From: Candidatus Poribacteria bacterium
GTDB taxonomy: Bacteria > Poribacteria > WGA-4E > GCA-2687025
Assembly (NCBI GenBank): GCA_018644665.1
Contig: JABGQA010000108.1
Location: forward strand, 3,527-67,526
Length of the DNA: 64,000 nt
Direction of reading: 5' to 3'
Shown here: piece by piece, positions 1-64,000 of the stretch
Layout of the letters: each line of letters opens with the position of its first letter
Position numbering within the stretch: the first letter of the stretch is position 1
Notes under the pieces: model-generated
Told to the model about the DNA's origin: nothing
Databases searched by the model: none
What the model saw: the letters and a program-made list of their open reading frames with translations, nothing else
Made by a program: the position numbers and the translations under genes

Positions 1-67
1 CGTCGATGCGGACCGTCGCGTCCTCGGGCGACGTCACGACGCCGTTCACGTACGCGAGTTCTCTCAC
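1..67 (-). CDS. 5' end of a class IV (branched-chain / D-amino-acid) aminotransferase-like gene running off the left edge
   Basis: Hand translation of the minus strand from GTG at 67 gives VRELAYVNGVVTSPEDATVRID. This resembles the typical N-terminus of fold-type IV aminotransferases (xxNGxxVxxxxAxVxxxD). Only 22 codons are visible. Confidence 0.3.
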   Translation of the reverse strand, partial: MRELAYVNGVVTSPEDATVRID

Positions 68-116
68 GCCACTGCTCTCATGGACCGCTTCGCCGGGACG
101 GTGGGAGTATAGCGTC

Positions 117-959
117 CTACGCGCGGTCGAGCCACTTGTACGCGGCCCTGGAGTTGTCGCGGAAGTACTTGCGGCGCGCCTCCTCGCCCTTGCCGTCGAA
201 GTACTCCTCCACGAGGCGCTGCACCGTCGCATAGGGCGCGTATCGCTCGGACACGGGCCAGTTGCTGCCGTAGATCACGCGGTCGGCGCCGAAGGCGTCC
301 CACAACGCGTCGAGCGTTGGCGCGTAGTAACCCAGATCGTCAGGCGGCGGCGTGTCATCCGCTGACTCGACGAGCGCGGAGACCTTCATGTACACGTTCT
401 CGCGCTCGCCGACCGCCTGTACACCCGCGAGCCAGTCCGCGTTCGGCGCGCCGCCGTCGATGCGGACGCCTGCCAGGTGGTCCAGCACGATCCGCAGGTC
501 CGGCAGTCCGGCGGCGACGGACGCGACGGTTAGCAGATCGTCGGGCCGCAGCAGCAAGTCGAGCTGGAGGTCTCGCTCCGCGAGCGCTCGAAGGGGCGCC
601 AGGGACGCGTTGGTCGAGCTGCCCGCTAGCCTCGACGCGTGCGTGCGAATCCCACGGTACAGCGGGTTGGCCGCGAAGCGGTCGAGATGCTGCACGAACG
701 CATCGTCCGCGATGTCGAGGTTGCCGACGAACCCTACGATGAACGGCTCATCGGACGCCAGGTCGAGGACCCATTGGTTGTCCTCCAGCCACGGGCTCGC
801 CTCGACGACGACTGTCCCAATTACGCCTTCAGGAACGGCCAGCGCCTTGAAGTCGTCCGGGAGGACCGTTCGGTATAGGACGTCGTCATTCGGGTCGGGC
901 CACGGCGTCCCCTCCGGGCGGGACGGGTCGTAATAGTGCGTGTGCGTGTCGATGATCAT
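117..959 (-). CDS. Amidohydrolase-2 family metal-dependent hydrolase (TIM barrel)
   Basis: 280-aa ORF starting MIIDTHTHYYDP (HxH metal motif at the N-terminus), with a late VLDH motif. Composition is coding-like. Confidence 0.7.
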   Translation of the reverse strand: MIIDTHTHYYDPSRPEGTPWPDPNDDVLYRTVLPDDFKALAVPEGVIGTVVVEASPWLEDNQWVLDLASDEPFIVGFVGNLDIADDAFVQHLDRFAANPLYRGIRTHASRLAGSSTNASLAPLRALAERDLQLDLLLRPDDLLTVASVAAGLPDLRIVLDHLAGVRIDGGAPNADWLAGVQAVGERENVYMKVSALVESADDTPPPDDLGYYAPTLDALWDAFGADRVIYGSNWPVSERYAPYATVQRLVEEYFDGKGEEARRKYFRDNSRAAYKWLDRA

Positions 960-1053
960 CGGAGGCTCCAGGGTGTGCTCGTGGCGCAGGTGCTACATTT
1001 AATGGAGAAATGGACCGCCGCCCGGACGCGATAGGAGCGCCGCAGGAGGAACC

Positions 1054-1854
1054 ATGCATCCGCTCACGAAGGTAGACGTACCCGCCGGTAACATCGCCAT
1101 CCACTGGTTCGAGCAGAGCACCTTCGCTCTGAAGGACTCGGGTGGCACTGTCGTCCAGATCGACCCGTACTATCCGCACAATCGACCGGCCGAGAGGTAC
1201 ATGCACGCCGACCCACCACTGGACGAAGCGGGTCTGCCGACAGACTATATCCTACTCACGCATGCCCACGGCGACCACACTTGCTCCGAGTCCATCGGGC
1301 GCATTCGCGACGCGTTCCCGGACGTGCGCGTCGTCGGCCCGCATGAAAGCATCGCGCAGGTGCTTGCCGAGACCGACGTGGACGAGGCGCACACCAGTAT
1401 CATCGAGGCGGGCGAGTCCTCCACGCTGGGCTCGATGACGGCGCACGTGGTCTACGCCAAGCCGTCGGACGGTGACCCCGACGCCGATATCGCCCCGCCG
1501 GATGTCACCCACCTCGGGTACGTCGTGCAGGCTGCCGGTGTATCGGTATACGTGTCGGGCGACCCCATCAACACGTTCGCCGAGCACGACTCGCTCGTAC
1601 TCCCGGTCGCGGACCTGGAACCGGACATCGGCTTGCTCACGAACCACCCGACCGAAGGGGAGTTCCCGTTCTTCGAGGGCTCGGTGGACATGGCGCTCGG
1701 GATCGGCCTGACGCACGTCGCCCCCGCGCACTACCAGTGCTTCGTGACGCGCAACTACGACCCGGCCGAATGGGTTGCGTGCTTCCCGGACGAAGGCCCG
1801 TCGCCGTTCGTGATCCCCCGCAACTCGCACATCGTGTATCCGTCGGGCCTATAG
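1054..1854 (+). CDS. MBL-fold metallo-hydrolase
   Basis: 266 aa with LLTHAHGDHT (the HxHxDH metallo-beta-lactamase signature) and later His/Asp ligand candidates. Confidence 0.75.
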   Translation: MHPLTKVDVPAGNIAIHWFEQSTFALKDSGGTVVQIDPYYPHNRPAERYMHADPPLDEAGLPTDYILLTHAHGDHTCSESIGRIRDAFPDVRVVGPHESIAQVLAETDVDEAHTSIIEAGESSTLGSMTAHVVYAKPSDGDPDADIAPPDVTHLGYVVQAAGVSVYVSGDPINTFAEHDSLVLPVADLEPDIGLLTNHPTEGEFPFFEGSVDMALGIGLTHVAPAHYQCFVTRNYDPAEWVACFPDEGPSPFVIPRNSHIVYPSGL

Positions 1855-2394
1855 GTTGCGGATGCGGATGTTGCGGAACAGGGCGGCGCTGTGGTCGCCC
1901 TGAAGGAAGTGGGGCGCCGGGGACGCGTTGTCCTTCGCCAGCCAGTTGGAGCCGGTCGGCCCCTCGATCTGCACGTTGTCGTGAATCGTGTGCCCGTTGA
2001 GCGACGCCGTAAGGTTGAGACCCACAAGCGTCACTTCGAGCGTCTGCCACTCGCCGGCAGGCCTCGAAACCTCGACGTCGGGTTTCTTCACGAGGTAGAG
2101 CGCCCCGTTCTCCGACGGTCGATCGTACGTCTTCCCGTAGCTGTCGAGCATCTGGATCTCGTAGCGGCCGCGCAGGTAGATGCCGCTGTTGCTGTCGGGA
2201 AGCAGGTTGTACTCGATGTGCAGGTCGAAGTCGCCGAATTCGTCGTCGGTGAGCAGATCCAAGCCATGCCCCGCCGTTCGCAGGATGTCGTCCTCAACCG
2301 ACCAGTTGTGAGGACGCGCTTCGCGATCGGCAGTTCTTGGACTCCACCCCGTAAGGTCCGTGCCGTTGAACAGTTCGATCCAATCGGATGCCAT
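1849..2394 (-). CDS. DUF1080 (3-keto-disaccharide hydrolase-like, concanavalin-like fold) protein
   Basis: 181 aa. The N-terminal WIELFNGTDLTGWSPR and C-terminal LQGDHSAALFRNIRI are typical of the DUF1080 family. Confidence 0.65.
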   Translation of the reverse strand: MASDWIELFNGTDLTGWSPRTADREARPHNWSVEDDILRTAGHGLDLLTDDEFGDFDLHIEYNLLPDSNSGIYLRGRYEIQMLDSYGKTYDRPSENGALYLVKKPDVEVSRPAGEWQTLEVTLVGLNLTASLNGHTIHDNVQIEGPTGSNWLAKDNASPAPHFLQGDHSAALFRNIRIRNL

Positions 2395-2445
2395 GCGCTT
2401 CCACTCCTTCCTGCGGGCGGCCTGGCCGCCGCGGCTCCCGCGTGA

Positions 2446-2757
2446 TTACGCGTCGTCGTTTTCGAGTTCGTCGGCGTCCAGGCCGTAGCAGAAGTGCAGC
2501 ATTTCGGCGACGAGCCCCTGAAGCTTCTCGGGCATCTGGCCGTCGACATCCAGCGTGGCGAGGAAGTCGATCAGCGTCGCGTCGCTGTGCGCCTCCCATC
2601 CCTCGCTCTCGATGACTCTGAGCACCTTGTCGGACGCGCGTTCGCCGGCCTCGTCCGTAGGCGGAGGCGGGCGCTCCAGGCGCACGACGCGCGGCAGCCG
2701 CGATGTCCGCGTGAGATAGTCGAAGGCGCGGGACGCGCGTCGGTTCCAGTGACGCAT
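2446..2757 (-). CDS. FlhB C-terminal-domain-like small protein (EscU/YscU/HrcU switch family, YlqH-like)
   Basis: 103 aa. The segment WEAHSDATLIDFLATLDVDGQMPEKLQGLVAEMLHFCYGLD fits my recollection of the conserved C-terminal pattern of small YlqH-type FlhB-domain proteins: (I)P...D..L...L..L.....IPE.LY.AVAE...F.Y.LD. Its start lies 2 nt after the stop of the upstream FliK-like gene. Confidence 0.55.
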   Translation of the reverse strand: MRHWNRRASRAFDYLTRTSRLPRVVRLERPPPPTDEAGERASDKVLRVIESEGWEAHSDATLIDFLATLDVDGQMPEKLQGLVAEMLHFCYGLDADELENDDA

Positions 2758-2759
2758 GC

Positions 2760-4094
2760 TTACACCTCCATGTCGAACAGTGACTCGCGCAGGTCGATAC
2801 GGCGCACCACGGGCTCGTCGATGTCGGCGATTACGGCCACCAACGCCTGCATCTGTACGACGGAGTAACCCAGTCGCTCCAGCCGCCCGACCAGGGCGTC
2901 CAGACGCGGCTCAATGACGTCGCGCGCCTCGGGCGTCTCCGCTTCGATGGCTCCGCGTATGCGACCCTCGCGTATCACCAGGCGCGCGTGGACCAGTCCC
3001 CATCGACGGGTGCGGACGGCGAACTCAATCTCCGTGTTGTCGGCGTCCATGTCCCCTGTCGGTTCCTCCTTGCGGGCCTTGACCGTCAGGGTCAGGGGAG
3101 AGGTAGCGAAGGGAACCCAGTACGGGATCTGCAGGTAGAGGTGCGGCAGGTTCAGCGACGGGATGCGCGCGAGTATCTGGTACGCGTCGAGCTGGCGCAG
3201 CGCGCCGTCGATGCTTGTGGCCAGGGCGGTAATGCCGGCTGCGCTGCGTCCCTGCTGTTGCGCTATGAGGATCTGCTGGGCCAGCTCGGCCCTGGCGCCT
3301 ATCAGGAGGCCCTTCAGACCAGCGCCGGCCGCCGCGCCCTCCGCCACGGCGCGCTCGTACCCGACGCCGAGATTCTGCAAGAGCTGTCGTACGCTCTCTG
3401 CGGAGGCCTCCTCGCCAGGGCTGATCGGGAGCGCCGCGATCGCCTGCGCCAAGCCGTCCAATGTCGGCGCCTGGGCGGCCGGGACCTGCGCTTGCGCACG
3501 AGCGAGTTGGGCGCCCATCTCCGCGAGCCGCGCGCCCAGTTGCGGTTGGGTGTCCGTGAGGGCCTGTATGGCCTCGAGCGTCGCGGGCGACACGGGGACG
3601 TCCAGTAGGTGGGCCAGTATCAGCGTCGCTGGGGTGTTCGGGCCTTGGGGGAGTGCGGCGAGTTGCTGAAACATGCCCTGGACGTTCTCAGGAGTGAGGG
3701 GCATGCCCGCGCGGGACATCAGCGCAATGAACTCTATGTTTGCTCGGGTGGCGGGAATGCCGAGGCGTTCGAGCAGGGCTGCGGCGTTGTCGATCCCACC
3801 GCCGGTGGGCAGCATCTTCATCGTGATGGGGTCGCCGAGATTGGTGATCTCGGCGTGGATATCGGCGCCGGCGTTCAGCGGCGTGCTCGACTGCGTGACG
3901 AGGTTGTAACCGCGGAACCGCACCAACGCCGTGTCCTGGTCGAAGACCTGGAGCACCTTACCGCTGAGCACATTACCGACGTCGAGCCCGCTGCGGAACT
4001 CGGCGGCGCTGCGCGCCGAGATGAGCAGTTGCGGGTCGCTCGTCTTCGCGGCCTGCGCGGCCCCCTGGCCCCCGTCGACGCGCCCCGCGCGCAT
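2760..4094 (-). CDS. FliK-like (flagellar hook-length control C-terminal domain-like) protein
   Basis: 444 aa. It has Ala/Gln/Leu-rich repeats of the type L..LGI...., L..L.V.... The C-terminal block EIEFAVRTRRWGLVHARLVIREGRIRGAIEAETPEARDVIEPRLDALVGRLERLGYSV resembles the Flg_hook domain pattern. Confidence 0.5.
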   Translation of the reverse strand: MRAGRVDGGQGAAQAAKTSDPQLLISARSAAEFRSGLDVGNVLSGKVLQVFDQDTALVRFRGYNLVTQSSTPLNAGADIHAEITNLGDPITMKMLPTGGGIDNAAALLERLGIPATRANIEFIALMSRAGMPLTPENVQGMFQQLAALPQGPNTPATLILAHLLDVPVSPATLEAIQALTDTQPQLGARLAEMGAQLARAQAQVPAAQAPTLDGLAQAIAALPISPGEEASAESVRQLLQNLGVGYERAVAEGAAAGAGLKGLLIGARAELAQQILIAQQQGRSAAGITALATSIDGALRQLDAYQILARIPSLNLPHLYLQIPYWVPFATSPLTLTVKARKEEPTGDMDADNTEIEFAVRTRRWGLVHARLVIREGRIRGAIEAETPEARDVIEPRLDALVGRLERLGYSVVQMQALVAVIADIDEPVVRRIDLRESLFDMEV

Positions 4095-4112
4095 ACGTCG
4101 CGCCTCCGCCTA

Positions 4113-4475
4113 TCAGTCGTCGTAGAAGATCGTCTCACGGTCGGGCGAGGAATAGGCGATGATCATGCGCACGGCGTCCCAACCGGTGTTGCGGGCGCAG
4201 TGATCGACTCCGCGCGGGATGCGGAGCATCATGCCGGCCTCGAGCGCGTGCCACTCGTCACCCAACTGATGGTCACACCGGCCGCTGAGGAGGTAGATGA
4301 TCTCCTCGCAGTTCGGGTGCATGTGGCGAGGGTTCGCCTGACCGGCGTTGATGTACACCGTGCCGAACGTCATCTCGGCATCGCCGTCGATTTCGCTGCT
4401 ACTGAGCCACTTGATGGCTCCCCAGTCGAACTCCGGCCCGGTCGCCGTCTGCGCGTCTGTTATCGTGGCTGCCAC
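4113..4475 (-). CDS. Cupin domain protein
   Basis: 120 aa with PRHMHPNCEEIIYLLSGR...GDEWHALEAGMMLRIPRGVDHCARN (the two cupin motifs G(x)5HxH...E and G(x)5PxG...H). Confidence 0.75.
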   Translation of the reverse strand: MAATITDAQTATGPEFDWGAIKWLSSSEIDGDAEMTFGTVYINAGQANPRHMHPNCEEIIYLLSGRCDHQLGDEWHALEAGMMLRIPRGVDHCARNTGWDAVRMIIAYSSPDRETIFYDD

Positions 4476-4573
4476 GCGTCCCTGCCTCCGCGTACGCTGC
4501 TGCGGTCGTTGTTGCCGACGCTGGCGAGTATACGCGCTGGAAACTCAGCGCGGCAACGCGGTGGGCACGCGAA

Positions 4574-4600
4574 CGCGCCGTCGATAGACACGACGGCGCG
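4574..4600 (-). terminator. Candidate terminator hairpin downstream of infB
   Basis: Perfect 10-bp GC-rich stem (CGCGCCGTCG / CGACGGCGCG) with a 7-nt loop, 33 nt after the infB stop. There is no clear U-tract. Confidence 0.35.
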
Positions 4601-4632
4601 CTCCAAGAATCAGACTCGGCTGCCTGGGCGGA

Positions 4633-7563
4633 TTAGGCGCCCTTGCTCGCGGCCGCGGATGCCGCGCTTGCTTCGAGGGTTCGGGCGACCTCCTCGTGCG
4701 TGAAGCACTCGAGGACATCGCCTTCCTGATAGTCGTTGTAATCGCGCATGGCGATGCCGCACTCGTAACCGGCGGCGACTTCCCGCACGTCCTCACGGAA
4801 TCGGCGCAGGGAGTCGACGTCACCCTCGTGGACAACGCGGTTATCGCGCAGCAGGCGCATCTTCATGCCCCGCAGGATGCGCCCGTTGTTCACGTAGGAT
4901 CCCGCCACCGAGCCGAAGCGCGGAGCGCGGAACACCTCGCGAACAGTCGCGCGGCCAAGGACTTGCTCGCTCAGTTCGGGGTCGAGCATGCCCTCGAGGG
5001 CGGCGCGGATCTCGTTGGTGACATCGTAGATGATGTCGTAGGTGCGTATCTCGACGCCCTCGCGATCCGCCGCGCGGACAGCCTCGGGTGTTGGTCCGAC
5101 GTGGAAACCGATGATCACCGCAGACGACGCTGCCGCCAGCATCACATCGGTCTCTGAGATGGCGCCAACGCCAGCGTGTATCACGCCGACGCGTACTTCC
5201 TCGGTGTCGAACTGCGCGACGCCCGACTGTAGGGGCTCGACGGAGCCTTCGACGTCCGCCTTGATGATGACGTTGAGGTCCTTGACCTCGCCCTGCTGGA
5301 TGCTCCGGCTGATGTCGTCGAGTGTGATCCTCGACTGAGCTGCGAGACGCCTCTCGCGCTCCTGCGCCTGGCGCTCCCGCGTCAAGGCTCGGGCGTCCTC
5401 CTCGGTCAGGACGACGAACTGGTCGCCCGGTGAGGAGACTTCGTTAAAGCCCAGCACCTCGACGGGCGTCGACGGAGCCGCCTCTTGCACGCGCTCACCA
5501 TGGTCGTCGATCAACGCGCGCACGCGTCCGCTGGCAGCTCCGGCGACGAAGTAGTCGCCGACCTTCAGCGTGCCGTTCTGCACAAGGACTGTCGCGACCG
5601 GCCCGCGCCCACGGCTGAGCTGTGCTTCGACCACGGTTCCGGCGGCCATACGATCCGGGTTGGCCCTCAGCTCCAGGAGTTCCGATTCGAGCGACAGGTA
5701 CTCCAGGAGTTCTGGGATGCCCTCGCCCGTCAAGGCGGAGACATTCTGGAACACGGTGGTCCCGCCCCACTCCTCGGGCATGAGGTCGTGCGCGGAGAGG
5801 CCGTTACGGACGTTGTCCGGGTTAGCGCTCGCAACGTCGATCTTGTTCACCGCGACGACGATGGGCACCTCAGCGGCGCGCGCGTGGTTGATCGCCTCGA
5901 CGGTCTGCGGCATGACGCCATCGTCCGCGGCCACGACCAGCACGACGACGTCCGTCACGTGCGCCCCGCGCGCGCGCATCGCGGTGAACGCGGCGTGACC
6001 GGGCGTGTCGAGGAAGACTACGCGGCCGTTGGGCAGTCTCACGTCGTAGGCGCCGATGTGCTGGGTGATGCTGCCGGCCTCGCGGTCCGCGACATTCGTC
6101 TTGCGCACGGCGTCAAGGAGACTCGTCTTGCCGTGGTCGACATGCCCCATGATGGTCACCACTGGGGCGCGCTGCACGAGGGTGTCCTCGCTGTCTATCT
6201 CGATCTTTTGGAGCAGTTGATCTTCGACGGACTCCCGTTTGACCGCGGTGAAAGTGAACGGCTCCTGGAGCTGTTCAAGCACCTCCATCGGCAGCGAGTC
6301 ATTGATCGTGACCATGGCGCCCATCTGGAACATGTGTCCGATGATGAGGCTCGCCTTGACGCCCAGGGTCTCGGCTACGACCGCTACGGTGCTGCCCTCA
6401 CTGATCTCCACCGGTTCGTCACGCACGGGGAGGACGACGCCATCCGCGTCGGTCCGCCCGGGCAGATCATCGAGGAGGATCTCCTCGTCGCGCTCCTCCG
6501 CGAGTTCGAGCAACTCCTCGCGCGCGCGCTCTCGCTCCTTGTCGAGTCGGCGACGCTCCTGTGCGCGTACGGTGTCTTCGTCCGCGCGGGGTGGCGCTAC
6601 CGTCGGGCCGCCGGCGCCGCGTCCTGTTCTCGGGGCGGCTCCTCGACCGGCTCCCACGGGTCGCGGCGCTCCAGCGCCAGCGAACCGCGACGTCGGACCT
6701 CGTCGTGCGCCCTGCGGGCCCCCGGCTCCGCCACGTGGCCCGCCTTGGGTGGATTCGCGCCGGGCTCCGGGCTCGCTGGCGCGGCGTCCGCGGTCGCTGT
6801 GGTATGTGCGCGTGCCGTCACGCCCTTCGCCGCGCGTAGAGTAGGCTGCTCGTCGGCCGTCGTCGCCACCACCTTCGGCTCCCGGGGCGCCCCGAGACTC
6901 CTCACGTAGCGATCCGCCGAGAGTGCTGATGCGTCGCTTCGGCCCGGTCGGCCGTCGTGGCGTGGGCGTCGCGGGCGCAGTTGGCTCGGCCGCCGCCGGT
7001 TCTGGCGCCGGCTCCGGCGCCGGTCGGGCGCTTCGCAGGATTCGCTTGCCATCGCGCAGCGCCTGCGCTTCTCGAGCGGCGCGGGCCTCCTGTGGCGTCG
7101 GCGGCCGGCGCGCCGTCGTGCGATCGCCCCGGCCCCCCGCGGCGCCGGACCTTCCGCGCGGACCTGAGCGGGTATCCACGCGTCGGACAGTGCGGACTTC
7201 TCTGCGCGGCGGCGCTCCTTGAGGAGCCGCGGCAGCAGGCGTCGCGACAGTGGGCGCTTCCTCAGCAGGCGACGTCGCGTCAGCCTCGGCTGCAGGCGCT
7301 TCTACTTCTACTTCTGCTTCCGGAGCCGGTTTATCCGCGGGCTTCGGCTTGGGCTTGGCCTTAGCCGCCGCGGGGTCTGCTGCCTTCCCGAAGGCCGCGG
7401 CCAACTCGCCGGCTACTTCCGGCGGTACAGAATTCGAGTGGGTCTTGATGTCATGACCCTTGTCTTGCAGCCACGCTATAAGTTCCTTGTTGGACGCCCC
7501 AACATCCTTCGCTAGTTGGTTTACCCGCATCGGCTTTTCGTACTTGCCGCCTTCATCTGCCAT
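4633..7563 (-). CDS. infB: Translation initiation factor IF-2
   Basis: 976 aa. The GTPase G1 motif is [12 protein letters not shown], followed by DTPGH and NKID. A long Ala/Pro/Arg/Gly-rich N-terminal extension is present. The gene sits downstream of nusA-ylxR. Confidence 0.95.
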
Positions 7564-7873
7564 CTGCCGTGCCCCCTTGCTCGGACGCCGTTGCCCATGC
7601 CCGTATACGCGCGGTGAGTGTCTCTGTCAGTGTCTCAATCTCTTCTGTTGACGGTGGCTCCGCGAGCCTCAGCGCCTTCACCAGCACTCTTGGCTCCATG
7701 GCTCGTTTGACGCAGGCTTCGCTCGCGCAAACATACGCGCCGCGGCCGCCGGACCGCGTCGGACCATCCAGGCGCACGCGGTCGTCCGGCCCTTTCTGAA
7801 TGCGGGCAAGCGACTGCTGTGGCCGTTTCGTTCGGCAGGCCAGGCACATTCGCTGCGGCGCCCCCGCTGCCAT
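7553..7873 (-). CDS. ylxR: YlxR/RnpM family (DUF448) RNA-binding protein
   Basis: 106 aa with RMCLACRTKRPQQSLARI...GRGAYVC, in the classical position between nusA and infB. It overlaps the infB start by 11 nt. Confidence 0.85.
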   Translation of the reverse strand: MAAGAPQRMCLACRTKRPQQSLARIQKGPDDRVRLDGPTRSGGRGAYVCASEACVKRAMEPRVLVKALRLAEPPSTEEIETLTETLTARIRAWATASEQGGTADGR

Positions 7874-7901
7874 GCTGTTCTCCGTCCGCTGATTCCCGTG
7901 A

Positions 7902-9545
7902 CTACTCCTCGTCGAGAGCTACGTCCGTGCCTTCGTCGGCGTCCGCGGCGTCATCGACGACAGCAGCGTCGTCTTCGTCCGCGGCTCCTTCGGTGTCTTC
8001 GTCCGCGGCTTCTTCGGCGCCTTCGTCCGCGGCTTCCTCGGCGTCGTCGTCGACCACACCCGCAGCCTCGACCTCGTCGTCGACCACGCCCGCAGCCTCG
8101 ACCTCGTCGTCGACCACGCCCGCAGCCTCGACCTCGTCGTCGGCCGCCACGTCCGAGTCGTCTGCTTCCGCGTCGCCTTCGACCCCTGCGGCGGGCGCAG
8201 CGTGCTGCGCGGATTGCACGAGCTTCTCCGATGTCTTCATGCCCAGGTTGGGCAACTCCGCGAGGGCGGTCGGGTCGGCCAGCGCGATGGCGCCGATCGT
8301 CTCGTAGCCGTTCTCGCGCAGCGTGACAGCGAGTTTCGGCGTAACGCCCAGCAACTCCTCGACTGGGGCCTCCGCGGGATCGCGTTCCACGGTGTCCTCG
8401 TCGGCCGTTTCCTCGTCGCTCTTGAACAGGTCGTCGCTCTTGAACACCTCGGCCTCGACCTGGGAACGCAACGCCTCGCCGGCCTCACGCTCGCCGACGA
8501 TGTCGATCTGGCAGCCCGTCAGGCGGCTCGCCAGGCGCGCGTTCTGTCCTCGGCGCCCGATCGCCAACGATAGCGCCTCGTCGGGCACCACGACGATCGC
8601 GACCTGCTCACCGTCTTCGTCTTCCTCGAAGATGACGTCGGTGATGTCCTTGACGGGGCTGAGGGCATTGGCGACGAACCGCTTGGGGTCGGAACTCCAT
8701 TCGATGACGTCGATGCGCTCGCCGTTGAGTTCCTGCATCACCATCTGGACGCGGCTGCCGCGGACGCCGACGCATGTGCCGACCGGGTCGATGCCGTCCT
8801 CGGTGGTCGCGACGGCGATCTTCGACCTCTCGCCGGCTTCACGGGCGACGGCCTCTATCTGGACGAGTTCATCCGCGATCTCAGGCACTTCCTGCTCGAA
8901 CAGCCGCACGAGGAAAACCGGCTCCGCGCGCGACAGTATCACCGGAGCCTTCGGCCGCCTGCCGATGCGCTCTTCGTCGTCGGGATCGACAACATCAATG
9001 ATGAGCGCCCGCATTCGATCGCCACGTCGGTAGCGCTCGTTGCGCAGTTGCTCCTTGAGGGGGAGTACGGCCTCGGCGCCCTCGATTTCCATGATGATGT
9101 CGCGGTAGTCCTCCTGTTGGACGACTCCCGACACGATCTCCTCGACTCGGTCCTTGTATAGTCCGAAGATATTGGCGCGCTCGGCGTCCTTGATCTTCTG
9201 CACGAGGATCTGCCGGGCGAGTTGGGCCTCGATGCGGCCGAAGTCCTCGGTGCGGACGGGAACCTGCACGAGTTCACCTACCCGCGCCTCGGGATGCATC
9301 TTGACGGCTTCTTCGATGGGTATCTCGGTCGCGTACGTGCGCATGATCTCTACGACACGCTTCGGGGCGGCGATACTGATCTCGCCTGTTTCCTCGTCGA
9401 GCCCAACATCCACGGACGCCTCGAGCCCGAACCGCCTCCGCGCGGCTTGCAGGAGAGCAGCCTCGATCGCGTCAACGAGGATCTCCTTGCCCAGACCCTT
9501 CTGGCTGAGGATCTGCTGCATGCTGGTTAACAGGTTCTGGTTCAT
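7902..9545 (-). CDS. nusA: Transcription termination/antitermination factor NusA with an acidic C-terminal tail
   Basis: The ORF track runs 7902-9569. I prefer the internal ATG at 9545 because MNQNLLTSMQQILSQKGLGKEILVDAIEAAL is the canonical NusA N-terminus. S1 and KH regions are recognisable, followed by one HhH-like segment and then an Asp/Glu/Ala tail. Confidence 0.9.
   Translation of the reverse strand: MNQNLLTSMQQILSQKGLGKEILVDAIEAALLQAARRRFGLEASVDVGLDEETGEISIAAPKRVVEIMRTYATEIPIEEAVKMHPEARVGELVQVPVRTEDFGRIEAQLARQILVQKIKDAERANIFGLYKDRVEEIVSGVVQQEDYRDIIMEIEGAEAVLPLKEQLRNERYRRGDRMRALIIDVVDPDDEERIGRRPKAPVILSRAEPVFLVRLFEQEVPEIADELVQIEAVAREAGERSKIAVATTEDGIDPVGTCVGVRGSRVQMVMQELNGERIDVIEWSSDPKRFVANALSPVKDITDVIFEEDEDGEQVAIVVVPDEALSLAIGRRGQNARLASRLTGCQIDIVGEREAGEALRSQVEAEVFKSDDLFKSDEETADEDTVERDPAEAPVEELLGVTPKLAVTLRENGYETIGAIALADPTALAELPNLGMKTSEKLVQSAQHAAPAAGVEGDAEADDSDVAADDEVEAAGVVDDEVEAAGVVDDEVEAAGVVDDDAEEAADEGAEEAADEDTEGAADEDDAAVVDDAADADEGTDVALDEE
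8041..8141. repeat. 30-bp in-frame tandem repeat (about 3.4 copies) inside the nusA 3' region
   Basis: Units 8071-8100 and 8101-8130 are identical (acctcgtcgtcgaccacgcccgcagcctcg). Unit 8041-8070 is near-identical and 8131-8141 is a partial copy. The repeat encodes DDEVEAAGVV. Confidence 0.9.
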
Positions 9546-9609
9546 ATGCCACGTCCCATCATTGCGCACGCCGCCGCTACTACCGACGGCCGGGCCCCGT
9601 CTGTCCAGG

Positions 9610-10098
9610 CTACATGCGTATGTCGAAGCGTCCCTCTATGACTTCGTCGAGGGGTATCTCGACCTCGCCGCCGCCGTCCAGGGCCACGGTGAGCGCGGCG
9701 TCGGCAGCCAGCAGCTTGCCCACGAGACGCTCCTCGCAGTCCGGCTCGTCCGCGACGCGTCGCCGTATGGTGAGGTAGTACCCAACCGCTCGTCGAAAGT
9801 CGGCGGCTCGCCGTAGGGGCCTCTTCAGGCCGGGCGACGCGACCTCGAACGACGTGTTGTCATCGACGATGCTCTCGACGCGCAGCATCGGCATGACCAT
9901 GCGGTGTATCCGCTGACACTCACCGACGGTCACTCCACCGGGGCGGTGAACGAAGAGGCGCGCCGTCACATTGCCTGCGCCGCTGCTCCACTCGGCATCC
10001 ACGAACTCGAAGCCCTCGGCCTCGAGGAGCGGGGCGCACAGCGCGGCCATCCGGTCGCGCATCTCCTCACGGGGCGGCGACCCCGATACCGGCTCCAC
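9610..10098 (-). CDS. rimP: Ribosome maturation factor RimP
   Basis: It sits upstream of nusA. The sequence LCAPLLEAEGFEFVDAEW...ARLFVHRPGGVTVGECQRIHR fits RimP. The ORF track extends to 10191. I prefer GTG at 10098 because a GGAGG (10106-10110, minus strand) lies 7 nt upstream and the resulting length is RimP-like (162 aa). Confidence 0.8.
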   Translation of the reverse strand: MEPVSGSPPREEMRDRMAALCAPLLEAEGFEFVDAEWSSGAGNVTARLFVHRPGGVTVGECQRIHRMVMPMLRVESIVDDNTSFEVASPGLKRPLRRAADFRRAVGYYLTIRRRVADEPDCEERLVGKLLAADAALTVALDGGGEVEIPLDEVIEGRFDIRM

Positions 10099-10119
10099 CG
10101 ATTGACCTCCATCGGCTGA

Positions 10120-10151
10120 CAAAACAAAAGAGCGGGTCGGAACCCACTCTT
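10120..10151 (-). terminator. Intrinsic terminator / attenuator in the rimP-nusA-infB leader
   Basis: The minus strand reads AAGAGTGGG-TTCCGA-CCCGCTCTT followed by TTGTTTTG. This is a 9-bp stem with one G-U pair and a U-rich tail. It ends 9 nt upstream of the rimP Shine-Dalgarno sequence and 21 nt upstream of the GTG start. Confidence 0.6.
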
Positions 10152-10402
10152 CACGCGAGGCATCGCTATGCCGCTCGCCCACGAAGGGCAATGTGAAGAG
10201 GCTAGACCATCAGTGAGAAACTCTCTGCTAGCTAGGGATTCCAAGTCGCAACAAGGGTAACACAGCGGCATGCGCATTGCAAGGAACAGGCGGCCACCGG
10301 CGTTGTGCGTGGGCGGGACCGTCGCTATGCTAACGAGGCCCTGAAGCAGGTCGGGCGTCGGGATCCGCCGACAGGCGCCCAGGATAACCGAGGAGGACTT
10401 CC

Positions 10403-11161
10403 ATGCGCAGACTACTCTTGCTTGTTTCCATCGCATGCCTGACTACCGTGGGATCGGCCTCGGCGGACATCTTCGAGGGTCTCGTTCTCTACCTGCCCTT
10501 GGACGAAGGCGAGGGCGATGTCGCCGAAGATCTCAGCGGCCTCGGGCACAATGGCGTCATCGACAACCCGGTCTGGGGCCCCGGCAAGTTCGGGAATGCG
10601 CTGGTCTTCGGGGGCGACGGTAGCGGCACGTTCGTCACCGTCGAGAGCGCGGAAGCGCTCAACCTCAACGAGATGTCGTTCATGGCGTGGATCAACGCCA
10701 ACGCGTGGGACGACGTCCGCCAGATCGCCGGCAAGTCGGTGCACGGCGGGTGCGGTGGTCGCACGCAGTACGGACTGTTCAGTGAAGGTGGCGTGCTGAA
10801 ACTGCGGTTCGAAACGGTAGCCGGTCGAGCGGACATCACCGGTCCGCTGCCCGAAGTCGAGGTCTGGGCCAATGTCGCGGTGACAAGCGACGGAGGCGAA
10901 GCGAAGATCTACGTGAACGGCGAGGAGGTCGGCGCGGGCGCCGTGCCGGGAGATCTGAACGCCAACGAGGATCCGTGGCGACTTGGGCAGGACTGTGACC
11001 GGGCGAACTACATCTTCGACGGGTCGATCGACGAAGCTCGCCTGTGGAACCGCGCTCTCTCCGAAGATGAGATCAATGACTACATGGGCGGCGGCGTCGA
11101 GAGCCTGGCCGTCGGCCCTGCCGGGAAGCTCTCTACGACCTGGAGCGCCCTGCGCCGATAG
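10403..11161 (+). CDS. Secreted LamG (Laminin_G_3 / concanavalin A-like) domain protein
   Basis: 252 aa with an N-terminal signal peptide (MRRLLLLVSIACLTTVGSASA). The pattern LVLYLPLDEGEGDVAEDLSGLGHNGV...GKFGNALVFGG...FMAWINA...FDGSIDEARLWNRALSEDEI is typical of LamG_3. Confidence 0.75.
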   Translation: MRRLLLLVSIACLTTVGSASADIFEGLVLYLPLDEGEGDVAEDLSGLGHNGVIDNPVWGPGKFGNALVFGGDGSGTFVTVESAEALNLNEMSFMAWINANAWDDVRQIAGKSVHGGCGGRTQYGLFSEGGVLKLRFETVAGRADITGPLPEVEVWANVAVTSDGGEAKIYVNGEEVGAGAVPGDLNANEDPWRLGQDCDRANYIFDGSIDEARLWNRALSEDEINDYMGGGVESLAVGPAGKLSTTWSALRR

Positions 11162-11224
11162 GCGTGGTGAGCCGCCACGGCGCGTGCTAGAATCGGGTCG
11201 GACACCACGTAGGAGCACGACCCG

Positions 11225-11455
11225 ATGCCGCACGTCAACGTACGCATGTACCCCGGCCGCACCGAAGAGCAGAAGCGCGCCCTCACGGCGAAGATCATCG
11301 AGGCCTTCGGCGAGGCGATGGACATACCCTCCAAGTGGCTCACCGTAGCCATCGAGGAGGTAGAGCCCGACGACTGGAAGGCCGACGTCGTCGGGCCGGA
11401 AATCCGCGCCAAGGAAGAGTTCCTGTACAAGGAACCCGAGTACCTGGACGACTGA
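11225..11455 (+). CDS. 4-oxalocrotonate tautomerase family protein
   Basis: 76 aa beginning MPHVNVRMYPGRTEEQKRALTAKIIEAF, giving the catalytic Pro1 after Met removal and the beta-alpha-beta pattern. Confidence 0.75.
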   Translation: MPHVNVRMYPGRTEEQKRALTAKIIEAFGEAMDIPSKWLTVAIEEVEPDDWKADVVGPEIRAKEEFLYKEPEYLDD

Positions 11456-11507
11456 CTCCGTTCACGTGTCGTGATGCCGCCACCGTCACAGTGAGCCGGA
11501 GAGAACT

Positions 11508-14500
11508 ATGCCCGGGTACTACCGCAGCCCCACGATCTACGGCGATAGCCTCGTCTTCGCCAGCGAAGACGACCTCTGGACGGTCTCGCCCGAGGGCGGC
11601 ATCGCGCGTCGGCTGACGTCGGCCGTCGGCGCGACGCGCGCGCCATGCTTCTCGCCCGATGGGTCGCTGCTCGCGATGGTGTCCTCCGACGAAGGTCCGG
11701 CCGAAGTGCACGTCATGGACGCGCAGGGCGGCGAACTGTCGCGCCTGACATATCAGGCCGCGAACGCCATCGTCGCGGGCTGGACGCCCGACGGCTCCGG
11801 GATCTACTACGCGAGCAACGGCGAACAGCCGTACGCGCACGTCTACCACCTCTGGACACAACCCGTGGCCGGCGGGATTCCGCAACGTCTGCCCTACGGC
11901 CCCGCCGACTGCATCAGCCACGGTCCCGGCAGCCGGCTGGTTCTCGCCAGGCACGGCCGGCGCGACCCGGCGCGCTGGAAGCGGTATCGCGGCGGCACCG
12001 CCGGCCGCCTGTGGATTGACGCGAAGGGCGACGGCGAGTTCGCCGCGTTGGCCCCCGCCGACGGCGCGTACGCCACGCCTATGTGGATTGGCGACCGCAT
12101 CTACTTCGTCTGCGACCATGAGGGCATCGGCAATCTGTATTCCTGCCTGCCCGACGGCGAGGATCTGCGTCGCCACACGGACCACGACGAGTACTACGTC
12201 CGCGGCGCGTCCACGGACGGGTCGCGGATCGCGTACCACGCAGGCGCGGACCTTTACGTGTATGACGTGGCGTCCGACTCCGGGCGACGTGTGGACGTGG
12301 ACTATCACAGCCCCTTCACGCAACGTCGCCGCACGTTCCCGTCCTCTGAGCAGTATCTGCAGGGATGTGCGCTCCACCCCGATGGTCACGCCCTGGCGGC
12401 CACGGTGCGCGGCAAGCCGTTCACGATGGCGAACTGGGAGGGCGCGGCCCTCCAGCACGGCGAGCCGGACGGGGTGCGCTATCGGCTTACCGAGTGGCTG
12501 AACGACGGAGCCCGGACGATCAGCGTCACGGACGAGGGCGGCGAAGAGGTCCTCGAAGTGCGCGCCGTCGACGGGTCCACCGAACCCTGTCGTTTGGAGG
12601 GGCTCGACATTGGTCGGCCGGTCGGCATCGAAGTGTCGCCAACGGATGACAAGATCCTGCTCGCCAACCATCGGTACGAGCTACACGTGGTCGACCTCGC
12701 GGACGGAGAGTCACGCCTCGTGGACCGCAGTGTCTACGGGCGGATTCGCGGGATGAGTTGGTCTCCCGACGGGAAGTGGGGGGCGTACAGCTTCGCCGGG
12801 AGCGAGCGGACAGCGTGTATCAAGATCGCCGAGATCGAGACGGGCGAAACGCACGAGGTCACGCACCGCGAGTTCCATGACGTCGGCCCGGCCTGGGACC
12901 CCTCCGGCAAGTACCTCTACTTCGTGTCCAGTCGTCAGTTCAACCCGGTGTACGACGCCGTCCAGTTCGGTCTTGGGTTCCCCGAGGCCGCGCGACCGTT
13001 CCTCGTGACGCTGCAGGAGGACGCCCCGCATCCGTTCCTGCCGAGGCCGCGGGCCCTGCACGAGGACGGCGCCGACAAGGACAAGCAAGAGGATAAGAAG
13101 AAGGACGGCGATGACACGCCTGCCAATGTTGAGGAGGGCAAGTCCGATGGCGCCGAGGACAAGGCGGACAAGAAGGACGAGAAGCCTGAGCCAGTCCACA
13201 TAGACCTCGACGGGATACAGCGACGTGTCATCGCGTTCCCGTACCCGGAAGGGCGGTACGGCGCCATCGCCGGCGTCGAAAACAAGGCGCTGTTCGTGAG
13301 CTATCCCGTGCGCGGCTCCCTCCCGTCGCCGGGACGAGACGGCAGCGGCCCGAGGGGCACGCTGCACGTCTACGACTTCAAGGAACAGAAGAAGGACACG
13401 ATCGTGTCCGGCATCGACGGGTTCACGTTGTCGCGCGACACGAAGACGCTCGCGTACCGCGCCGGACCCAAGCTGCGCGTGGTGAAAGCCGGCGAGAAGC
13501 CGGATGAGGCTGCGGGCAAGGAAGGACCAAGTCGCAAGAGCGGCTGGATCGACCTGGGACGCATCCGCGCTTCTGTCGATCCCCGCGCCGAGTGGCGACA
13601 GATGTACCGCGAGGCGTGGCGCCTGCAACGGGAGTACTTCTGGACCGAGGACATGTCCGCAGTCGACTGGGACCGCGTCTACGAGCGTTATCTCCCCTTG
13701 TTGGGCCGCATCGGCTGTCGGTCGGAGTTCTCGGACCTGATGTGGGAGATGCAGGGAGAACTGGGCACGTCGCACGCGTACGAGATGGGCGGCGACTACC
13801 CGGCAGGTCCCAACTACCCACAGGGATTCCTCGGCGCGGACTTGGGCCACGATGCGGAGGCGGGCGGATACCGCATCGAGAGCATAGTGCACGGCGACTC
13901 GTGGGATGAGGCGTCGGACTCGCCGCTAAGCAGACCGGGCGTCGGCGTGCGCGCGGGCGACTTACTTGTCGCGGTGGGCGGACAGGCCGTCGGCGAGGAC
14001 CGGGCGCCCGCGGTCGCCCTCGTTAATCGGGCCGGGCAAGAGACCGAGATCACGGTGAAAGGGCAGGCCGACGGCGACGAGGCGCGCCGTGTGACCGTTA
14101 AGCCGCTCGGCAGCGAATACGCGGCGCGGTATCGGGAGTGGGTAGTCGCGAACCGCGCGTACGTGCACGAACGCACGGAACGCCAGGTAGGCTACGTCCA
14201 CATCCCGGACATGGGCGGGAAGGGCTACGCCGAGTTCCACCGCGCGTACCTCGCGGAGTTGGACTTCTCGGCGCTCATCGTGGATGTGCGGCACAACCGC
14301 GGCGGACATGTGTCTCCGCTCCTGTTGGAGAAGCTGGCGCGGAAGCGCATCGGGTACGACCGGCCCCGGTACGGGCAGCCGATGCCGTACCCGGGCGACT
14401 CCGTGATGGGCCCCATGGTCGCGCTTACCGACGAGAACTCCGGCTCCGACGGCGACATCTTTTCGCACTGCTTCAAGCTCATGGGTCTGGGGCCGTTGAT

Positions 14501-14819
14501 CGGGACGCGGACGTGGGGCGGGGTCATCGGAATAAGCCCGCAGTCAGCGTTCGTGGACGGCGGCGGCACGACGCAGCCGGAGTACTCGTTCTGGTTCACG
14601 GACGTCGGCTGGGACGTCGAGAACTACGGCACCGACCCCGACATCGAGGTGCAATACCGGCCACAGGACTACGTCGCCGGAGTGGACCCGCAGATGGAGC
14701 GGGCTCTGGTCGAAGTACTGAGGCTGCTCGAGGAGAATCCGCCGACGATGCCGGAGTTCGACCGCCGTCCACGGCTGCCGTTGCCTACACTGCCGCCGCG
14801 CCAGGGTCGCATGACCTAG
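11508..14819 (+). CDS. Tricorn protease homologue (beta-propellers + PDZ + S41 peptidase)
   Basis: 1103 aa. The N-terminus MPGYYRSPTIYGDSLVFASEDDLWTVSPEGGIARRLTS is the tricorn hallmark. The C-terminal VGYVHIPDMG...VDVRHNRGGHVSP...TDENSGSDGDIF matches the S41 catalytic region. Confidence 0.85.
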   Translation: MPGYYRSPTIYGDSLVFASEDDLWTVSPEGGIARRLTSAVGATRAPCFSPDGSLLAMVSSDEGPAEVHVMDAQGGELSRLTYQAANAIVAGWTPDGSGIYYASNGEQPYAHVYHLWTQPVAGGIPQRLPYGPADCISHGPGSRLVLARHGRRDPARWKRYRGGTAGRLWIDAKGDGEFAALAPADGAYATPMWIGDRIYFVCDHEGIGNLYSCLPDGEDLRRHTDHDEYYVRGASTDGSRIAYHAGADLYVYDVASDSGRRVDVDYHSPFTQRRRTFPSSEQYLQGCALHPDGHALAATVRGKPFTMANWEGAALQHGEPDGVRYRLTEWLNDGARTISVTDEGGEEVLEVRAVDGSTEPCRLEGLDIGRPVGIEVSPTDDKILLANHRYELHVVDLADGESRLVDRSVYGRIRGMSWSPDGKWGAYSFAGSERTACIKIAEIETGETHEVTHREFHDVGPAWDPSGKYLYFVSSRQFNPVYDAVQFGLGFPEAARPFLVTLQEDAPHPFLPRPRALHEDGADKDKQEDKKKDGDDTPANVEEGKSDGAEDKADKKDEKPEPVHIDLDGIQRRVIAFPYPEGRYGAIAGVENKALFVSYPVRGSLPSPGRDGSGPRGTLHVYDFKEQKKDTIVSGIDGFTLSRDTKTLAYRAGPKLRVVKAGEKPDEAAGKEGPSRKSGWIDLGRIRASVDPRAEWRQMYREAWRLQREYFWTEDMSAVDWDRVYERYLPLLGRIGCRSEFSDLMWEMQGELGTSHAYEMGGDYPAGPNYPQGFLGADLGHDAEAGGYRIESIVHGDSWDEASDSPLSRPGVGVRAGDLLVAVGGQAVGEDRAPAVALVNRAGQETEITVKGQADGDEARRVTVKPLGSEYAARYREWVVANRAYVHERTERQVGYVHIPDMGGKGYAEFHRAYLAELDFSALIVDVRHNRGGHVSPLLLEKLARKRIGYDRPRYGQPMPYPGDSVMGPMVALTDENSGSDGDIFSHCFKLMGLGPLIGTRTWGGVIGISPQSAFVDGGGTTQPEYSFWFTDVGWDVENYGTDPDIEVQYRPQDYVAGVDPQMERALVEVLRLLEENPPTMPEFDRRPRLPLPTLPPRQGRMT

Positions 14820-15640
14820 CGGCGTCTGCGGGACATGGCGCTCAGGCGCCGCGCAACGTACTGCGTCAGGCGAATCCAACTGTAGTTGTGGGACGTGCGG
14901 TCGTTCTGGGATACGGGCTCGAAATCTCCGTCATTCTCGTGGAGGCCGTCCAGGGACTCCTTCATGTGCGGGAGGCCGTCGAGCAGGGCGCGGTGTCCCA
15001 GGAACCGCCAGTGGAAGCCGTACATTTCGGCGTCGGCGAACGCGCCCTGGCACAGCACCGACCCCGTGTCTATGCCATCGTCCACCTTGAGCAGCGTGTA
15101 GCCGACATACTGCGGCTCGCTGTTCAGCAGCGCCCACCCCGCGGTGTGCAGACCGCGGTACTCCGGGGTGATGCCCTCGTGCAGGACGAACGTCCCGTAA
15201 CGCGGGATGCCGAAGAATCGACGCCGGAAGATCGTGCGCCCACACGTCGCGAAGACCACGTCGGGCGCGGCCGCCGTCAGCTCCGCGCGCCATCTGCGGG
15301 AGTGGATGTCGTCACAGGAATGGGTCGGCGCGGTCGTCTCGGGAACGCTCAGGAAGGCGTCGGGGAATCCGGCGTCCCACAGACGACGCTCTTCCTTACC
15401 GAAGCGTAGGACGTAGTAACTGAGGAACAGGAGTTCGTCTACGACCCTGAGGACGCCGAGGCGCTTCACGCGGCGCCGGACTTCCCGCGCCCGCGCGGCG
15501 GCCTCCGGCCAGTCTTCCTCAATGAAGTAGACGCCGACCAACGTATAGTGCTCGTCGAGCCAGCGGATGAACCCGCCGTTGAAGCCGGTCCTGCGACCGA
15601 CGAAGGCGACTCGCATGTGCTTGGGGTCACGCGTGGTCAT
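14816..15640 (-). CDS. Formyltransferase-family protein
   Basis: 274 aa. PDVVFATCGRTIFRRRFFGIPRYGTFVLHEGITPEYRGLHTAGWALLNSEPQYVGYTLLKVDDGIDTGSVL parallels the Formyl_trans_N core (xNxHxSLLPxYRG...TGxTxxxxxxxxDxGxI). Confidence 0.65.
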   Translation of the reverse strand: MTTRDPKHMRVAFVGRRTGFNGGFIRWLDEHYTLVGVYFIEEDWPEAAARAREVRRRVKRLGVLRVVDELLFLSYYVLRFGKEERRLWDAGFPDAFLSVPETTAPTHSCDDIHSRRWRAELTAAAPDVVFATCGRTIFRRRFFGIPRYGTFVLHEGITPEYRGLHTAGWALLNSEPQYVGYTLLKVDDGIDTGSVLCQGAFADAEMYGFHWRFLGHRALLDGLPHMKESLDGLHENDGDFEPVSQNDRTSHNYSWIRLTQYVARRLSAMSRRRR

Positions 15641-15664
15641 AGTTACCGGGCCGCGCGGACCACG

Positions 15665-16537
15665 TCACTCGGCGTCCTGGTCGAGTCGGGCGCGGGCGAA
15701 CTCGCCGAACTCCTCGCCGAAGTCGGGGTCGATGAGCGCCATCTCGAGGAATGCGCGGAAGTAGCTGCGGTAGTTGCCGATGTCGAGGCGACGTTCCCCC
15801 TCGCCCATCCGAACGCCCCAGACAGGAAGGCCGTCTTGCAGCATCAGTCGCATCGTGTCCGTGATCTGTATCTCGCCCCCGCGTCCCGGTTGGGTGCGCC
15901 GGATGTAGTCGAACACGGTCGGCGCGAAGACGTAACGTCCGGCGACGGCGAGGGTGCTCGGCGCGTCCTCGACGGACGGCTTCTCGATCAAGTCTGCCAC
16001 CGCGAATTCCTGCCCGGGATCTCCCGCCGGCTTCGCGATGCCGTATCGGATCACGTCCTCTGGGGCGACCGTCTCGAAGAGGATCGTCGCTGCGGCGCCC
16101 TCGCGGACATGCGTATCGATGAGGCGCGGTAACACTCCCCCGGGATTCATCGACCGGATGAGCGAGTCACCGAGGCTGACCACGAACGGCTCACCACCGA
16201 CGAACGGCTCCGCGTGGGCGATCGCATCGGCGAGCCCCTTGGGGACGCTCTGCCTCGTGTAGTGCATCTGACAGTGGGCGACCTCGTCGAGACCGTGCGC
16301 GGAAGAGCCGTTGAGGTCGAAGTGATCCTCGATCGCGCGCTTCTGCTGGCTGGTGACGATGAGCAACTGCGCGATATCGGCCGCGGCGATCTCCTCGACG
16401 ACGTACTGGATGACCGGCTTCCGCCCGACGGGCAGCATCTCCTTGGGCTGCGATTTCGTCGCCGGCAGCAGGCGCGTGCCGAAGCCCGCGGCGGGGATTA
16501 CCGCCTTGCGTATTCTGATCGGCTCAGGAGCCGCCAT
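15665..16537 (-). CDS. galU: UTP--glucose-1-phosphate uridylyltransferase
   Basis: 290 aa with IRKAVIPAAGFGTRLLPATKSQPKEMLPV at the N-terminus and a VEKP-like LIEKPS motif. Confidence 0.85.
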   Translation of the reverse strand: MAAPEPIRIRKAVIPAAGFGTRLLPATKSQPKEMLPVGRKPVIQYVVEEIAAADIAQLLIVTSQQKRAIEDHFDLNGSSAHGLDEVAHCQMHYTRQSVPKGLADAIAHAEPFVGGEPFVVSLGDSLIRSMNPGGVLPRLIDTHVREGAAATILFETVAPEDVIRYGIAKPAGDPGQEFAVADLIEKPSVEDAPSTLAVAGRYVFAPTVFDYIRRTQPGRGGEIQITDTMRLMLQDGLPVWGVRMGEGERRLDIGNYRSYFRAFLEMALIDPDFGEEFGEFARARLDQDAE

Positions 16538-17273
16538 CGGTGTGTGTCTCCTCTGACTTACGGGGGCCGCGCACGGCGCGACGCAGCACGAGCGACGCAG
16601 TTGCAGTGATGTAGCCGATGTCCCGCCAGAACGTGCGCGTGTCGACGTAGTTCAGATCGCTCGCGATCTTCGTCGGGAGCAGGACCGACGTGTAGTACGC
16701 GTCGGGGTCGTCCTGGGCGGCGAGCATCTGCTCCTCGTCGGCGAAGCGGATCTGCGTGGGGCCGGTCATACCGGGTCGAACGGTGAGGACGCGTTGGTCG
16801 TCGTCGGAATAGAGCGCCACGTGGTCCGCTGATTCGGGCCGCGGACCCACGAGGGACATGCTGCCAGCGAGCACGTTCACCAGGTTCGGGAGTTCGTCGA
16901 GCTTCGACCGGCGGAGCATTCGGCCGACGCGTGTGACGCGCGGATCGTCGGCCGTGGTGATCGCTGTGCCTAGCTGTGGAGCGTCGACGACCATTGTGCG
17001 GAATTTCACCAGCCGGAAGGGCTTCCCGTGGCGACCGACCCGATAGCCAAGGAAGAATACGCTCCCCCGCGACTGCGCCTTTGCGAGCACGGCGCACACC
17101 AGGAACACCGGAGAAAGGACGACGAGGCCCACAAGTGACGCGCCGACGTCGCAGGCGCGCTTCGCGGCGTTCCCACGCATGAGAGGCGCGCTGGTTGTGA
17201 CACGATCAGCGTCCGCGCCGTGCCACGCGGCGTGCGCCGTGCCGTCGAGCGACGCTGTGACCCGAGGCTTCAT
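16524..17273 (-). CDS. Bacterial sugar transferase (polyprenyl-phosphate hexose-1-phosphate transferase, WbaP/EpsL-like)
   Basis: The ORF track extends to 17618, but that part overlaps pyrF and is Arg-rich. The internal ATG at 17273 (MKPRV) overlaps the pyrF stop as TGATG. It carries a TM helix plus KFRTM....D.RVT.VGR.LR.S.LDELPQL.NVL.G.MSLVGPRP-type motifs. Confidence 0.8.
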   Translation of the reverse strand: MKPRVTASLDGTAHAAWHGADADRVTTSAPLMRGNAAKRACDVGASLVGLVVLSPVFLVCAVLAKAQSRGSVFFLGYRVGRHGKPFRLVKFRTMVVDAPQLGTAITTADDPRVTRVGRMLRRSKLDELPNLVNVLAGSMSLVGPRPESADHVALYSDDDQRVLTVRPGMTGPTQIRFADEEQMLAAQDDPDAYYTSVLLPTKIASDLNYVDTRTFWRDIGYITATASLVLRRAVRGPRKSEETHTDGGS

Positions 17274-17980
17274 CAGGATCGCTGGCTCCGGGCGCGCTCG
17301 ACTTCCTCGAGGACGGCGCGTGCCGCCGCGGAGGGATCGTCGGCCTGCGTGATGGGCCGTCCGATGACGAGGTAGTCGGCGCCCGCTGAGACCGCCTCTC
17401 CCGGCGTCATCGCGCGACGCTGGTCGCCGTGGTCCGATCCCGCGGGGCGCACTCCCGGCGTCACGATGCGGAACGCGTCGCCGCACGCTGTCCGGACACT
17501 GGCGATCTCGCGTGGGGATGCCACGACGCCGTCGAGGCCGGCGGCCTCCGCGACGTTCGCCATGCGTGGCACTTGCTCGGGGATCGCGAGGGCGCCGTCT
17601 CCGTGCACCTCGGTCCACAACTCGTCGTCGAGGCTCGTCAGCACCGTCACCCCGATGAGAAGCATGCGACGACCGGCGCCCTCACGCGCGGCGCGGAGCA
17701 TCGCCGAGCCGCCGGCCACGTGGACGTTCAGCATCCACACGCCCAGCCCGTCTGCTGATGCGGCGGCCTGCTGCACGGTGTTCGGAATGTCGTGGTACTT
17801 CAGGTCGAGGAACACGCGCTTGTCGTAGGAGTGGACCAGATCCACGGCGCGCGGGCCGACCGCCGTGAACAGTTGCTTACCGATCTTGAACTGATCCACC
17901 GACGGGGACAGGGCGTCCAGGAGCCGTCGAGCGGCGTCGGCGTCGGGCACGTCGAGCGGCACTATGATCGGATTCGACAT
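17273..17980 (-). CDS. pyrF: Orotidine 5'-phosphate decarboxylase
   Basis: Start chosen at MSNPIIVPLDVPD (AGGAG 5 nt upstream). DLKYHDIPNTV and a VIGRPI-like motif are present. The ORF-track N-terminal extension to 18163 overlaps rlpA. Confidence 0.85.
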   Translation of the reverse strand: MSNPIIVPLDVPDADAARRLLDALSPSVDQFKIGKQLFTAVGPRAVDLVHSYDKRVFLDLKYHDIPNTVQQAAASADGLGVWMLNVHVAGGSAMLRAAREGAGRRMLLIGVTVLTSLDDELWTEVHGDGALAIPEQVPRMANVAEAAGLDGVVASPREIASVRTACGDAFRIVTPGVRPAGSDHGDQRRAMTPGEAVSAGADYLVIGRPITQADDPSAAARAVLEEVERARSQRS

Positions 17981-17988
17981 CGGGCTCC

Positions 17989-18639
17989 TTACCGGTCCCT
18001 GAGCGCCTCTACCCGGACAATCGCGATTCCCCGATCGCGGAAGCCGACGCGCTCCGCGACTCGCTTGGACACGTCGATCACGCGTCCCTTGATGAACCCG
18101 CCACGGTCGTTGATGCGCGCCACGGCCGACCGGCCGGTGGCCTCGGCAGTTATGCGCACCCAAGTGCCGAACGGGAGGAACCTATGCGCGGCGGTCATCG
18201 CGTTCTGGTCGTACGTCTCACCGCTCGCCGTTGGGCGGCCGTGGAACGCCTTACCGTACCACGACGCGGGGCCGACCTGTGCGACGATTTCCTCCACGTA
18301 GCCGCTGGATCGGTCGTCTTGGCCGATGCCGAGTCGCGCGGCGGCTCCTGCGCTGATGCGAGACGTGTCCGCGTCAGCGCCCTGCGCGATGACACGGGCG
18401 ATGAGGGCGCGTCCCGTGTCGCGGTTCGTCACGCGCGCGAAGCCGCCCGGCGCGATGGTCGGGTGCGTGACCGTGAGCGTCTTGGCGCCACCCGATGCCT
18501 CGCCGTCCCAGAGCAATTCCGCGTCTCCGGCGGCGCCCAACTCGAAGCCGCCCCAGTAGATGCTCGTGTGTGGGAAGTACGCGCATCCCGCCACGAACGC
18601 GACTATGGACAGGATGAACGCTACAACGCATGTTCGCAA
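17989..18639 (-). CDS. rlpA: RlpA-like (septal ring lytic transglycosylase / DPBB domain) lipoprotein
   Basis: 216 aa with a lipobox-like VAGC at the N-terminus. ASWYGKAFHGRPTASGETYDQNAMTAAHRFLPFGTWVRITAEATGRSAVARINDRG is the RlpA double-psi beta-barrel signature. Confidence 0.8.
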   Translation of the reverse strand: MRTCVVAFILSIVAFVAGCAYFPHTSIYWGGFELGAAGDAELLWDGEASGGAKTLTVTHPTIAPGGFARVTNRDTGRALIARVIAQGADADTSRISAGAAARLGIGQDDRSSGYVEEIVAQVGPASWYGKAFHGRPTASGETYDQNAMTAAHRFLPFGTWVRITAEATGRSAVARINDRGGFIKGRVIDVSKRVAERVGFRDRGIAIVRVEALRDR

Positions 18640-18743
18640 GTCAGTTCCTCAGCGGGCGCGGCGACGTGGACCGCGTCCCAGCCTTCTCCTGCAAGGGGCG
18701 GCGGCCAGCAGTCGCGGCTTCCTGCAGTCGTCGGCCATCCGAC

Positions 18744-20246
18744 TCAACCGCAGCGGCCCAACGCCGCCCCGATGTCGGCGCCGTCAACCACCGATGCGAC
18801 GGCACGAGCGGTGTCTGCGCGCGCGCGGTCGATGGCGGCTCGGCGCTCCTCGACCCCGGCGGCGTGCGTGTCCGTCGCCGCCTTGAGGCGTTCGGCCATC
18901 GCGGTCACGGACTCGGGCCCCGTGCCGCCGGCGCTGCGGTTGCGCCGCACTGCCGCCGCGGGATCGAGAACCGCCTTCAGCGTATCTACGCCCACAGCGC
19001 GCCCGTGCGTTGCGAGGATCTCGTCGCACATAGCCACGTCGCGGAACGTCGCCTTGCGGTCAACGAGTTCCATCACCAGCTTCCCGACGATGTCGTGCGC
19101 CTCGCGGAACGGCACGCCCGCTTCGCGGGTGAGATAGTTCGCTAACTCCGTCGCCGTTGAGAAGTTCCCATACGTCAGATCGAGCATGCGGTCGGTGTCG
19201 GGCGTCATCGTGCGGACGACCTCGGTCATGATCCCGACGGTGCCCTCGGAGGTGTCCAGGGCTTCCCACAGGGGCGGCTTATCCTCCTGCAGGTCGCTGT
19301 GATACCCGAGCGGGAGACCCTTCAGCGTGGACAGCACGGCCTGGAGCCCCGCGGAGACCTTCGCGGCGCGCGCGCGCGCCAATTCGGCGACGTCTGGATT
19401 TTTCTTTTGCGGCATGATGGAACTGCCCATCGCGTACGAGTCGTCGAGGGTCCACATGCGGAACTCGTAAGACGTGCCGTACACGATATCCGCGGCAAGC
19501 CGCGAGAGATTCGTCATCAGCATTGACAGCGCGAAGAGGGTTTCGATGATGAAGTCGCGGTTGGAGATGACGGCGAGCGCGTGTTCGTCCACGCGGTCGA
19601 AGCCGAGGAGACGCGCGGTCAGGTCGCGGTCGATCTCGAAGTCGGTGCCAGCGAGTGCACAGGCGCCCAGCGGATTGCGATTGACGGTTGCGTAGGACGC
19701 CTGCATCCGACGCAAGTCCTCGACGAATAGCGCGGCGTACGCCGTCGCCCAGAAGCCGAGGCTGATGGGCTGCGCGTGTTGCGTGTGCGTGTAGCCCGGC
19801 ATGACGGCGTCGCCGTGTTCGGCGGATCGATCGAGGAACGCGTCCGCGAGGGCGCAGACGCCCGCTTCGAGGTCCGTGAGTTCCTCGCGGATGGTCATGC
19901 GCGCGTCGGTCACCACCTGGTCGTTCCGCGAGCGCGCCGTGTGCATGCGTCCGCCGGATTGAGCCCCGGCGATGCCGCTCACATACGCCTCGACGTTCAT
20001 GTGGACATCCTCGAGACGGGCGTCCATCACGAACTCCCCGGCTTCCGCCTCGCGACGGGCCTCCTGCAGCGCCGTCAGGATCTCGCGCACGTCATGGGCC
20101 GGGACTATGCCCTGCTTCCCGAGCATCAGCGTGTGCGCTTCGTTGCCCCATATGTCGGCGTGGAGCATGCGCATGTCGTCTGCGGTGGAGTCGGTGTACG
20201 CGAGTACGGACTCTCGCGCGCCGGCCTGTCCGCGTGCGCCCATCAT
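18744..20246 (-). CDS. argH: Argininosuccinate lyase
   Basis: 500 aa with the fumarate-lyase signature GSSIMPQKKNPD and an ArgH-like N-terminal D.......AH..ML...GI pattern. Confidence 0.85.
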   Translation of the reverse strand: MMGARGQAGARESVLAYTDSTADDMRMLHADIWGNEAHTLMLGKQGIVPAHDVREILTALQEARREAEAGEFVMDARLEDVHMNVEAYVSGIAGAQSGGRMHTARSRNDQVVTDARMTIREELTDLEAGVCALADAFLDRSAEHGDAVMPGYTHTQHAQPISLGFWATAYAALFVEDLRRMQASYATVNRNPLGACALAGTDFEIDRDLTARLLGFDRVDEHALAVISNRDFIIETLFALSMLMTNLSRLAADIVYGTSYEFRMWTLDDSYAMGSSIMPQKKNPDVAELARARAAKVSAGLQAVLSTLKGLPLGYHSDLQEDKPPLWEALDTSEGTVGIMTEVVRTMTPDTDRMLDLTYGNFSTATELANYLTREAGVPFREAHDIVGKLVMELVDRKATFRDVAMCDEILATHGRAVGVDTLKAVLDPAAAVRRNRSAGGTGPESVTAMAERLKAATDTHAAGVEERRAAIDRARADTARAVASVVDGADIGAALGRCG

Positions 20247-20337
20247 TGGGTCAAGTTCCTCTCGGAGGCGAACGATAGCGTAGGTGTCGGAGCGCGGGGC
20301 GCCAACGGGTCGGGCGCATCAGGGCCGCCGATCGAAC

Positions 20338-20366
20338 TTGACCGCCGACCCGACCTATGGTAACGT
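20338..20366 (+). promoter_or_regulatory. Candidate sigma70-type promoter for the ileS leader
   Basis: TTGACC (20338-20343), a 17-nt spacer, then TAACGT (20361-20366). The -10 element is weak. This would give a leader of about 295 nt. Confidence 0.3.
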
Positions 20367-20601
20367 AGCCCTGTTGGACGCGTCCCAGACTGTTGGGCGC
20401 GCCCGGACCGAGCACAGAGATCGGATCGCAATGTCCTCCACCGTTAGCAGGCACGACGTTTCGGCCCGTGGCCACTTTTCCGGCCGCGCCGCTATACGAA
20501 TTACGTCGATTAGCCTTAGCCTGCCCCTTATTGGGGCCGGTGTAGCGGGAGGGCATGGGCGCGCCACGGACGAATAAAGCAGACTTAGCGAATTCGGAAA
20601 A

Positions 20602-20637
20602 GCCCATCGTCACCCGCAGGTGATGGTGGGCTTTTTC
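20602..20637 (+). terminator. Intrinsic terminator (attenuator) in the ileS 5' leader
   Basis: GCCCATCGTCACC-CGCA-GGTGATGGTGGGC forms a 13-bp stem with two G-U pairs, followed by TTTTTC. It ends 30 nt upstream of the ileS ATG. No upstream gene on this strand could use it as a normal terminator. Confidence 0.65.
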
Positions 20638-20667
20638 ATGGGCACGCGTAGCAGCGGAGACAGCACG

Positions 20668-23600
20668 ATGGGCGATCGATTTCAGCCGGTGAACACGCGA
20701 CTCGACTTTCCCGAACTCGAACGCGGCGTGCTCGACCTGTGGCGTGAGACGGACATGTTCCGCAAGTCGATTGAGGCGCGGGACGGGTGCAAGCCGTTCG
20801 TGTTCCTGGAGGGGCCGCCGACGGCGAACGGAAAGCCAGGCGTGCACCACGTGCTAGCGCGCGTGATGAAGGACGTCATCTGCCGGTACAAGACGATGAC
20901 TGGGCATCAGGTGCACCGTAAAGGAGGATGGGACACGCACGGTCTGCCCGTCGAGATCGAAGTGGAGAAGGCCCTAGGGCTGGACGGCAAGGAGGAGATC
21001 GAGGCGTACGGCATCCGCGAGTTCGTCGAGAAGTGCAAAGAGAGCGTCCTCGCGTACGAGCAAGACTGGCAGAAGATCACCGAGCGCATCGGCTTCTGGG
21101 TGGACATGGACGATCCGTACGTCACGTTCCACAACGACTACATCGAGTCGGTGTGGTCGGTCCTGAAGCGGTACTGGGATGCGGGACTGCTGTACCAGGG
21201 GCACAAGGTGGTGCCGTACTGCCCGCGATGCGGCACCGCCCTGTCGAGCCACGAGGTGGCCCAGGGCTACGCCGAGGTCGAAGACCCTTCCGTCTATGTG
21301 AAGTTCCGCCTGAAGGACGAGCCGAACACCTACTTCCTGGTGTGGACGACGACGCCGTGGACGCTGCCATCGAACGTCGCGCTCGCCGTGAAGGCGGACG
21401 CCGAGTACGCGCGCGTTCGTCACGGCGATGAGACGTGGATCGTCGCTAAGGCGCTCGTGGAGAAGGTGCTGAGCGAGCACACGGGCTACCGGGCTGCCGA
21501 CGACGTCATGGGGAGCGACCTGGTCGGGACGGATTACGAGCCGCTGTTCGACTTCGCGAATCCGCGCGAGAAGGCGTACTACGTCGTCGCTGCGGACTTC
21601 GTCACGCTGGACGACGGCACGGGGATCGTCCACCTCGCTCCCGCGTTCGGGCAGGACGACTACGATGTCGGGCGCGAGCACGGCCTGCCGGTCGTGCAAC
21701 TGGTCAACACCGAGGGCGCGTTCGTCGACGCCGTTGAGCCGTGGGCGGGCGTGTTCGTCAAGGATGCCGACGCAGGCATTATCGATAACCTGCAGTCGCG
21801 CGGGCAGATGCTGCGGTCCGAGACGATGAAGCACGACTACCCGTTCTGCTGGCGCTGCGATACCGCGCTGCTGTACTACGCCCGCGCGTCGTGGTTCGTG
21901 CGCACGACGGCCTTCAAGGACCGCATGGTCGAACTCAACCGCACCGTGAACTGGCATCCGGGGCACATCAAGGAAGGGCGGTTCGGGGACTGGCTCGAGA
22001 ACAACATCGACTGGGCCGTCTCGCGCGAACGGTACTGGGGCACGCCGCTGCCCATCTGGCGCTGCGTGGAATGCGACCACACGCGATGCATAGGCGGCGT
22101 CGACGAACTGAAGGCCGCGGCCCCGAACACCCCGGACGACATCGAACTCCATCGACCGTACATCGACGAGGTGGAGATGCCGTGCGATGAATGCGGCGGC
22201 GTGATGAAACGTGTGCCGGAGGTCGCGGACGCATGGTTAGACTCGGGCTGCGCACACACGGCGCAGTGGCACGCGCCGTTCGAGAACGCGGACGAGGCCG
22301 CGCGCGCGTATCCCGCCGACTTCATCTCCGAGGCGATCGACCAGACGCGGGGTTGGTTCTACAGCCTGCTGGCGACGGGCGCGTTCCTGTACGACGAGGT
22401 GGCGTACCGCAACTGCCTGTGCCTCGAACTCGTCATGGGCGCGGACGGGCTGAAGATGAGCAAGACGCGCGGGAACATGGTCGACCCGTGGGCAGTGCTG
22501 GACAAGCACGGGGCCGACGCCACGCGTTGGTACTTCTACACCGTCGCGCCGCCGTGGCAGCAGCGCGTTTTCAGCGACGAGACCGTCGGTGAATCGCTGA
22601 AGAAGTTCCTCGGCACGCTCTACAACGTCTACGGCTTCTTCGTCCTCTACGCCAACGCCGACGACATCGACCCCACGGTGGACGTCCCGGCGCCCGTTGA
22701 CAGGCCGCTCATGGACCGATGGGTGCTGTCGCGCTACAACAGCCTCGCGCGGACGGTGCGCGCGCAGATGGACGATTACCAGATCACGCAAGCGGCGCGC
22801 GCCATCGAGGCGTTCGCGGACGAACTGAGCAACTGGTACGTGCGTCGCGGCCGCAACCGATTCTGGGGCTCCTCGGACGCAGCGGACACACGCGCGGCGT
22901 TCGCGACGCTCTACGAAGTGTTGGTCGGCGTCTCGAAGCTGCTGGCACCGTTCGCTCCGTTCGTCTCCGAGGCGATGTATCAGAACCTGGTGAAGTCGGT
23001 CGATGCGGACGCGGCGGCGGGCGTGCACGTCGAGGACTTCCCGACGGCGGACGAGTCGCTCGTCGATGTCGACCTTGAAACCGCGATGGTGTTGACTCGC
23101 GGCATCGTGACCATGGGTCGCGCAGCGCGGAACGACAGCAAGATCCGCACGCGGCAGCCGTTGTCCTGGATAGTCGTCGGTGGGTTGGGCCCAGTCGCGC
23201 AGGCGCAGGTGGGTGCACGGGACGACCTGCACGACGCCATCGTGGGAGAGCTGAACGTCAAGGGGATAGATTGGGCCGACGATCTCAGCGATTACGCCTC
23301 CTACGGGGCGAAGGCGAACTTCCGCACGCTCGGGCAGAAGTTCGGGAAGGACGTGCAGGCCATCGCGAAGGCGGTCGCCGCGGCCGACGGGGAGGCGCTC
23401 CAGGCGGCCTTGCGCAGCGACGGCGAGGCGAGCGTATCGACCGACGTAGGGACGTTCACCATCGACGCTAGCGATGTCGAAGTATCCCTGCAAAGCCGTG
23501 ACGGCTACGCAGTCGTGACCGACGGCGGCGTGTTCGTCGCGCTGGACACCGAGATAACGCCGGAGCTGGCGCGCGAGGGGCTCGCTCGGGAGCTGGTCAA

Positions 23601-23832
23601 TCGCATCCAGGCGATGCGGAAGGAAGCCGACTTCCACGTCGCCGACCGGATCGCCCTATCGGTAGCTGGCGACGCGGACGTGAGCGCCGCGCTGGAGGCA
23701 CATCGCGACTACGTGCTGGGCGAGACACTGGCCACGGAGCTGGTGGACTCGCCTGTAGAGGGCGCCTTCGCCAAGGACGTGAAGGTCGGCGCAGGCGCGG
23801 CGACCATCTCTGTTCGGCAAGTGGCGTCGTAG
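20668..23832 (+). CDS. ileS: Isoleucine--tRNA ligase (type 2, ~1050 aa form)
   Basis: Start at MGDRFQPV (GGAGA 7 nt upstream). It has PPTANGKPGVHHVLAR (HIGH-type) and KMSKTRGN (KMSKS). The editing-domain region includes TTPWTLPSN. Confidence 0.95.
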   Translation: MGDRFQPVNTRLDFPELERGVLDLWRETDMFRKSIEARDGCKPFVFLEGPPTANGKPGVHHVLARVMKDVICRYKTMTGHQVHRKGGWDTHGLPVEIEVEKALGLDGKEEIEAYGIREFVEKCKESVLAYEQDWQKITERIGFWVDMDDPYVTFHNDYIESVWSVLKRYWDAGLLYQGHKVVPYCPRCGTALSSHEVAQGYAEVEDPSVYVKFRLKDEPNTYFLVWTTTPWTLPSNVALAVKADAEYARVRHGDETWIVAKALVEKVLSEHTGYRAADDVMGSDLVGTDYEPLFDFANPREKAYYVVAADFVTLDDGTGIVHLAPAFGQDDYDVGREHGLPVVQLVNTEGAFVDAVEPWAGVFVKDADAGIIDNLQSRGQMLRSETMKHDYPFCWRCDTALLYYARASWFVRTTAFKDRMVELNRTVNWHPGHIKEGRFGDWLENNIDWAVSRERYWGTPLPIWRCVECDHTRCIGGVDELKAAAPNTPDDIELHRPYIDEVEMPCDECGGVMKRVPEVADAWLDSGCAHTAQWHAPFENADEAARAYPADFISEAIDQTRGWFYSLLATGAFLYDEVAYRNCLCLELVMGADGLKMSKTRGNMVDPWAVLDKHGADATRWYFYTVAPPWQQRVFSDETVGESLKKFLGTLYNVYGFFVLYANADDIDPTVDVPAPVDRPLMDRWVLSRYNSLARTVRAQMDDYQITQAARAIEAFADELSNWYVRRGRNRFWGSSDAADTRAAFATLYEVLVGVSKLLAPFAPFVSEAMYQNLVKSVDADAAAGVHVEDFPTADESLVDVDLETAMVLTRGIVTMGRAARNDSKIRTRQPLSWIVVGGLGPVAQAQVGARDDLHDAIVGELNVKGIDWADDLSDYASYGAKANFRTLGQKFGKDVQAIAKAVAAADGEALQAALRSDGEASVSTDVGTFTIDASDVEVSLQSRDGYAVVTDGGVFVALDTEITPELAREGLARELVNRIQAMRKEADFHVADRIALSVAGDADVSAALEAHRDYVLGETLATELVDSPVEGAFAKDVKVGAGAATISVRQVAS

Positions 23833-23983
23833 CTGTGCAGCGACGAAATGGCATTGCCCGTGGAAGGGGGTGAGGCGTCCGTGGGACTTAGTCAGCAGCC
23901 CGAGAACACCGAACCGGAACTTAGCGCCCTACGACACGCGAGCGGCCGGACACGGCGCCTCGCACGAGAGAAGGAACCGACGA

Positions 23984-25525
23984 ATGAGCGATGAACCCGG
24001 GATCGAGAGCCAACGCGTCCACATCTTCGACACGACCCTGCGAGACGGCGAGCAGGTGCCCGGCGCGCAACTGAACCTGACCGAGAAGCTCGAAGTGGCG
24101 CATCACCTGGCGCGTCTGAACGTGGACGCCATCGAGGCGGGCTTCCCATGCTCCTCGCCGGGCGACTTCGACTCCGTCGCGCGCATCGCGTCGGACGTGA
24201 AGGGACCGGAGATCTGCGGCCTCGCGCGCGCAGTCAAGAACGACATCACCGTCTGCGCCGACGCGATCAAGCACGCGGAGAAGCCCCGCCTGCACACGTT
24301 CATCGGCACGTCGGACATCAACGTGCAGTCGCAACTCCGCAAGAGCCGAGATGAGGTCCTGAAGATCGCCGTCGGCGCGGTGGAACTGGCGCGGTCGCTC
24401 ATCGAGGTGGTCGAGTTCTCTCCGATGGATGCGACCCGAACTGATCCGGGTTACCTGTGCGAAGTGGTCGCGGCGACGATCGAGGCTGGCGCGACCATCA
24501 TCAACATACCGGACACCGTCGGGTACGCCGTGCCGGAGGAGTTCGGCGCCCTGATCCGCAGGCTGTTCGACGACGTGCCGAACATCGGGCAGGCGCGCAT
24601 CAGCGTCCACTGCCACGACGACCTGGGCATGGCCACGATCAACTCGATCACCGCAGTGCACCACGGCGCGCGTCAGATCGAGTGCACGGTCAACGGCGTG
24701 GGTGAACGCGCTGGGAACACGTCGCTCGAAGAGTGCGTCATGGCGATCAAGACGCGCGCGAACTACTTCGGCGACATCCACACGCGGGTGAACGCCAAGG
24801 AGATCGTGCCGATCAGTAAGCGTGTGAGCCGGCTGATGAACATGCCCGTGCCTGCAAACAAGCCGATCGTGGGAGCCAACGCCTTCGCGCACAGCTCGGG
24901 TATTCACCAGGACGGGTTTCTCAAGAACCGCGAGACGTTCGAGATCATGAACCCCGAGGACGTGGGTATCTCGGAGAGCGCGCTCGTACTGACGGCGCGC
25001 TCCGGCAGGAACGCGCTGCGACATCGTATGGCGGAACTCGGCTTCACGCTGAGCGACGAGCAACTCGACCAGGCCTACGACCGGTTCCTGAAGGTGGCGG
25101 ACAAGAAGAAGGAAGTCACCGAGGCGGACCTCGAAGCGATCGTGAAGGACGAGATCACGACGGTTCCGCGCGTCTACGAGTTCGACTTCCTGCAAGTGCT
25201 GAGCGGGTCGAATCTCGTGCCAACGGCGACCATCGGTCTGCGCCGCGACGACGAACCGCTGCAAGCCGCCGACAGCGGCGACGGCCCGGTCGACGCCCTC
25301 TACAGGGCGATGGAGCGGATCACGGGTGTGAAGGTCACGGTGACGAGCTATACAATCCATGCTGTGACTGGCGGCAAGGACGCACTCGGGGAGGTGACCG
25401 TCCGCGTACAGCACGAGAGCCGCGACTACGTGGGCGTCGGCGCGAGCACCGACATCATCGAGGCGAGCGCGAAGGCGATGCTCGACGCTGTGAACAAGGT
25501 GATCCACTTCACGCAGTCGGCGTAG
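23984..25525 (+). CDS. leuA: 2-isopropylmalate synthase
   Basis: Start at MSDEPGIESQRVHIFDTTLRDGEQ. HCHDDLGMA, a HxSGIH motif and a C-terminal LeuA dimerisation/regulatory region are present. Confidence 0.9.
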   Translation: MSDEPGIESQRVHIFDTTLRDGEQVPGAQLNLTEKLEVAHHLARLNVDAIEAGFPCSSPGDFDSVARIASDVKGPEICGLARAVKNDITVCADAIKHAEKPRLHTFIGTSDINVQSQLRKSRDEVLKIAVGAVELARSLIEVVEFSPMDATRTDPGYLCEVVAATIEAGATIINIPDTVGYAVPEEFGALIRRLFDDVPNIGQARISVHCHDDLGMATINSITAVHHGARQIECTVNGVGERAGNTSLEECVMAIKTRANYFGDIHTRVNAKEIVPISKRVSRLMNMPVPANKPIVGANAFAHSSGIHQDGFLKNRETFEIMNPEDVGISESALVLTARSGRNALRHRMAELGFTLSDEQLDQAYDRFLKVADKKKEVTEADLEAIVKDEITTVPRVYEFDFLQVLSGSNLVPTATIGLRRDDEPLQAADSGDGPVDALYRAMERITGVKVTVTSYTIHAVTGGKDALGEVTVRVQHESRDYVGVGASTDIIEASAKAMLDAVNKVIHFTQSA

Positions 25526-25589
25526 CGGCGGCGCAATGTCAGACGGGCGGGCGTCGGCCCGCCCTGCCTCACCCTTCGGGAGACGCGCG

Positions 25590-26510
25590 ATGGCGACCGT
25601 CATGACCGTCCGAGGGCCGATCTCGCCCTCCGAATTCGGCCGCGTGCTTGCCCACGAGCACGTGATGGTGGACTTCGTGGGCGCCGATAAGACGGGCCCG
25701 CACCGGTGGGACGCCGACGAGGTGCGCTCCCTTCTCCTGCCCCTGCTGAGGGAGGTGAAGGAGCGCGGCTTCGACTCGTTCGTGGACTGCACGCCCGCGT
25801 ACATCGGCCGTGATGTCGAGTTGCTGCGTCGGTGCTCCGAGGAAGCGGACCTGCACATCCTGACGACCACGGGTTGGTACAAGGCGCCGTACCTCCCCGC
25901 GCGCGCCTTCACACAGTCGGTGGACGAGATCGCCGACGAGTGGACCCGCGAAGTCGAGGGCGGCATCGGCGGCACGGACATCTATCCCGGCTTCATCAAG
26001 ATCGCGGTGAACCCAGGGTCGCTGATCGAGGTCCAGCAGAAGATCGTCCGGGCTGCGGCGCGAACGCACAAGCGCACCGGACTCGTCATCGCATGCCACA
26101 CGGGGCACGGCGTCGCGGCGCGCGAGACCGTGGACCTGCTTATCGAGGAAGAGGTCGACCCCGGCCGCTACATCTTCGTCCACGCTGAGAGCGAGGCCGG
26201 ACGCGAGCACCACAAGGCCATCGCGGACGCTGGTGGATGGGTCGAGTACGACGCCATTGGATGGCGGCCGACGGAGTTCCACGTCGACCTTGTCGGGTGG
26301 GCGCGCGAGCAAGGGATGGGCCCTCGTCTACTGCTTTCGCAGGATTCCGGCTGGTACCACGTCGGCGAGGAAAACGGCGGAGACATCCGGCCGTTCACGT
26401 ACCTGAGCGACGATTTCATTCCCGCGGCGACGGAGGCGGGCATCCCCGCCGATTGGGTCGAGGAGATCCTGACTAGCAACGCCCAGGCGGCGTACTCCTA
26501 CCCCGGCTAG
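25590..26510 (+). CDS. Phosphotriesterase-related (PTE/PHP family) amidohydrolase
   Basis: Start at MATVMTVRGPISPSEFGRVLAHEHVMVDF (HxH). Later FIKIAV (candidate carboxylated Lys), ACHTGH, FVHAE and LLSQD motifs follow the PTE family order. Confidence 0.75.
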   Translation: MATVMTVRGPISPSEFGRVLAHEHVMVDFVGADKTGPHRWDADEVRSLLLPLLREVKERGFDSFVDCTPAYIGRDVELLRRCSEEADLHILTTTGWYKAPYLPARAFTQSVDEIADEWTREVEGGIGGTDIYPGFIKIAVNPGSLIEVQQKIVRAAARTHKRTGLVIACHTGHGVAARETVDLLIEEEVDPGRYIFVHAESEAGREHHKAIADAGGWVEYDAIGWRPTEFHVDLVGWAREQGMGPRLLLSQDSGWYHVGEENGGDIRPFTYLSDDFIPAATEAGIPADWVEEILTSNAQAAYSYPG

Positions 26511-26829
26511 CGGCGTGTCGTCTCGGCCGGGACGCGTGTTCTGGCCCCGCGGAGTAGGCGCCGAGCCGCTGCTGCCAGAACGCGCGACGGCGCTAGTCGC
26601 ACCCGTTCGCGGCCGCTCCGGTAGTCGTCGCCGGAGGCTGCGAGAGCGTACGGCGCCGTCCTCGGGGCATCGCGCGAGAGAGATACGGTCCCGGCAGAGC
26701 GCGGCGTGCGGGCGCCGCTTGCGGGCGAGGCGGTCGCTTGTGTATCGTCACGAGCGTAGGTCGGTGGCGCGCACGGACGGGCAAGGAGCCCGGCTCGTGT
26801 GCCCGCCACAGGAGGTAGACGCGGCGTCC

Positions 26830-28941
26830 ATGATCCGAAGACAGCCCACGGTTTGTGTTACGTACGTCGTCCTGATGGTGTTCGCCCTTGCCCTGACCCC
26901 ACTCCTCGCCCCGGGACAGCCGGGCGAGCCGTTGTTGGGCGGGGTGGAGCGGCTGAGGGCTTCCGACGGTCGGGACATCTCCGGCCATGGTCAGTCGGGC
27001 ATCGTCGGCGCCTGGCTGGATCGCGAGGTTGCCATTGTCGTCACCGGGGACGATGGTCAGCCGGTCGTGGGGGCCCCGGTGCACTTCGTGCTCGTGCGAC
27101 AGCCAGCCAAGGCCAAAGAGGCGCGCGTGGAGCCGTCGATGGCTCGCACCGACACGGACGGGGTAGCGAAGTCCCGGCTGCGACTTGGCACCAAACCGGG
27201 CAGCTATGTCTTGACGGCCACGACGCCGGACATGGCAGGACGTCCTGCATCCATCGAGGTCGACGCGAAGGGCGCCACCTGGCTGGTATTTCTCGTGTTC
27301 GCCCTGCTCGGCGGCCTGGCCATCTTCCTGTACGGCATGGGCCTCATGAGCGAGGGCATGAAGAAGGCCGCTGGCGACCAGATGCGCTCCATACTGGGCG
27401 TGCTGACCAACGTGCGCATCGTTGGCGTCTTGGTCGGGGCCTTCGTGACCGTAGTGATCCAGTCCAGCAGCGCAACGACCGTGATGCTCGTGGGGTTCGT
27501 CGACGCGCAACTCATGTCTCTGGCACAGTCACTCGGCGTCATCCTCGGCGCGGACATCGGCACGACGATCACCGCGCAGCTCATCGCGTTCAAGGTGACG
27601 CACTACGCGCTTCTGGTGGTTGCCGCGGGCTTCCTCGTCCTCTTCTTGGCGAAGAGTGATACGTACCGAGCGGTGGGCGAGGCGCTGCTCGGGTTTGGCC
27701 TTGTGTTCTTCGGCATCCACGTGATGTCCGAGGCCATGTACCCGTTCCGCACGTACCGACCCTTCATCGAATTCCTACTGACGCTCAGGAATCCGATCCT
27801 GGGGATCCTCGTCGGCGCCGCGTTCACGGCGCTCATCCAGTCGAGCAGCGCTTTCACCGGTATCCTCATCGCGCTGTCGCAGCAGGGGCTGCTGAGCCTG
27901 GAGGCGGGGATTCCGCTGCTGTTCGGCGCCAACATCGGCACGTGTGTCACCGCTGCTCTCGCTTCGCTGGGCTCGTCCCGGGAAGCGAAACGCGTCGCCG
28001 TCGCCCACACCCTCTTCAAGGTCGGTGGGGTGTTGCTGTTCGTCTGGTTCATAGGGCCCCTAGCGACGGTAGTGCGTTGGCTATCGCCGGATGTCGCCGA
28101 GGGGGTGTCGGGGATCGCCGCGAATGCGGCGACGGTACCACGACAGATCGCGAACACGCATACCCTGTTCAACGTCGGCATGGCGATCATCTTCTTCCCG
28201 TTCGTGCCCGCGATGGCGCGCCTGGTGGAGTGGGTGATGCCCGACCGCGTAGAGCAGGAGGCGGAGTCGGCCGACCCAAACGTGGTCGTCCCTCAGTACC
28301 TGGATCGCGGGTTGCTCACAACGCCGGTTCTCGCCATCGAACAGGCGCGGCGCGAGATCTTGCGCATGGCGGAATTCGCGCGCGGGATGCTCATGGACGT
28401 AATGCCTGCGTTCCTCACTAACGACATGGAGACGGCCGGGGAGATTCTGCGGCGCGACAACCGAATCGACTCTCTCCAGCGCGCGACCACGCTTTACCTC
28501 ACGCAAGTCGCCCAGCAGGATCTCACGCTGCCACAGTCGCAACGGGTCATACAGTTGCTGCACGTGGCCACCGAACTGGAGCACATCGGCGATGTGATCG
28601 AGAAGGATCTGGTGTCACTTGTAATGAAGAAGGCCGAAGGGCAGATCGACTTCTCGCCCGAGGGGCGCGAGGAATTGGTCGAGTACCACGAGCGGATCGT
28701 CGACAGCTACGACAACGCCATAGAGGCGTTCCAATCGGACGACGCGTTGAAAGCGCAGTTGGTCGCGACTATGAAGCCGCAACTCGTGGCGTTGGAGCGC
28801 ATCTATCGCCAGACGCACTACGATCGCCTGACCGAGGAGCTGTCGCAGTCGGTGGAAAGCAGCCAGATTCACCTCGACCTGCTCGACGGCCTTCGGCGCG
28901 TGAACTCCTACTCAGAGTCCATCGCCACGGCCCTGCTGTGA
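26830..28941 (+). CDS. Na/Pi cotransporter family protein with C-terminal PhoU-like domains and an N-terminal Ig-like ectodomain
   Basis: The ORF-track start at 26515 gives an Arg-rich non-coding-like extension. ATG at 26830 gives a signal/TM peptide. The transporter core shows repeated QSSSATT / QSSSAFT motifs, and the C-terminus has PhoU-like helices. Confidence 0.8.
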   Translation: MIRRQPTVCVTYVVLMVFALALTPLLAPGQPGEPLLGGVERLRASDGRDISGHGQSGIVGAWLDREVAIVVTGDDGQPVVGAPVHFVLVRQPAKAKEARVEPSMARTDTDGVAKSRLRLGTKPGSYVLTATTPDMAGRPASIEVDAKGATWLVFLVFALLGGLAIFLYGMGLMSEGMKKAAGDQMRSILGVLTNVRIVGVLVGAFVTVVIQSSSATTVMLVGFVDAQLMSLAQSLGVILGADIGTTITAQLIAFKVTHYALLVVAAGFLVLFLAKSDTYRAVGEALLGFGLVFFGIHVMSEAMYPFRTYRPFIEFLLTLRNPILGILVGAAFTALIQSSSAFTGILIALSQQGLLSLEAGIPLLFGANIGTCVTAALASLGSSREAKRVAVAHTLFKVGGVLLFVWFIGPLATVVRWLSPDVAEGVSGIAANAATVPRQIANTHTLFNVGMAIIFFPFVPAMARLVEWVMPDRVEQEAESADPNVVVPQYLDRGLLTTPVLAIEQARREILRMAEFARGMLMDVMPAFLTNDMETAGEILRRDNRIDSLQRATTLYLTQVAQQDLTLPQSQRVIQLLHVATELEHIGDVIEKDLVSLVMKKAEGQIDFSPEGREELVEYHERIVDSYDNAIEAFQSDDALKAQLVATMKPQLVALERIYRQTHYDRLTEELSQSVESSQIHLDLLDGLRRVNSYSESIATALL

Positions 28942-28975
28942 TCGTGGTGTCCGCTGAACGCCGCCGTCCGGTCGC

Positions 28976-30277
28976 CTAGGCGTCCTCCGCCGTCAAGAGC
29001 GCATCGACGAACGCCGCCCCATCGAAATCGCGAAGATCGTCGATCTGTTCGCCGATACCTATGAGCTTGACGGGGATGTCGAGCTCGTGTCTGACGGCGA
29101 TGACGACGCCGCCCTTCGCGCTGCTGTCTAGCTTGGTGAGCGCGATACCGGTCACCGGGGCGATCTGACTGAACTGCCGCGCCTGCTCGACGGCGTTCTG
29201 GCCGGTAGTGGCGTCGAGGACGAGCAGCACCTCGTGCGGGGCGCCCTCGACCTCACGGGTCGCGACCCGGTTGATCTTCTCGAGTTCCTGCATGAGGTTC
29301 TTCTTCGTGTGCAGCCGACCGGCGGTGTCGATGATGAGGACATCCGCCTTGCGGGCGTTTGCGGCGTGGACCGCGTCGTAGACCACCGAGGCCGCGTCGG
29401 AGCCCTGCTCCTGTCGGATCAGGTCGGCTCCTGCCCTCTGCGCCCAAACCTCTAGCTGCTCGATGGCGGCCGCTCGGAACGTGTCGCCCGCCGCGATGAC
29501 GACCTTCTTGCCCTCGTTCGTCCAACGGGCGGCGAGCTTCCCGATGGTCGTCGTCTTGCCAACGCCGTTGACGCCCACGACCAGCAAGACGAACGGCTTC
29601 GCGGCCCCCACGTCGACGGAAATGTCGCCGCCGGCGAAGATGGCTTCGATTTCGCTGCGCAACAGAGGCTGCAACTCGGCGGCGTCGCGCAGTTGACGAC
29701 CGGCGGCCTCCTCGCGGAGGCGCTGCACGAGATGCATCGTCGTCGCGATCCCAACGTCCGCCTGGATCAGGACCTCCTCCAACTCCTCGAGCAGGTCTTC
29801 GTCGATCGCGCGGCCGATGCTGAGAAGCGCCGTCACCTGGCGCGTCAGGGTTGCGCGCGTCTTCGAGAGGCCGTCCATCAGACGGCGGAGGAACCCGCGC
29901 TTTTCGCCCGGTTCGTCGGGTAGGCTCTCGGGCTCCGTCGCAGGAAGGTCGCCAGTCGGCGGCTCCGCGACTTGCGCTACGACCTGGACGCCATCGTCTG
30001 GCTCCGCGTCGGGTACGGCCGCGACGGCCGCGACGGGAACCGCAGTCGGAACTGGCTCGGACGCTTCCTGGACTTCGGCAGCCGGCTGTGGCTCCGCCCC
30101 AGCGTCGTCGTCAGGCTCCGCGGTCTCCTCGTCCTCGTCGACGGACGCTTCGGGGTCCTCGGGATCGACCGACTCGTCGGGAAGATCAATCTCCTCGGGC
30201 GGCGGAGCGTCCTTGGGTTTCGTCTCCGTCGCGGGCTTGTCGCCGGTCGGCTTGCGGCGGAAGAGGTTTCGGAACAT
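28976..30277 (-). CDS. ftsY: Signal recognition particle receptor FtsY
   Basis: Start at MFRNLFRRKP. An acidic A-domain is followed by an NG domain with GVNGVGKTTTIGKLA, DTAGRLH and TKLD motifs. Confidence 0.9.
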   Translation of the reverse strand: MFRNLFRRKPTGDKPATETKPKDAPPPEEIDLPDESVDPEDPEASVDEDEETAEPDDDAGAEPQPAAEVQEASEPVPTAVPVAAVAAVPDAEPDDGVQVVAQVAEPPTGDLPATEPESLPDEPGEKRGFLRRLMDGLSKTRATLTRQVTALLSIGRAIDEDLLEELEEVLIQADVGIATTMHLVQRLREEAAGRQLRDAAELQPLLRSEIEAIFAGGDISVDVGAAKPFVLLVVGVNGVGKTTTIGKLAARWTNEGKKVVIAAGDTFRAAAIEQLEVWAQRAGADLIRQEQGSDAASVVYDAVHAANARKADVLIIDTAGRLHTKKNLMQELEKINRVATREVEGAPHEVLLVLDATTGQNAVEQARQFSQIAPVTGIALTKLDSSAKGGVVIAVRHELDIPVKLIGIGEQIDDLRDFDGAAFVDALLTAEDA

Positions 30278-30415
30278 CCGTGGGTTTCCGAGATTGGAGC
30301 GGCTGACGGCGATGCGTGGTCGGAGCGTCCGCCAGGGCAGGCGAGACGTCTGAACGGTGGAAGATGGTCGCTGTATTGTCAAGGCATTCACGCCGTTCCG
30401 GGTACGGCGCAGACA

Positions 30416-30444
30416 TTGACAGGTCCGGCACGTCCCCATATCAT
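30416..30444 (+). promoter_or_regulatory. Near-consensus sigma70 promoter upstream of the GH-D-like gene
   Basis: TTGACA (30416-30421), an exact 17-nt spacer, then TATCAT (30439-30444), about 90 nt upstream of the ATG at 30537. Confidence 0.5.
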
Positions 30445-30536
30445 CGTTACCATGAACTGCACAGATTTGAGCGTCGGGCTCGCCGCGTTTTTCCCGTTCG
30501 GAGCCCCAGAGCGCATCCACGAGAGAGTTTTCACGA

Positions 30537-32924
30537 ATGCCCAGTTCGTACGGCCGCGTGTCGGTTGTTCGACGCGGACCGCAGGTTACGGTACAGAACG
30601 CACAACTTCAGATCACGTACGACCTGTCCGAGGGACTTTGGAGCTACGCTAACGCAGAAGGCCAAGCGCTAATCCGAGGCGTGTGCGCCCGATGGAGCCT
30701 CGAGGGCGGTGGCGCCGGCGCGACATCTGATCCGTGCGACCGCTCCTTCCACGCGGCGCCGGCGCATAGCGATGTTCACGGGGCCGGCGTCGAGTTAGTG
30801 TTCACCCATACGGCCGAAGGTCAGGACGTCGTCGCGGAGTTGTCGCTGAGCGTATACGAGGCCGTGCCCTTCGCGGTCCTCCAGGCGCGCGTGCGCAACG
30901 TCGGCCGCCGCGCCTTCCGCGTGGCTCGCTTGTACCTGATCGACGTCCCCAACTCGGAAACGCAGGCCACTTCAGGCATCCAGCTCGGCAGCGCGCCTAC
31001 CGACTGCCTCGCGCATTTCACCGGCTCGCTCTATATGGCGCACGGAGCGCGGCCGATCCAGCGCGACGCGGTCTTCCCCGACGAACTCACCGACGAGCCG
31101 ATATCCGACGGACTCATCTACACGACCTCGAACCAGCACGCCGTGAAGTTCGGGTTCCTCGACGGCGGCCGGTGGTGGAGCGGGGCGCGGATAGGGTTCG
31201 TACCGCCCGTGAAGTCCGAAGACGCCGAAGACGCGGAACTGGCCATCAACGTCTGGTCGGTGTACCAGTCGTGCGACGGGGAGCAGTGCCGCGGCGACGA
31301 CATCGTCGCATCCGAGCGGCTGTACGTGAACGTCACGACGCCCGTGTCGGAGGCGCATCAGCAGTTCGTGGACACTGCCTGGGGCGCACAGGCCCCACCG
31401 GAGCCGATCTCTCCGGCCGTCTCGTACCACCTCTCCGTGGAGGAGGGCGACGCTCCGTCGGGCGAACGGATCAAGCGCTTCCTCGACCGACTCAACGCGC
31501 GCCGGCAGGACATGCCCGTCGGCCCGGGCGGGTTGGCGGAGGTCCGGCTAGCGGACGGCTGGCGCGGGGCCTCGCCCGACGAGTCGCAGCGACACTTCCC
31601 GTCCGGTGTCAGATCGTCAATCGACGCGATCCATGAGCGCGGGATGGCGGTCAGCGCCCGCGTGGACACGTTCATGGCCGGCGTCGTGCCCGACGAATAC
31701 GGCGACGCGCTCGTGCGCCAGAAGAACAGACGGCCGGCGACTTTCAGCGCCGACGGGTTCATCGACGCGGCGGTGATGGATCCCACGCACCCGAAGACGC
31801 GCGACTGGCTCCGCGAGCGACTTCGCGAGGCGTTCGTCGATTGGAACCTCGACGTGGCGTATGCGTCGCTGATGCCGTTCCGAACGCTCGTGGCCGACGA
31901 TGTGGCCCGCTATCGGTGGCACATGCCGAACCTGACGCGCATGCAGGTGCTCACAAGCGCCTATGAACTCCTGATGGAGGTCAAGGCGGAGGTGGCGCCC
32001 AACGCCACGTTGGGCCTAACGAACACGCCTCCGGGAGCGGCCTTCGCGGGTTCGTACCGCTCGAACGTGGGGCTGGACCACTTCTACAACGCGCAGTCGC
32101 CGATTTGGGACGGCAAGTGGGGCCTGAAGGAGATGCTGGCTGCCTTCGCGGGTAGTTGGCACACGCATAGCGCACAGCAGCAGATGGAGTTCGGGCCACT
32201 CACGTTTGTTCAGGGCCGAACGCGCAACGAGGCGGAACTCCTACTGACGTTGGGTCTGCTCTCCGGCGCGCAGCTCTGCTTCGCGGACGATGTGTCGGGC
32301 CTGGAACGCGACGAACTCGGCCTGCTGCGTCGCTGCCTGCCGCTCATGGGCAGGACGGCGAAGCCGGTCCACACTGTGTCGAGCGTCGTGCAGGCGTGGA
32401 ACCTGCCGTTCGAGAGCGCGTTCGGCGAGTGGAACGTCATCGCCGTCGCGAACCTGACCGACATGTACGAGGACGTCCAGTTCTCGATGAACGATCTGGG
32501 GATGAGCCCCTCGCGCACGTACGTGGCGCACGAGTTCTGGGATCGCGACTTCTACGGTATCCACCAGCGCTCGTTCTCGGTCGCGGGCATTCCGCCGCGA
32601 TCCGCGAAGATGTACGTGCTCCGCGAGGAGCAGAAGTTCCCGATCTTCCTCGCCACGGACTTGCACCCGTCTCAGGGCTCCGAGGAGCTTGTGACCGTCG
32701 GGTGGGACTCCAAGAGCGAGAGCTTGATGGGTGTCTGCCGCGGCCCGGCCCAAGGCCGAGGTACGATCTTCTTGTACGTGCCGCCGGGCTTCCTGCCCGT
32801 AGGGGCGAGTTGCGTTGGCGCGCAGTATTCCTACCGCTGGACCGCGCCGGTTCTGGAGTTCCAGGTGACCCTCGGGGACGCGCCCGCTCCGTTCAGCCTT
32901 CGGTTCGCCCGTACCGAGGGCTAG
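30537..32924 (+). CDS. Putative glycoside hydrolase, clan GH-D-like (GH36/GH27 alpha-galactosidase-like TIM barrel)
   Basis: 795 aa. EVRLADGWRGASPDESQRHFPSGVRSSIDAIHERGMAVSARVDTF resembles the DDGW...FP.G...L.D.IH..GM.FGLW block of clan GH-D enzymes. The family assignment is tentative. Confidence 0.4.
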   Translation: MPSSYGRVSVVRRGPQVTVQNAQLQITYDLSEGLWSYANAEGQALIRGVCARWSLEGGGAGATSDPCDRSFHAAPAHSDVHGAGVELVFTHTAEGQDVVAELSLSVYEAVPFAVLQARVRNVGRRAFRVARLYLIDVPNSETQATSGIQLGSAPTDCLAHFTGSLYMAHGARPIQRDAVFPDELTDEPISDGLIYTTSNQHAVKFGFLDGGRWWSGARIGFVPPVKSEDAEDAELAINVWSVYQSCDGEQCRGDDIVASERLYVNVTTPVSEAHQQFVDTAWGAQAPPEPISPAVSYHLSVEEGDAPSGERIKRFLDRLNARRQDMPVGPGGLAEVRLADGWRGASPDESQRHFPSGVRSSIDAIHERGMAVSARVDTFMAGVVPDEYGDALVRQKNRRPATFSADGFIDAAVMDPTHPKTRDWLRERLREAFVDWNLDVAYASLMPFRTLVADDVARYRWHMPNLTRMQVLTSAYELLMEVKAEVAPNATLGLTNTPPGAAFAGSYRSNVGLDHFYNAQSPIWDGKWGLKEMLAAFAGSWHTHSAQQQMEFGPLTFVQGRTRNEAELLLTLGLLSGAQLCFADDVSGLERDELGLLRRCLPLMGRTAKPVHTVSSVVQAWNLPFESAFGEWNVIAVANLTDMYEDVQFSMNDLGMSPSRTYVAHEFWDRDFYGIHQRSFSVAGIPPRSAKMYVLREEQKFPIFLATDLHPSQGSEELVTVGWDSKSESLMGVCRGPAQGRGTIFLYVPPGFLPVGASCVGAQYSYRWTAPVLEFQVTLGDAPAPFSLRFARTEG

Positions 32925-33334
32925 TCAGCACGTATCGCGGCCTCCGACTCCCGGCTTCGGCCCAGGCGGCCTGCCGCCTTCTTAGTCGATGCTGTGGGTG
33001 GCCTCACTCCCGCCCGTCTTCTACGGCCGGTGTCTGCGGCGGGATGTCGCGCGACGCTGAGGTCGTCCATCATCACCGCGCTGTGCACTCGGTTGGTCGC
33101 GGCGGTGCCGCTGACCTGCGTCCTCCCAGCACACCCCGCCGACCCCTGACGAGCTTTCCTGGGGTTCTGTCCCTCTGGCCCTAGAGGTGGTTCCGCAGCA
33201 AACGCCCATTGCCGCTGCTCCGTAGCCCTGTGGCGTCCCCGCGTGACCCACCTCAACACACCAGTTCGCCAGGATCCGCCGCGCGACGCCTCCCAACCCC
33301 TACTCGGCGGCGCGTGGAGTGTGCCGTGCCACGG

Positions 33335-33362
33335 TTGCTAGTACCCTGCTTAGCTCTATACT
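33335..33362 (+). promoter_or_regulatory. Candidate promoter in an AT-rich patch upstream of the NACHT-like gene
   Basis: TTGCTA (33335-33340), a 16-nt spacer, then TATACT (33357-33362). This is one of the most AT-rich spots I noticed, 45 nt upstream of the ATG at 33407. Confidence 0.4.
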
Positions 33363-33406
33363 TATCCCGTCAGACGATGCGACCACGTCCACCGGCGAGG
33401 GCGGTG

Positions 33407-36400
33407 ATGGCACAACAAGCGTGGCAGAATCTCCGCGCGTGGAAGGGATCCCAGACGGATGCCTTCGAAGAGCTTTGCTGCCAGCTCGCGGCACACGAGG
33501 ACAAACGCGAGCCGGTCCTAGCAGGCGCGAAGTTCGTACGCAAAGGAACGCCGGACGCGGGTGTCGAATGCTACTGGACATCCCCAGAGCTGGGTGAGTG
33601 GGCTTGGCAGGCCAAGTTCTTCCTGAACTCCCCGACGGCAGGTCAGTGGGGACAGATCGACAAGTCGGTCAAGACAGCCCTCTCCAAGCACGGGCAAGCT
33701 CTTAAGCGGTACTACGTCTGTCTGCCGACCGACCTATCGGACCCAAGACGGGACGACCAGACGTCCGCCAAGGATCAGTGGGACACCCATGTTGAGAAGT
33801 GGGACGATTGGGCAGCGGAAGACGGCGTCTGCGTGGAGTTCGTGTACTGGGGCAGCCACGAGATCTCGGAGAGGCTGTCGCGGGAGGAACACGCAGGGCG
33901 TCGCTACTTCTGGTTCAACGACTCTGAGCTCAGTCAGGGATGGTTTGAGCAACGGCTTGCGGAAGCGGAGTCCAACGCAGGCGCCCGATACACGCCCGAA
34001 CTCAACGTCGAGTTGCCGATCGCGGGCGTGTTCGACGGCCTGGGCCGAACGGCCGCGTTCTTCAGGCGAATCCAGGCAACACTGCGCGACCTCAACAAGC
34101 ATCTGACGTTCGCGGTCTCCAGAAAGGCCCAAGAGGCCGCTGGCGAGGCATGCGAACAGCTCAGCTCCGCGCGATCCGAGCTAGACGCAGCCATCCGTGG
34201 GCTCGATCAGCAGGGTACGGACGAACTGCCGTTGGAGCCGTGCGTGGAATTGGTGGATCGCGTCGACGAGGCGCGATCCGAGTGCGGACAAGAACTCCTG
34301 ACCGTTGAAGTGGAGATACGCGGAGACGAAGGCGATGGCACTGCAGAGTCGCGCGCAAGAATCCCCGAACGGCTATTCGCAACGGAGCAGCACGGGCTTG
34401 GGGAGGCGCGGCGCACGCTACGCGAGATGCGCGAGTGTCTGTCTGCACGCGGCGCGCAAGCTGCGAACACCAAAGCCTTGCTTGTTGTCGGCGATGCGGG
34501 CGTTGGCAAGACCCACCTGCTGCGTGATGTTGCGCAGCGGCGTCTGAGCGACGCGCAGCCTACAGTGCTGCTGCGCGGCAGTCACTTCCTGCCAAGCCAT
34601 CCTTGGCCGCAGATCGTCGCGGGGCTCGGATTGAGCTGTAGCACGGACGAACTGCTGGGGGCTCTCGACGCCTGTGCGGAAGCTACTGACTGTCGGGCGC
34701 TGATTCTTATAGATGCGCTGAACGAAGGTAGCGGACGAGACATGTGGCAGGACCACATAGCCGGTATGCTGACGACCCTTCGCAGGTATCCTCGAGTGGC
34801 ACTCGCCGTCAGCGTCCGGACCAGCTACGAGGACTTGGTGATCCCCCAGCAGCTCGCCGAAAGTGCTGACCTAACGCGTGCCGAACACGATGGGTTCGCC
34901 GGGCATGAGTACGAGGCGACGCAGACCTTCTTCCGCCACTTCAACGTCCCAGCGCCTTCCTTTCCGCACCTGGCGCCGGAGTTCAGCAATCCGCTGTTTC
35001 TTGTGCTCCTGTGCAGGGCTCTGGGCGGCCTCTCGCCGGAGGGCATGCCGTCAGGCGAGCAAGGTATGAGTGCTGTCTTTGGCCGCTTCCTGGACCGTGT
35101 GAACGAACGGCTTTCGCGTAGCCAGGCCCTAGACTTCGACGGGGAAGAGCAATACGTGCACCGTGCGGTTCTGCGCTTCTCGATGAGGCTCGCGGATACA
35201 AACGTGCGCGCGGTGCCCCGTCACGAAGCACGTGAACTCGTCAACCAGGAGTTGCAGCGGACGGAGCACAGCAGGACGCTCTTCAAGGGGATGCTCGACG
35301 AGGGCGTGCTGATCGAGGATCGGCGGCGTTTGACTGACGGCGAGCCCGTCGACGTTGTGCTGCTGTCCTACGAGCGATTCTCGGACTACATGATCGCTCG
35401 GCACTTGATCGACCAGCACATGGACCCGGCGAGCCTCGACACGGTGTTCCGGCCAGGTGGCAGTCTTCACGACGGCTATGTGCGGGACGGAAAGTGCTGG
35501 GACCACGCCGGCGTGATGGAAGCGCTTTCGGTACTGATCCCCGAGACGTTCGGTAGGGAACTGCTCGACATCGTACCGGAACGGGCGCGGGCGGCAGTCT
35601 TGGCTCCATTCATATGGAGCATCGTCTGGCGGTCGCCGAGTGCCTTTACGGAGAGCACACGGCGAGTGATGAACACGGAGATAGCTGGCGAGGGGGCCGA
35701 CCCCGACTGGTTCATCTTCGACCAGTTCGTCGAGTCGCTCCTGACTGTCGCGGCGACGCCGGGGCACCCTTACAACGCGGACAAACTGCACCTGTGGCTG
35801 GGCGGTTACTCGCTGGCGTCGCGCGATGCGTGGTGGTCCACCTATCTGCATCGCCAGTACGGTGAGAAGGGAGCCGTGGAGCGGCTATTGCGGTGGGCGT
35901 GGTCGACCGAGGGACACCCGTCGATCAGTGATAAGGCCGCGAGGTTGGCCTGCACGGCGCTGGCGTGGATGCTGACAACGTCGAACCGCTCCGTGAGGGA
36001 TAGAGCAACGAAGGGGCTCGTCTGTCTCTTGCAGGGCCGCGTCCCCGTCCTTCAAGACCTGCTCGGACGCTTCGCCGATGTGGACGACCCGTACGTCCTG
36101 GAGCGTCTGCACGCGGTCGCCTACGGCTGCGCGCTGCGGACGTCGGACGACGGCGCCCTTGCGGAACTGGCCCTCGACATCTACGCGCGCATCTTCGCCG
36201 ATGGCCGGCCGCCGGCACATATCCTCCTGCGTGACTACGCGCGGGGCGTGATCGAAGCAGCGCTCTACCGTGGACTGGATCTGGGTATCGATGTCGAGAA
36301 GGTCCGACCGCCCTACGCGAGCGACTGGCCGTCCGACATCCCAACGGCGGACGAGGTAGATGCATGGCGGAACTACGCTGAGGATGCGTCCGACGTGGAG

Positions 36401-38047
36401 CGTACGCGCAGCCGTGTGGCTTCAGGCGCGATGAGTTCCGACTTCGCTAGGTACATAGTCCGAAGCAGCTTGAAATGGTCTCGGCGTGCACTTGGCGAGC
36501 CGAAGCCCCCAACCAGCCGAGAACTGGTTGACCAATGGTGTCGCTCACTCACAAACCGGCAGGCGGCGGCATACGGCGAATACACCGCCGCGGTCGAGGG
36601 GTGGCGCGAAGGCGTGCCCCTCAGGTGGATACAGATCCCGCCCCGTCGTAGGTCTGGCACACCCACGGGTGGGGCCGGTGCTGAGACAGGTCACGGCACT
36701 GAACCGGAAGCGGCCGCGAACGAACTCGCCGATGCCAAGAAGCAGATACTCTACGACGCAACAACCCTCGCGGCCGACGCGGTTCGGAAGACGCTGCGCG
36801 GCCGCAAGCGGGAGGATTTCGATGCCATGGTTGTGCCCTACTTGGTCGGCCCCCGTCGACCCCCAGAGCAGGACCGGCTTGACGAGTCCTTCGTGCTGAG
36901 AGCAGTCGTGAAACGGGTGCTTGATCTTGGGTGGACAGACGAGCGCTTTGCCGAATTCGACCGGGAGGTGAGTCATGGACGGTGGGGGTCGCATGGCGCC
37001 CAGGCAGAGCGAATCGGCAAGAAGTACCTATGGATCGCCTATCACGAGATGTTGGCGCGCGTGTCGGACCGGTTCGCCTACAGCGAACCCTTTGGGGACG
37101 ATCCAGACGCCCGGTACGAGGGTCCATGGCAGGTGGGTCGCCGCGACGTCGATCCATCCGTGTTGGCACGGGCCCCGCAGGAAGACCATACCGGGGAGAG
37201 TGGGCGGTGGTGGTGGGTACCGCACCAATACAGTGAATGGCAGGACGGTGAGGCGCCATCCGAGTGGGTCCAGGAACGTAGCGACCTTCCCCATCTTGCA
37301 GGCATGCTCGACATTCCCGATCCCGACGACGGATCAGGATGGGTGCTCATGCGGGGCGTGTTCACGTGGGAGCGGCCCACGTCGGCTGCGGACGACAGAT
37401 ACGAAGTACCCCGGCGTCACGTCGTGCTTCGTGTACAGGCATACGTCGTCCACTCAGCAGAGATGGAAGCGGCCCGCAAGTGGTGCGCTGCGCAAGATCC
37501 AACGGCGTGGACTGACCTTGGTCCTCGCGACATCCGGGAAGCGCTATATCGCGAATTCCCGTGGGCAGAGGCCGCACGCCACGGGTGCCCGGCCGGCAGT
37601 GAATGGCAAGATAGCCTGGACTGGGAAACACAGCATCGTGCGCTTCCCGCGACTGATCTGTATGTATTTAGCGGCGATCCGGACTGTTCCGGGTCGGCAC
37701 ACCATATCGCCGTGCCGTCCGCATGGTTGTGTGGGCAGCTGGGTTTGACCCACACCAACACAGACGGCGAATTCAGCGACCCATGCGGCGCAACTATGGC
37801 TGTAGATCCGTCAGTGAGCGGCGGGCCGGAGGCCGTCCTCATGCGGGCCGACCGACTCAGGGAATTCGTGGCCCACGGAGACCACGACATCCTCTGGGAG
37901 GCGCGATGGGTAAAGGAGATCCTTGGCGGGTGGGACGAACGTGTGAGCTACGGCCGGATGGACGTGCGGGGATTCTACACCATGGACCAATCAGGCGGGT
38001 TCAGCGGCAGCGCGACATCCGAGCACACACCGCCATCCACTACTTAG
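33407..38047 (+). CDS. NLR/Avs-like STAND NTPase: N-terminal Mrr-like PD-(D/E)xK nuclease domain + NACHT-type P-loop module + large C-terminal region of unknown fold
   Basis: 1546 aa from ATG 33407 (GAGG 7 nt upstream). The ORF-track TTG at 33209 adds a Pro/Arg-rich, non-coding-like 66 aa. The nuclease-like motif is GTPDAGVECYW...WAWQAKFF (D at 33554-33556, E at 33566-33568, QxK at 33608-33616). Walker A is GDAGVGKT (34490-34513). Walker B is LILID followed by ALNE (34700-34726). A NACHT-like NPLFLVLLC motif lies downstream, and a HEAT-like SVRDRATKGLVCLL is also present. Confidence 0.7.
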   Translation: MAQQAWQNLRAWKGSQTDAFEELCCQLAAHEDKREPVLAGAKFVRKGTPDAGVECYWTSPELGEWAWQAKFFLNSPTAGQWGQIDKSVKTALSKHGQALKRYYVCLPTDLSDPRRDDQTSAKDQWDTHVEKWDDWAAEDGVCVEFVYWGSHEISERLSREEHAGRRYFWFNDSELSQGWFEQRLAEAESNAGARYTPELNVELPIAGVFDGLGRTAAFFRRIQATLRDLNKHLTFAVSRKAQEAAGEACEQLSSARSELDAAIRGLDQQGTDELPLEPCVELVDRVDEARSECGQELLTVEVEIRGDEGDGTAESRARIPERLFATEQHGLGEARRTLREMRECLSARGAQAANTKALLVVGDAGVGKTHLLRDVAQRRLSDAQPTVLLRGSHFLPSHPWPQIVAGLGLSCSTDELLGALDACAEATDCRALILIDALNEGSGRDMWQDHIAGMLTTLRRYPRVALAVSVRTSYEDLVIPQQLAESADLTRAEHDGFAGHEYEATQTFFRHFNVPAPSFPHLAPEFSNPLFLVLLCRALGGLSPEGMPSGEQGMSAVFGRFLDRVNERLSRSQALDFDGEEQYVHRAVLRFSMRLADTNVRAVPRHEARELVNQELQRTEHSRTLFKGMLDEGVLIEDRRRLTDGEPVDVVLLSYERFSDYMIARHLIDQHMDPASLDTVFRPGGSLHDGYVRDGKCWDHAGVMEALSVLIPETFGRELLDIVPERARAAVLAPFIWSIVWRSPSAFTESTRRVMNTEIAGEGADPDWFIFDQFVESLLTVAATPGHPYNADKLHLWLGGYSLASRDAWWSTYLHRQYGEKGAVERLLRWAWSTEGHPSISDKAARLACTALAWMLTTSNRSVRDRATKGLVCLLQGRVPVLQDLLGRFADVDDPYVLERLHAVAYGCALRTSDDGALAELALDIYARIFADGRPPAHILLRDYARGVIEAALYRGLDLGIDVEKVRPPYASDWPSDIPTADEVDAWRNYAEDASDVERTRSRVASGAMSSDFARYIVRSSLKWSRRALGEPKPPTSRELVDQWCRSLTNRQAAAYGEYTAAVEGWREGVPLRWIQIPPRRRSGTPTGGAGAETGHGTEPEAAANELADAKKQILYDATTLAADAVRKTLRGRKREDFDAMVVPYLVGPRRPPEQDRLDESFVLRAVVKRVLDLGWTDERFAEFDREVSHGRWGSHGAQAERIGKKYLWIAYHEMLARVSDRFAYSEPFGDDPDARYEGPWQVGRRDVDPSVLARAPQEDHTGESGRWWWVPHQYSEWQDGEAPSEWVQERSDLPHLAGMLDIPDPDDGSGWVLMRGVFTWERPTSAADDRYEVPRRHVVLRVQAYVVHSAEMEAARKWCAAQDPTAWTDLGPRDIREALYREFPWAEAARHGCPAGSEWQDSLDWETQHRALPATDLYVFSGDPDCSGSAHHIAVPSAWLCGQLGLTHTNTDGEFSDPCGATMAVDPSVSGGPEAVLMRADRLREFVAHGDHDILWEARWVKEILGGWDERVSYGRMDVRGFYTMDQSGGFSGSATSEHTPPSTT

Positions 38048-38078
38048 GCGATCTCGCGACCGGACCGGCGGACCGGCT

Positions 38079-38590
38079 CTTACCTTCGACGCCGGCCTGA
38101 ACGCCACGCTGCACGACGACGTCGCGTTCGCCGAGGATCTCATCGTCGGCGCGACCACCGCGGTCAGCCGTCCTCTCAGGATGCACAGCGATTCCCCCGA
38201 CCTCGACGCGGGCGCCGCCTTCGAGAACACGGGTACTGCGCCGGTCCACCTGCATTTCGGCACGAACCGGACCTCGGTGAACCAGCCGTTGGCGCGCCTC
38301 TACGCGCAGTGGGACGGGAACTTCGTCGCGCAGATAGCCTTCGTCAGCGGTTCCGACATTGCGGAGGTCCAGGACAGAGACCGTGGTGAGGTGGCTTTCT
38401 ACACGTCTCCCGCGGGCTCGAACACATACCGATGCGGGCGCTTTGGCGACGAGGGCGGCTCTATTCCAGGGCTGTCAGTGGCGACCCCGGCGTGGACGCG
38501 GAGCGTGACAATCGGGTACGAGCGCCTCGTCCGTCGGGTAGAGGAACTCACCGGCAAGACGTTCATCACGAAGTCCGACGCGGCACAGTC
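38079..38590 (+). pseudogene. Possible 5'-truncated remnant of a tail-fibre-like / beta-rich gene
   Basis: The frame of ORF 38181-38864 is open back to 37947 with no ATG, GTG or TTG before 38181. The coding-like sequence LTFDAGLNATLHDDVAFAEDLIVGATTAVS...APVHLHFGTNRTS...LYAQWDGNFVAQIAFVSGSD...GEVAFYTSPAGS begins right after the stop of the NACHT-like gene. It turns Arg-rich and non-coding-like after about 38590, then overlaps the convergent amidohydrolase gene. Confidence 0.3.
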
Positions 38591-38689
38591 GCGGCCGCGC
38601 CGCAGACGCCAGCCGTCCCGTCGTCTCGGAGCGAAGGGACTGCTGATCCCTGCTCTGCGCCGCCATGTCGCGACCGACGTGGCGAGACG

Positions 38690-39994
38690 CTACTCCGCGG
38701 CGGCGTGCGCAGCGTTCAGCGCCGCGCGCGTACCCTCCAGGTCGAAGCACTCGTACTGGTTGTCCCGCATGATGCGCGAGGCGATGTACTTCGCCTCCTT
38801 CCCGCCCATGTACCCCTCGGCGACCTCGGCCTCGAGCGCGCGTGTGATCTCGTTGCGCGCCTGAACAGCGTACGCCACGGAGCTCGTCGGCCATCCCGTG
38901 TCGCCACCGAACGCGAACACCTTGTTGATCGGCACGGCGTGGATGCAGCGGCGCAGGAAGTCACGTGAGCTGAACGGGTCGATGCTCCACGCCCAGCACA
39001 GGTCCGCCCAGACATTGCGGTAGTGCTTCGTCATGGCGACGAGTTCATCGCTGTACGGGTAGGAGATATGCATCAGGACGAACTTCGCGTCGAGGTACTT
39101 GGCCAGCAGCGGGGCCAGGTTGCCCGACGGTATGCGTCGCACCGGCATGCGGTCGTTGCCCGCGTAGTACCCCGTGTGGAGCTTGAAGGGGAGGTCGTGG
39201 TCGATGGACAGCTCGACGCCGCGGGCCCAGCACCAGTCGCCCAACCGCAGCCGCGTCGGGACGTCGATCTCCTCGTCGGGCTTGGTGAGGATATCCTGCA
39301 ACGCGGACTCGGCGTCAGCGTCGCTGCGCTCGACCCAATCGAGGGTGCGACCGTAGGCATGCTGCGCCTTCACCGCGGCGGCCGTGGGGCCGTACTTGGC
39401 GAAGATGGCTTCCATGCCGCGCTTCAGGGACGCCAGATCGGTAACGCCGACCTCCGTCTCTTTGTGGATCGCCTCCGGGTCGACCTGACCGCTGCAGAAG
39501 CCCTGCCACGACAGGTCGTACAGGAAGAACTCGAGGCCGGACGGGTCCGGCACGCAGGGCCAGCAGAAGTCGTCCGTCTGGACATGGTCGAGGTTCGCGA
39601 CATCCCGCAGCAGGCGTAGGCGTTCGCCCGGCTGTCGTAGCGCCGCGGTCTTGTGGTTCTGCGCGGCGAGCGCCGAGCCGGTCATTTCCTCGACGCCGTA
39701 TATGTCGCGCGCGATGATGCTCACCGCTTCGCCGTAGCCGGTGAACCGGATCTTCTCCCAGATGTCGCGCACGCTCTCGAACCTGCCCTCGATGTCGGAG
39801 TTCGAGCCGTCCATGAGTGTCTGGCGTTGCTCGCCCGTGATCCCGGCCGTGTGTAGGTCGGCGGGGACGTAGTTCGAGAAGATGTCCTGTAGGATGTCGT
39901 CGGTATTCGCGAGCCAGGCAGGCTCCTTCTGCAGATGCTCGTGCGTGTCGACGAGTGGTGTCTCCTGAACGTGACGGGCGATGTCGCTGCTCAT
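38690..39994 (-). CDS. Amidohydrolase family protein (TIM-barrel metal hydrolase)
   Basis: 434 aa with an N-terminal PLVDTHEHL motif and later HTGYY, LMHISYP and AFGGD blocks. Confidence 0.6.
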   Translation of the reverse strand: MSSDIARHVQETPLVDTHEHLQKEPAWLANTDDILQDIFSNYVPADLHTAGITGEQRQTLMDGSNSDIEGRFESVRDIWEKIRFTGYGEAVSIIARDIYGVEEMTGSALAAQNHKTAALRQPGERLRLLRDVANLDHVQTDDFCWPCVPDPSGLEFFLYDLSWQGFCSGQVDPEAIHKETEVGVTDLASLKRGMEAIFAKYGPTAAAVKAQHAYGRTLDWVERSDADAESALQDILTKPDEEIDVPTRLRLGDWCWARGVELSIDHDLPFKLHTGYYAGNDRMPVRRIPSGNLAPLLAKYLDAKFVLMHISYPYSDELVAMTKHYRNVWADLCWAWSIDPFSSRDFLRRCIHAVPINKVFAFGGDTGWPTSSVAYAVQARNEITRALEAEVAEGYMGGKEAKYIASRIMRDNQYECFDLEGTRAALNAAHAAAE

Positions 39995-40045
39995 TCATTC
40001 CTCCTTATTCGATGCCGGGCGGGATGCAATGCGCGTGGTCGCGGG

Positions 40046-41236
40046 TTAGGCGACGTACACCTCGCGCCCGTCAACGTACGTGCGCCGCACCGTGAACGTC
40101 TCGTCGAACAGAACGACATCGGCCTGCTTGCCCACTTCCAGACTGCCGATGGCCTTGTCCGCACCGAGTATGCGCGCGGGCGTGAGTGTCGCCATCGTTA
40201 CGGCCTCTACCAGTGTCGTCTCCATGACGTTGCAGGCGATGTCGAGCGTATCGATCATCTGGATCGTCGAACTCGCGTAGCCGGAACCGTCAGGTATGGT
40301 GGCGATCCCGTTGCGTACCACCAACGGCGCCCCTTCCTCCTTGCGGCCGAAGACGAAGTCTCCATCGGGCATACCGGCGCCGCGCGATGCGTCTGTCACC
40401 AGGGCGAGGCCGTCGACGCCCTTGCACTTGAAGGACAGCTTCATCAGCTCGGGCGGCAGATGGACGCCGTCCGCGATGATCTCCGTCGTGAGTTCGTCGT
40501 GGAGCAGGGACGCCTCGACGATGCCTCCGCGCTTGCTCGGCGGTGTCCTGACGGTGCTAGACATCGCGTTGTAAAGGTGCGTGGAGTGCTGCACGCCCCA
40601 GTCCATCGCCTCGACCATTTGGGGGTACGTCGCGTCGGAGTGTCCGGCGCTGACGACAATGCCGCGGTCTGCCAGGGCGCGGATGAACGGCTCAGCGCCA
40701 GGCAGCTCGGGCGCGAGCGTGATCCACGCGATTTCGTCGGCGTATTCGAGGAGTTGCTCCGTCTCCGACGGGCTGGGGTCACTGATGTACCGGTCTAGAT
40801 GGCAGCCCTTCTTCGCCATGGCGAAGTAGCGACCCTCGACGTGCGAACCCAGTATCTTGGCCCCGGGGACGGCTGCGCCGCGCGCGTCGGCGGAGGCCCG
40901 GACCATCGAGAGCAAGTTGTCCAGCGAGTCCGTGCCCAGTGTCGCCAGCAGCGACGTTGTGCCGCCCTGCGCGTGGTACTTCGTGACGACATGGGCGTCG
41001 GCGACAGTCGCGTCCATGAAGTCGGAGCCCTTGCCGCCGTGGACGTGCACATCGATAAACCCGGGAGCCACGTAGGCTCCGGCCGCGTCGACCACCTTCC
41101 ATTCCGCGGCGTGCGGTTCCGGCCCGCCGACCCCGGCGATGCGGTCGCCGCTGATCCATAGGGAGGCCTCGGGAGTCAACTCCGTCGGTGTTACGAGCGT
41201 CCCCCCGTCTATCCTGAGGTGCGATTCGGTGGGCAT
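40046..41236 (-). CDS. nagA: N-acetylglucosamine-6-phosphate deacetylase
   Basis: 396 aa with APGFIDVHVHGGKGSDFMD, GHSDATY, ATHLYNAMS and a DASRGAGM-like block. Order and spacing are typical of NagA. Confidence 0.8.
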   Translation of the reverse strand: MPTESHLRIDGGTLVTPTELTPEASLWISGDRIAGVGGPEPHAAEWKVVDAAGAYVAPGFIDVHVHGGKGSDFMDATVADAHVVTKYHAQGGTTSLLATLGTDSLDNLLSMVRASADARGAAVPGAKILGSHVEGRYFAMAKKGCHLDRYISDPSPSETEQLLEYADEIAWITLAPELPGAEPFIRALADRGIVVSAGHSDATYPQMVEAMDWGVQHSTHLYNAMSSTVRTPPSKRGGIVEASLLHDELTTEIIADGVHLPPELMKLSFKCKGVDGLALVTDASRGAGMPDGDFVFGRKEEGAPLVVRNGIATIPDGSGYASSTIQMIDTLDIACNVMETTLVEAVTMATLTPARILGADKAIGSLEVGKQADVVLFDETFTVRRTYVDGREVYVA

Positions 41237-41329
41237 GATGCGCTCCAGAGTGCCGCCGTAGGACGTGACCGGGCCATGCGGTACTGATACTTGACTCGCG
41301 CCTGGGATTCAAGAGACGTGGCTCCGGGA

Positions 41330-41349
41330 AGACTCGCCGCGGCGAGTCT
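41330..41349. promoter_or_regulatory. 20-bp perfect palindrome (candidate operator) in the nagA / radical-SAM divergent intergenic region
   Basis: AGACTCGCCGCGGCGAGTCT is exactly self-complementary. It lies 94 nt upstream of the nagA start and 260 nt upstream of the radical SAM start. Confidence 0.35.
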
Positions 41350-41609
41350 CTGCAAGCGGTCGAGTCCTCTACCCGCCTTGAAGCGCGCGCTCCTTCCCGC
41401 TTAGGGTGGTGACATGCTGGCAAGGGTTCTCGCCGGTGACGGCGCAAGCCGGGCGATCGACACGCCTCACAGGCCGCCCTCAGCGCCGTGCGCCTCCGTG
41501 TCAGGCTCCCGCTCTCGCTACGGCCGCGACGGTCGATGAACGCCACGTGCGCCTAGGGCCGATTTGGCCGGGCGTGACGTGTCGGAGATCGCGCGGACAA
41601 GGAGGCTCC

Positions 41610-43193
41610 ATGCGCAAGCTCCGAGTCGGTATCATCGACATCATCACAAACGGCCCTACAGGCGCGCTGTGGAGCCGTGTGATCAACCCCAGCTACGCCA
41701 GCATCATGCCGCAGGTGATCGCCGTGTGGTGCGAGGAGCAGGGGCATGAGGTGATCTTGGTCCCGTACACCGGCTCCGAGGACCTCACCCAGGAACCTGG
41801 CGTTGACGTCGATCTGCTGTTCATCGCGGCGTTCACCGAGGCCGGGCAGTTCGCCTACGCGGTGAGCAACTACTACCGACAGCAGGGCGCCGTCACGGTT
41901 CTGGGAGGACCGCACGCGCGCTGCTACCCGGAGGACGCCTGCAACTACTTCGACTACGTCCTCGGGTTCACCGACAAGGAGACGATCCTCAGCGTGCTGA
42001 CCGAGTGCGCGCAGCACCGGCCGGAAGGCGTGCATCTGAGCGCCCCGAAACACCCTGTCGCGCTGCCCGGCATCCGCGAGCGGTGGAAGCACGTCGAGAA
42101 GACGCTTCAGAAGGCGCCGTGGGTGAAGTTCGTCGGCATGATTGGAAGCCTGGGGTGCCCGTACACCTGTAGCTTCTGCATCGACTCGGTGATCCCGTAC
42201 CAGCCGCTCGAGTTCGACGTCATCACCGAGGATCTGCGGTTCCTACTGACGAAGTACAGGCGGCCGCGTGTGGGCTGGCACGATCCGAACTTCGGCGTCC
42301 GGTTCGACGACTACATGGACGCGATTGAAGCCGCCGTTCCGCCCAACCGCATCGACTTCGTCGCGGAAAGCTCGCTATCGCTGCTCTCGGAGCCCCACCT
42401 GAAACGCATGCAGGTCAACGGCTTCAAGGCGCTGCTGCCGGGAGTCGAGTCGTGGTACGGTCTCGGCAACAAGTCGAAGACAGGCTCCGCGACAGGGATC
42501 GACAAGGTGCGCGAGGTGGCCGCCCACGTGAACATGATGGGCTCCTACATCCCGTACATTCAGACAAACATGGTCTTCGGAATCGACGCGGACGAGGGGC
42601 CCGAGCCGTTCGAACTGACCAAGCAGTTCCTCGCGATGGCCCCACGGGCGTTCCCTGGGCTCTCGCTTCTGACCGCATACGGGCGGGCGGCGCCGCTGAA
42701 CCTGGAGTACCAGCGGGCCAAACGCGTCCTGCCCTTCCCGTTCCACTTCCTGAACAACCACGAGGCCATGAACGTCCGACCGAAGCAGTACAGCTGGGTC
42801 GAGTTCTATGACCACGTGATCGACCTCACGAAGGCCGCCTACTCATGGCCGGCAATCGCGAGGCGCTTCGCCGCCACGAAGGGCACGATCCCCAAGGGCA
42901 TCAACTTCATCCGAGCGATCTCGTACGAAGGGTTCGGGCGACTCAAGTACTACACCGAGGTCCGCCGGCTCCTCGTCGAGGACCGGCAGTTCCGCGCGTA
43001 CTACGAAGGCGAGACCACCGACCTCCCCCCGTTCTTCTACGATCGCCTTCGCCGTGGTCTCGGGGAGTTCTGGCAATGGCTGCCCGACGGAGCCATCCAC
43101 CATGATACGAACGCCTACCTCGCGGCTGAGGAGCGGGCCGCGCTCGCGCGGCAAGAACGGCCGAGCACGTACGACGCCGCTGCCGGGGGCTAG
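41610..43193 (+). CDS. Radical SAM protein with an N-terminal B12-binding-like (Rossmann-like) domain
   Basis: Start at MRKLRVGIID (GGAGG at 41601-41605). The CxxxCxxC cluster is GCPYTCSFC. An N-terminal flavodoxin-like segment precedes it. The specific subfamily was not identified. Confidence 0.7.
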   Translation: MRKLRVGIIDIITNGPTGALWSRVINPSYASIMPQVIAVWCEEQGHEVILVPYTGSEDLTQEPGVDVDLLFIAAFTEAGQFAYAVSNYYRQQGAVTVLGGPHARCYPEDACNYFDYVLGFTDKETILSVLTECAQHRPEGVHLSAPKHPVALPGIRERWKHVEKTLQKAPWVKFVGMIGSLGCPYTCSFCIDSVIPYQPLEFDVITEDLRFLLTKYRRPRVGWHDPNFGVRFDDYMDAIEAAVPPNRIDFVAESSLSLLSEPHLKRMQVNGFKALLPGVESWYGLGNKSKTGSATGIDKVREVAAHVNMMGSYIPYIQTNMVFGIDADEGPEPFELTKQFLAMAPRAFPGLSLLTAYGRAAPLNLEYQRAKRVLPFPFHFLNNHEAMNVRPKQYSWVEFYDHVIDLTKAAYSWPAIARRFAATKGTIPKGINFIRAISYEGFGRLKYYTEVRRLLVEDRQFRAYYEGETTDLPPFFYDRLRRGLGEFWQWLPDGAIHHDTNAYLAAEERAALARQERPSTYDAAAGG

Positions 43194-43551
43194 CGGACAG
43201 GCCGCCTCGCGTCAGAGATCGGAGTCCCGGCCCTGCGACGACATTCGTGCTCCGGCGCAACCTGGGACGCCTAGCGCGCGACTCGCGATGGCAAGGGAGC
43301 GGCGCCAAGCACGCGCCTCGTCGGTGTCACGGCTGAACCTACCTGGTCCCGTAGCGTTGTGGCGGGGAGCGGGCGCTTGGCGCGGTCTCGGCACGTGCTT
43401 CACGCCGACGCCCACGGTATCCTTGACACGGCGACGATAGCACGCCTCCGGGCCGCCCCGCTCGCGGCTCCGGCGTGCCGGCCGACGTGGAGTAGGAACC
43501 ATATCGCGGCGTCGATGACGGCGCCCATATGCTCGGGAGACCGGTCGCCCG

Positions 43552-44577
43552 ATGCCCGCCACCGTCCGCACGATGCTCGACGAGTTCCGACAGGAGATCG
43601 GGACGTTCGAGGCGAGTCTGCCCGACGTCACTCAGCGGGACGCGCTCGACGGCCTGCTTGGCATCAAGCACGCCCTGGTCGAGACGTGGAAGGCGCAGGA
43701 GCTTGCTGGCGAGGGCGCCAAAGCCCGATCCGACGATCCAGGTGGCCCCACCACGGTGATCGCCGGGGCCCAGTTCATCGTCCTGTTCCTGCTGGGTATG
43801 CCGATCACCGACGCGCTGGGTGTGAACGCGGGACTCGCGGTCCTCTTCGCGCTCGTGGCAAGCGGCCTTACGGCAGCTCTCGTCTACCGGTGGATGTCCG
43901 CGCCGCGCAAGGGCGAGGACGTCGGGCTGCTTGCCCAGAACCGCGCGCGCGCCGACGACGATCCTGTCTTCCTCATGGACGAAGTGCAGAGCTACGTACA
44001 GGACCAAATCGACGCGGCCCATGCGCGATTTTCCGCGATCAGGATGGAGTTCGAACGGGCCGTGATCCGTCCGCGGCAGAAGGTCGAGACGACGCTGATC
44101 GCCCTGTGCCAGAAGCGGCTGGAGGCTCACAGCCGGGAGTTCCCCGACGAGGAGCGCATCCTCGCCCGCATCGACGAATACATCGCGCAGTGCGAACGCG
44201 CGCTGAGCGCCAACCCCCTCGACGAGCGCGTCGCCCGGCAGTTGCGGGAGACCGGGGAGCAGCTTCAGGCGCTCTACAAGTACCCGGCGCAGTTACAACA
44301 CGTCAAGACGGCCTATCGCCGCCAAGAAGACTTCGTCGCGGGGGTGGATCGAATCGGCGCCGCCATCGACGCGACGCAGTCCACCCGCACGGCCACGATG
44401 ATGGAGGTCGCGTCGCAACTCGGCGACCTGAGGCGCGAGATCGGCTTGACGAACAAGCTCGTGGAAGGCTTCCGCGACTACCTGGCGTCCCGCCCTGAGA
44501 TCCAGGGCGTCGTCGCGACCGGCGACGCCGAACAGCTCATGGACGCGTTGGACGGGTCGACCGTCCGCCCGACGTAG
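43552..44577 (+). CDS. Hypothetical membrane protein with a coiled-coil C-terminal region
   Basis: 341 aa. Two hydrophobic helices (VIAGAQFIVLFLLGMPI and GLAVLFALVASGLTAALVY) are followed by a long heptad-like, Glu/Arg/Gln/Leu-rich region. It is coding-like, in contrast to the overlapping Arg-rich ORF 43359-44498. Confidence 0.55.
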   Translation: MPATVRTMLDEFRQEIGTFEASLPDVTQRDALDGLLGIKHALVETWKAQELAGEGAKARSDDPGGPTTVIAGAQFIVLFLLGMPITDALGVNAGLAVLFALVASGLTAALVYRWMSAPRKGEDVGLLAQNRARADDDPVFLMDEVQSYVQDQIDAAHARFSAIRMEFERAVIRPRQKVETTLIALCQKRLEAHSREFPDEERILARIDEYIAQCERALSANPLDERVARQLRETGEQLQALYKYPAQLQHVKTAYRRQEDFVAGVDRIGAAIDATQSTRTATMMEVASQLGDLRREIGLTNKLVEGFRDYLASRPEIQGVVATGDAEQLMDALDGSTVRPT

Positions 44578-44593
44578 CCCGCCTCGCGGGCTT
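44577..44593. terminator. Short hairpin between convergent genes
   Basis: AGCCCGC-CTC-GCGGGCT, a 7-bp stem lying between the stops at 44577 (+) and 44599 (-). Confidence 0.25.
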
Positions 44594-44598
44594 CCCCG

Positions 44599-45348
44599 CT
44601 ACTCGACGGCGTGCAACCGATGGAACGCGGAGATGTCGCAGCGCGGCTTCAGCACCTCGTACGGGAAGCAGCGCAGGCACCCTGCAGTCGTGGTCTGCGT
44701 CCGCAGCCGCTCGAGGAACGGGCGCGTCGTTGACTCGCGTAGCCCGCCGTCGCGCGCGATGAATTGGCCCCACAACGCCCAGAACCCCGTCTCGTAGCCG
44801 CAGCGTTCCGCCGAGGCGACGTACTCCGGCGGGAATAGCCGCTGATACGCGGGGATGTTGTGCATCCACGAGCTTCCGCGAACCGTTCGCGCGTCGGGAT
44901 GCGCCTCGCGGATGTGGGCGAACATCGCGCGAAGCTCTGACATGCGCGCGGGCATGCGCTCCCTGCTGAGCGTGCCGTGCGGCGTGTAGTCGCGATTCGC
45001 GAAGTGCATCCCTACCGTGGGTTCGCCACGCCAGGGGTAGGCGTACTCGAAGCAGCCCCAGTGCTCGCGCTCGTCGTCGTCCCGCAGCCCCGCGGCCATG
45101 CGCTCGATGTACAGAGCGTAGGCGGCGCCCGCGATGTCGTCGCCGGCTTCGACGCCTTCGATGAACGCGTCCCAGACGGCGTTCGGCGTCGTGGGATTCA
45201 CGCGGAGATGGAAGAGCTGCCGCAGGATCGTCCACTCCATCAGCAGTTCCGAGACCGCGACCCCCTGTACGTCGGCGACCTTGCGAGCGAACGTGACCTG
45301 GAGTTCGAAGAACTCGCGCCCGTGCACGGTCCGTTGCGTCGTGTTCAC
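44599..45348 (-). CDS. Hypothetical protein (possibly acyltransferase-like)
   Basis: 249 aa with coding-like composition. The block VRGSSWMHNIPAYQRLFPPEY vaguely recalls C-terminal regions of some GNAT-like proteins. I could not make a confident family call. Confidence 0.45.
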   Translation of the reverse strand: MNTTQRTVHGREFFELQVTFARKVADVQGVAVSELLMEWTILRQLFHLRVNPTTPNAVWDAFIEGVEAGDDIAGAAYALYIERMAAGLRDDDEREHWGCFEYAYPWRGEPTVGMHFANRDYTPHGTLSRERMPARMSELRAMFAHIREAHPDARTVRGSSWMHNIPAYQRLFPPEYVASAERCGYETGFWALWGQFIARDGGLRESTTRPFLERLRTQTTTAGCLRCFPYEVLKPRCDISAFHRLHAVE

Positions 45349-45553
45349 GTCGGCTTTCCCCCACGGCGGATGCGCTGCGTCCGAGGTTACGCCGCGTTGG
45401 ATGCACGTGGGCAGGACGTGGCGCTAGGCTGTGCGGTGGGATCGCGCTCCGCGTCGATGGCAATCCGGCGGGGGTGTTCCATTCACGGACATGGGGCGCC
45501 ATTCTATAGCCGGTCGCCACGCCCATACCACGAGCCGCTTGCCGGAGGCCGAC

Positions 45554-47110
45554 ATGGCTGACGAACGCCCGGACTACACGTCGCGCGTGCCGCACTACAC
45601 GTTCTCCACGACACTCGCGGAGCAGGAGGCGGAACTCGCGACGAATCCGCTCCTCGAGCGCATGAACGACGTCCGAGACGGCATGGCGGCCGACCCGCAC
45701 CGGCCTATCTACCACTACGTTAACCCGGAGGGCGGCCTCAACGACCCGAACGGCCTCTGCTTCTGGCGGGACCGTTGGCACTTGTTCTACCAGGCCTACC
45801 CGCCGGAGGACACGCGGCAGCACTGGGGACACTGCGTCAGCGACGATCTCATCCACTGGCGCGACCTGCCGTACGCGATCTATCCAGACCCCGAGGAGTG
45901 CTGCTTCTCCGGGTCGGCCCTCGTGGAGGACGACCGCGTCATCGCGATGTACCACGGCACGAAGGTTGGGAACATGGTCGCCACGTCCGATGACCCGCTG
46001 CTCCTGAACTGGGAGAAGGTCACCGGCGAAGCCGTCATCCCCAGCAAGAGTGCGACGGGGTTCCCGCTGCCGTACAACGTGTTCGACCCGTGCATCTGGT
46101 CGAAGGACGGCGTCTACTACACGCTCTCCGCGGGCGTGCAGCGCACCGGGCCCGGCGGCAAGCGGGTACGCGCGAACTTCCTCCTCCGCTCGATGGACCT
46201 GGCGACCTGGGAGTACGTCCACCCGTTCGTCGAGGACGACGCGTTCACGCTCGTCGGCGACGACGGGGCCTGCCCGTATTTCTGGCCGATCGGCGACCGG
46301 CACATGCTGCTCTTCTTTAGCCACATGAGCGGCGGGCAGTACCTCTTGGGCGACTACGACACGGAGCGGGACAAGTTCGTCGTCACGGCGCACGGGAACT
46401 TTAACCACGGCTCGGTCGGACCCGCGGGCGTGCACGCGCCGTCCGCCGCGCCGGACGATGACGGGAACATCATCGTCATCTTCAACATGAACCCAGCCAT
46501 GCGCACAGAGGGCTGGAACCAAATCATGACGCTGCCGCGCAAGCTAACGCTGAGCGGCGAGGAGGACGTACTGGTCGAGCCGGCGGGCGATGTTGAGTCG
46601 CTACGCGGCGAACATCGTCGCGTGGAGGCCGTGGCGCTACCCGCGAATCAGGATGTCGTCTTGGATGAAATCGGCGGGAATGCCGTCGAGATCGGCGCGG
46701 AAATCGACACCGGGAACGCCTCGGCGGTCGAGCTGGACGTGCTGCGGTCGCCGGGCAAGGAAGAGGTGACGCGCATCATCTTCTACCGAAAGCGTGGGCT
46801 CCGCAATCCCGAGAACGGGCAGCACTCCAGCCTCATCAGCATCGACTCGACGCACTCGTCGTCCCTGCCGGAAGCCCGATGCCGCGCGCCCGAGACCGCG
46901 CCCGTCTACCTCGAAGACGACGAGCCGCTGAAGCTGCGCGTCTTCGTGGACAAGAGCGTCGTCGAGGTGTTCGTCAACGGGAAGCAATGCCTCGGCCTGC
47001 GGGTCTATCCTGGCCGTGAGGACAGCGTGGGCGTGTCGCTGCGGTCGCAGGGCCAGGACGCGACGTTGACGTCGCTGGACGCGTGGCAGATGGCGAACAT
47101 CTACGCGTAA
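45554..47110 (+). CDS. Glycoside hydrolase family 32 (beta-fructofuranosidase / levanase-like)
   Basis: Start at MADERPDY (GGAGG at 45544-45548). HRPIYHYVNPEGGLNDPNGLCFWRDRWHLFYQ is the GH32 NDPNG block. FSGSA, a candidate RDP-equivalent, and the EC-motif region (ACPYFWP) follow. Confidence 0.8.
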   Translation: MADERPDYTSRVPHYTFSTTLAEQEAELATNPLLERMNDVRDGMAADPHRPIYHYVNPEGGLNDPNGLCFWRDRWHLFYQAYPPEDTRQHWGHCVSDDLIHWRDLPYAIYPDPEECCFSGSALVEDDRVIAMYHGTKVGNMVATSDDPLLLNWEKVTGEAVIPSKSATGFPLPYNVFDPCIWSKDGVYYTLSAGVQRTGPGGKRVRANFLLRSMDLATWEYVHPFVEDDAFTLVGDDGACPYFWPIGDRHMLLFFSHMSGGQYLLGDYDTERDKFVVTAHGNFNHGSVGPAGVHAPSAAPDDDGNIIVIFNMNPAMRTEGWNQIMTLPRKLTLSGEEDVLVEPAGDVESLRGEHRRVEAVALPANQDVVLDEIGGNAVEIGAEIDTGNASAVELDVLRSPGKEEVTRIIFYRKRGLRNPENGQHSSLISIDSTHSSSLPEARCRAPETAPVYLEDDEPLKLRVFVDKSVVEVFVNGKQCLGLRVYPGREDSVGVSLRSQGQDATLTSLDAWQMANIYA

Positions 47111-47148
47111 CCGCCCCGACGCCGCGAAGAGCCAGGGAGTGGCACAGC

Positions 47149-49590
47149 ATGACATCGCGACCGAGAGCCGTGGTCCTCGTTCTACTCGCGCTCATGTCGC
47201 TCACCGCGGCGGCCGCGCGGGCGTCTGAGACGCGCGCGTTGGACACATGGCGATACGACGACGCTAAGGCCGCCCGGGAGGCATGGTCCCCGAGCGACGT
47301 CTCGGCGGAGGCCCAGATCGCGGAGGACGGTTCCCTTCTCCTGCGCGCCGACTTCTCGGCCGGCTCCGAACGCGCGTACTGGGATGCCGCCGTCCCGTGG
47401 GACCTGACGCCGTACGGGCGATTCTCGCTGGGCGCGTGCGTCGAAGGCGCCGGCGCGGTGGGTCATCTCACGATCTACTTCCGAAGCGGCGGAGGCTGGT
47501 ACGGGGCTTCATTCGCGGCGCACGAGGGGTCGCGGAACGTCACGCTGCGGAAGACCGACTTCACCGTGGAAGGTTCTCCGGCCGGATGGGCCAAGATTGA
47601 CGGTGTGCGACTCTCCATCTGGGGCGGGGCGCCGCGGACAGTGGAGGCGTCGTTCACCGACTTGCGCGCGTACTCGGACGACATCGTTGTCATTCGGGGT
47701 GCGCGCACCCGTCGAGCGAACCCGGGGAACTGGTCCTCGGTGCGGCGATTCTCCTCGGGCATGACCGACCTTCTCGCCGGCACCGGCGTGGACTACGGGG
47801 CGGTCGAAGACGCGGACGTCGAAGCCGGGGCGCTCCGAGGAGCGAAGGTCGCGATCCTCCCGTACAACCCGGACACGTCGGCCACGGAAGCGGCGGCGAT
47901 CGAGCGCTTCGTCGACGGCGGCGGGAAGATCGTCGCGTGCTACGCGCTGCCCGAGGGCCTACTGCCGACGCTGGGGATCGCCTCGCTCGAATGGCGACGC
48001 GCGGCGAACTCCGGCGAGCTGGATGCGATCGCCCTGGATACGGAGGCCGCGCCGGGAATGCCCGCCTCGATGCGGCAGGGGTCCTGGAACGCGCGCGTCC
48101 CGACGCTCGCAGGCGCGACCGCTCTCGGGGAGTGGGTGGACGCAGACGGGGTTCGTTCGGGACTGCCCGCGGTGACGCTCAACGAGCGCGGCGCGTTCAT
48201 GGGTCACGTTCTTCTTCCGGCCGACATCCCGGCCAAGCAGCAGTTTCTGCTGGCGTTGCTCGCGCGTCTCGCGCCTGAAGGGCGAGGCGAACTCGCGTCG
48301 GCGTACCTCGACCGGGCGGGGGCGATCGCGGGGCTCGACGGGCCTGAATCGGTCGTCGCCTTCATCGACGCGAACGCCTCCCGTCTGCCCGCGGAACGCC
48401 GGACGGTCGCGTTGGAACACGTGGCCAAGGCGCGTGAGCGCATCGCCCAGGGCCGACAAGCCGCAGAGGCCGGGGAGCACGACGCGGCGTTCGCTGCCGC
48501 GCGGGAGGCGATCGGGCGCCTGCGCGAAGGGCTGCTCGAAGGCCTGCCCTCGCAGGACGATGAGTTCCGAGGCGTGTGGTGCCATTCTGCGTTCGGCGTG
48601 GATGGGTGGACGTGGGACGAAGCGCTCGCGCATCTGAAGGCGCAGGGGTTCACCGCCGTCGTGCCGAACATGCTGTGGAGTGGCCTCGCGTACTACCCGA
48701 GCGAATACCTACCCGTGGCTGACTCCGTGGCCGATCGCGGCGACCAGATCGCGGCGTGTCTCGCTGCGGCGGAACGCCACGGCATCGACGTTCACGTGTG
48801 GAAGGTCAACTGGGGCCTGCAGAATGCCCCCGCCGCCTTTATCGAGGAGTTGCGCGCGGCCGGACGGCTGCAGAGGCATCGTGACGGCAGCGAACTCGAG
48901 TGGCTGTGTCCGTCGCACCCGGCGAACTTCGAGCTCGAGAAGAACTCGCTGCTGGAGGTCGTGCGAAACTACGCCGTGGACGGCATCCACTTCGATTACA
49001 TCCGCTACCCGCACGGCTCCGCGTGCTACGACGACGGATGCCGAGAACGCTTCCAGGAGGCGACGGGGCGCAAGATCGTCACGTGGCCGGACGACGTCAT
49101 CGACGGCGAACACGCGGATGCCTTCGGTGACTGGCGACGTGAGCAGATAACGCGGCTCGTGCGAGCCGTCAGCGCGGAGGCGCGCGAACTGCGGCCAGGC
49201 GTGGAGATCTCGGCTGCGGTGTTCCGGGACTACCCCAATTGCCGTCGGAGCGTGGGGCAAGACTGGGTCGATTGGGTCGCGGAGGGCTACCTGGATTTCG
49301 TCTGCCCTATGAACTACACGGACGACGAGGAGCAGTTCGCGACGTGGGTCGCGTCGCAACGGGAGTACGTGGGGGACCGTGTGCCGCTGTATCCAGGCGT
49401 GGGCGCGTCGGCGCCCGGGTTGCTGCCCGAGCAGACGGCGATGCAGGTCCATCGCGCGCGGGAGCTGGGGTCGGCGGGCTTCATCGTGTTCAACTACGAC
49501 CGTACGGTGGCGGAGGAGCACCTGCCCGCCTTACGCCTCGGAGCCACGGCGGACGGCGGCGAGACATCAGGCCGAGAGACACCCGAATGA
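47149..49590 (+). CDS. Secreted GHL10 (DUF187, glycoside hydrolase-like family 10) protein with N-terminal accessory domains
   Basis: Start at MTSRPRAVVLVLLALMSLTAAAARA (signal peptide). The C-terminal half FRGVWCHSAFGVDGWTWDEALAHLKAQGFTAVVPNMLWSG...DGIHFDYIRYP matches the GHL10 pattern. Confidence 0.6.
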   Translation: MTSRPRAVVLVLLALMSLTAAAARASETRALDTWRYDDAKAAREAWSPSDVSAEAQIAEDGSLLLRADFSAGSERAYWDAAVPWDLTPYGRFSLGACVEGAGAVGHLTIYFRSGGGWYGASFAAHEGSRNVTLRKTDFTVEGSPAGWAKIDGVRLSIWGGAPRTVEASFTDLRAYSDDIVVIRGARTRRANPGNWSSVRRFSSGMTDLLAGTGVDYGAVEDADVEAGALRGAKVAILPYNPDTSATEAAAIERFVDGGGKIVACYALPEGLLPTLGIASLEWRRAANSGELDAIALDTEAAPGMPASMRQGSWNARVPTLAGATALGEWVDADGVRSGLPAVTLNERGAFMGHVLLPADIPAKQQFLLALLARLAPEGRGELASAYLDRAGAIAGLDGPESVVAFIDANASRLPAERRTVALEHVAKARERIAQGRQAAEAGEHDAAFAAAREAIGRLREGLLEGLPSQDDEFRGVWCHSAFGVDGWTWDEALAHLKAQGFTAVVPNMLWSGLAYYPSEYLPVADSVADRGDQIAACLAAAERHGIDVHVWKVNWGLQNAPAAFIEELRAAGRLQRHRDGSELEWLCPSHPANFELEKNSLLEVVRNYAVDGIHFDYIRYPHGSACYDDGCRERFQEATGRKIVTWPDDVIDGEHADAFGDWRREQITRLVRAVSAEARELRPGVEISAAVFRDYPNCRRSVGQDWVDWVAEGYLDFVCPMNYTDDEEQFATWVASQREYVGDRVPLYPGVGASAPGLLPEQTAMQVHRARELGSAGFIVFNYDRTVAEEHLPALRLGATADGGETSGRETPE

Positions 49591-50744
49591 GCGCCTTGCC
49601 GGAAGCGCGCCGCAGCACGCCCACGGGCGCGAACCACCTGTTTGGCTACTACGAGAAGACGCCTTGGGACGCGTCAGGGCGATACGTCCTCGCGCTCGAG
49701 ACGGAGCTGTACGACCGAATCCCCACCGTGGACGATCCGGCCATCATCGGCCTCATCGATCGGCAGGCGGACGATGCCTGGGCGCCGGTGGCGGAGACGC
49801 GCGCGTGGAACTGGCAGCAGGGATGTATGGCGCAGTGGCTCCCCGGCGAGGGTCGGCGCGTCATATACAACGACTTCGACGGCGACCGCCTCGTATCGGT
49901 GATCCTGGACCTAGACGCCGGAGACCGGCGGACGCTGCCTCGACCAGTCTACGCGATCAGCGCTCACGGCGACGTGGCCGTGACGCTCAACTTCTCCCGG
50001 TTCCTGTGGACGCGACCGGTTTGCGGCTACGCCGGAACTCTGGACGCGTGGGAAGGTCAGGCCCATCCGTCGGACGACGGGATCTACCGCGTGGACCTGG
50101 TGTCTGGGACATCTGAGCTGATCGTCTCGCTGGGGCAGATGGCGGCGTTCCAACCCCGCGACGGGATGGCCGACGCGAACCATTGGTTCAACCATCTCAT
50201 GTTCAACACCGACGGCACCCGCTTCATGTTCTTCCACCGCTGGGCGCCACCAGGCGAACGCTGGACGACGCGCCTCTACACCGCGAACGCGGATGGCTCG
50301 GACATCTATCTCGTCGCGGACGACGACATGACGTCGCATTGCGACTGGCGGGACGAACGCCACGTCCTCGCTTGGGCGCGGCAGCATGACACCGGTGACC
50401 GCTTCTACATGTTCACCGATCGCAGCGATGAACGATCGGTGGTCGGCGAGCGGCTCCTACCGAAGGACGGCCACTGCACGTTCTCGCCTGATCGCCGGTG
50501 GGTACTCGCCGACTGCTACCCCAACCGGTCGGAGCCGTATCGCGTCGTCTACCTCTACACCCCCGCCGAGGACCGGCGTGTAGACATCGCGCGCGTATAC
50601 TCGCCGCCGACCCTCACATCTGAGATCCGCTGCGATCTGCATCCGCGCTGGAACCGGGACGGTACCGAGGTCTGCTTCGACTCGGCGCACGAAGGCGATC
50701 GGCAGATGTACGTGGTCGACGTGTCGGGGATCGTCGCTGGCTGA
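49587..50744 (+). CDS. TolB-like / oligogalacturonate-lyase-like beta-propeller protein
   Basis: The start ATG overlaps the upstream stop (ATGA at 49587-49590). The 385-aa protein begins ...NHLFGYYEKTPWDASGRYVLALE and ends ...CDLHPRWNRDGTEVCFDS, the kind of repeated propeller-blade endings seen in this group. Confidence 0.4.
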   Translation: MSALPEARRSTPTGANHLFGYYEKTPWDASGRYVLALETELYDRIPTVDDPAIIGLIDRQADDAWAPVAETRAWNWQQGCMAQWLPGEGRRVIYNDFDGDRLVSVILDLDAGDRRTLPRPVYAISAHGDVAVTLNFSRFLWTRPVCGYAGTLDAWEGQAHPSDDGIYRVDLVSGTSELIVSLGQMAAFQPRDGMADANHWFNHLMFNTDGTRFMFFHRWAPPGERWTTRLYTANADGSDIYLVADDDMTSHCDWRDERHVLAWARQHDTGDRFYMFTDRSDERSVVGERLLPKDGHCTFSPDRRWVLADCYPNRSEPYRVVYLYTPAEDRRVDIARVYSPPTLTSEIRCDLHPRWNRDGTEVCFDSAHEGDRQMYVVDVSGIVAG

Positions 50745-50856
50745 GCTGACGTGTCTAGGTGTCGTGGAGTACCCGCCCCGTCGCCGCCGATCAGCGGAGT
50801 CGCGCGTGCGCCTTTGCGGTGATACGCTACGCGTCGACTACAGGAGGAGACGCGCG

Positions 50857-52161
50857 ATGGCTACTACCACACATGACCTGCCCGCCGCCCTCGGTGGGGC
50901 ACCCGTGTTCGTGCAGACGGCGCGTGAGTCGGACAAGCTGGACCGCTGGCGCCAGATCACCGAGGAAGAGGCGCAAGTCGCGTACGACATGACGCTGCGC
51001 AACGAGCTCTCCGGGGGCACGCCCGTCGTCCGCGAGTTCGAACAGATGTGGCGCGAACGACACGACACGCGCTTCGCGATCACCGTCATCAACGGCACGG
51101 CGGCGTTGCACAGCGCGATGTTCGGGCTGGGCGTTGGGCCGGGCGATGAAGTCATCTGCCCGACCTACACGTGGATCTGCTCCGTGTCGCCCGCTCTCAT
51201 GCTCATGGCGAAGCCGGTGTTCTGCGAGAGCGACCCGGAAACGCTGTTGATCGACCCGGAGCACGTGCGCCGCCGTATCACACCTCGCACCAAGGCCATC
51301 CTCGCCGTGCACCTCTGGGGCAATGTGTGCGACATGGACGCGCTCATGGAGATCAGTCGCGAGACGGGCGTGCCGATCATCGAGGACTGCTCGCATGCGC
51401 ACGGCGCGATGTACAAGGGACGGGCGTGCGGGAGCATCGGTCAGGTGGGCGCGTGGAGCCTCCAGGGAAGCAAGCCCGCGAGTGGCGGCGAAGGAGGCGT
51501 CGTCGCGACGAGCGACGTCGACGTGTTCGAGCGGGCGTGCCTCGTCGGGCAGGTGAACCGCGTTGCGGGGCTCGACCTCGTCACCGACAGTTACGAGCAT
51601 CTCCAGCCGTTGGGCCTAGGCATCAAGTTCCGGGCACATCCCCTGGGCATCGGTATCGCGGGCGTGCAGATGAACAAGCTGGACGAGCTTAACGCGCGGC
51701 GGAGCGCGTACATCGAGGCGGTCGAGGCGGGGTTGGGCGAACTGCCGGGTGTCGAGCCGATGGGCGTCTACCCGGGCGCCGAACGCGGCGGGTTCTACGG
51801 CTTCTTCGTCCGCTACGACGCGGAAGCAGCGAACGGACTCTCGACCGACCGGTTCATAGCGGCGTTGCGCGAGGAAGGTCTCGGGGCCCGCGGGAACGGC
51901 TATCCGCTTCTTCACAAGCTGCCCCTGTTCGCGGACGGGTTCGACATCTTCACGGAAGGGCGCGGGCCGCTCTGCACGCCCGAGATGGGCGGGGACTACG
52001 AGGGCTACGCCGACGGCGAGTTCCCGATCATCGAAGAGGCCGTCTCGCGGCTCGTTTTCCTGCCCGTGCTGAGTGACCCCGTGGAGGATGCGCCACAACG
52101 AACCTTGGCGGCGTTGAGCAAGGTGCTGCGGCACTCGGCGGCGCTTGTCCAGACGGCGTGA
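50857..52161 (+). CDS. DegT/DnrJ/EryC1/StrS family sugar aminotransferase
   Basis: Start at MATTTHDLPAALGG (AGGAGGAG at 50842-50849). It carries FE..W......F...V.NGTAALH and GDEVICP...W. The expected PLP-lysine region is WSLQGSKP. Confidence 0.8.
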   Translation: MATTTHDLPAALGGAPVFVQTARESDKLDRWRQITEEEAQVAYDMTLRNELSGGTPVVREFEQMWRERHDTRFAITVINGTAALHSAMFGLGVGPGDEVICPTYTWICSVSPALMLMAKPVFCESDPETLLIDPEHVRRRITPRTKAILAVHLWGNVCDMDALMEISRETGVPIIEDCSHAHGAMYKGRACGSIGQVGAWSLQGSKPASGGEGGVVATSDVDVFERACLVGQVNRVAGLDLVTDSYEHLQPLGLGIKFRAHPLGIGIAGVQMNKLDELNARRSAYIEAVEAGLGELPGVEPMGVYPGAERGGFYGFFVRYDAEAANGLSTDRFIAALREEGLGARGNGYPLLHKLPLFADGFDIFTEGRGPLCTPEMGGDYEGYADGEFPIIEEAVSRLVFLPVLSDPVEDAPQRTLAALSKVLRHSAALVQTA

Positions 52162-52182
52162 GCTGGTCGGAGACCCACGGCG

Positions 52183-52890
52183 CTAGAAGCGCAGGAACCG
52201 GCGCTTCCGCTGCTGGTGGCGGATGTACAAGTAGCCGAATAGCATTCCACCGAGGTGGGCGAAGTGCGCAATACCCGTCCCTCCGCGGAGGCCCCGGAAC
52301 AGCTCCACTGCGACATAGATGACGACGAACCACTTCGCCGGTATCGGGATGAATATCGGGAACAGCACCAGGCGCCGGTTCGGGAACATCAGGCCGTACG
52401 CGAGCAGCGCTCCCGCAACGGCCCCGCTGGCCCCTACCACGGTGACGGGCGCCGTCCCGCGAAGCATTGGCACGAGTATCTGTAGGACCGCTCCGCCGAT
52501 GCCGCACAGGAAGTAGTACGTCGTAAAGTGCCGCGTGCCCCAGCGTTCTTCGACCTCGACACCGAACATCCACAGCATGAACATGTTGATGCCCACGTGG
52601 CCGATGCTGCCGTGGACGAACATGTACGTCACGAGTTGCCACGGCTTTAGGAAGCCGTACGTCCGGGCGAGTTCGGGGTTGATGTTCGGGTGGAGCGGTA
52701 GGGCTCCTTGCCGAGGGTCGAAGAGCCACCAATACACCGGTGAGAATACGCCGTGCGACGCGAAGTAAGTGGCTATCCAGTCGGCGGCGAACAGCGCGAC
52801 GTTCGCGATGAGGAGGTACTTGATCGCCTTGGGGAGCACTCCGCGACGGCGGCGTAACCCGAAGCTGTCGCCGCCGTATCGGTTCTCCAT
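52183..52890 (-). CDS. Rhomboid family intramembrane serine protease
   Basis: 235 aa with about six TM segments. It has HGSIGHVGINM, GASGAVAG (catalytic Ser) and AHLGGMLFG (catalytic His). Confidence 0.85.
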   Translation of the reverse strand: MENRYGGDSFGLRRRRGVLPKAIKYLLIANVALFAADWIATYFASHGVFSPVYWWLFDPRQGALPLHPNINPELARTYGFLKPWQLVTYMFVHGSIGHVGINMFMLWMFGVEVEERWGTRHFTTYYFLCGIGGAVLQILVPMLRGTAPVTVVGASGAVAGALLAYGLMFPNRRLVLFPIFIPIPAKWFVVIYVAVELFRGLRGGTGIAHFAHLGGMLFGYLYIRHQQRKRRFLRF

Positions 52891-53104
52891 CTCACTGCTT
52901 CCACGGGGTCGGGGTGCGTCGCGCTGCCGGAGAGTATACCGTCAACGGCGAGGGAGTCATAGGCGCCCCTCCCGGTAGCCCGCGCGCGCGACACATCCGC
53001 GTCGGCGTGCCCGCCATCACACCCACAGCAGCGCATCCAGGTACGGTGGATTGGATACCGACCCGCCGACCTCGGCCCTGTCGGAGCTCCCCACCGGGTC
53101 CGCA

Positions 53105-53596
53105 CTACCGATCGGCGATGCGCGTGAAGCTCTCGGCGTCGCGACCCAGCCACTCCAAGATGGTCAGCAGCAAGCGGACTTCAATCCGGCCGCCTGCGGA
53201 CAGACGCGTCAGTTGCGACCGGCCCACACCCAGCTCATCAGCCAAGCCGCTCCACGACTCGCTCCGCGAACGACGCTTGTCGTCGACGGCGCTATGCAAC
53301 GCTCGTGTATCGAGGCGGAGCACGCCTACGAGCCTTCCGCCCACCGACATATCGACGGCGGCCAAGTGTCGGTTGGTGTGTGAGAAACTCTCGAGCGACC
53401 GTCCGAGCCACCGCGCCACGCAGAGCCCCGAATCAGTTTCCATGCGGCCGCCGTGCTTCGCCCGCGCAAGTGTGCCGGGGCTGACTCCTGACTCAGCAGA
53501 CACCTGACGCCAGGAGACCCCGCGCCGCTGGCGCTCAGCGTCAACTGCGGCGTGGAAGGCGGCGCCATCGAACCGAGCAGGGGAGGTCAAGCCCAT
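53105..53596 (-). CDS. Tandem helix-turn-helix (XRE-like) DNA-binding protein
   Basis: There are two internal repeats of about 65 aa: FDGAAFHAAVDAERQRRGVSWRQVSAESGVSPGTLARAKHGGRMETDSGLCVARWLGRSLESF and LDTRALHSAVDDKRRSRSESWSGLADELGVGRSQLTRLSAGGRIEVRLLLTILEWLGRDAESF. An alternative start lies at 53623. Confidence 0.6.
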   Translation of the reverse strand: MGLTSPARFDGAAFHAAVDAERQRRGVSWRQVSAESGVSPGTLARAKHGGRMETDSGLCVARWLGRSLESFSHTNRHLAAVDMSVGGRLVGVLRLDTRALHSAVDDKRRSRSESWSGLADELGVGRSQLTRLSAGGRIEVRLLLTILEWLGRDAESFTRIADR

Positions 53597-53892
53597 GTGT
53601 CGCTTTCTCGCCAGTGGGACCAATCGTGGCCCGTGTTGTGCCTCCCTCGCCGCCCGCTCGACACGTTCTCCGACGCCGGCCGACCACCGGGGTCACGCGG
53701 TGGTGCATACGCGTCCCGCGCGCCCTCTGTTGCGTCCGCCCAGCCGAGCCGTTCTCGGTTGGCCTCGATAGGGTCGGTCACCGGGCGCCCGAACCGTCGC
53801 TTGGCTGACCGCGCATCTGCCGGTACAGTGACGCTCGCCAGTATTCCAGGTTCGTCGCGACACCGGGACATCCGCTTGGACGGAGATGCCGA

Positions 53893-54930
53893 ATGCCACG
53901 GGAACTCATCGCCGCCGCGCCTCGCACGCCCGCGCTCAGGGAATACGCAGACGCGCCGCTCGCGCCGGGCGAAATACGCGTGAGGAGCGGCTTCTCCGCG
54001 CCCAAGCACGGCACCGAGCTGCGCGCGTACCGCGCGGACTCCAAGGATGACTCGGCGCCGTTCGACGGCAAGCGGCGCATGCATGTCGACGAGCCTCGGG
54101 AGTCCCGATTCCCCCGCGCGCTGGGGAACATTGTCATCGGGACGGTGAGTGAGGTCGCCGCTGATGTGACGCGGTTCGTCGTGGGGGACCGCGTGTTTGC
54201 CCACCGTCCGATCCGCGAGACCCACACGGGCCCGGCCGGGACATTCCACGCAGCGCCGGAAGGCATGTCGGCCGAGGCGCTGGTATACACCGACCCGGCA
54301 GGCGTCGCGCTCGCGGCGGTGCGTGAGAGCCACATACGCGTGGGGGACGGCGTCGCCGTGATGGGACTGGGCGCGATCGGGCAGATGGCGGCGCAGATCG
54401 CCCGTCTGCAGGGCGCTCGGTGGATCGCAGTAAGCGACCCCATCGCGCGTCGTCGCGAGCTGGCCATCCGGCACGGCGCGGACATGGCCATCGATCCGCT
54501 TGCCGACGACGTCGGGACGGCCATCAAGGACGCGACGGACGACGCCGGGGTCGATGTGTCACTCGAGACGAGCGGGAACTATGGCGCGCTGAACGACACC
54601 CTCCGCGCGACCGGCTACGGCGGGACGGTGGTCTCGTCGGCGTACTACGCGGGCGACGCGCGAGCGCTCAGCCTTGAAGGCGAATGGCACAGGAACCGAC
54701 TCACGATCGTGTCGATACGGGATCAGAGCGCGCCCATGCGCGACCATCCGCTTTGGGATCCGCTCCGGCTCGCCATCGAGGGGCACGCGCTGCTGGAGGG
54801 GGGCAGGCTTCACGTCGAGGGCCTAGTGCACCCAATCGTGCCGTTCGACGAGTGCGCTGAGGCGTACCGCCAGATCGACGAGGACCCAGCGAGTAGCATC
54901 AAGCTGGGCATCCAGCACTCGAGCGCGTGA
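53893..54930 (+). CDS. Zinc-type alcohol dehydrogenase / MDR superfamily oxidoreductase
   Basis: 345 aa with a GroES-like N-terminal domain (GEIRV....S...HGTEL), a Rossmann motif VAVMGLGAIGQMAAQIA, and an MDR-length architecture. Confidence 0.7.
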   Translation: MPRELIAAAPRTPALREYADAPLAPGEIRVRSGFSAPKHGTELRAYRADSKDDSAPFDGKRRMHVDEPRESRFPRALGNIVIGTVSEVAADVTRFVVGDRVFAHRPIRETHTGPAGTFHAAPEGMSAEALVYTDPAGVALAAVRESHIRVGDGVAVMGLGAIGQMAAQIARLQGARWIAVSDPIARRRELAIRHGADMAIDPLADDVGTAIKDATDDAGVDVSLETSGNYGALNDTLRATGYGGTVVSSAYYAGDARALSLEGEWHRNRLTIVSIRDQSAPMRDHPLWDPLRLAIEGHALLEGGRLHVEGLVHPIVPFDECAEAYRQIDEDPASSIKLGIQHSSA

Positions 54931-54943
54931 CGGCGGCGCGCGC

Positions 54944-55822
54944 CTACGACTCCGACGCGACCTTGTAGGCTTCGTAGTAACTCGGCCAGTGCGGCTGCGA
55001 GCCGTCGATGTCGGTGAAGCCGTATTCGCGGGCGAGATGTCCTGTCGCGAGCGCCTGCCCGGCCTTGCTCCCGACGTCGGGGTCCGTGGCGAGCGCCACG
55101 ACTGCGCGGCCGATGAACGCGGGGGTTTCGGACGCGATGAAGTGCGGGTCCTGCTTCGCGCCGTCCCGCCAGTTCGCCTCGGTGACCCCGAAGTGGTCGA
55201 GCATCGTCTCCGATCGCAGGAAGCCTGGAGTCAGCGCTACGGATGTGATCCCGGCCTCCTTCAACTCCTCGGCCATCGCGTGGGCCAGCCGGATGGCGGA
55301 TATCTTGGCGAGGTCGTAGTGGAGATTTCCACGGTAGTCGTGGCTATCCCCGTCGGTGATTTCGACGACGAGCCCGTCGCCCCGGCCCAACATGAGCGGC
55401 ACCCCGTACCGACTCGTCAGGATGTGGGACCAGACGGCGCGTTCCTGCATCGTTCGGCCCTTCTCGGGGTCGAGTTCCCAGAAGGGCACGCCCCACTCCG
55501 TGAGCGCGTCACCACCCCACACGTCGTTGACGAGGATGTCGAGCCCGCCCTGCTCGGCGACCACACGGCGGAACAGGGCCTCGACCTGCTCGGCGACGGT
55601 GTGATCGGTCTGAACGTGGATGCCGACACCACCGTCCGCCGTCACCATCTCGGCAGTCCCCTCGATCGTCTCCGCGCGTCCCTCCGTCGCGGGCGCGCCG
55701 CGGATACTCCGGCCGGTGCAGTAGACGGCGGCGCCCGCCCCGCCGAGAGCGCGGGCGATGCCGCGACCGGCTCCGCGTGTCGCGCCCGCCACGACCGCTA
55801 CCTTGCCATCCAACGGCTTCAT
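54944..55822 (-). CDS. SDR family oxidoreductase
   Basis: 292 aa with the GKVAVVAGATRGAGRGIA cofactor motif and a YDLAK (YxxxK) catalytic motif. Confidence 0.8.
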   Translation of the reverse strand: MKPLDGKVAVVAGATRGAGRGIARALGGAGAAVYCTGRSIRGAPATEGRAETIEGTAEMVTADGGVGIHVQTDHTVAEQVEALFRRVVAEQGGLDILVNDVWGGDALTEWGVPFWELDPEKGRTMQERAVWSHILTSRYGVPLMLGRGDGLVVEITDGDSHDYRGNLHYDLAKISAIRLAHAMAEELKEAGITSVALTPGFLRSETMLDHFGVTEANWRDGAKQDPHFIASETPAFIGRAVVALATDPDVGSKAGQALATGHLAREYGFTDIDGSQPHWPSYYEAYKVASES

Positions 55823-55930
55823 TCGCGCCCTCTCTCACTGGGAACACGCCCGGTAGTGGCGCTCCCAGCCCGGTACGTCAAGGCCCTGCCGCCCGTGCGT
55901 GGCGCCGTCCGCCTGACTCCGGGCCGTGGT

Positions 55931-57574
55931 CTAGCTTTCGTCGTCGAGGTTGTGGCGGAACGCGACCGTCCGCGGGACGTGCGGCGGCGTGTCCGTCTCG
56001 ATATATGTGTGCGTGTCCGCGTGCCAGTGGTGGACCGGCTGCCAGTCGCCACCGTCCCAGATCTCGGCCCGCCGTGGCGCCGCTCGTTCGGTAAGGATGC
56101 CCGTCGCTTCTTCGTCGCCGTGCCAGTAGGTCATATAGTCGACATCGGCCCCCAATGCGAGGACGTGCGCGCCGTCGCGGGCCGGGTCGCCGGCGGGGCG
56201 CGCGTAGACGCCTGCCTCCCGTGTCAGGGAGGCGCGACGCCGCAACGAGTCGACAGCTTTGGCCAACGGTTCCTCCTCCGCGGGCGACGTGCGCAGGCGG
56301 CGATGACCGAGCAGTCCCTCCAGCGCAGGCGACGGCTTGCCGCCAACGACGTGCGGCAGCGGCTCGATGGCGAGCGCAACGCCGCCTTCGCGAACGTATC
56401 GCGAGAACGCGTCGAGGCCCGTGTGTGTGAGCGCGCGCATCGGCGCCATGACGACGGCGGCGAAGTTGCTGAGCGCTAAGGGGTCGTCCAAGACGCCTTC
56501 GTCCACTACGGCGCAAGGGACCCCGCGATGCAGAAACGCCTCTGCGACCCGCGCGACCACGGCGTCTGCGCCCGCGGACGGAGCGTCCCAGGCGTGCGCC
56601 CAAGCGTCGTGTCGAGCGCGGATGATCGCGACGCGCGCGGGCATGGCGGAGGCTTGAGGCATTCGGGGCGCGGGGTGGTCCTCGGTCGCGAGCACGTCGA
56701 ACCCGAAACCGTGTAGCGCCGTCGACACGCGGGCGTCCGGGCCTCGGTAGACGATGCCACGTCCGGAATGCGGCATCAGCTCCAAGATGTCGAGAGAGCG
56801 CCGGTCGGTGAGGAGTGCGTCCCACGTGATCTGCGACACGTCCAGGAAAGGGACTGCCCCAGATTCCGAGATGTCCGCAGCCGACAGCAACCAGGGCCGC
56901 CGCTTGGCGGACGGCAGCGCGATAGCAAGCCGACGACCGCCTAACGCGTCGACGCACGCACGCAGATTGGCTATCGCGAGACTTCGCAAGCGGGCGAACA
57001 CGTCCACGCGAACCGGCGCGGAAGGCTGACCGGCGACGAACGCCCAACCCACGTTCTTCTCAGGGTCGCCCGGGGGTAGCGAGCCGTCCGCCGTTACGTC
57101 GGGGATCGCGCCGTCGTCTGGGTCGTAGCGCGGCATCCAGTCCGCGAGGAGCAACACTCCGCTCACGTCGGCTGCATCGGACACTTGAGACGCGAGGTCG
57201 GCCGGTAGGTCGCGCGTCCACCAGCTTGGTTGAGGAGCGCGCTCACGGACCAACTGCATCGCGTCGCGCCCCTTGAGGCGCCGCGCGGCGTCGTCGAGGT
57301 CGTCCGCAACCGCGTCCGTGATGTCGTACAGGTGCGTCTGGTGGTGCTCATCGCCGCGGAGCAGGATCGCGACGACATCGGCCTCGTCGCGCGTCAGACA
57401 AAGATCGAGGAGCACGTCCCGGGCTTCCGGCGTGCGCGAGGCAGCCATGCGCGCCTTGTTTGCGCGGAGGATCCACGTGTCGTGACCCGGGACACGTTGG
57501 GCGAATTCGCGCGCGGACATGATGACCCATCGCTTCCCTCGGGAGTCTGCGCGCACGGGCCAAGGTGGCGTCAT
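55931..57574 (-). CDS. Hypothetical protein, 547 aa
   Basis: Composition is coding-like (Trp/His/Asp-rich ends), with no family motif that I recognise. The middle part (ARVAIIRARHDAW...GVPCAVVDEG...FAAVVMAPM...) resembles a GATase1-like alpha/beta segment. An alternative start lies at 57520. Confidence 0.5.
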   Translation of the reverse strand: MTPPWPVRADSRGKRWVIMSAREFAQRVPGHDTWILRANKARMAASRTPEARDVLLDLCLTRDEADVVAILLRGDEHHQTHLYDITDAVADDLDDAARRLKGRDAMQLVRERAPQPSWWTRDLPADLASQVSDAADVSGVLLLADWMPRYDPDDGAIPDVTADGSLPPGDPEKNVGWAFVAGQPSAPVRVDVFARLRSLAIANLRACVDALGGRRLAIALPSAKRRPWLLSAADISESGAVPFLDVSQITWDALLTDRRSLDILELMPHSGRGIVYRGPDARVSTALHGFGFDVLATEDHPAPRMPQASAMPARVAIIRARHDAWAHAWDAPSAGADAVVARVAEAFLHRGVPCAVVDEGVLDDPLALSNFAAVVMAPMRALTHTGLDAFSRYVREGGVALAIEPLPHVVGGKPSPALEGLLGHRRLRTSPAEEEPLAKAVDSLRRRASLTREAGVYARPAGDPARDGAHVLALGADVDYMTYWHGDEEATGILTERAAPRRAEIWDGGDWQPVHHWHADTHTYIETDTPPHVPRTVAFRHNLDDES

Positions 57575-57581
57575 GTCGGTG

Positions 57582-58091
57582 TCAACTCCCCCACGCCGGG
57601 CGGGCGTATTCCGCCGGGATGCCTCCGGCGCGAAGGAACAAGCACAGACGCGCGACCCAAACGAGCAGGAACACCGAAGCAGACGGGATCAGCACCGCCA
57701 AGACGAATGACGGCGACACCGACCGTACGGGCCGATAGACGGCGAGTACCCCATAGATCCACACGACCACGAGAGACGCGAGGATCGGCAGGGCGAGCGG
57801 ATGGTAGCGCCAACTCGCGCCAATGCGGCCACTCAGCATCTCTCCTAGCGCGCGCGTCATGCCACAGCCTGGACACGGCACGCCTCCCACGATGCGCAGC
57901 GCGCACACGACAGGACCCGCGCCCGCGAATGGCGCATAGAGACGAAGCGCTGCCAGTAAAACGGGCAACCACACGATCGCCGCGACGGCCGGTAGCGCGC
58001 GCGATCCTCGCGTCGAGGAAGCTGCATCAGAGCGCACTGCATGACTCCGGTTCATGGACCCGCACGGGTCGACGCCATGAGTGGGCGTCAC
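57582..58091 (-). CDS. DUF2752 family membrane protein
   Basis: 169 aa with the CPGCGMTRA motif after the first TM helix, followed by further TM helices. Confidence 0.7.
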   Translation of the reverse strand: MTPTHGVDPCGSMNRSHAVRSDAASSTRGSRALPAVAAIVWLPVLLAALRLYAPFAGAGPVVCALRIVGGVPCPGCGMTRALGEMLSGRIGASWRYHPLALPILASLVVVWIYGVLAVYRPVRSVSPSFVLAVLIPSASVFLLVWVARLCLFLRAGGIPAEYARPAWGS

Positions 58092-58216
58092 TCGACCCGG
58101 CGGCCATCAGGCGTATGCTACAATAGTCTCGTCGTTCCTGCCCGTGGCGCGGTTATTGCGTGCTCGTTCGTAAGCAATGACGAGCGGGATTCCCGAGGAC
58201 GAAGGGCACAGCGCGA

Positions 58217-59128
58217 ATGGCGAGGCAGGATCGCGACGAGGTTACTCTGATCGATGCGGCGCGCGAGATGGGCATCACCCGGGCCGCGCTCTATGGACGC
58301 GTTCTGAGGGCGCGGAAACGCGGCGAGGCGGTCCCGTTCCGTAAGAGCGCTCCAGGCGGCCGGCTGGCGGCGGGCCGTAAGGAGCTGGACGCGTGGGTCG
58401 CGCAGTGGGCAGTCACCGCCGGGGCGCCGAAGGCTCCGGTTACCGCAGCGCGGCAGGAACCCCGTATGACACAGGAAGACAAAGCCATCAAGATCCCTTC
58501 GAGTTCTTCCGGCAATGCGGTCGGCGACCCGCTGGCAGCGTCCGCTGAGACGACGGCCGCTCCCGCGTCTAGGGAGCCGATACCGACGGTCGGCGCGCCG
58601 GTGATCGACGAGTTGCCGTCGAGCTACATGGAGAACCGAGTAACCACGCTCCTTCACGGCCCAGACCGCATTGCGGTCTATTGGGATGTGCACCCGGAGA
58701 CCGCGAAAGCGCATGCAGGCGGCCGCTGGGGCATTCTCGTGCGGACGGCGAGTGGCGAGACGGTCATTGAGATTGAGCACGGCGCCCGGAATTGGTACAT
58801 CGACCTGCCGGGCATCGGCCTGGCGCACGACATCGACTTCGGGCCTATTGTGGACGGGACCGTGCGGTCCATCGCCCACACCGGCGTTGTCCCGGAATCG
58901 CCCGCGGCGGACGAGATCACGTGGGGCGCAGCCGGCAGCGACGTTCGCTGGGGCCGTCAGGAGACGGTCGGGGAGACATCGCTCGTCAGCGAGCCCGCGT
59001 CGTCCGGGGACGCCGTCGATATCGCTCACGTGAACGCGGAGGAGTTGCGTCGCGCATCCTCAGCGGCGGGCAGGTCCGGTTCGTCGGGCGAGTTGAGCAG
59101 CCCGGGACTTTCCCGCTCCGGGGCGTAG
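58217..59128 (+). CDS. DUF4912 domain protein with an N-terminal HTH-like segment
   Basis: 303 aa. LPSSYMENRVTTLLHGPDRIAVYWDV matches the DUF4912 opening (LP..YG...l.ll.rDP.w.y.yW). The N-terminal VTLIDAAREMGITRAALYGRVLRARKRG looks like a small HTH. It lies directly upstream of a GH57 gene, as I recall for DUF4912 genes. Confidence 0.65.
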   Translation: MARQDRDEVTLIDAAREMGITRAALYGRVLRARKRGEAVPFRKSAPGGRLAAGRKELDAWVAQWAVTAGAPKAPVTAARQEPRMTQEDKAIKIPSSSSGNAVGDPLAASAETTAAPASREPIPTVGAPVIDELPSSYMENRVTTLLHGPDRIAVYWDVHPETAKAHAGGRWGILVRTASGETVIEIEHGARNWYIDLPGIGLAHDIDFGPIVDGTVRSIAHTGVVPESPAADEITWGAAGSDVRWGRQETVGETSLVSEPASSGDAVDIAHVNAEELRRASSAAGRSGSSGELSSPGLSRSGA

Positions 59129-59194
59129 CGCGGGCGTCGGCGCCTCCACATCGGCAAATCGCCCGACGTCGGGCGCAAGGTTGCGAGTTCACCC

Positions 59195-60793
59195 ATGCAC
59201 ACGACCGGGACGCCGCAGGGGTATTTCGCCCTCGTTCTGCACGCACACCTGCCGTTTGTGCGCCATCCCGAGCTTCCCCGGTTCATGGAGGAAGACTGGC
59301 TCTTCGAAGCCATCACGGAGACGTACCTCCCGCTCCTCGACACGTTCGAGGGCCTGGAGCGGGACGGCGTCGACTTCCGTGTGACGATGTCGCTCACGCC
59401 TCCGCTCGTGAGCATGCTCACCGACGAACTGCTGCAGGAACGGTACGAGACGTACCTAGACGGCCGGATCGAACTCGCGGGCCAGGAGATGGCGCGTCTG
59501 CGCGGGTCGCGAGAGCTGTACCCGCTGGCGGAGATGTACTACAACATCTTCACCCGCTCGCGGCATCGCTTCACCCATGGGTACGGCCGCGATCTGGTTC
59601 AGGCATTCCGAGGGCTGCAAGACCGCGGCTTCCTCGAGGTCATCACGTGCGGCGCGACACACGGGTTCCTCCCGCATCTCAAGGACCCGGTGGTGCAGCG
59701 CGCCCAGATTGAGGTGGCGGTCGACCAGTACGAGGAGCATTTTGGTCGCGGCCCGGTGGGCATATGGCTCCCCGAATGCGCCTATGTGCCGGGGATCGAG
59801 GAACTGCTGGCGCCGTTCGGGATACGCTACTTCCTGCTCGAGAACCACGGCATTCTCGATGCCGAGCCGCAGCCGGTGCGCGGGGTGTACGCGCCCCTGC
59901 TGACGCCCTCTGGCGTCGCCGCCTTCGGGCGAGACACTGAGTCTGCGCATCAGGTGTGGAGCCGTGACTCCGGCTACCCGGGCGACTACAACTACCGCGA
60001 ATTCTACCGCGACGTTGGCTTCGACCTGCCGCAGGAGGACGTTGCGCCGTATCTCCACAGCCCAGACATCCGGCACATGCTGGGGATGAAGTACTACCGC
60101 ATCACCGGCGACACGCACGATAAGGCGACGTACCATCCGGGATGGGCGCGGGATCGCGCGGCGGAGCACGCCGGAGATTTCCTGGCCAAGCGTCAGGAGC
60201 AGGCGGCGCGACTCGCCGACCTGATGGATCGACCGCCGCTGGTCGTCTCGCCGTACGATGCGGAACTGTTCGGCCACTGGTGGTACGAGGGCCCCCAGTT
60301 TCTGGACTTCCTGTTCCGCAAGATGCGCCACGACCAGGACGGCGTGGCGCCGATCACGCCCGGCGAATACCTGCGACGGCATCCGGTCAACCAGGTCGCC
60401 ACCCCGGCGATGTCGAGTTGGGGGGCCAACGGCACGTTCGAAGTCTGGCTGAACGGCACGAACGACTGGGTCTACCCGCATCTGCACAAGGCGGGAGAAC
60501 GGATGCGCGAGTTGGCGAGCCGCCACGACGCCGCCGAGGGCGTCCGCCGCCGGGCGCTCAACCAGGCCGCGCGCGAGCTGCTTCTGGCTCAGAGCAGCGA
60601 CTGGGCGTTCATCATGACGATGGACACGACGGTACGCTACGCGGTGCAACGCACGAAGAGCCACCTCGCTAGGTTCACGAAGCTGTACGAGGACATCACG
60701 CGCGACACGACGGATGTAGCGTGGCTCGAGGAGATCGAAGCGCGCGACAACATCTTCCCGCGGCTCCAATACGAGGTGTACCGGGACAGGTGA
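59195..60793 (+). CDS. GH57 family 1,4-alpha-glucan branching enzyme
   Basis: 532 aa with an N-terminal GYFALVLHAHLPFVRHPE. WLPECAY contains the catalytic Glu region and PYDAELFGHWWYEG the catalytic Asp region. A C-terminal DUF1957-like helical domain is present. Confidence 0.85.
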   Translation: MHTTGTPQGYFALVLHAHLPFVRHPELPRFMEEDWLFEAITETYLPLLDTFEGLERDGVDFRVTMSLTPPLVSMLTDELLQERYETYLDGRIELAGQEMARLRGSRELYPLAEMYYNIFTRSRHRFTHGYGRDLVQAFRGLQDRGFLEVITCGATHGFLPHLKDPVVQRAQIEVAVDQYEEHFGRGPVGIWLPECAYVPGIEELLAPFGIRYFLLENHGILDAEPQPVRGVYAPLLTPSGVAAFGRDTESAHQVWSRDSGYPGDYNYREFYRDVGFDLPQEDVAPYLHSPDIRHMLGMKYYRITGDTHDKATYHPGWARDRAAEHAGDFLAKRQEQAARLADLMDRPPLVVSPYDAELFGHWWYEGPQFLDFLFRKMRHDQDGVAPITPGEYLRRHPVNQVATPAMSSWGANGTFEVWLNGTNDWVYPHLHKAGERMRELASRHDAAEGVRRRALNQAARELLLAQSSDWAFIMTMDTTVRYAVQRTKSHLARFTKLYEDITRDTTDVAWLEEIEARDNIFPRLQYEVYRDR

Positions 60794-60884
60794 CCGGCGT
60801 CGCAAGTTGAAGGACCATGGGGCCCATGCTAATCTGGCCCGTCCGCGGATCGAACCGGCCCAGGGGAAGAAGGTCACGACGCCA

Positions 60885-63449
60885 ATGGCAATCTCTCGGA
60901 TATTCGTCGTCCATCAGACATACACGCGGATCGGGTATACGGACTACCAGGATCTGGTCTTTGAGTCGCACGGGCAGACCCTGAGCGAAGTCGCCGGGGC
61001 GTGTCATCAGACGCGCACGTACCCCGTGGCGGCGCAGTTCCGTTGGACATGCGACACGACGGGCCCCCTGCAGTATTGGCTGGCCGACGCCGAGCCGGAT
61101 GAAATCGAGGCGTTCGTCAAAGCCACGCAGTCCGGCGCCGTCGAGGTGACCGCGCTGCCGTTCCACATGACGCCGCTGCCGTCTCAGGCGGCGCTCATCC
61201 GCTACATCGAGAGCGTGCGGCAGCTTCGCCAGTTGGGCATTCCCATCACGACCGCGATGGGGGTGGGCGTGAACGGGATGTCTGCCGGCATCATCGACCC
61301 GTTGAGCCTGAGCGGCGTTTCGGCGCTCATGATGGCGATCGACGACCGGCGCGGCGGCGCCCCGTTCTCGCGGCCGGGTTCGTTCTGGTGGGAGTCGCCG
61401 GCGGGGAACCGCATCCTGGTGTGGAACGGGCTGCCGCTGGATGTCGCACGGACACACGGTGTCGGGGATTCGATGGAGACGGCGCGCGAATCGCTCGGCG
61501 GATACCTCGCGGATCTCACCGAGGGCGGATACCCGTACGATTTCATCGTCTTCCAGACCACTGCGGGTGGCGAAGGCGTGAACACGGGAATCGACAAGAG
61601 CCTGTGCGGATTCGTGCGTGACTGGAACAAGACCGCAGGTGACGACGAAGCCAAGATGGCGCTGGCGACACCGCGCACTGTCTTCGAGCATCTCGAGACG
61701 ACATACGGCCCCGACCTTCCGGTGCGCCACGGCGAGTGGGCAGACTGGTGGGCGGACGGCATCGCGTCTTCGGCGTACGAGACGCGCCTGCACCGCGCCA
61801 CCCACGCCGCGACACGCGATGCCGAGCACATCGCGGCATGCACATCGCGCGTGGCCGACGAGGACGGGCCAACGGGCGCGGACGTGGACGCTGCCGAGAC
61901 CTACTGGCACACCGCGTTGTATGACGAGCACACGTGGGGCTCCGAAGACAGCGTGACGGCGCCGTACTCGGCGCCAGTGCAGGCACAGTGGAATGCCAAG
62001 GCCGGCTACGCGTACCGGGCAGCGACGCTGAGTCGGGAACTGTTGCACGGCGCGTGCGACGATCTGCTCGACATGGTGGCGGCAAAGGAAGATGGGGTCA
62101 TCGTCTACAACCCGACTCCCTGGCCACGGGACGCGTTCGTGTTCTCGCCGGCGAGCGACCTAGACACGTCCATCGGCCTGGCCGACCCGGAGACGAACGA
62201 GCCGACCCCGAAGTGGGTCACCGACCACGGTATCTCCTTCGTGGCGCCGAACCTCCCGCCGCTGGGCTACAAGGTCTTCGCGTGGACGGACACGCAGTCG
62301 TTCCCAGAATCGGTCCTCAGTACTGAAGACACGGCAATCGAGAACCGCTTCTACCGGATCTCCGTGGATGCGCGTACGGGGTTGGTCCAGAGCTGGTACG
62401 ACAAAGAGTTGCGCCAGGAGCTGCTGGACGAGCGAGGGTCGTACGGCCTCGGTCAGCTCGTCCATGAACGTATCGACAGCGACGGCGGGCGCTCGTCCCT
62501 GTTCGACGGATCAGCGCGCGGTAAGCAACGACGGAGCGCGCCGCTGACGCGCACGAGCGCGATCTGCACGCGCGTGCGGAGCGGTCGCCAGTCGCCGCTG
62601 GCGGCGGGTCTTGTGTCGGAGTTCACCGCCCCCGGATGCCGCTCAGTTACCCAAGAGGTGGTGCTTTACGAGCACCAGAAGTGGGTCGACCTGTTCGTCA
62701 CGGTGGACAAGCTGCCGGTGACCGATCCGGAGTCGCTCTACGTGGCGTTCCCGTTCAACGTGCCGCGCTCCGTGACGCGTTATGACTCGCCCGCCGGTGT
62801 GACCCAGGTCGACCGGGACCTCCTCGAGGGCACGTGCCGAGACTGGCTCGTCACGCAGAACTGGATCGATTTCTCGAACGATCGCTTCGGCGTGACCGTC
62901 GCGACGCCGGACGCGCCGCTCGTGCAGTTCGGACGCATCAACACCGGGCGCTGGCAGACGCGGTTCGCGCCGCGTAGCGCCACGGCGCTGTCGTGGATCA
63001 TGAACAACTACTGGCATACCAACTACCGCGCCCAGCAGTCCGGGGAGACGACGTTCCAATACCGCCTCACGAGCCGCCAGGGCGGGTTCGATCCCGTCGC
63101 GGCGTGGCGTTTCGGAGCCGAGACGGCGCACCCGGCGATCGTCGAGGCGACGACGGCGAATCCGCAGGGCGCCCTGCCGGGCGACCTGCACTCCTGCCTG
63201 CGGGTCGAGCCCGATCACGTGGTCGTCGCCGCATTGCGAACGGACGACGACGGCGCCGGGGTGATAGCGCATCTCCGCGAGATCGCGGGCATCGATACCG
63301 TGGTTCGCATCACGCCTGCCTCGGCCGGGAAGGCCGCGCGCGTCACGCCCATCGGCGAGGGTGTCGAAAACGGGACACTGCCGACGCTCGATGGGTCGGT
63401 GATCGCTCACATTCCGGCGCGTGGGCTTCTGACGGTGCTGCTTTCTTAG
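60885..63449 (+). CDS. GH38-like glycoside hydrolase (alpha-mannosidase-fold N-terminal domain)
   Basis: Start at MAISRIFVVHQTYTRIGYTDYQ. This resembles the H.THTDIGYT variant of the GH38 N-terminal metal-binding strand. The length and beta-rich C-terminal half fit GH38 architecture. The call is tentative. Confidence 0.45.
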   Translation: MAISRIFVVHQTYTRIGYTDYQDLVFESHGQTLSEVAGACHQTRTYPVAAQFRWTCDTTGPLQYWLADAEPDEIEAFVKATQSGAVEVTALPFHMTPLPSQAALIRYIESVRQLRQLGIPITTAMGVGVNGMSAGIIDPLSLSGVSALMMAIDDRRGGAPFSRPGSFWWESPAGNRILVWNGLPLDVARTHGVGDSMETARESLGGYLADLTEGGYPYDFIVFQTTAGGEGVNTGIDKSLCGFVRDWNKTAGDDEAKMALATPRTVFEHLETTYGPDLPVRHGEWADWWADGIASSAYETRLHRATHAATRDAEHIAACTSRVADEDGPTGADVDAAETYWHTALYDEHTWGSEDSVTAPYSAPVQAQWNAKAGYAYRAATLSRELLHGACDDLLDMVAAKEDGVIVYNPTPWPRDAFVFSPASDLDTSIGLADPETNEPTPKWVTDHGISFVAPNLPPLGYKVFAWTDTQSFPESVLSTEDTAIENRFYRISVDARTGLVQSWYDKELRQELLDERGSYGLGQLVHERIDSDGGRSSLFDGSARGKQRRSAPLTRTSAICTRVRSGRQSPLAAGLVSEFTAPGCRSVTQEVVLYEHQKWVDLFVTVDKLPVTDPESLYVAFPFNVPRSVTRYDSPAGVTQVDRDLLEGTCRDWLVTQNWIDFSNDRFGVTVATPDAPLVQFGRINTGRWQTRFAPRSATALSWIMNNYWHTNYRAQQSGETTFQYRLTSRQGGFDPVAAWRFGAETAHPAIVEATTANPQGALPGDLHSCLRVEPDHVVVAALRTDDDGAGVIAHLREIAGIDTVVRITPASAGKAARVTPIGEGVENGTLPTLDGSVIAHIPARGLLTVLLS

Positions 63450-63476
63450 CAGCGGTCCACCCGCGACGGATCCTGT

Positions 63477-63508
63477 GACGGCGGGCGGCATTCAATGCGC
63501 CCGCCGTC
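63477..63508 (+). terminator. Strong GC-rich hairpin downstream of the GH38-like gene
   Basis: GACGGCGGGCG ... CGCCCGCCGTC forms a perfect 11-bp stem with a 10-nt loop that can pair further. It starts 28 nt after the stop and has no U-tract. Confidence 0.4.
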
Positions 63509-64000
63509 CTCGTGCTCGGCTCATGCGCTTAGGCCGTCAGTCGCCCGCTACCGTTCGAACGGCCCGGCGTCCACGCCGTATGCTCCGCGACCTCCCCACG
63601 CGAGCGCCATCTGGCGCTTCCTGTCCGACACCAGCGCCTGCCGGGTCACAGTCGACGGTGACCGTGAGAGTCCCCACGGTGGCTTCCTGCCCCCACTCGC
63701 CATCGTGACACGCCATGCGCGCCAACGTCTCGTCTCCACAGCGGCAGAACGGCCACGGCGATTCGGACTCCGCCCGGTGATGCCTGGATGGACGAGGCCT
63801 GTGAGCTGAGACCGCGCGCGCGACGCGGCACTCCCCGAGGTCCTCAACCGCGAGCGCGGGCGCGAGCACCCAGAGGGCGGCCAATCTAGGCGACGGGTCG
63901 CGCCTGTCCAGACATGCCGGCAGGAGTCCGTTAGCCCACGTCTACGGGATGCACGCCGAACGCGACTGTGGTGGCGCAGTCAGCATCCCCAACGCGACGT

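Follow-up and report, generated by a model that had tools for sequence, protein, structure and literature searches.

The gene at 33407-38047 of the window (the whole stretch of 64,000 nucleotides that was analysed, from an uncultured marine Poribacteria MAG) encodes, with a probability of about 0.9, an intact but divergent antiviral STAND NTPase of the Avs2 family (AVAST type 2), in the commonest effector form of that family, the one with an Mrr-like nuclease. We are confident also of the order of its domains, in which an Mrr-like PD-(D/E)xK nuclease is followed by a helical extension, a STAND ATPase, a TPR-like domain and a C-terminal sensor. In window coordinates, the gene and its parts are:

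33407..38047, + strand: Avs2 (AVAST type 2) gene, 1546 aa plus stop codon; open reading frame confirmed, with PADLOC, NCBIfam and PDB matches
33407..33922, + strand: Mrr-like PD-(D/E)xK nuclease effector domain, aa 1-172; AF2 model, Foldseek and profile match
33467..33616, + strand: predicted catalytic core, E21 (helix 1), P49-D50, E54, E64 and Q68-A-K70 (strand 3); conservation
33923..34426, + strand: helical extension between effector and NTPase, aa 173-340; the EcAvs2 9o4e alignment begins at aa 174
34427..35506, + strand: STAND NTPase module (NBD, helical domain, winged helix), aa 341-700; AF2 and Foldseek
34490..34513, + strand: Walker A GDAGVGKT, aa 362-369, with K368; G365, G367 and K368 in 118/118 aligned sequences
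34697..34726, + strand: Walker B ALILIDALNE, aa 431-440; D436 and N439 in 118/118, E440 in 117/118
35507..36496, + strand: TPR-like alpha-helical sensor region, aa 701-1030; continuous EcAvs2 9o4e alignment to aa 1031
36497..36811, + strand: variable, partly low-complexity linker, aa 1031-1135; unaligned to 9o4e
36812..38044, + strand: C-terminal beta-rich sensor domain, aa 1136-1546; aligned to 9o4e residues 1073-1472

The initial annotation had read the gene as a single-gene anti-phage STAND protein of the Avs type carrying a PD-(D/E)xK/Mrr-like nuclease, a reading that is supported by family models, a solved homologue and fold comparison. The PADLOC search that it had proposed as a check matched the protein from end to end to Avs2 model PDLC02164, aligning aa 5-1543 with positions 5-1499 of the 1504 in the model at 1489.5 bits; five more PADLOC Avs2 models scored 649-890 bits, and the next defence family 19 bits. 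The NCBIfam Avs2 equivalog NF041813, whose curated cut-off is 1000 bits, gave 1207.4 bits (aa 190-1529 on model positions 3-1313 of 1317), and the EcAvs2 structure (PDB 9o4e) was matched over aa 174-1031 and 1136-1529 with an E-value of 3.7e-184. The Avs4 model (NCBIfam NF041815) yielded 7.7 bits against a cut-off of 1500, only the nuclease domain being Avs4-like. There are 1490 homologues at E <= 1e-10; the matches listed are about 1500 aa long, and several of them bear the name Avs2 at NCBI. The nearest homologue among 5.8 billion clustered proteins shares 43-44% identity, and the Poribacteria protein appears from sequence comparison to be a long branch inside Avs2. The family had at first been given as unknown and possibly a new clade; PADLOC and NCBIfam place the protein in Avs2, albeit on this long branch, and since it belongs there in the most common effector form, it is not a new family. 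Nor does it add a new mechanism or a new kind of system, Avs2 being an established family of antiviral sensors of bacteria that cleave DNA on detection of a phage protein.

The reading frame runs uninterrupted from the ATG at 33407 to a stop codon ending at 38047, and the 1546-aa open reading frame originally reported thus passes the frame check. A longer frame starting at TTG 33209 is not supported: homologues begin at the equivalent of M1 (consensus MxIxWQNLR), and the coding GC pattern is absent upstream (GC1/2/3 of 0.71/0.68/0.59 in the extension versus 0.68/0.49/0.73 in the Avs2 frame). Four contigs, each from a different sample accession, carry this region with 100% identical DNA, and the protein is recorded on a fifth contig too. 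A scan for terminators found none, and upstream of the gene there is a weak promoter candidate:

33335..33362, + strand: candidate sigma-70-like promoter TTGCTA-16-TATACT, 45 nt upstream of the ATG

It is the sole match of its type in 32800-38800, which equals the chance expectation of 0.8 +/- 0.9.

The N-terminal domain has the fold of a PD-(D/E)xK nuclease. An AF2 model of aa 1-200 (pLDDT 88.6) contains helix 16-29, strands 42-45, 55-59 and 63-69, helix 78-98 and strand 99-105, the alpha-beta-beta-beta-alpha-beta order expected for a PD-(D/E)xK core. The AlphaFold and Foldseek comparison suggested in the initial annotation retrieved the EcAvs4 nuclease (8dgf) as the closest structure (E 4.2e-4, probability 1.0, TMq 0.55); all matches at a probability of at least 0.97 are PD-(D/E)xK proteins (the Avs4 nuclease, NucS, SfsA and SPO1766, 3dnx), and EcoO109I and Cap4 follow at 0.5-0.9. 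The motif pair noticed at the outset, GTPDAGVECYW (aa 47-57) and WQAKFF (aa 67-72), lies where described, with 14 residues from E54 to Q68, and is conserved: across 117 homologues each of E21, P49-D50, E54, E64, Q68 and K70 is either invariant or kept in at least 96% of the sequences. The domain was found in 1607 clusters at 50% identity, and is N-terminal in all 150 of the best matches listed. The expected Pfam Mrr_cat domain did not appear, as aa 1-190 matched neither Mrr_cat (PF04471) nor Mrr_cat_2 (PF13156), nor anything else in Pfam; in 21 homologous N-terminal domains there was again no Mrr_cat, and Mrr_cat_2 occurred in 1/21 only (E 0.0094). A search of PHROGs with the domain returned nothing, a single-sequence search of PDB with the N-terminus gave only a chance-level match, and a profile of the domain had one weak match in PDB, to EcAvs4 over aa 5-94 (E 0.031). 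With no Pfam match to support it, the label Mrr-like derives from the fold, from the match to Avs4 and from the published assignment of the KpAvs2 N-terminus to the Mrr family by HHpred (PMC11564622). Mrr-like dsDNA nucleases are the effector of most Avs2 homologues (PMC13601566).

About 170 residues separate the nuclease from the P-loop, and by alignment these are the Avs2-specific helical extension, which in EcAvs2 is part of the terminase-binding interface (PMC13601566); identity to homologues is low here, at 30%. In the module that follows, the P-loop stretch LLVVGDAGVGKTHLL (aa 358-372), the hhhhD Walker B with its following acidic residue, ALILIDALNEG (aa 431-441), and NPLFLVLLC (aa 528-536) were all located at the places first described and are conserved. 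In the alignment with 117 homologues G365, G367, K368, D436, N439, P529 and L532, together with D50, E54, Q68 and K70 of the nuclease, are invariant or nearly so; the five motifs are not chance patterns. An AF2 model of aa 330-720 (pLDDT 85.7) matched NLRP/NLRC4, Avs4, ORC/Cdc6 and plant TIR-NLR structures, among others, all at a Foldseek probability of 1.0; the best TMq values (0.43-0.48) belong to NLRC4 and Avs4. The fold resembles the NACHT NLRs NLRC4 and NLRP (TMq up to 0.48), but AAA+ proteins of the ORC/Cdc6 type equal these NLRs by E-value. Thus, of the central NACHT/STAND domain initially proposed, the STAND fold is upheld by the AF2 model and Foldseek, but the NACHT assignment is not, Pfam NACHT (PF05729) scoring 20.9 bits, below its cut-off of 26.7. 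Pfam AAA_16 likewise fell below its cut-off (25.7 versus 32.6 bits). The module should be called a STAND NTPase, not specifically a NACHT one. The more likely reading of NPLFL is the GxP/GLPL type of motif that lies in helical domain 1; the winged-helix reading is the less likely one.

A close parallel in domain order is KpAvs2 of Klebsiella pneumoniae (Bechon et al. 2024, PMC11564622), in which an Mrr-family endonuclease, a helical bundle and a STAND NTPase likewise precede a long sensor of the Avs2 type. The catalytic lysine K71 of KpAvs2 corresponds to K70 of the Poribacteria protein, and its Walker A lysine K337 to K368; defence is lost in both the K71A (nuclease) and the K337A (NTPase) mutant, and infection leads to degradation of DNA (PMC11564622). 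EcAvs2 (PDB 9o4e; Evans et al. 2026, PMC13601566) shares the helical extension, STAND ATPase, TPR domain and C-terminal sensor by homology. Its effector, however, is an uncharacterised non-nuclease N-terminus, to which the first 173 residues of the Poribacteria protein, with their PD-(D/E)xK domain, do not align. EcAvs4 (PDB 8dgf), also an Mrr-like nuclease-STAND-TPR protein, is the best structural match of the nuclease, with the common pattern FE...GxE...GWQxKF and a similar STAND fold, but its sensor differs and its target is the phage portal. VcAvs2-trypsin-MBL (bioRxiv 10.64898/2026.08.25.746987) has a similar Avs2 chassis of NTPase, TPR and C-terminal parts sensing the terminase; its effector is a trypsin-like protease with a separate MBL gene, whereas the Poribacteria gene has a fused nuclease and no second gene.

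By homology with EcAvs2, KpAvs2, SeAvs3 and EcAvs4, we infer the trigger, the tetramerisation, the DNA degradation and the abortive-infection outcome. At rest the protein would be an inactive monomer. On infection, the helical extension, the TPR domain and the C-terminal sensor would together make up a pocket that binds a conserved phage protein; the likeliest ligand is the large terminase, through its ATPase domain. The ATP-bound STAND domains might then assemble as a tetramer; EcAvs2 forms a terminase-bound tetramer (PMC13601566), and from homology to it a flat C4 tetramer binding the terminase ATPase domain is expected here. The tetramer would gather the N-terminal nucleases into active units, with sequence-nonspecific degradation of dsDNA and abortion of the infection as the presumed result.

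The phage large terminase is thus probably the trigger, by analogy with these systems. The trigger could nevertheless differ, since of nine EcAvs2 residues reported to touch the terminase or the bridging ATP, four are altered: H stands in place of T1128, S in place of R1132 and of E1362, and V in place of E1444. D981 and R1130 are retained, and at three positions the exchange is conservative (E1364 and E1462 to D, W1266 to Y), so that only about half of the contacts of EcAvs2 are kept; close to an indel, the alignment behind these assignments is uncertain. D981, which contacts bridging ATP in EcAvs2 (PMC13601566), aligns to a conserved D in the stretch SDFARY. The linker shows 24% identity to homologues, and the C-terminal sensor, at 33% identity to relatives versus 52% among those relatives, is the most diverged region. 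This divergence and the altered contacts favour an Avs2-type protein whose sensor recognises a phage protein other than the terminase, or additional small phage proteins as KpAvs2 does with Ksap1/Ksap2, and alternative activators of Avs2 are documented (PMC11564622, PMC13601566). Yet the C-terminal part, taken alone, matches the EcAvs2 sensor in 9o4e at E 1.1e-42 and is clearly its homologue, EcAvs2 is described as recognising the terminase redundantly and as tolerating single mutations (PMC13601566), and a clade-specific type of sensor has been reported for Avs2 (PMC13581612); we consider such a change of trigger unlikely, at perhaps one chance in several. Somewhat less likely again is that the protein represents a deep, so far unsampled sub-lineage of Avs2 whose sensor has been retuned, either towards another phage protein or towards the very divergent terminases that phages of marine Poribacteria carry; if true, this would widen the known recognition range of the Avs2 chassis. 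In any case, so diverged a sensor offers a possible probe of how far target recognition can drift in Avs2.

The genomic setting of the gene differs between close relatives:

32925..38691, no strand: lineage-specific segment carrying Avs2, flanked by genes syntenic in related MAG L005

In a blastn comparison with this MAG, homology stops at window position 32924 and restarts at 38692; in between, L005 has 6.5 kb of unrelated genes and no Avs2, and these genes are absent elsewhere in the window save for weak PD40 repeat similarity. The initial annotation had taken a syntenic core gene present in all relatives as an argument against its reading, and L005, with the same flanks, has no such gene. 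The GC3 of Avs2 is 0.734, against 0.846 +/- 0.027 in 36 window genes (z = -4.2), and the neighbours are housekeeping genes (IleRS, LeuA, FtsY, IF-2, NusA and the like). The gene contexts of relatives are varied, some adjoining restriction-modification, toxin-antitoxin or conjugation genes. The GC3 outlier, the locus replacement in L005 and these varied contexts fit a mobile defence gene, and there are thus signs of acquisition by horizontal transfer. Among the neighbours there is no integrase or transposase, the segment has no convincing flanking direct repeats, no tRNA was found in the 64-kb window, and Rfam had no match in 32500-39000. A 19-nt inverted pair near the segment borders (33023-33041 and 38598-38616), with 17/19 complementarity, was set aside as near chance level, about one such pair being expected in 7.5 kb of 66% GC DNA. 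PADLOC found no credible match among the 36 other window genes tested; a weak LeoA match (E 1.2e-6) is probably spurious. Avs2 is thus documented in the candidate phylum Poribacteria as a lone acquired gene, outside any defence island, at a site that differs between close relatives.

KpAvs2, in contrast, shares its operon with Avap2 and a radical-SAM protein, frequently close to other defence systems, while the Poribacteria gene has neither partner nor island. KpAvs2 requires Avap2 against SECphi18 (PMC11564622), and the Poribacteria protein might likewise need an accessory factor, as Avap2 for KpAvs2 or the MBL for Avs2-trypsin; one candidate would be an unannotated same-strand open frame just downstream (37947/38181-38861) with coding-like GC3 (0.80-0.84). 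We regard this as improbable: the frame has no Pfam, PHROG or PADLOC match and no counterpart beside relatives, for which reasons we rejected it as a partner (37947-38861), the neighbours are unrelated in four relatives, no conserved partner gene is common to the relatives, and with the nuclease already fused to the sensor a separate effector is unneeded. A radical-SAM/B12 gene at 41406-43193 was also rejected as an Avap1-like partner, since L005, which has no Avs2, carries this gene and the amidohydrolase genes in synteny.

Atypical codon composition, isolation among housekeeping genes and the long branch might instead suggest a gene that was acquired horizontally and is now decaying and no longer functional. 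This is very unlikely in view of the uninterrupted frame and its full-length alignment to the family model, the catalytic and ATP-binding residues, which are all intact, and the identical DNA in four contigs from four sample accessions, with the protein on a fifth. Least credible, at odds we consider minute, is a STAND protein with no role in defence (such as a regulator of transcription or signalling) that merely resembles Avs: STAND clades with and without defence roles are intermixed (PMC13581612) and the neighbours are housekeeping genes, but the equivalog-level match covers the family-specific sensor, a conserved nuclease effector is present, and the gene is missing from a related genome with the same flanking genes. 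Databases carry the protein under generic names, "ATP-binding protein" in NCBI records and "hypothetical protein" in a JGI record, which the precise Avs2 annotation replaces.

Opening with ATG at 33407 and closed by a stop codon whose last base is 38047, an uninterrupted frame encodes a 1546-aa protein that three independent resources assign, by sequence, to AVAST type 2 (Avs2). The PADLOC Avs2 model PDLC02164 matched it nearly end to end (1489.5 bits, aa 5-1543), and five further PADLOC Avs2 models scored 649-890 bits, the next family reaching 19 bits. The NCBIfam Avs2 equivalog NF041813 gave 1207.4 bits versus a curated cut-off of 1000, and the NCBIfam Avs4 model 7.7 bits versus a cut-off of 1500. 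The solved structure of EcAvs2 (PDB 9o4e) was matched with an E-value of 3.7e-184 over aa 174-1031 and 1136-1529. The reading of this gene as an Avs-type anti-phage STAND protein, proposed in the initial annotation, thus holds; its suggestion of an unknown family, perhaps a new clade, gives way to the already known Avs2 family in its commonest architecture. Against Pfam, the whole protein yielded AAA_16 (25.7 bits) and NACHT (20.9 bits), both sub-threshold, and its ends gave no match; Avs2 membership is invisible to Pfam alone. We place the start at 33407 because homologues have their first residue at the position matching M1, and because the extension from TTG 33209, where the mechanical ORF begins, does not show the GC pattern of coding sequence. 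All five motifs listed initially were found in the frame:

Motifs of the Avs2 protein (gene at 33407-38047, plus strand)
aa 47-57, GTPDAGVECYW motif
aa 67-72, WQAKFF motif
aa 358-372, P-loop
aa 431-441, Walker B
aa 528-536, NPLFLVLLC motif

In an alignment with 117 full-length homologues, E21, P49-D50, E54, E64, Q68 and K70 are nearly or fully invariant, as are G365/G367/K368, D436/N439/E440 and P529/L532. The motif pattern is confirmed as real, and chance is excluded.

The N-terminal 173 residues did not align to EcAvs2 9o4e, whose own N-terminal effector is unusual and uncharacterised (PMC13601566). For aa 1-200, AlphaFold2 with 64 homologues as input gave a confident model (pLDDT 88.6, pTM 0.81) that places in order a helix (16-29), three strands (42-45, 55-59, 63-69), a helix (78-98) and a strand (99-105); the predicted fold is that of the PD-(D/E)xK nuclease core (alpha-beta-beta-beta-alpha-beta). 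The top Foldseek match in the PDB was to EcAvs4 (8dgf), in its N-terminal nuclease, with E 4.2e-4, prob 1.0 and TMq 0.55; NucS/EndoMS, SfsA, EcoO109I and Cap4 came next. A sequence profile of the domain had a single PDB match, EcAvs4 residues 5-94 (E 0.031), and in the profile alignment the two nucleases have in common FE (E21), GxE (E54) and GWQxKF (Q68, K70). The fold and the EcAvs4 match bear out the proposed PD-(D/E)xK/Mrr-like N-terminus. The Mrr_cat match expected there is absent, both from this domain and from 21 homologous domains, one of which matched Mrr_cat_2 (E 0.0094). The assignment fits published work: Mrr-like dsDNA nucleases are the effector of most Avs2 homologues (PMC13601566), and the effector of Klebsiella pneumoniae KpAvs2 was assigned to Mrr with HHpred, its K71A mutant losing defence (PMC11564622). 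K70 is likely the equivalent of K71. The domain is common: at E <= 1e-3, 1607 clusters (50% identity) contain it, and it is N-terminal in all 150 best matches listed, in proteins mostly of about 1500 aa.

The model of aa 330-720 (pLDDT 85.7) resembles NLR-type and AAA+ initiator-type ATPases in Foldseek, with matches to NLRP, NLRC4, Avs4, ORC/Cdc6 and a plant TIR-NLR (all prob 1.0) and best TM-scores of 0.43-0.48, to NLRC4 and Avs4. This predicted fold supports a STAND NTPase, but not the narrower NACHT label. Between nuclease and P-loop, a stretch of roughly 170 residues represents the helical extension of Avs2, which contributes to terminase binding in EcAvs2 and binds Avap2 in KpAvs2; the remainder could be aligned with the TPR domain and the C-terminal sensor of EcAvs2. 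We compared nine EcAvs2 residues reported as touching terminase or bridging ATP. Since five are kept or conservatively replaced (D981, R1130, E1364 to D, W1266 to Y, E1462 to D) and four altered (T1128 to H, R1132 to S, E1362 to S, E1444 to V), terminase sensing is the most likely, though presumed, trigger.

Family membership, folds, motifs and genomic context come from the present analysis. Carrying over trigger, oligomerisation and DNase activity from EcAvs2, KpAvs2, SeAvs3 and EcAvs4, we suggest that the sensor pocket would bind a phage protein, most probably the ATPase domain of the large terminase. The ATP-bound STAND domains would then form a tetramer and bring together the Mrr-like nucleases, which, once assembled, would degrade dsDNA and cause abortive infection.

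Among 5.8 billion clustered proteins, no homologue comes nearer than 43-44% identity. For the 117 best homologues, mean mutual identity is 54% and median nearest-neighbour identity 71%.

Identity by domain (query versus others; among others)
Nuclease: 57%; 64%
NTPase: 48%; 61%
TPR domain: 45%; 58%
C-terminal sensor: 33%; 52%

By these comparisons the protein forms a long branch inside Avs2, with the sensor drifting most, and no new family. A possibly shifted specificity of this diverged sensor is the one point of some interest.

Five contigs, from as many sample accessions, have the identical protein on record; two NCBI Poribacteria MAGs (GCA_018693355.1, GCA_018665855.1) are among them, and the region is 100% identical in DNA across the four contigs compared. 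The gene is surrounded by genes of housekeeping or metabolic character (IleRS, LeuA, a phosphotriesterase, a Na/Pi transporter, FtsY and a 795-aa protein, then two amidohydrolases and a B12/radical-SAM protein); IF-2, NusA, OMP decarboxylase and glycoside hydrolases lie elsewhere in the window. Its GC3 of 0.734 is low beside that of 36 window genes (0.846 +/- 0.027, z = -4.2). A related Poribacteria MAG contig (CAYYPK010000040.1, about 81% nucleotide identity) has the flanking genes in common up to 32924 and again from 38692, with 6.5 kb of unrelated genes and no Avs2 between them. Segment 32925-38691 is thus specific to this lineage, and horizontal acquisition is the most probable origin of the gene; in both lineages the site is variable. 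Around the gene, we found nothing to mark its arrival: no integrase, no tRNA, no Rfam element and no flanking repeat. A 19-nt inverted repeat (33023-33041/38598-38616, 17/19 complementary) about 100 nt inside each segment border was rejected as a border mark, being about chance level by estimate; 14 pairs of this kind were reported in all.

The gene contexts of four relatives are unrelated (housekeeping genes; type I restriction-modification and helicase genes; BrnT/BrnA toxin-antitoxin; a TraG-like and an Mrr_cat gene). Because none has a conserved partner beside it, these loci support a single-gene system, as initially proposed. The PADLOC scan of the window gave no further credible defence match; a weak LeoA match (E 1.2e-6) in one protein, among 29 other genes scanned, probably comes from a housekeeping GTPase, IF-2 for instance, that fits the dynamin-like GTPase model, and not from a defence gene.

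In the related contig, the counterpart position (12395-18903) has genes for a Cpn60/GroEL paralogue (GC3 0.87), an ECF-sigma-factor fusion of 674 aa (GC3 0.72) and a beta-propeller protein of PD40 type (GC3 0.68). The 795-aa protein encoded next to Avs2 on its upstream side (30537-32924, plus strand) is conserved, with 86% identity there; Pfam gave it nothing significant beyond a weak Melibiase_C similarity, and PADLOC gave no match. Directly downstream, an open frame (37947-38861, plus strand, first ATG 38181) has coding-like GC3 (0.80-0.84) and protein-like sequence, and overlaps the 3' end of an opposite-strand amidohydrolase gene. It had no Pfam, PHROG or PADLOC match and no counterpart at the relatives' loci, and gene callers differ on it (a 227-aa gene in ENA records, a 71-aa minus-strand gene in the JGI record); it may be a gene remnant brought along with the insertion. 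The 808-aa Na/Pi-cotransporter/PhoU/Big_1 gene (26511-28973) is missing from another related MAG contig (NYZG01000366.1), where about 450 bp join its flanking genes, which makes it the second gene of this region to be present in one relative and absent from another.
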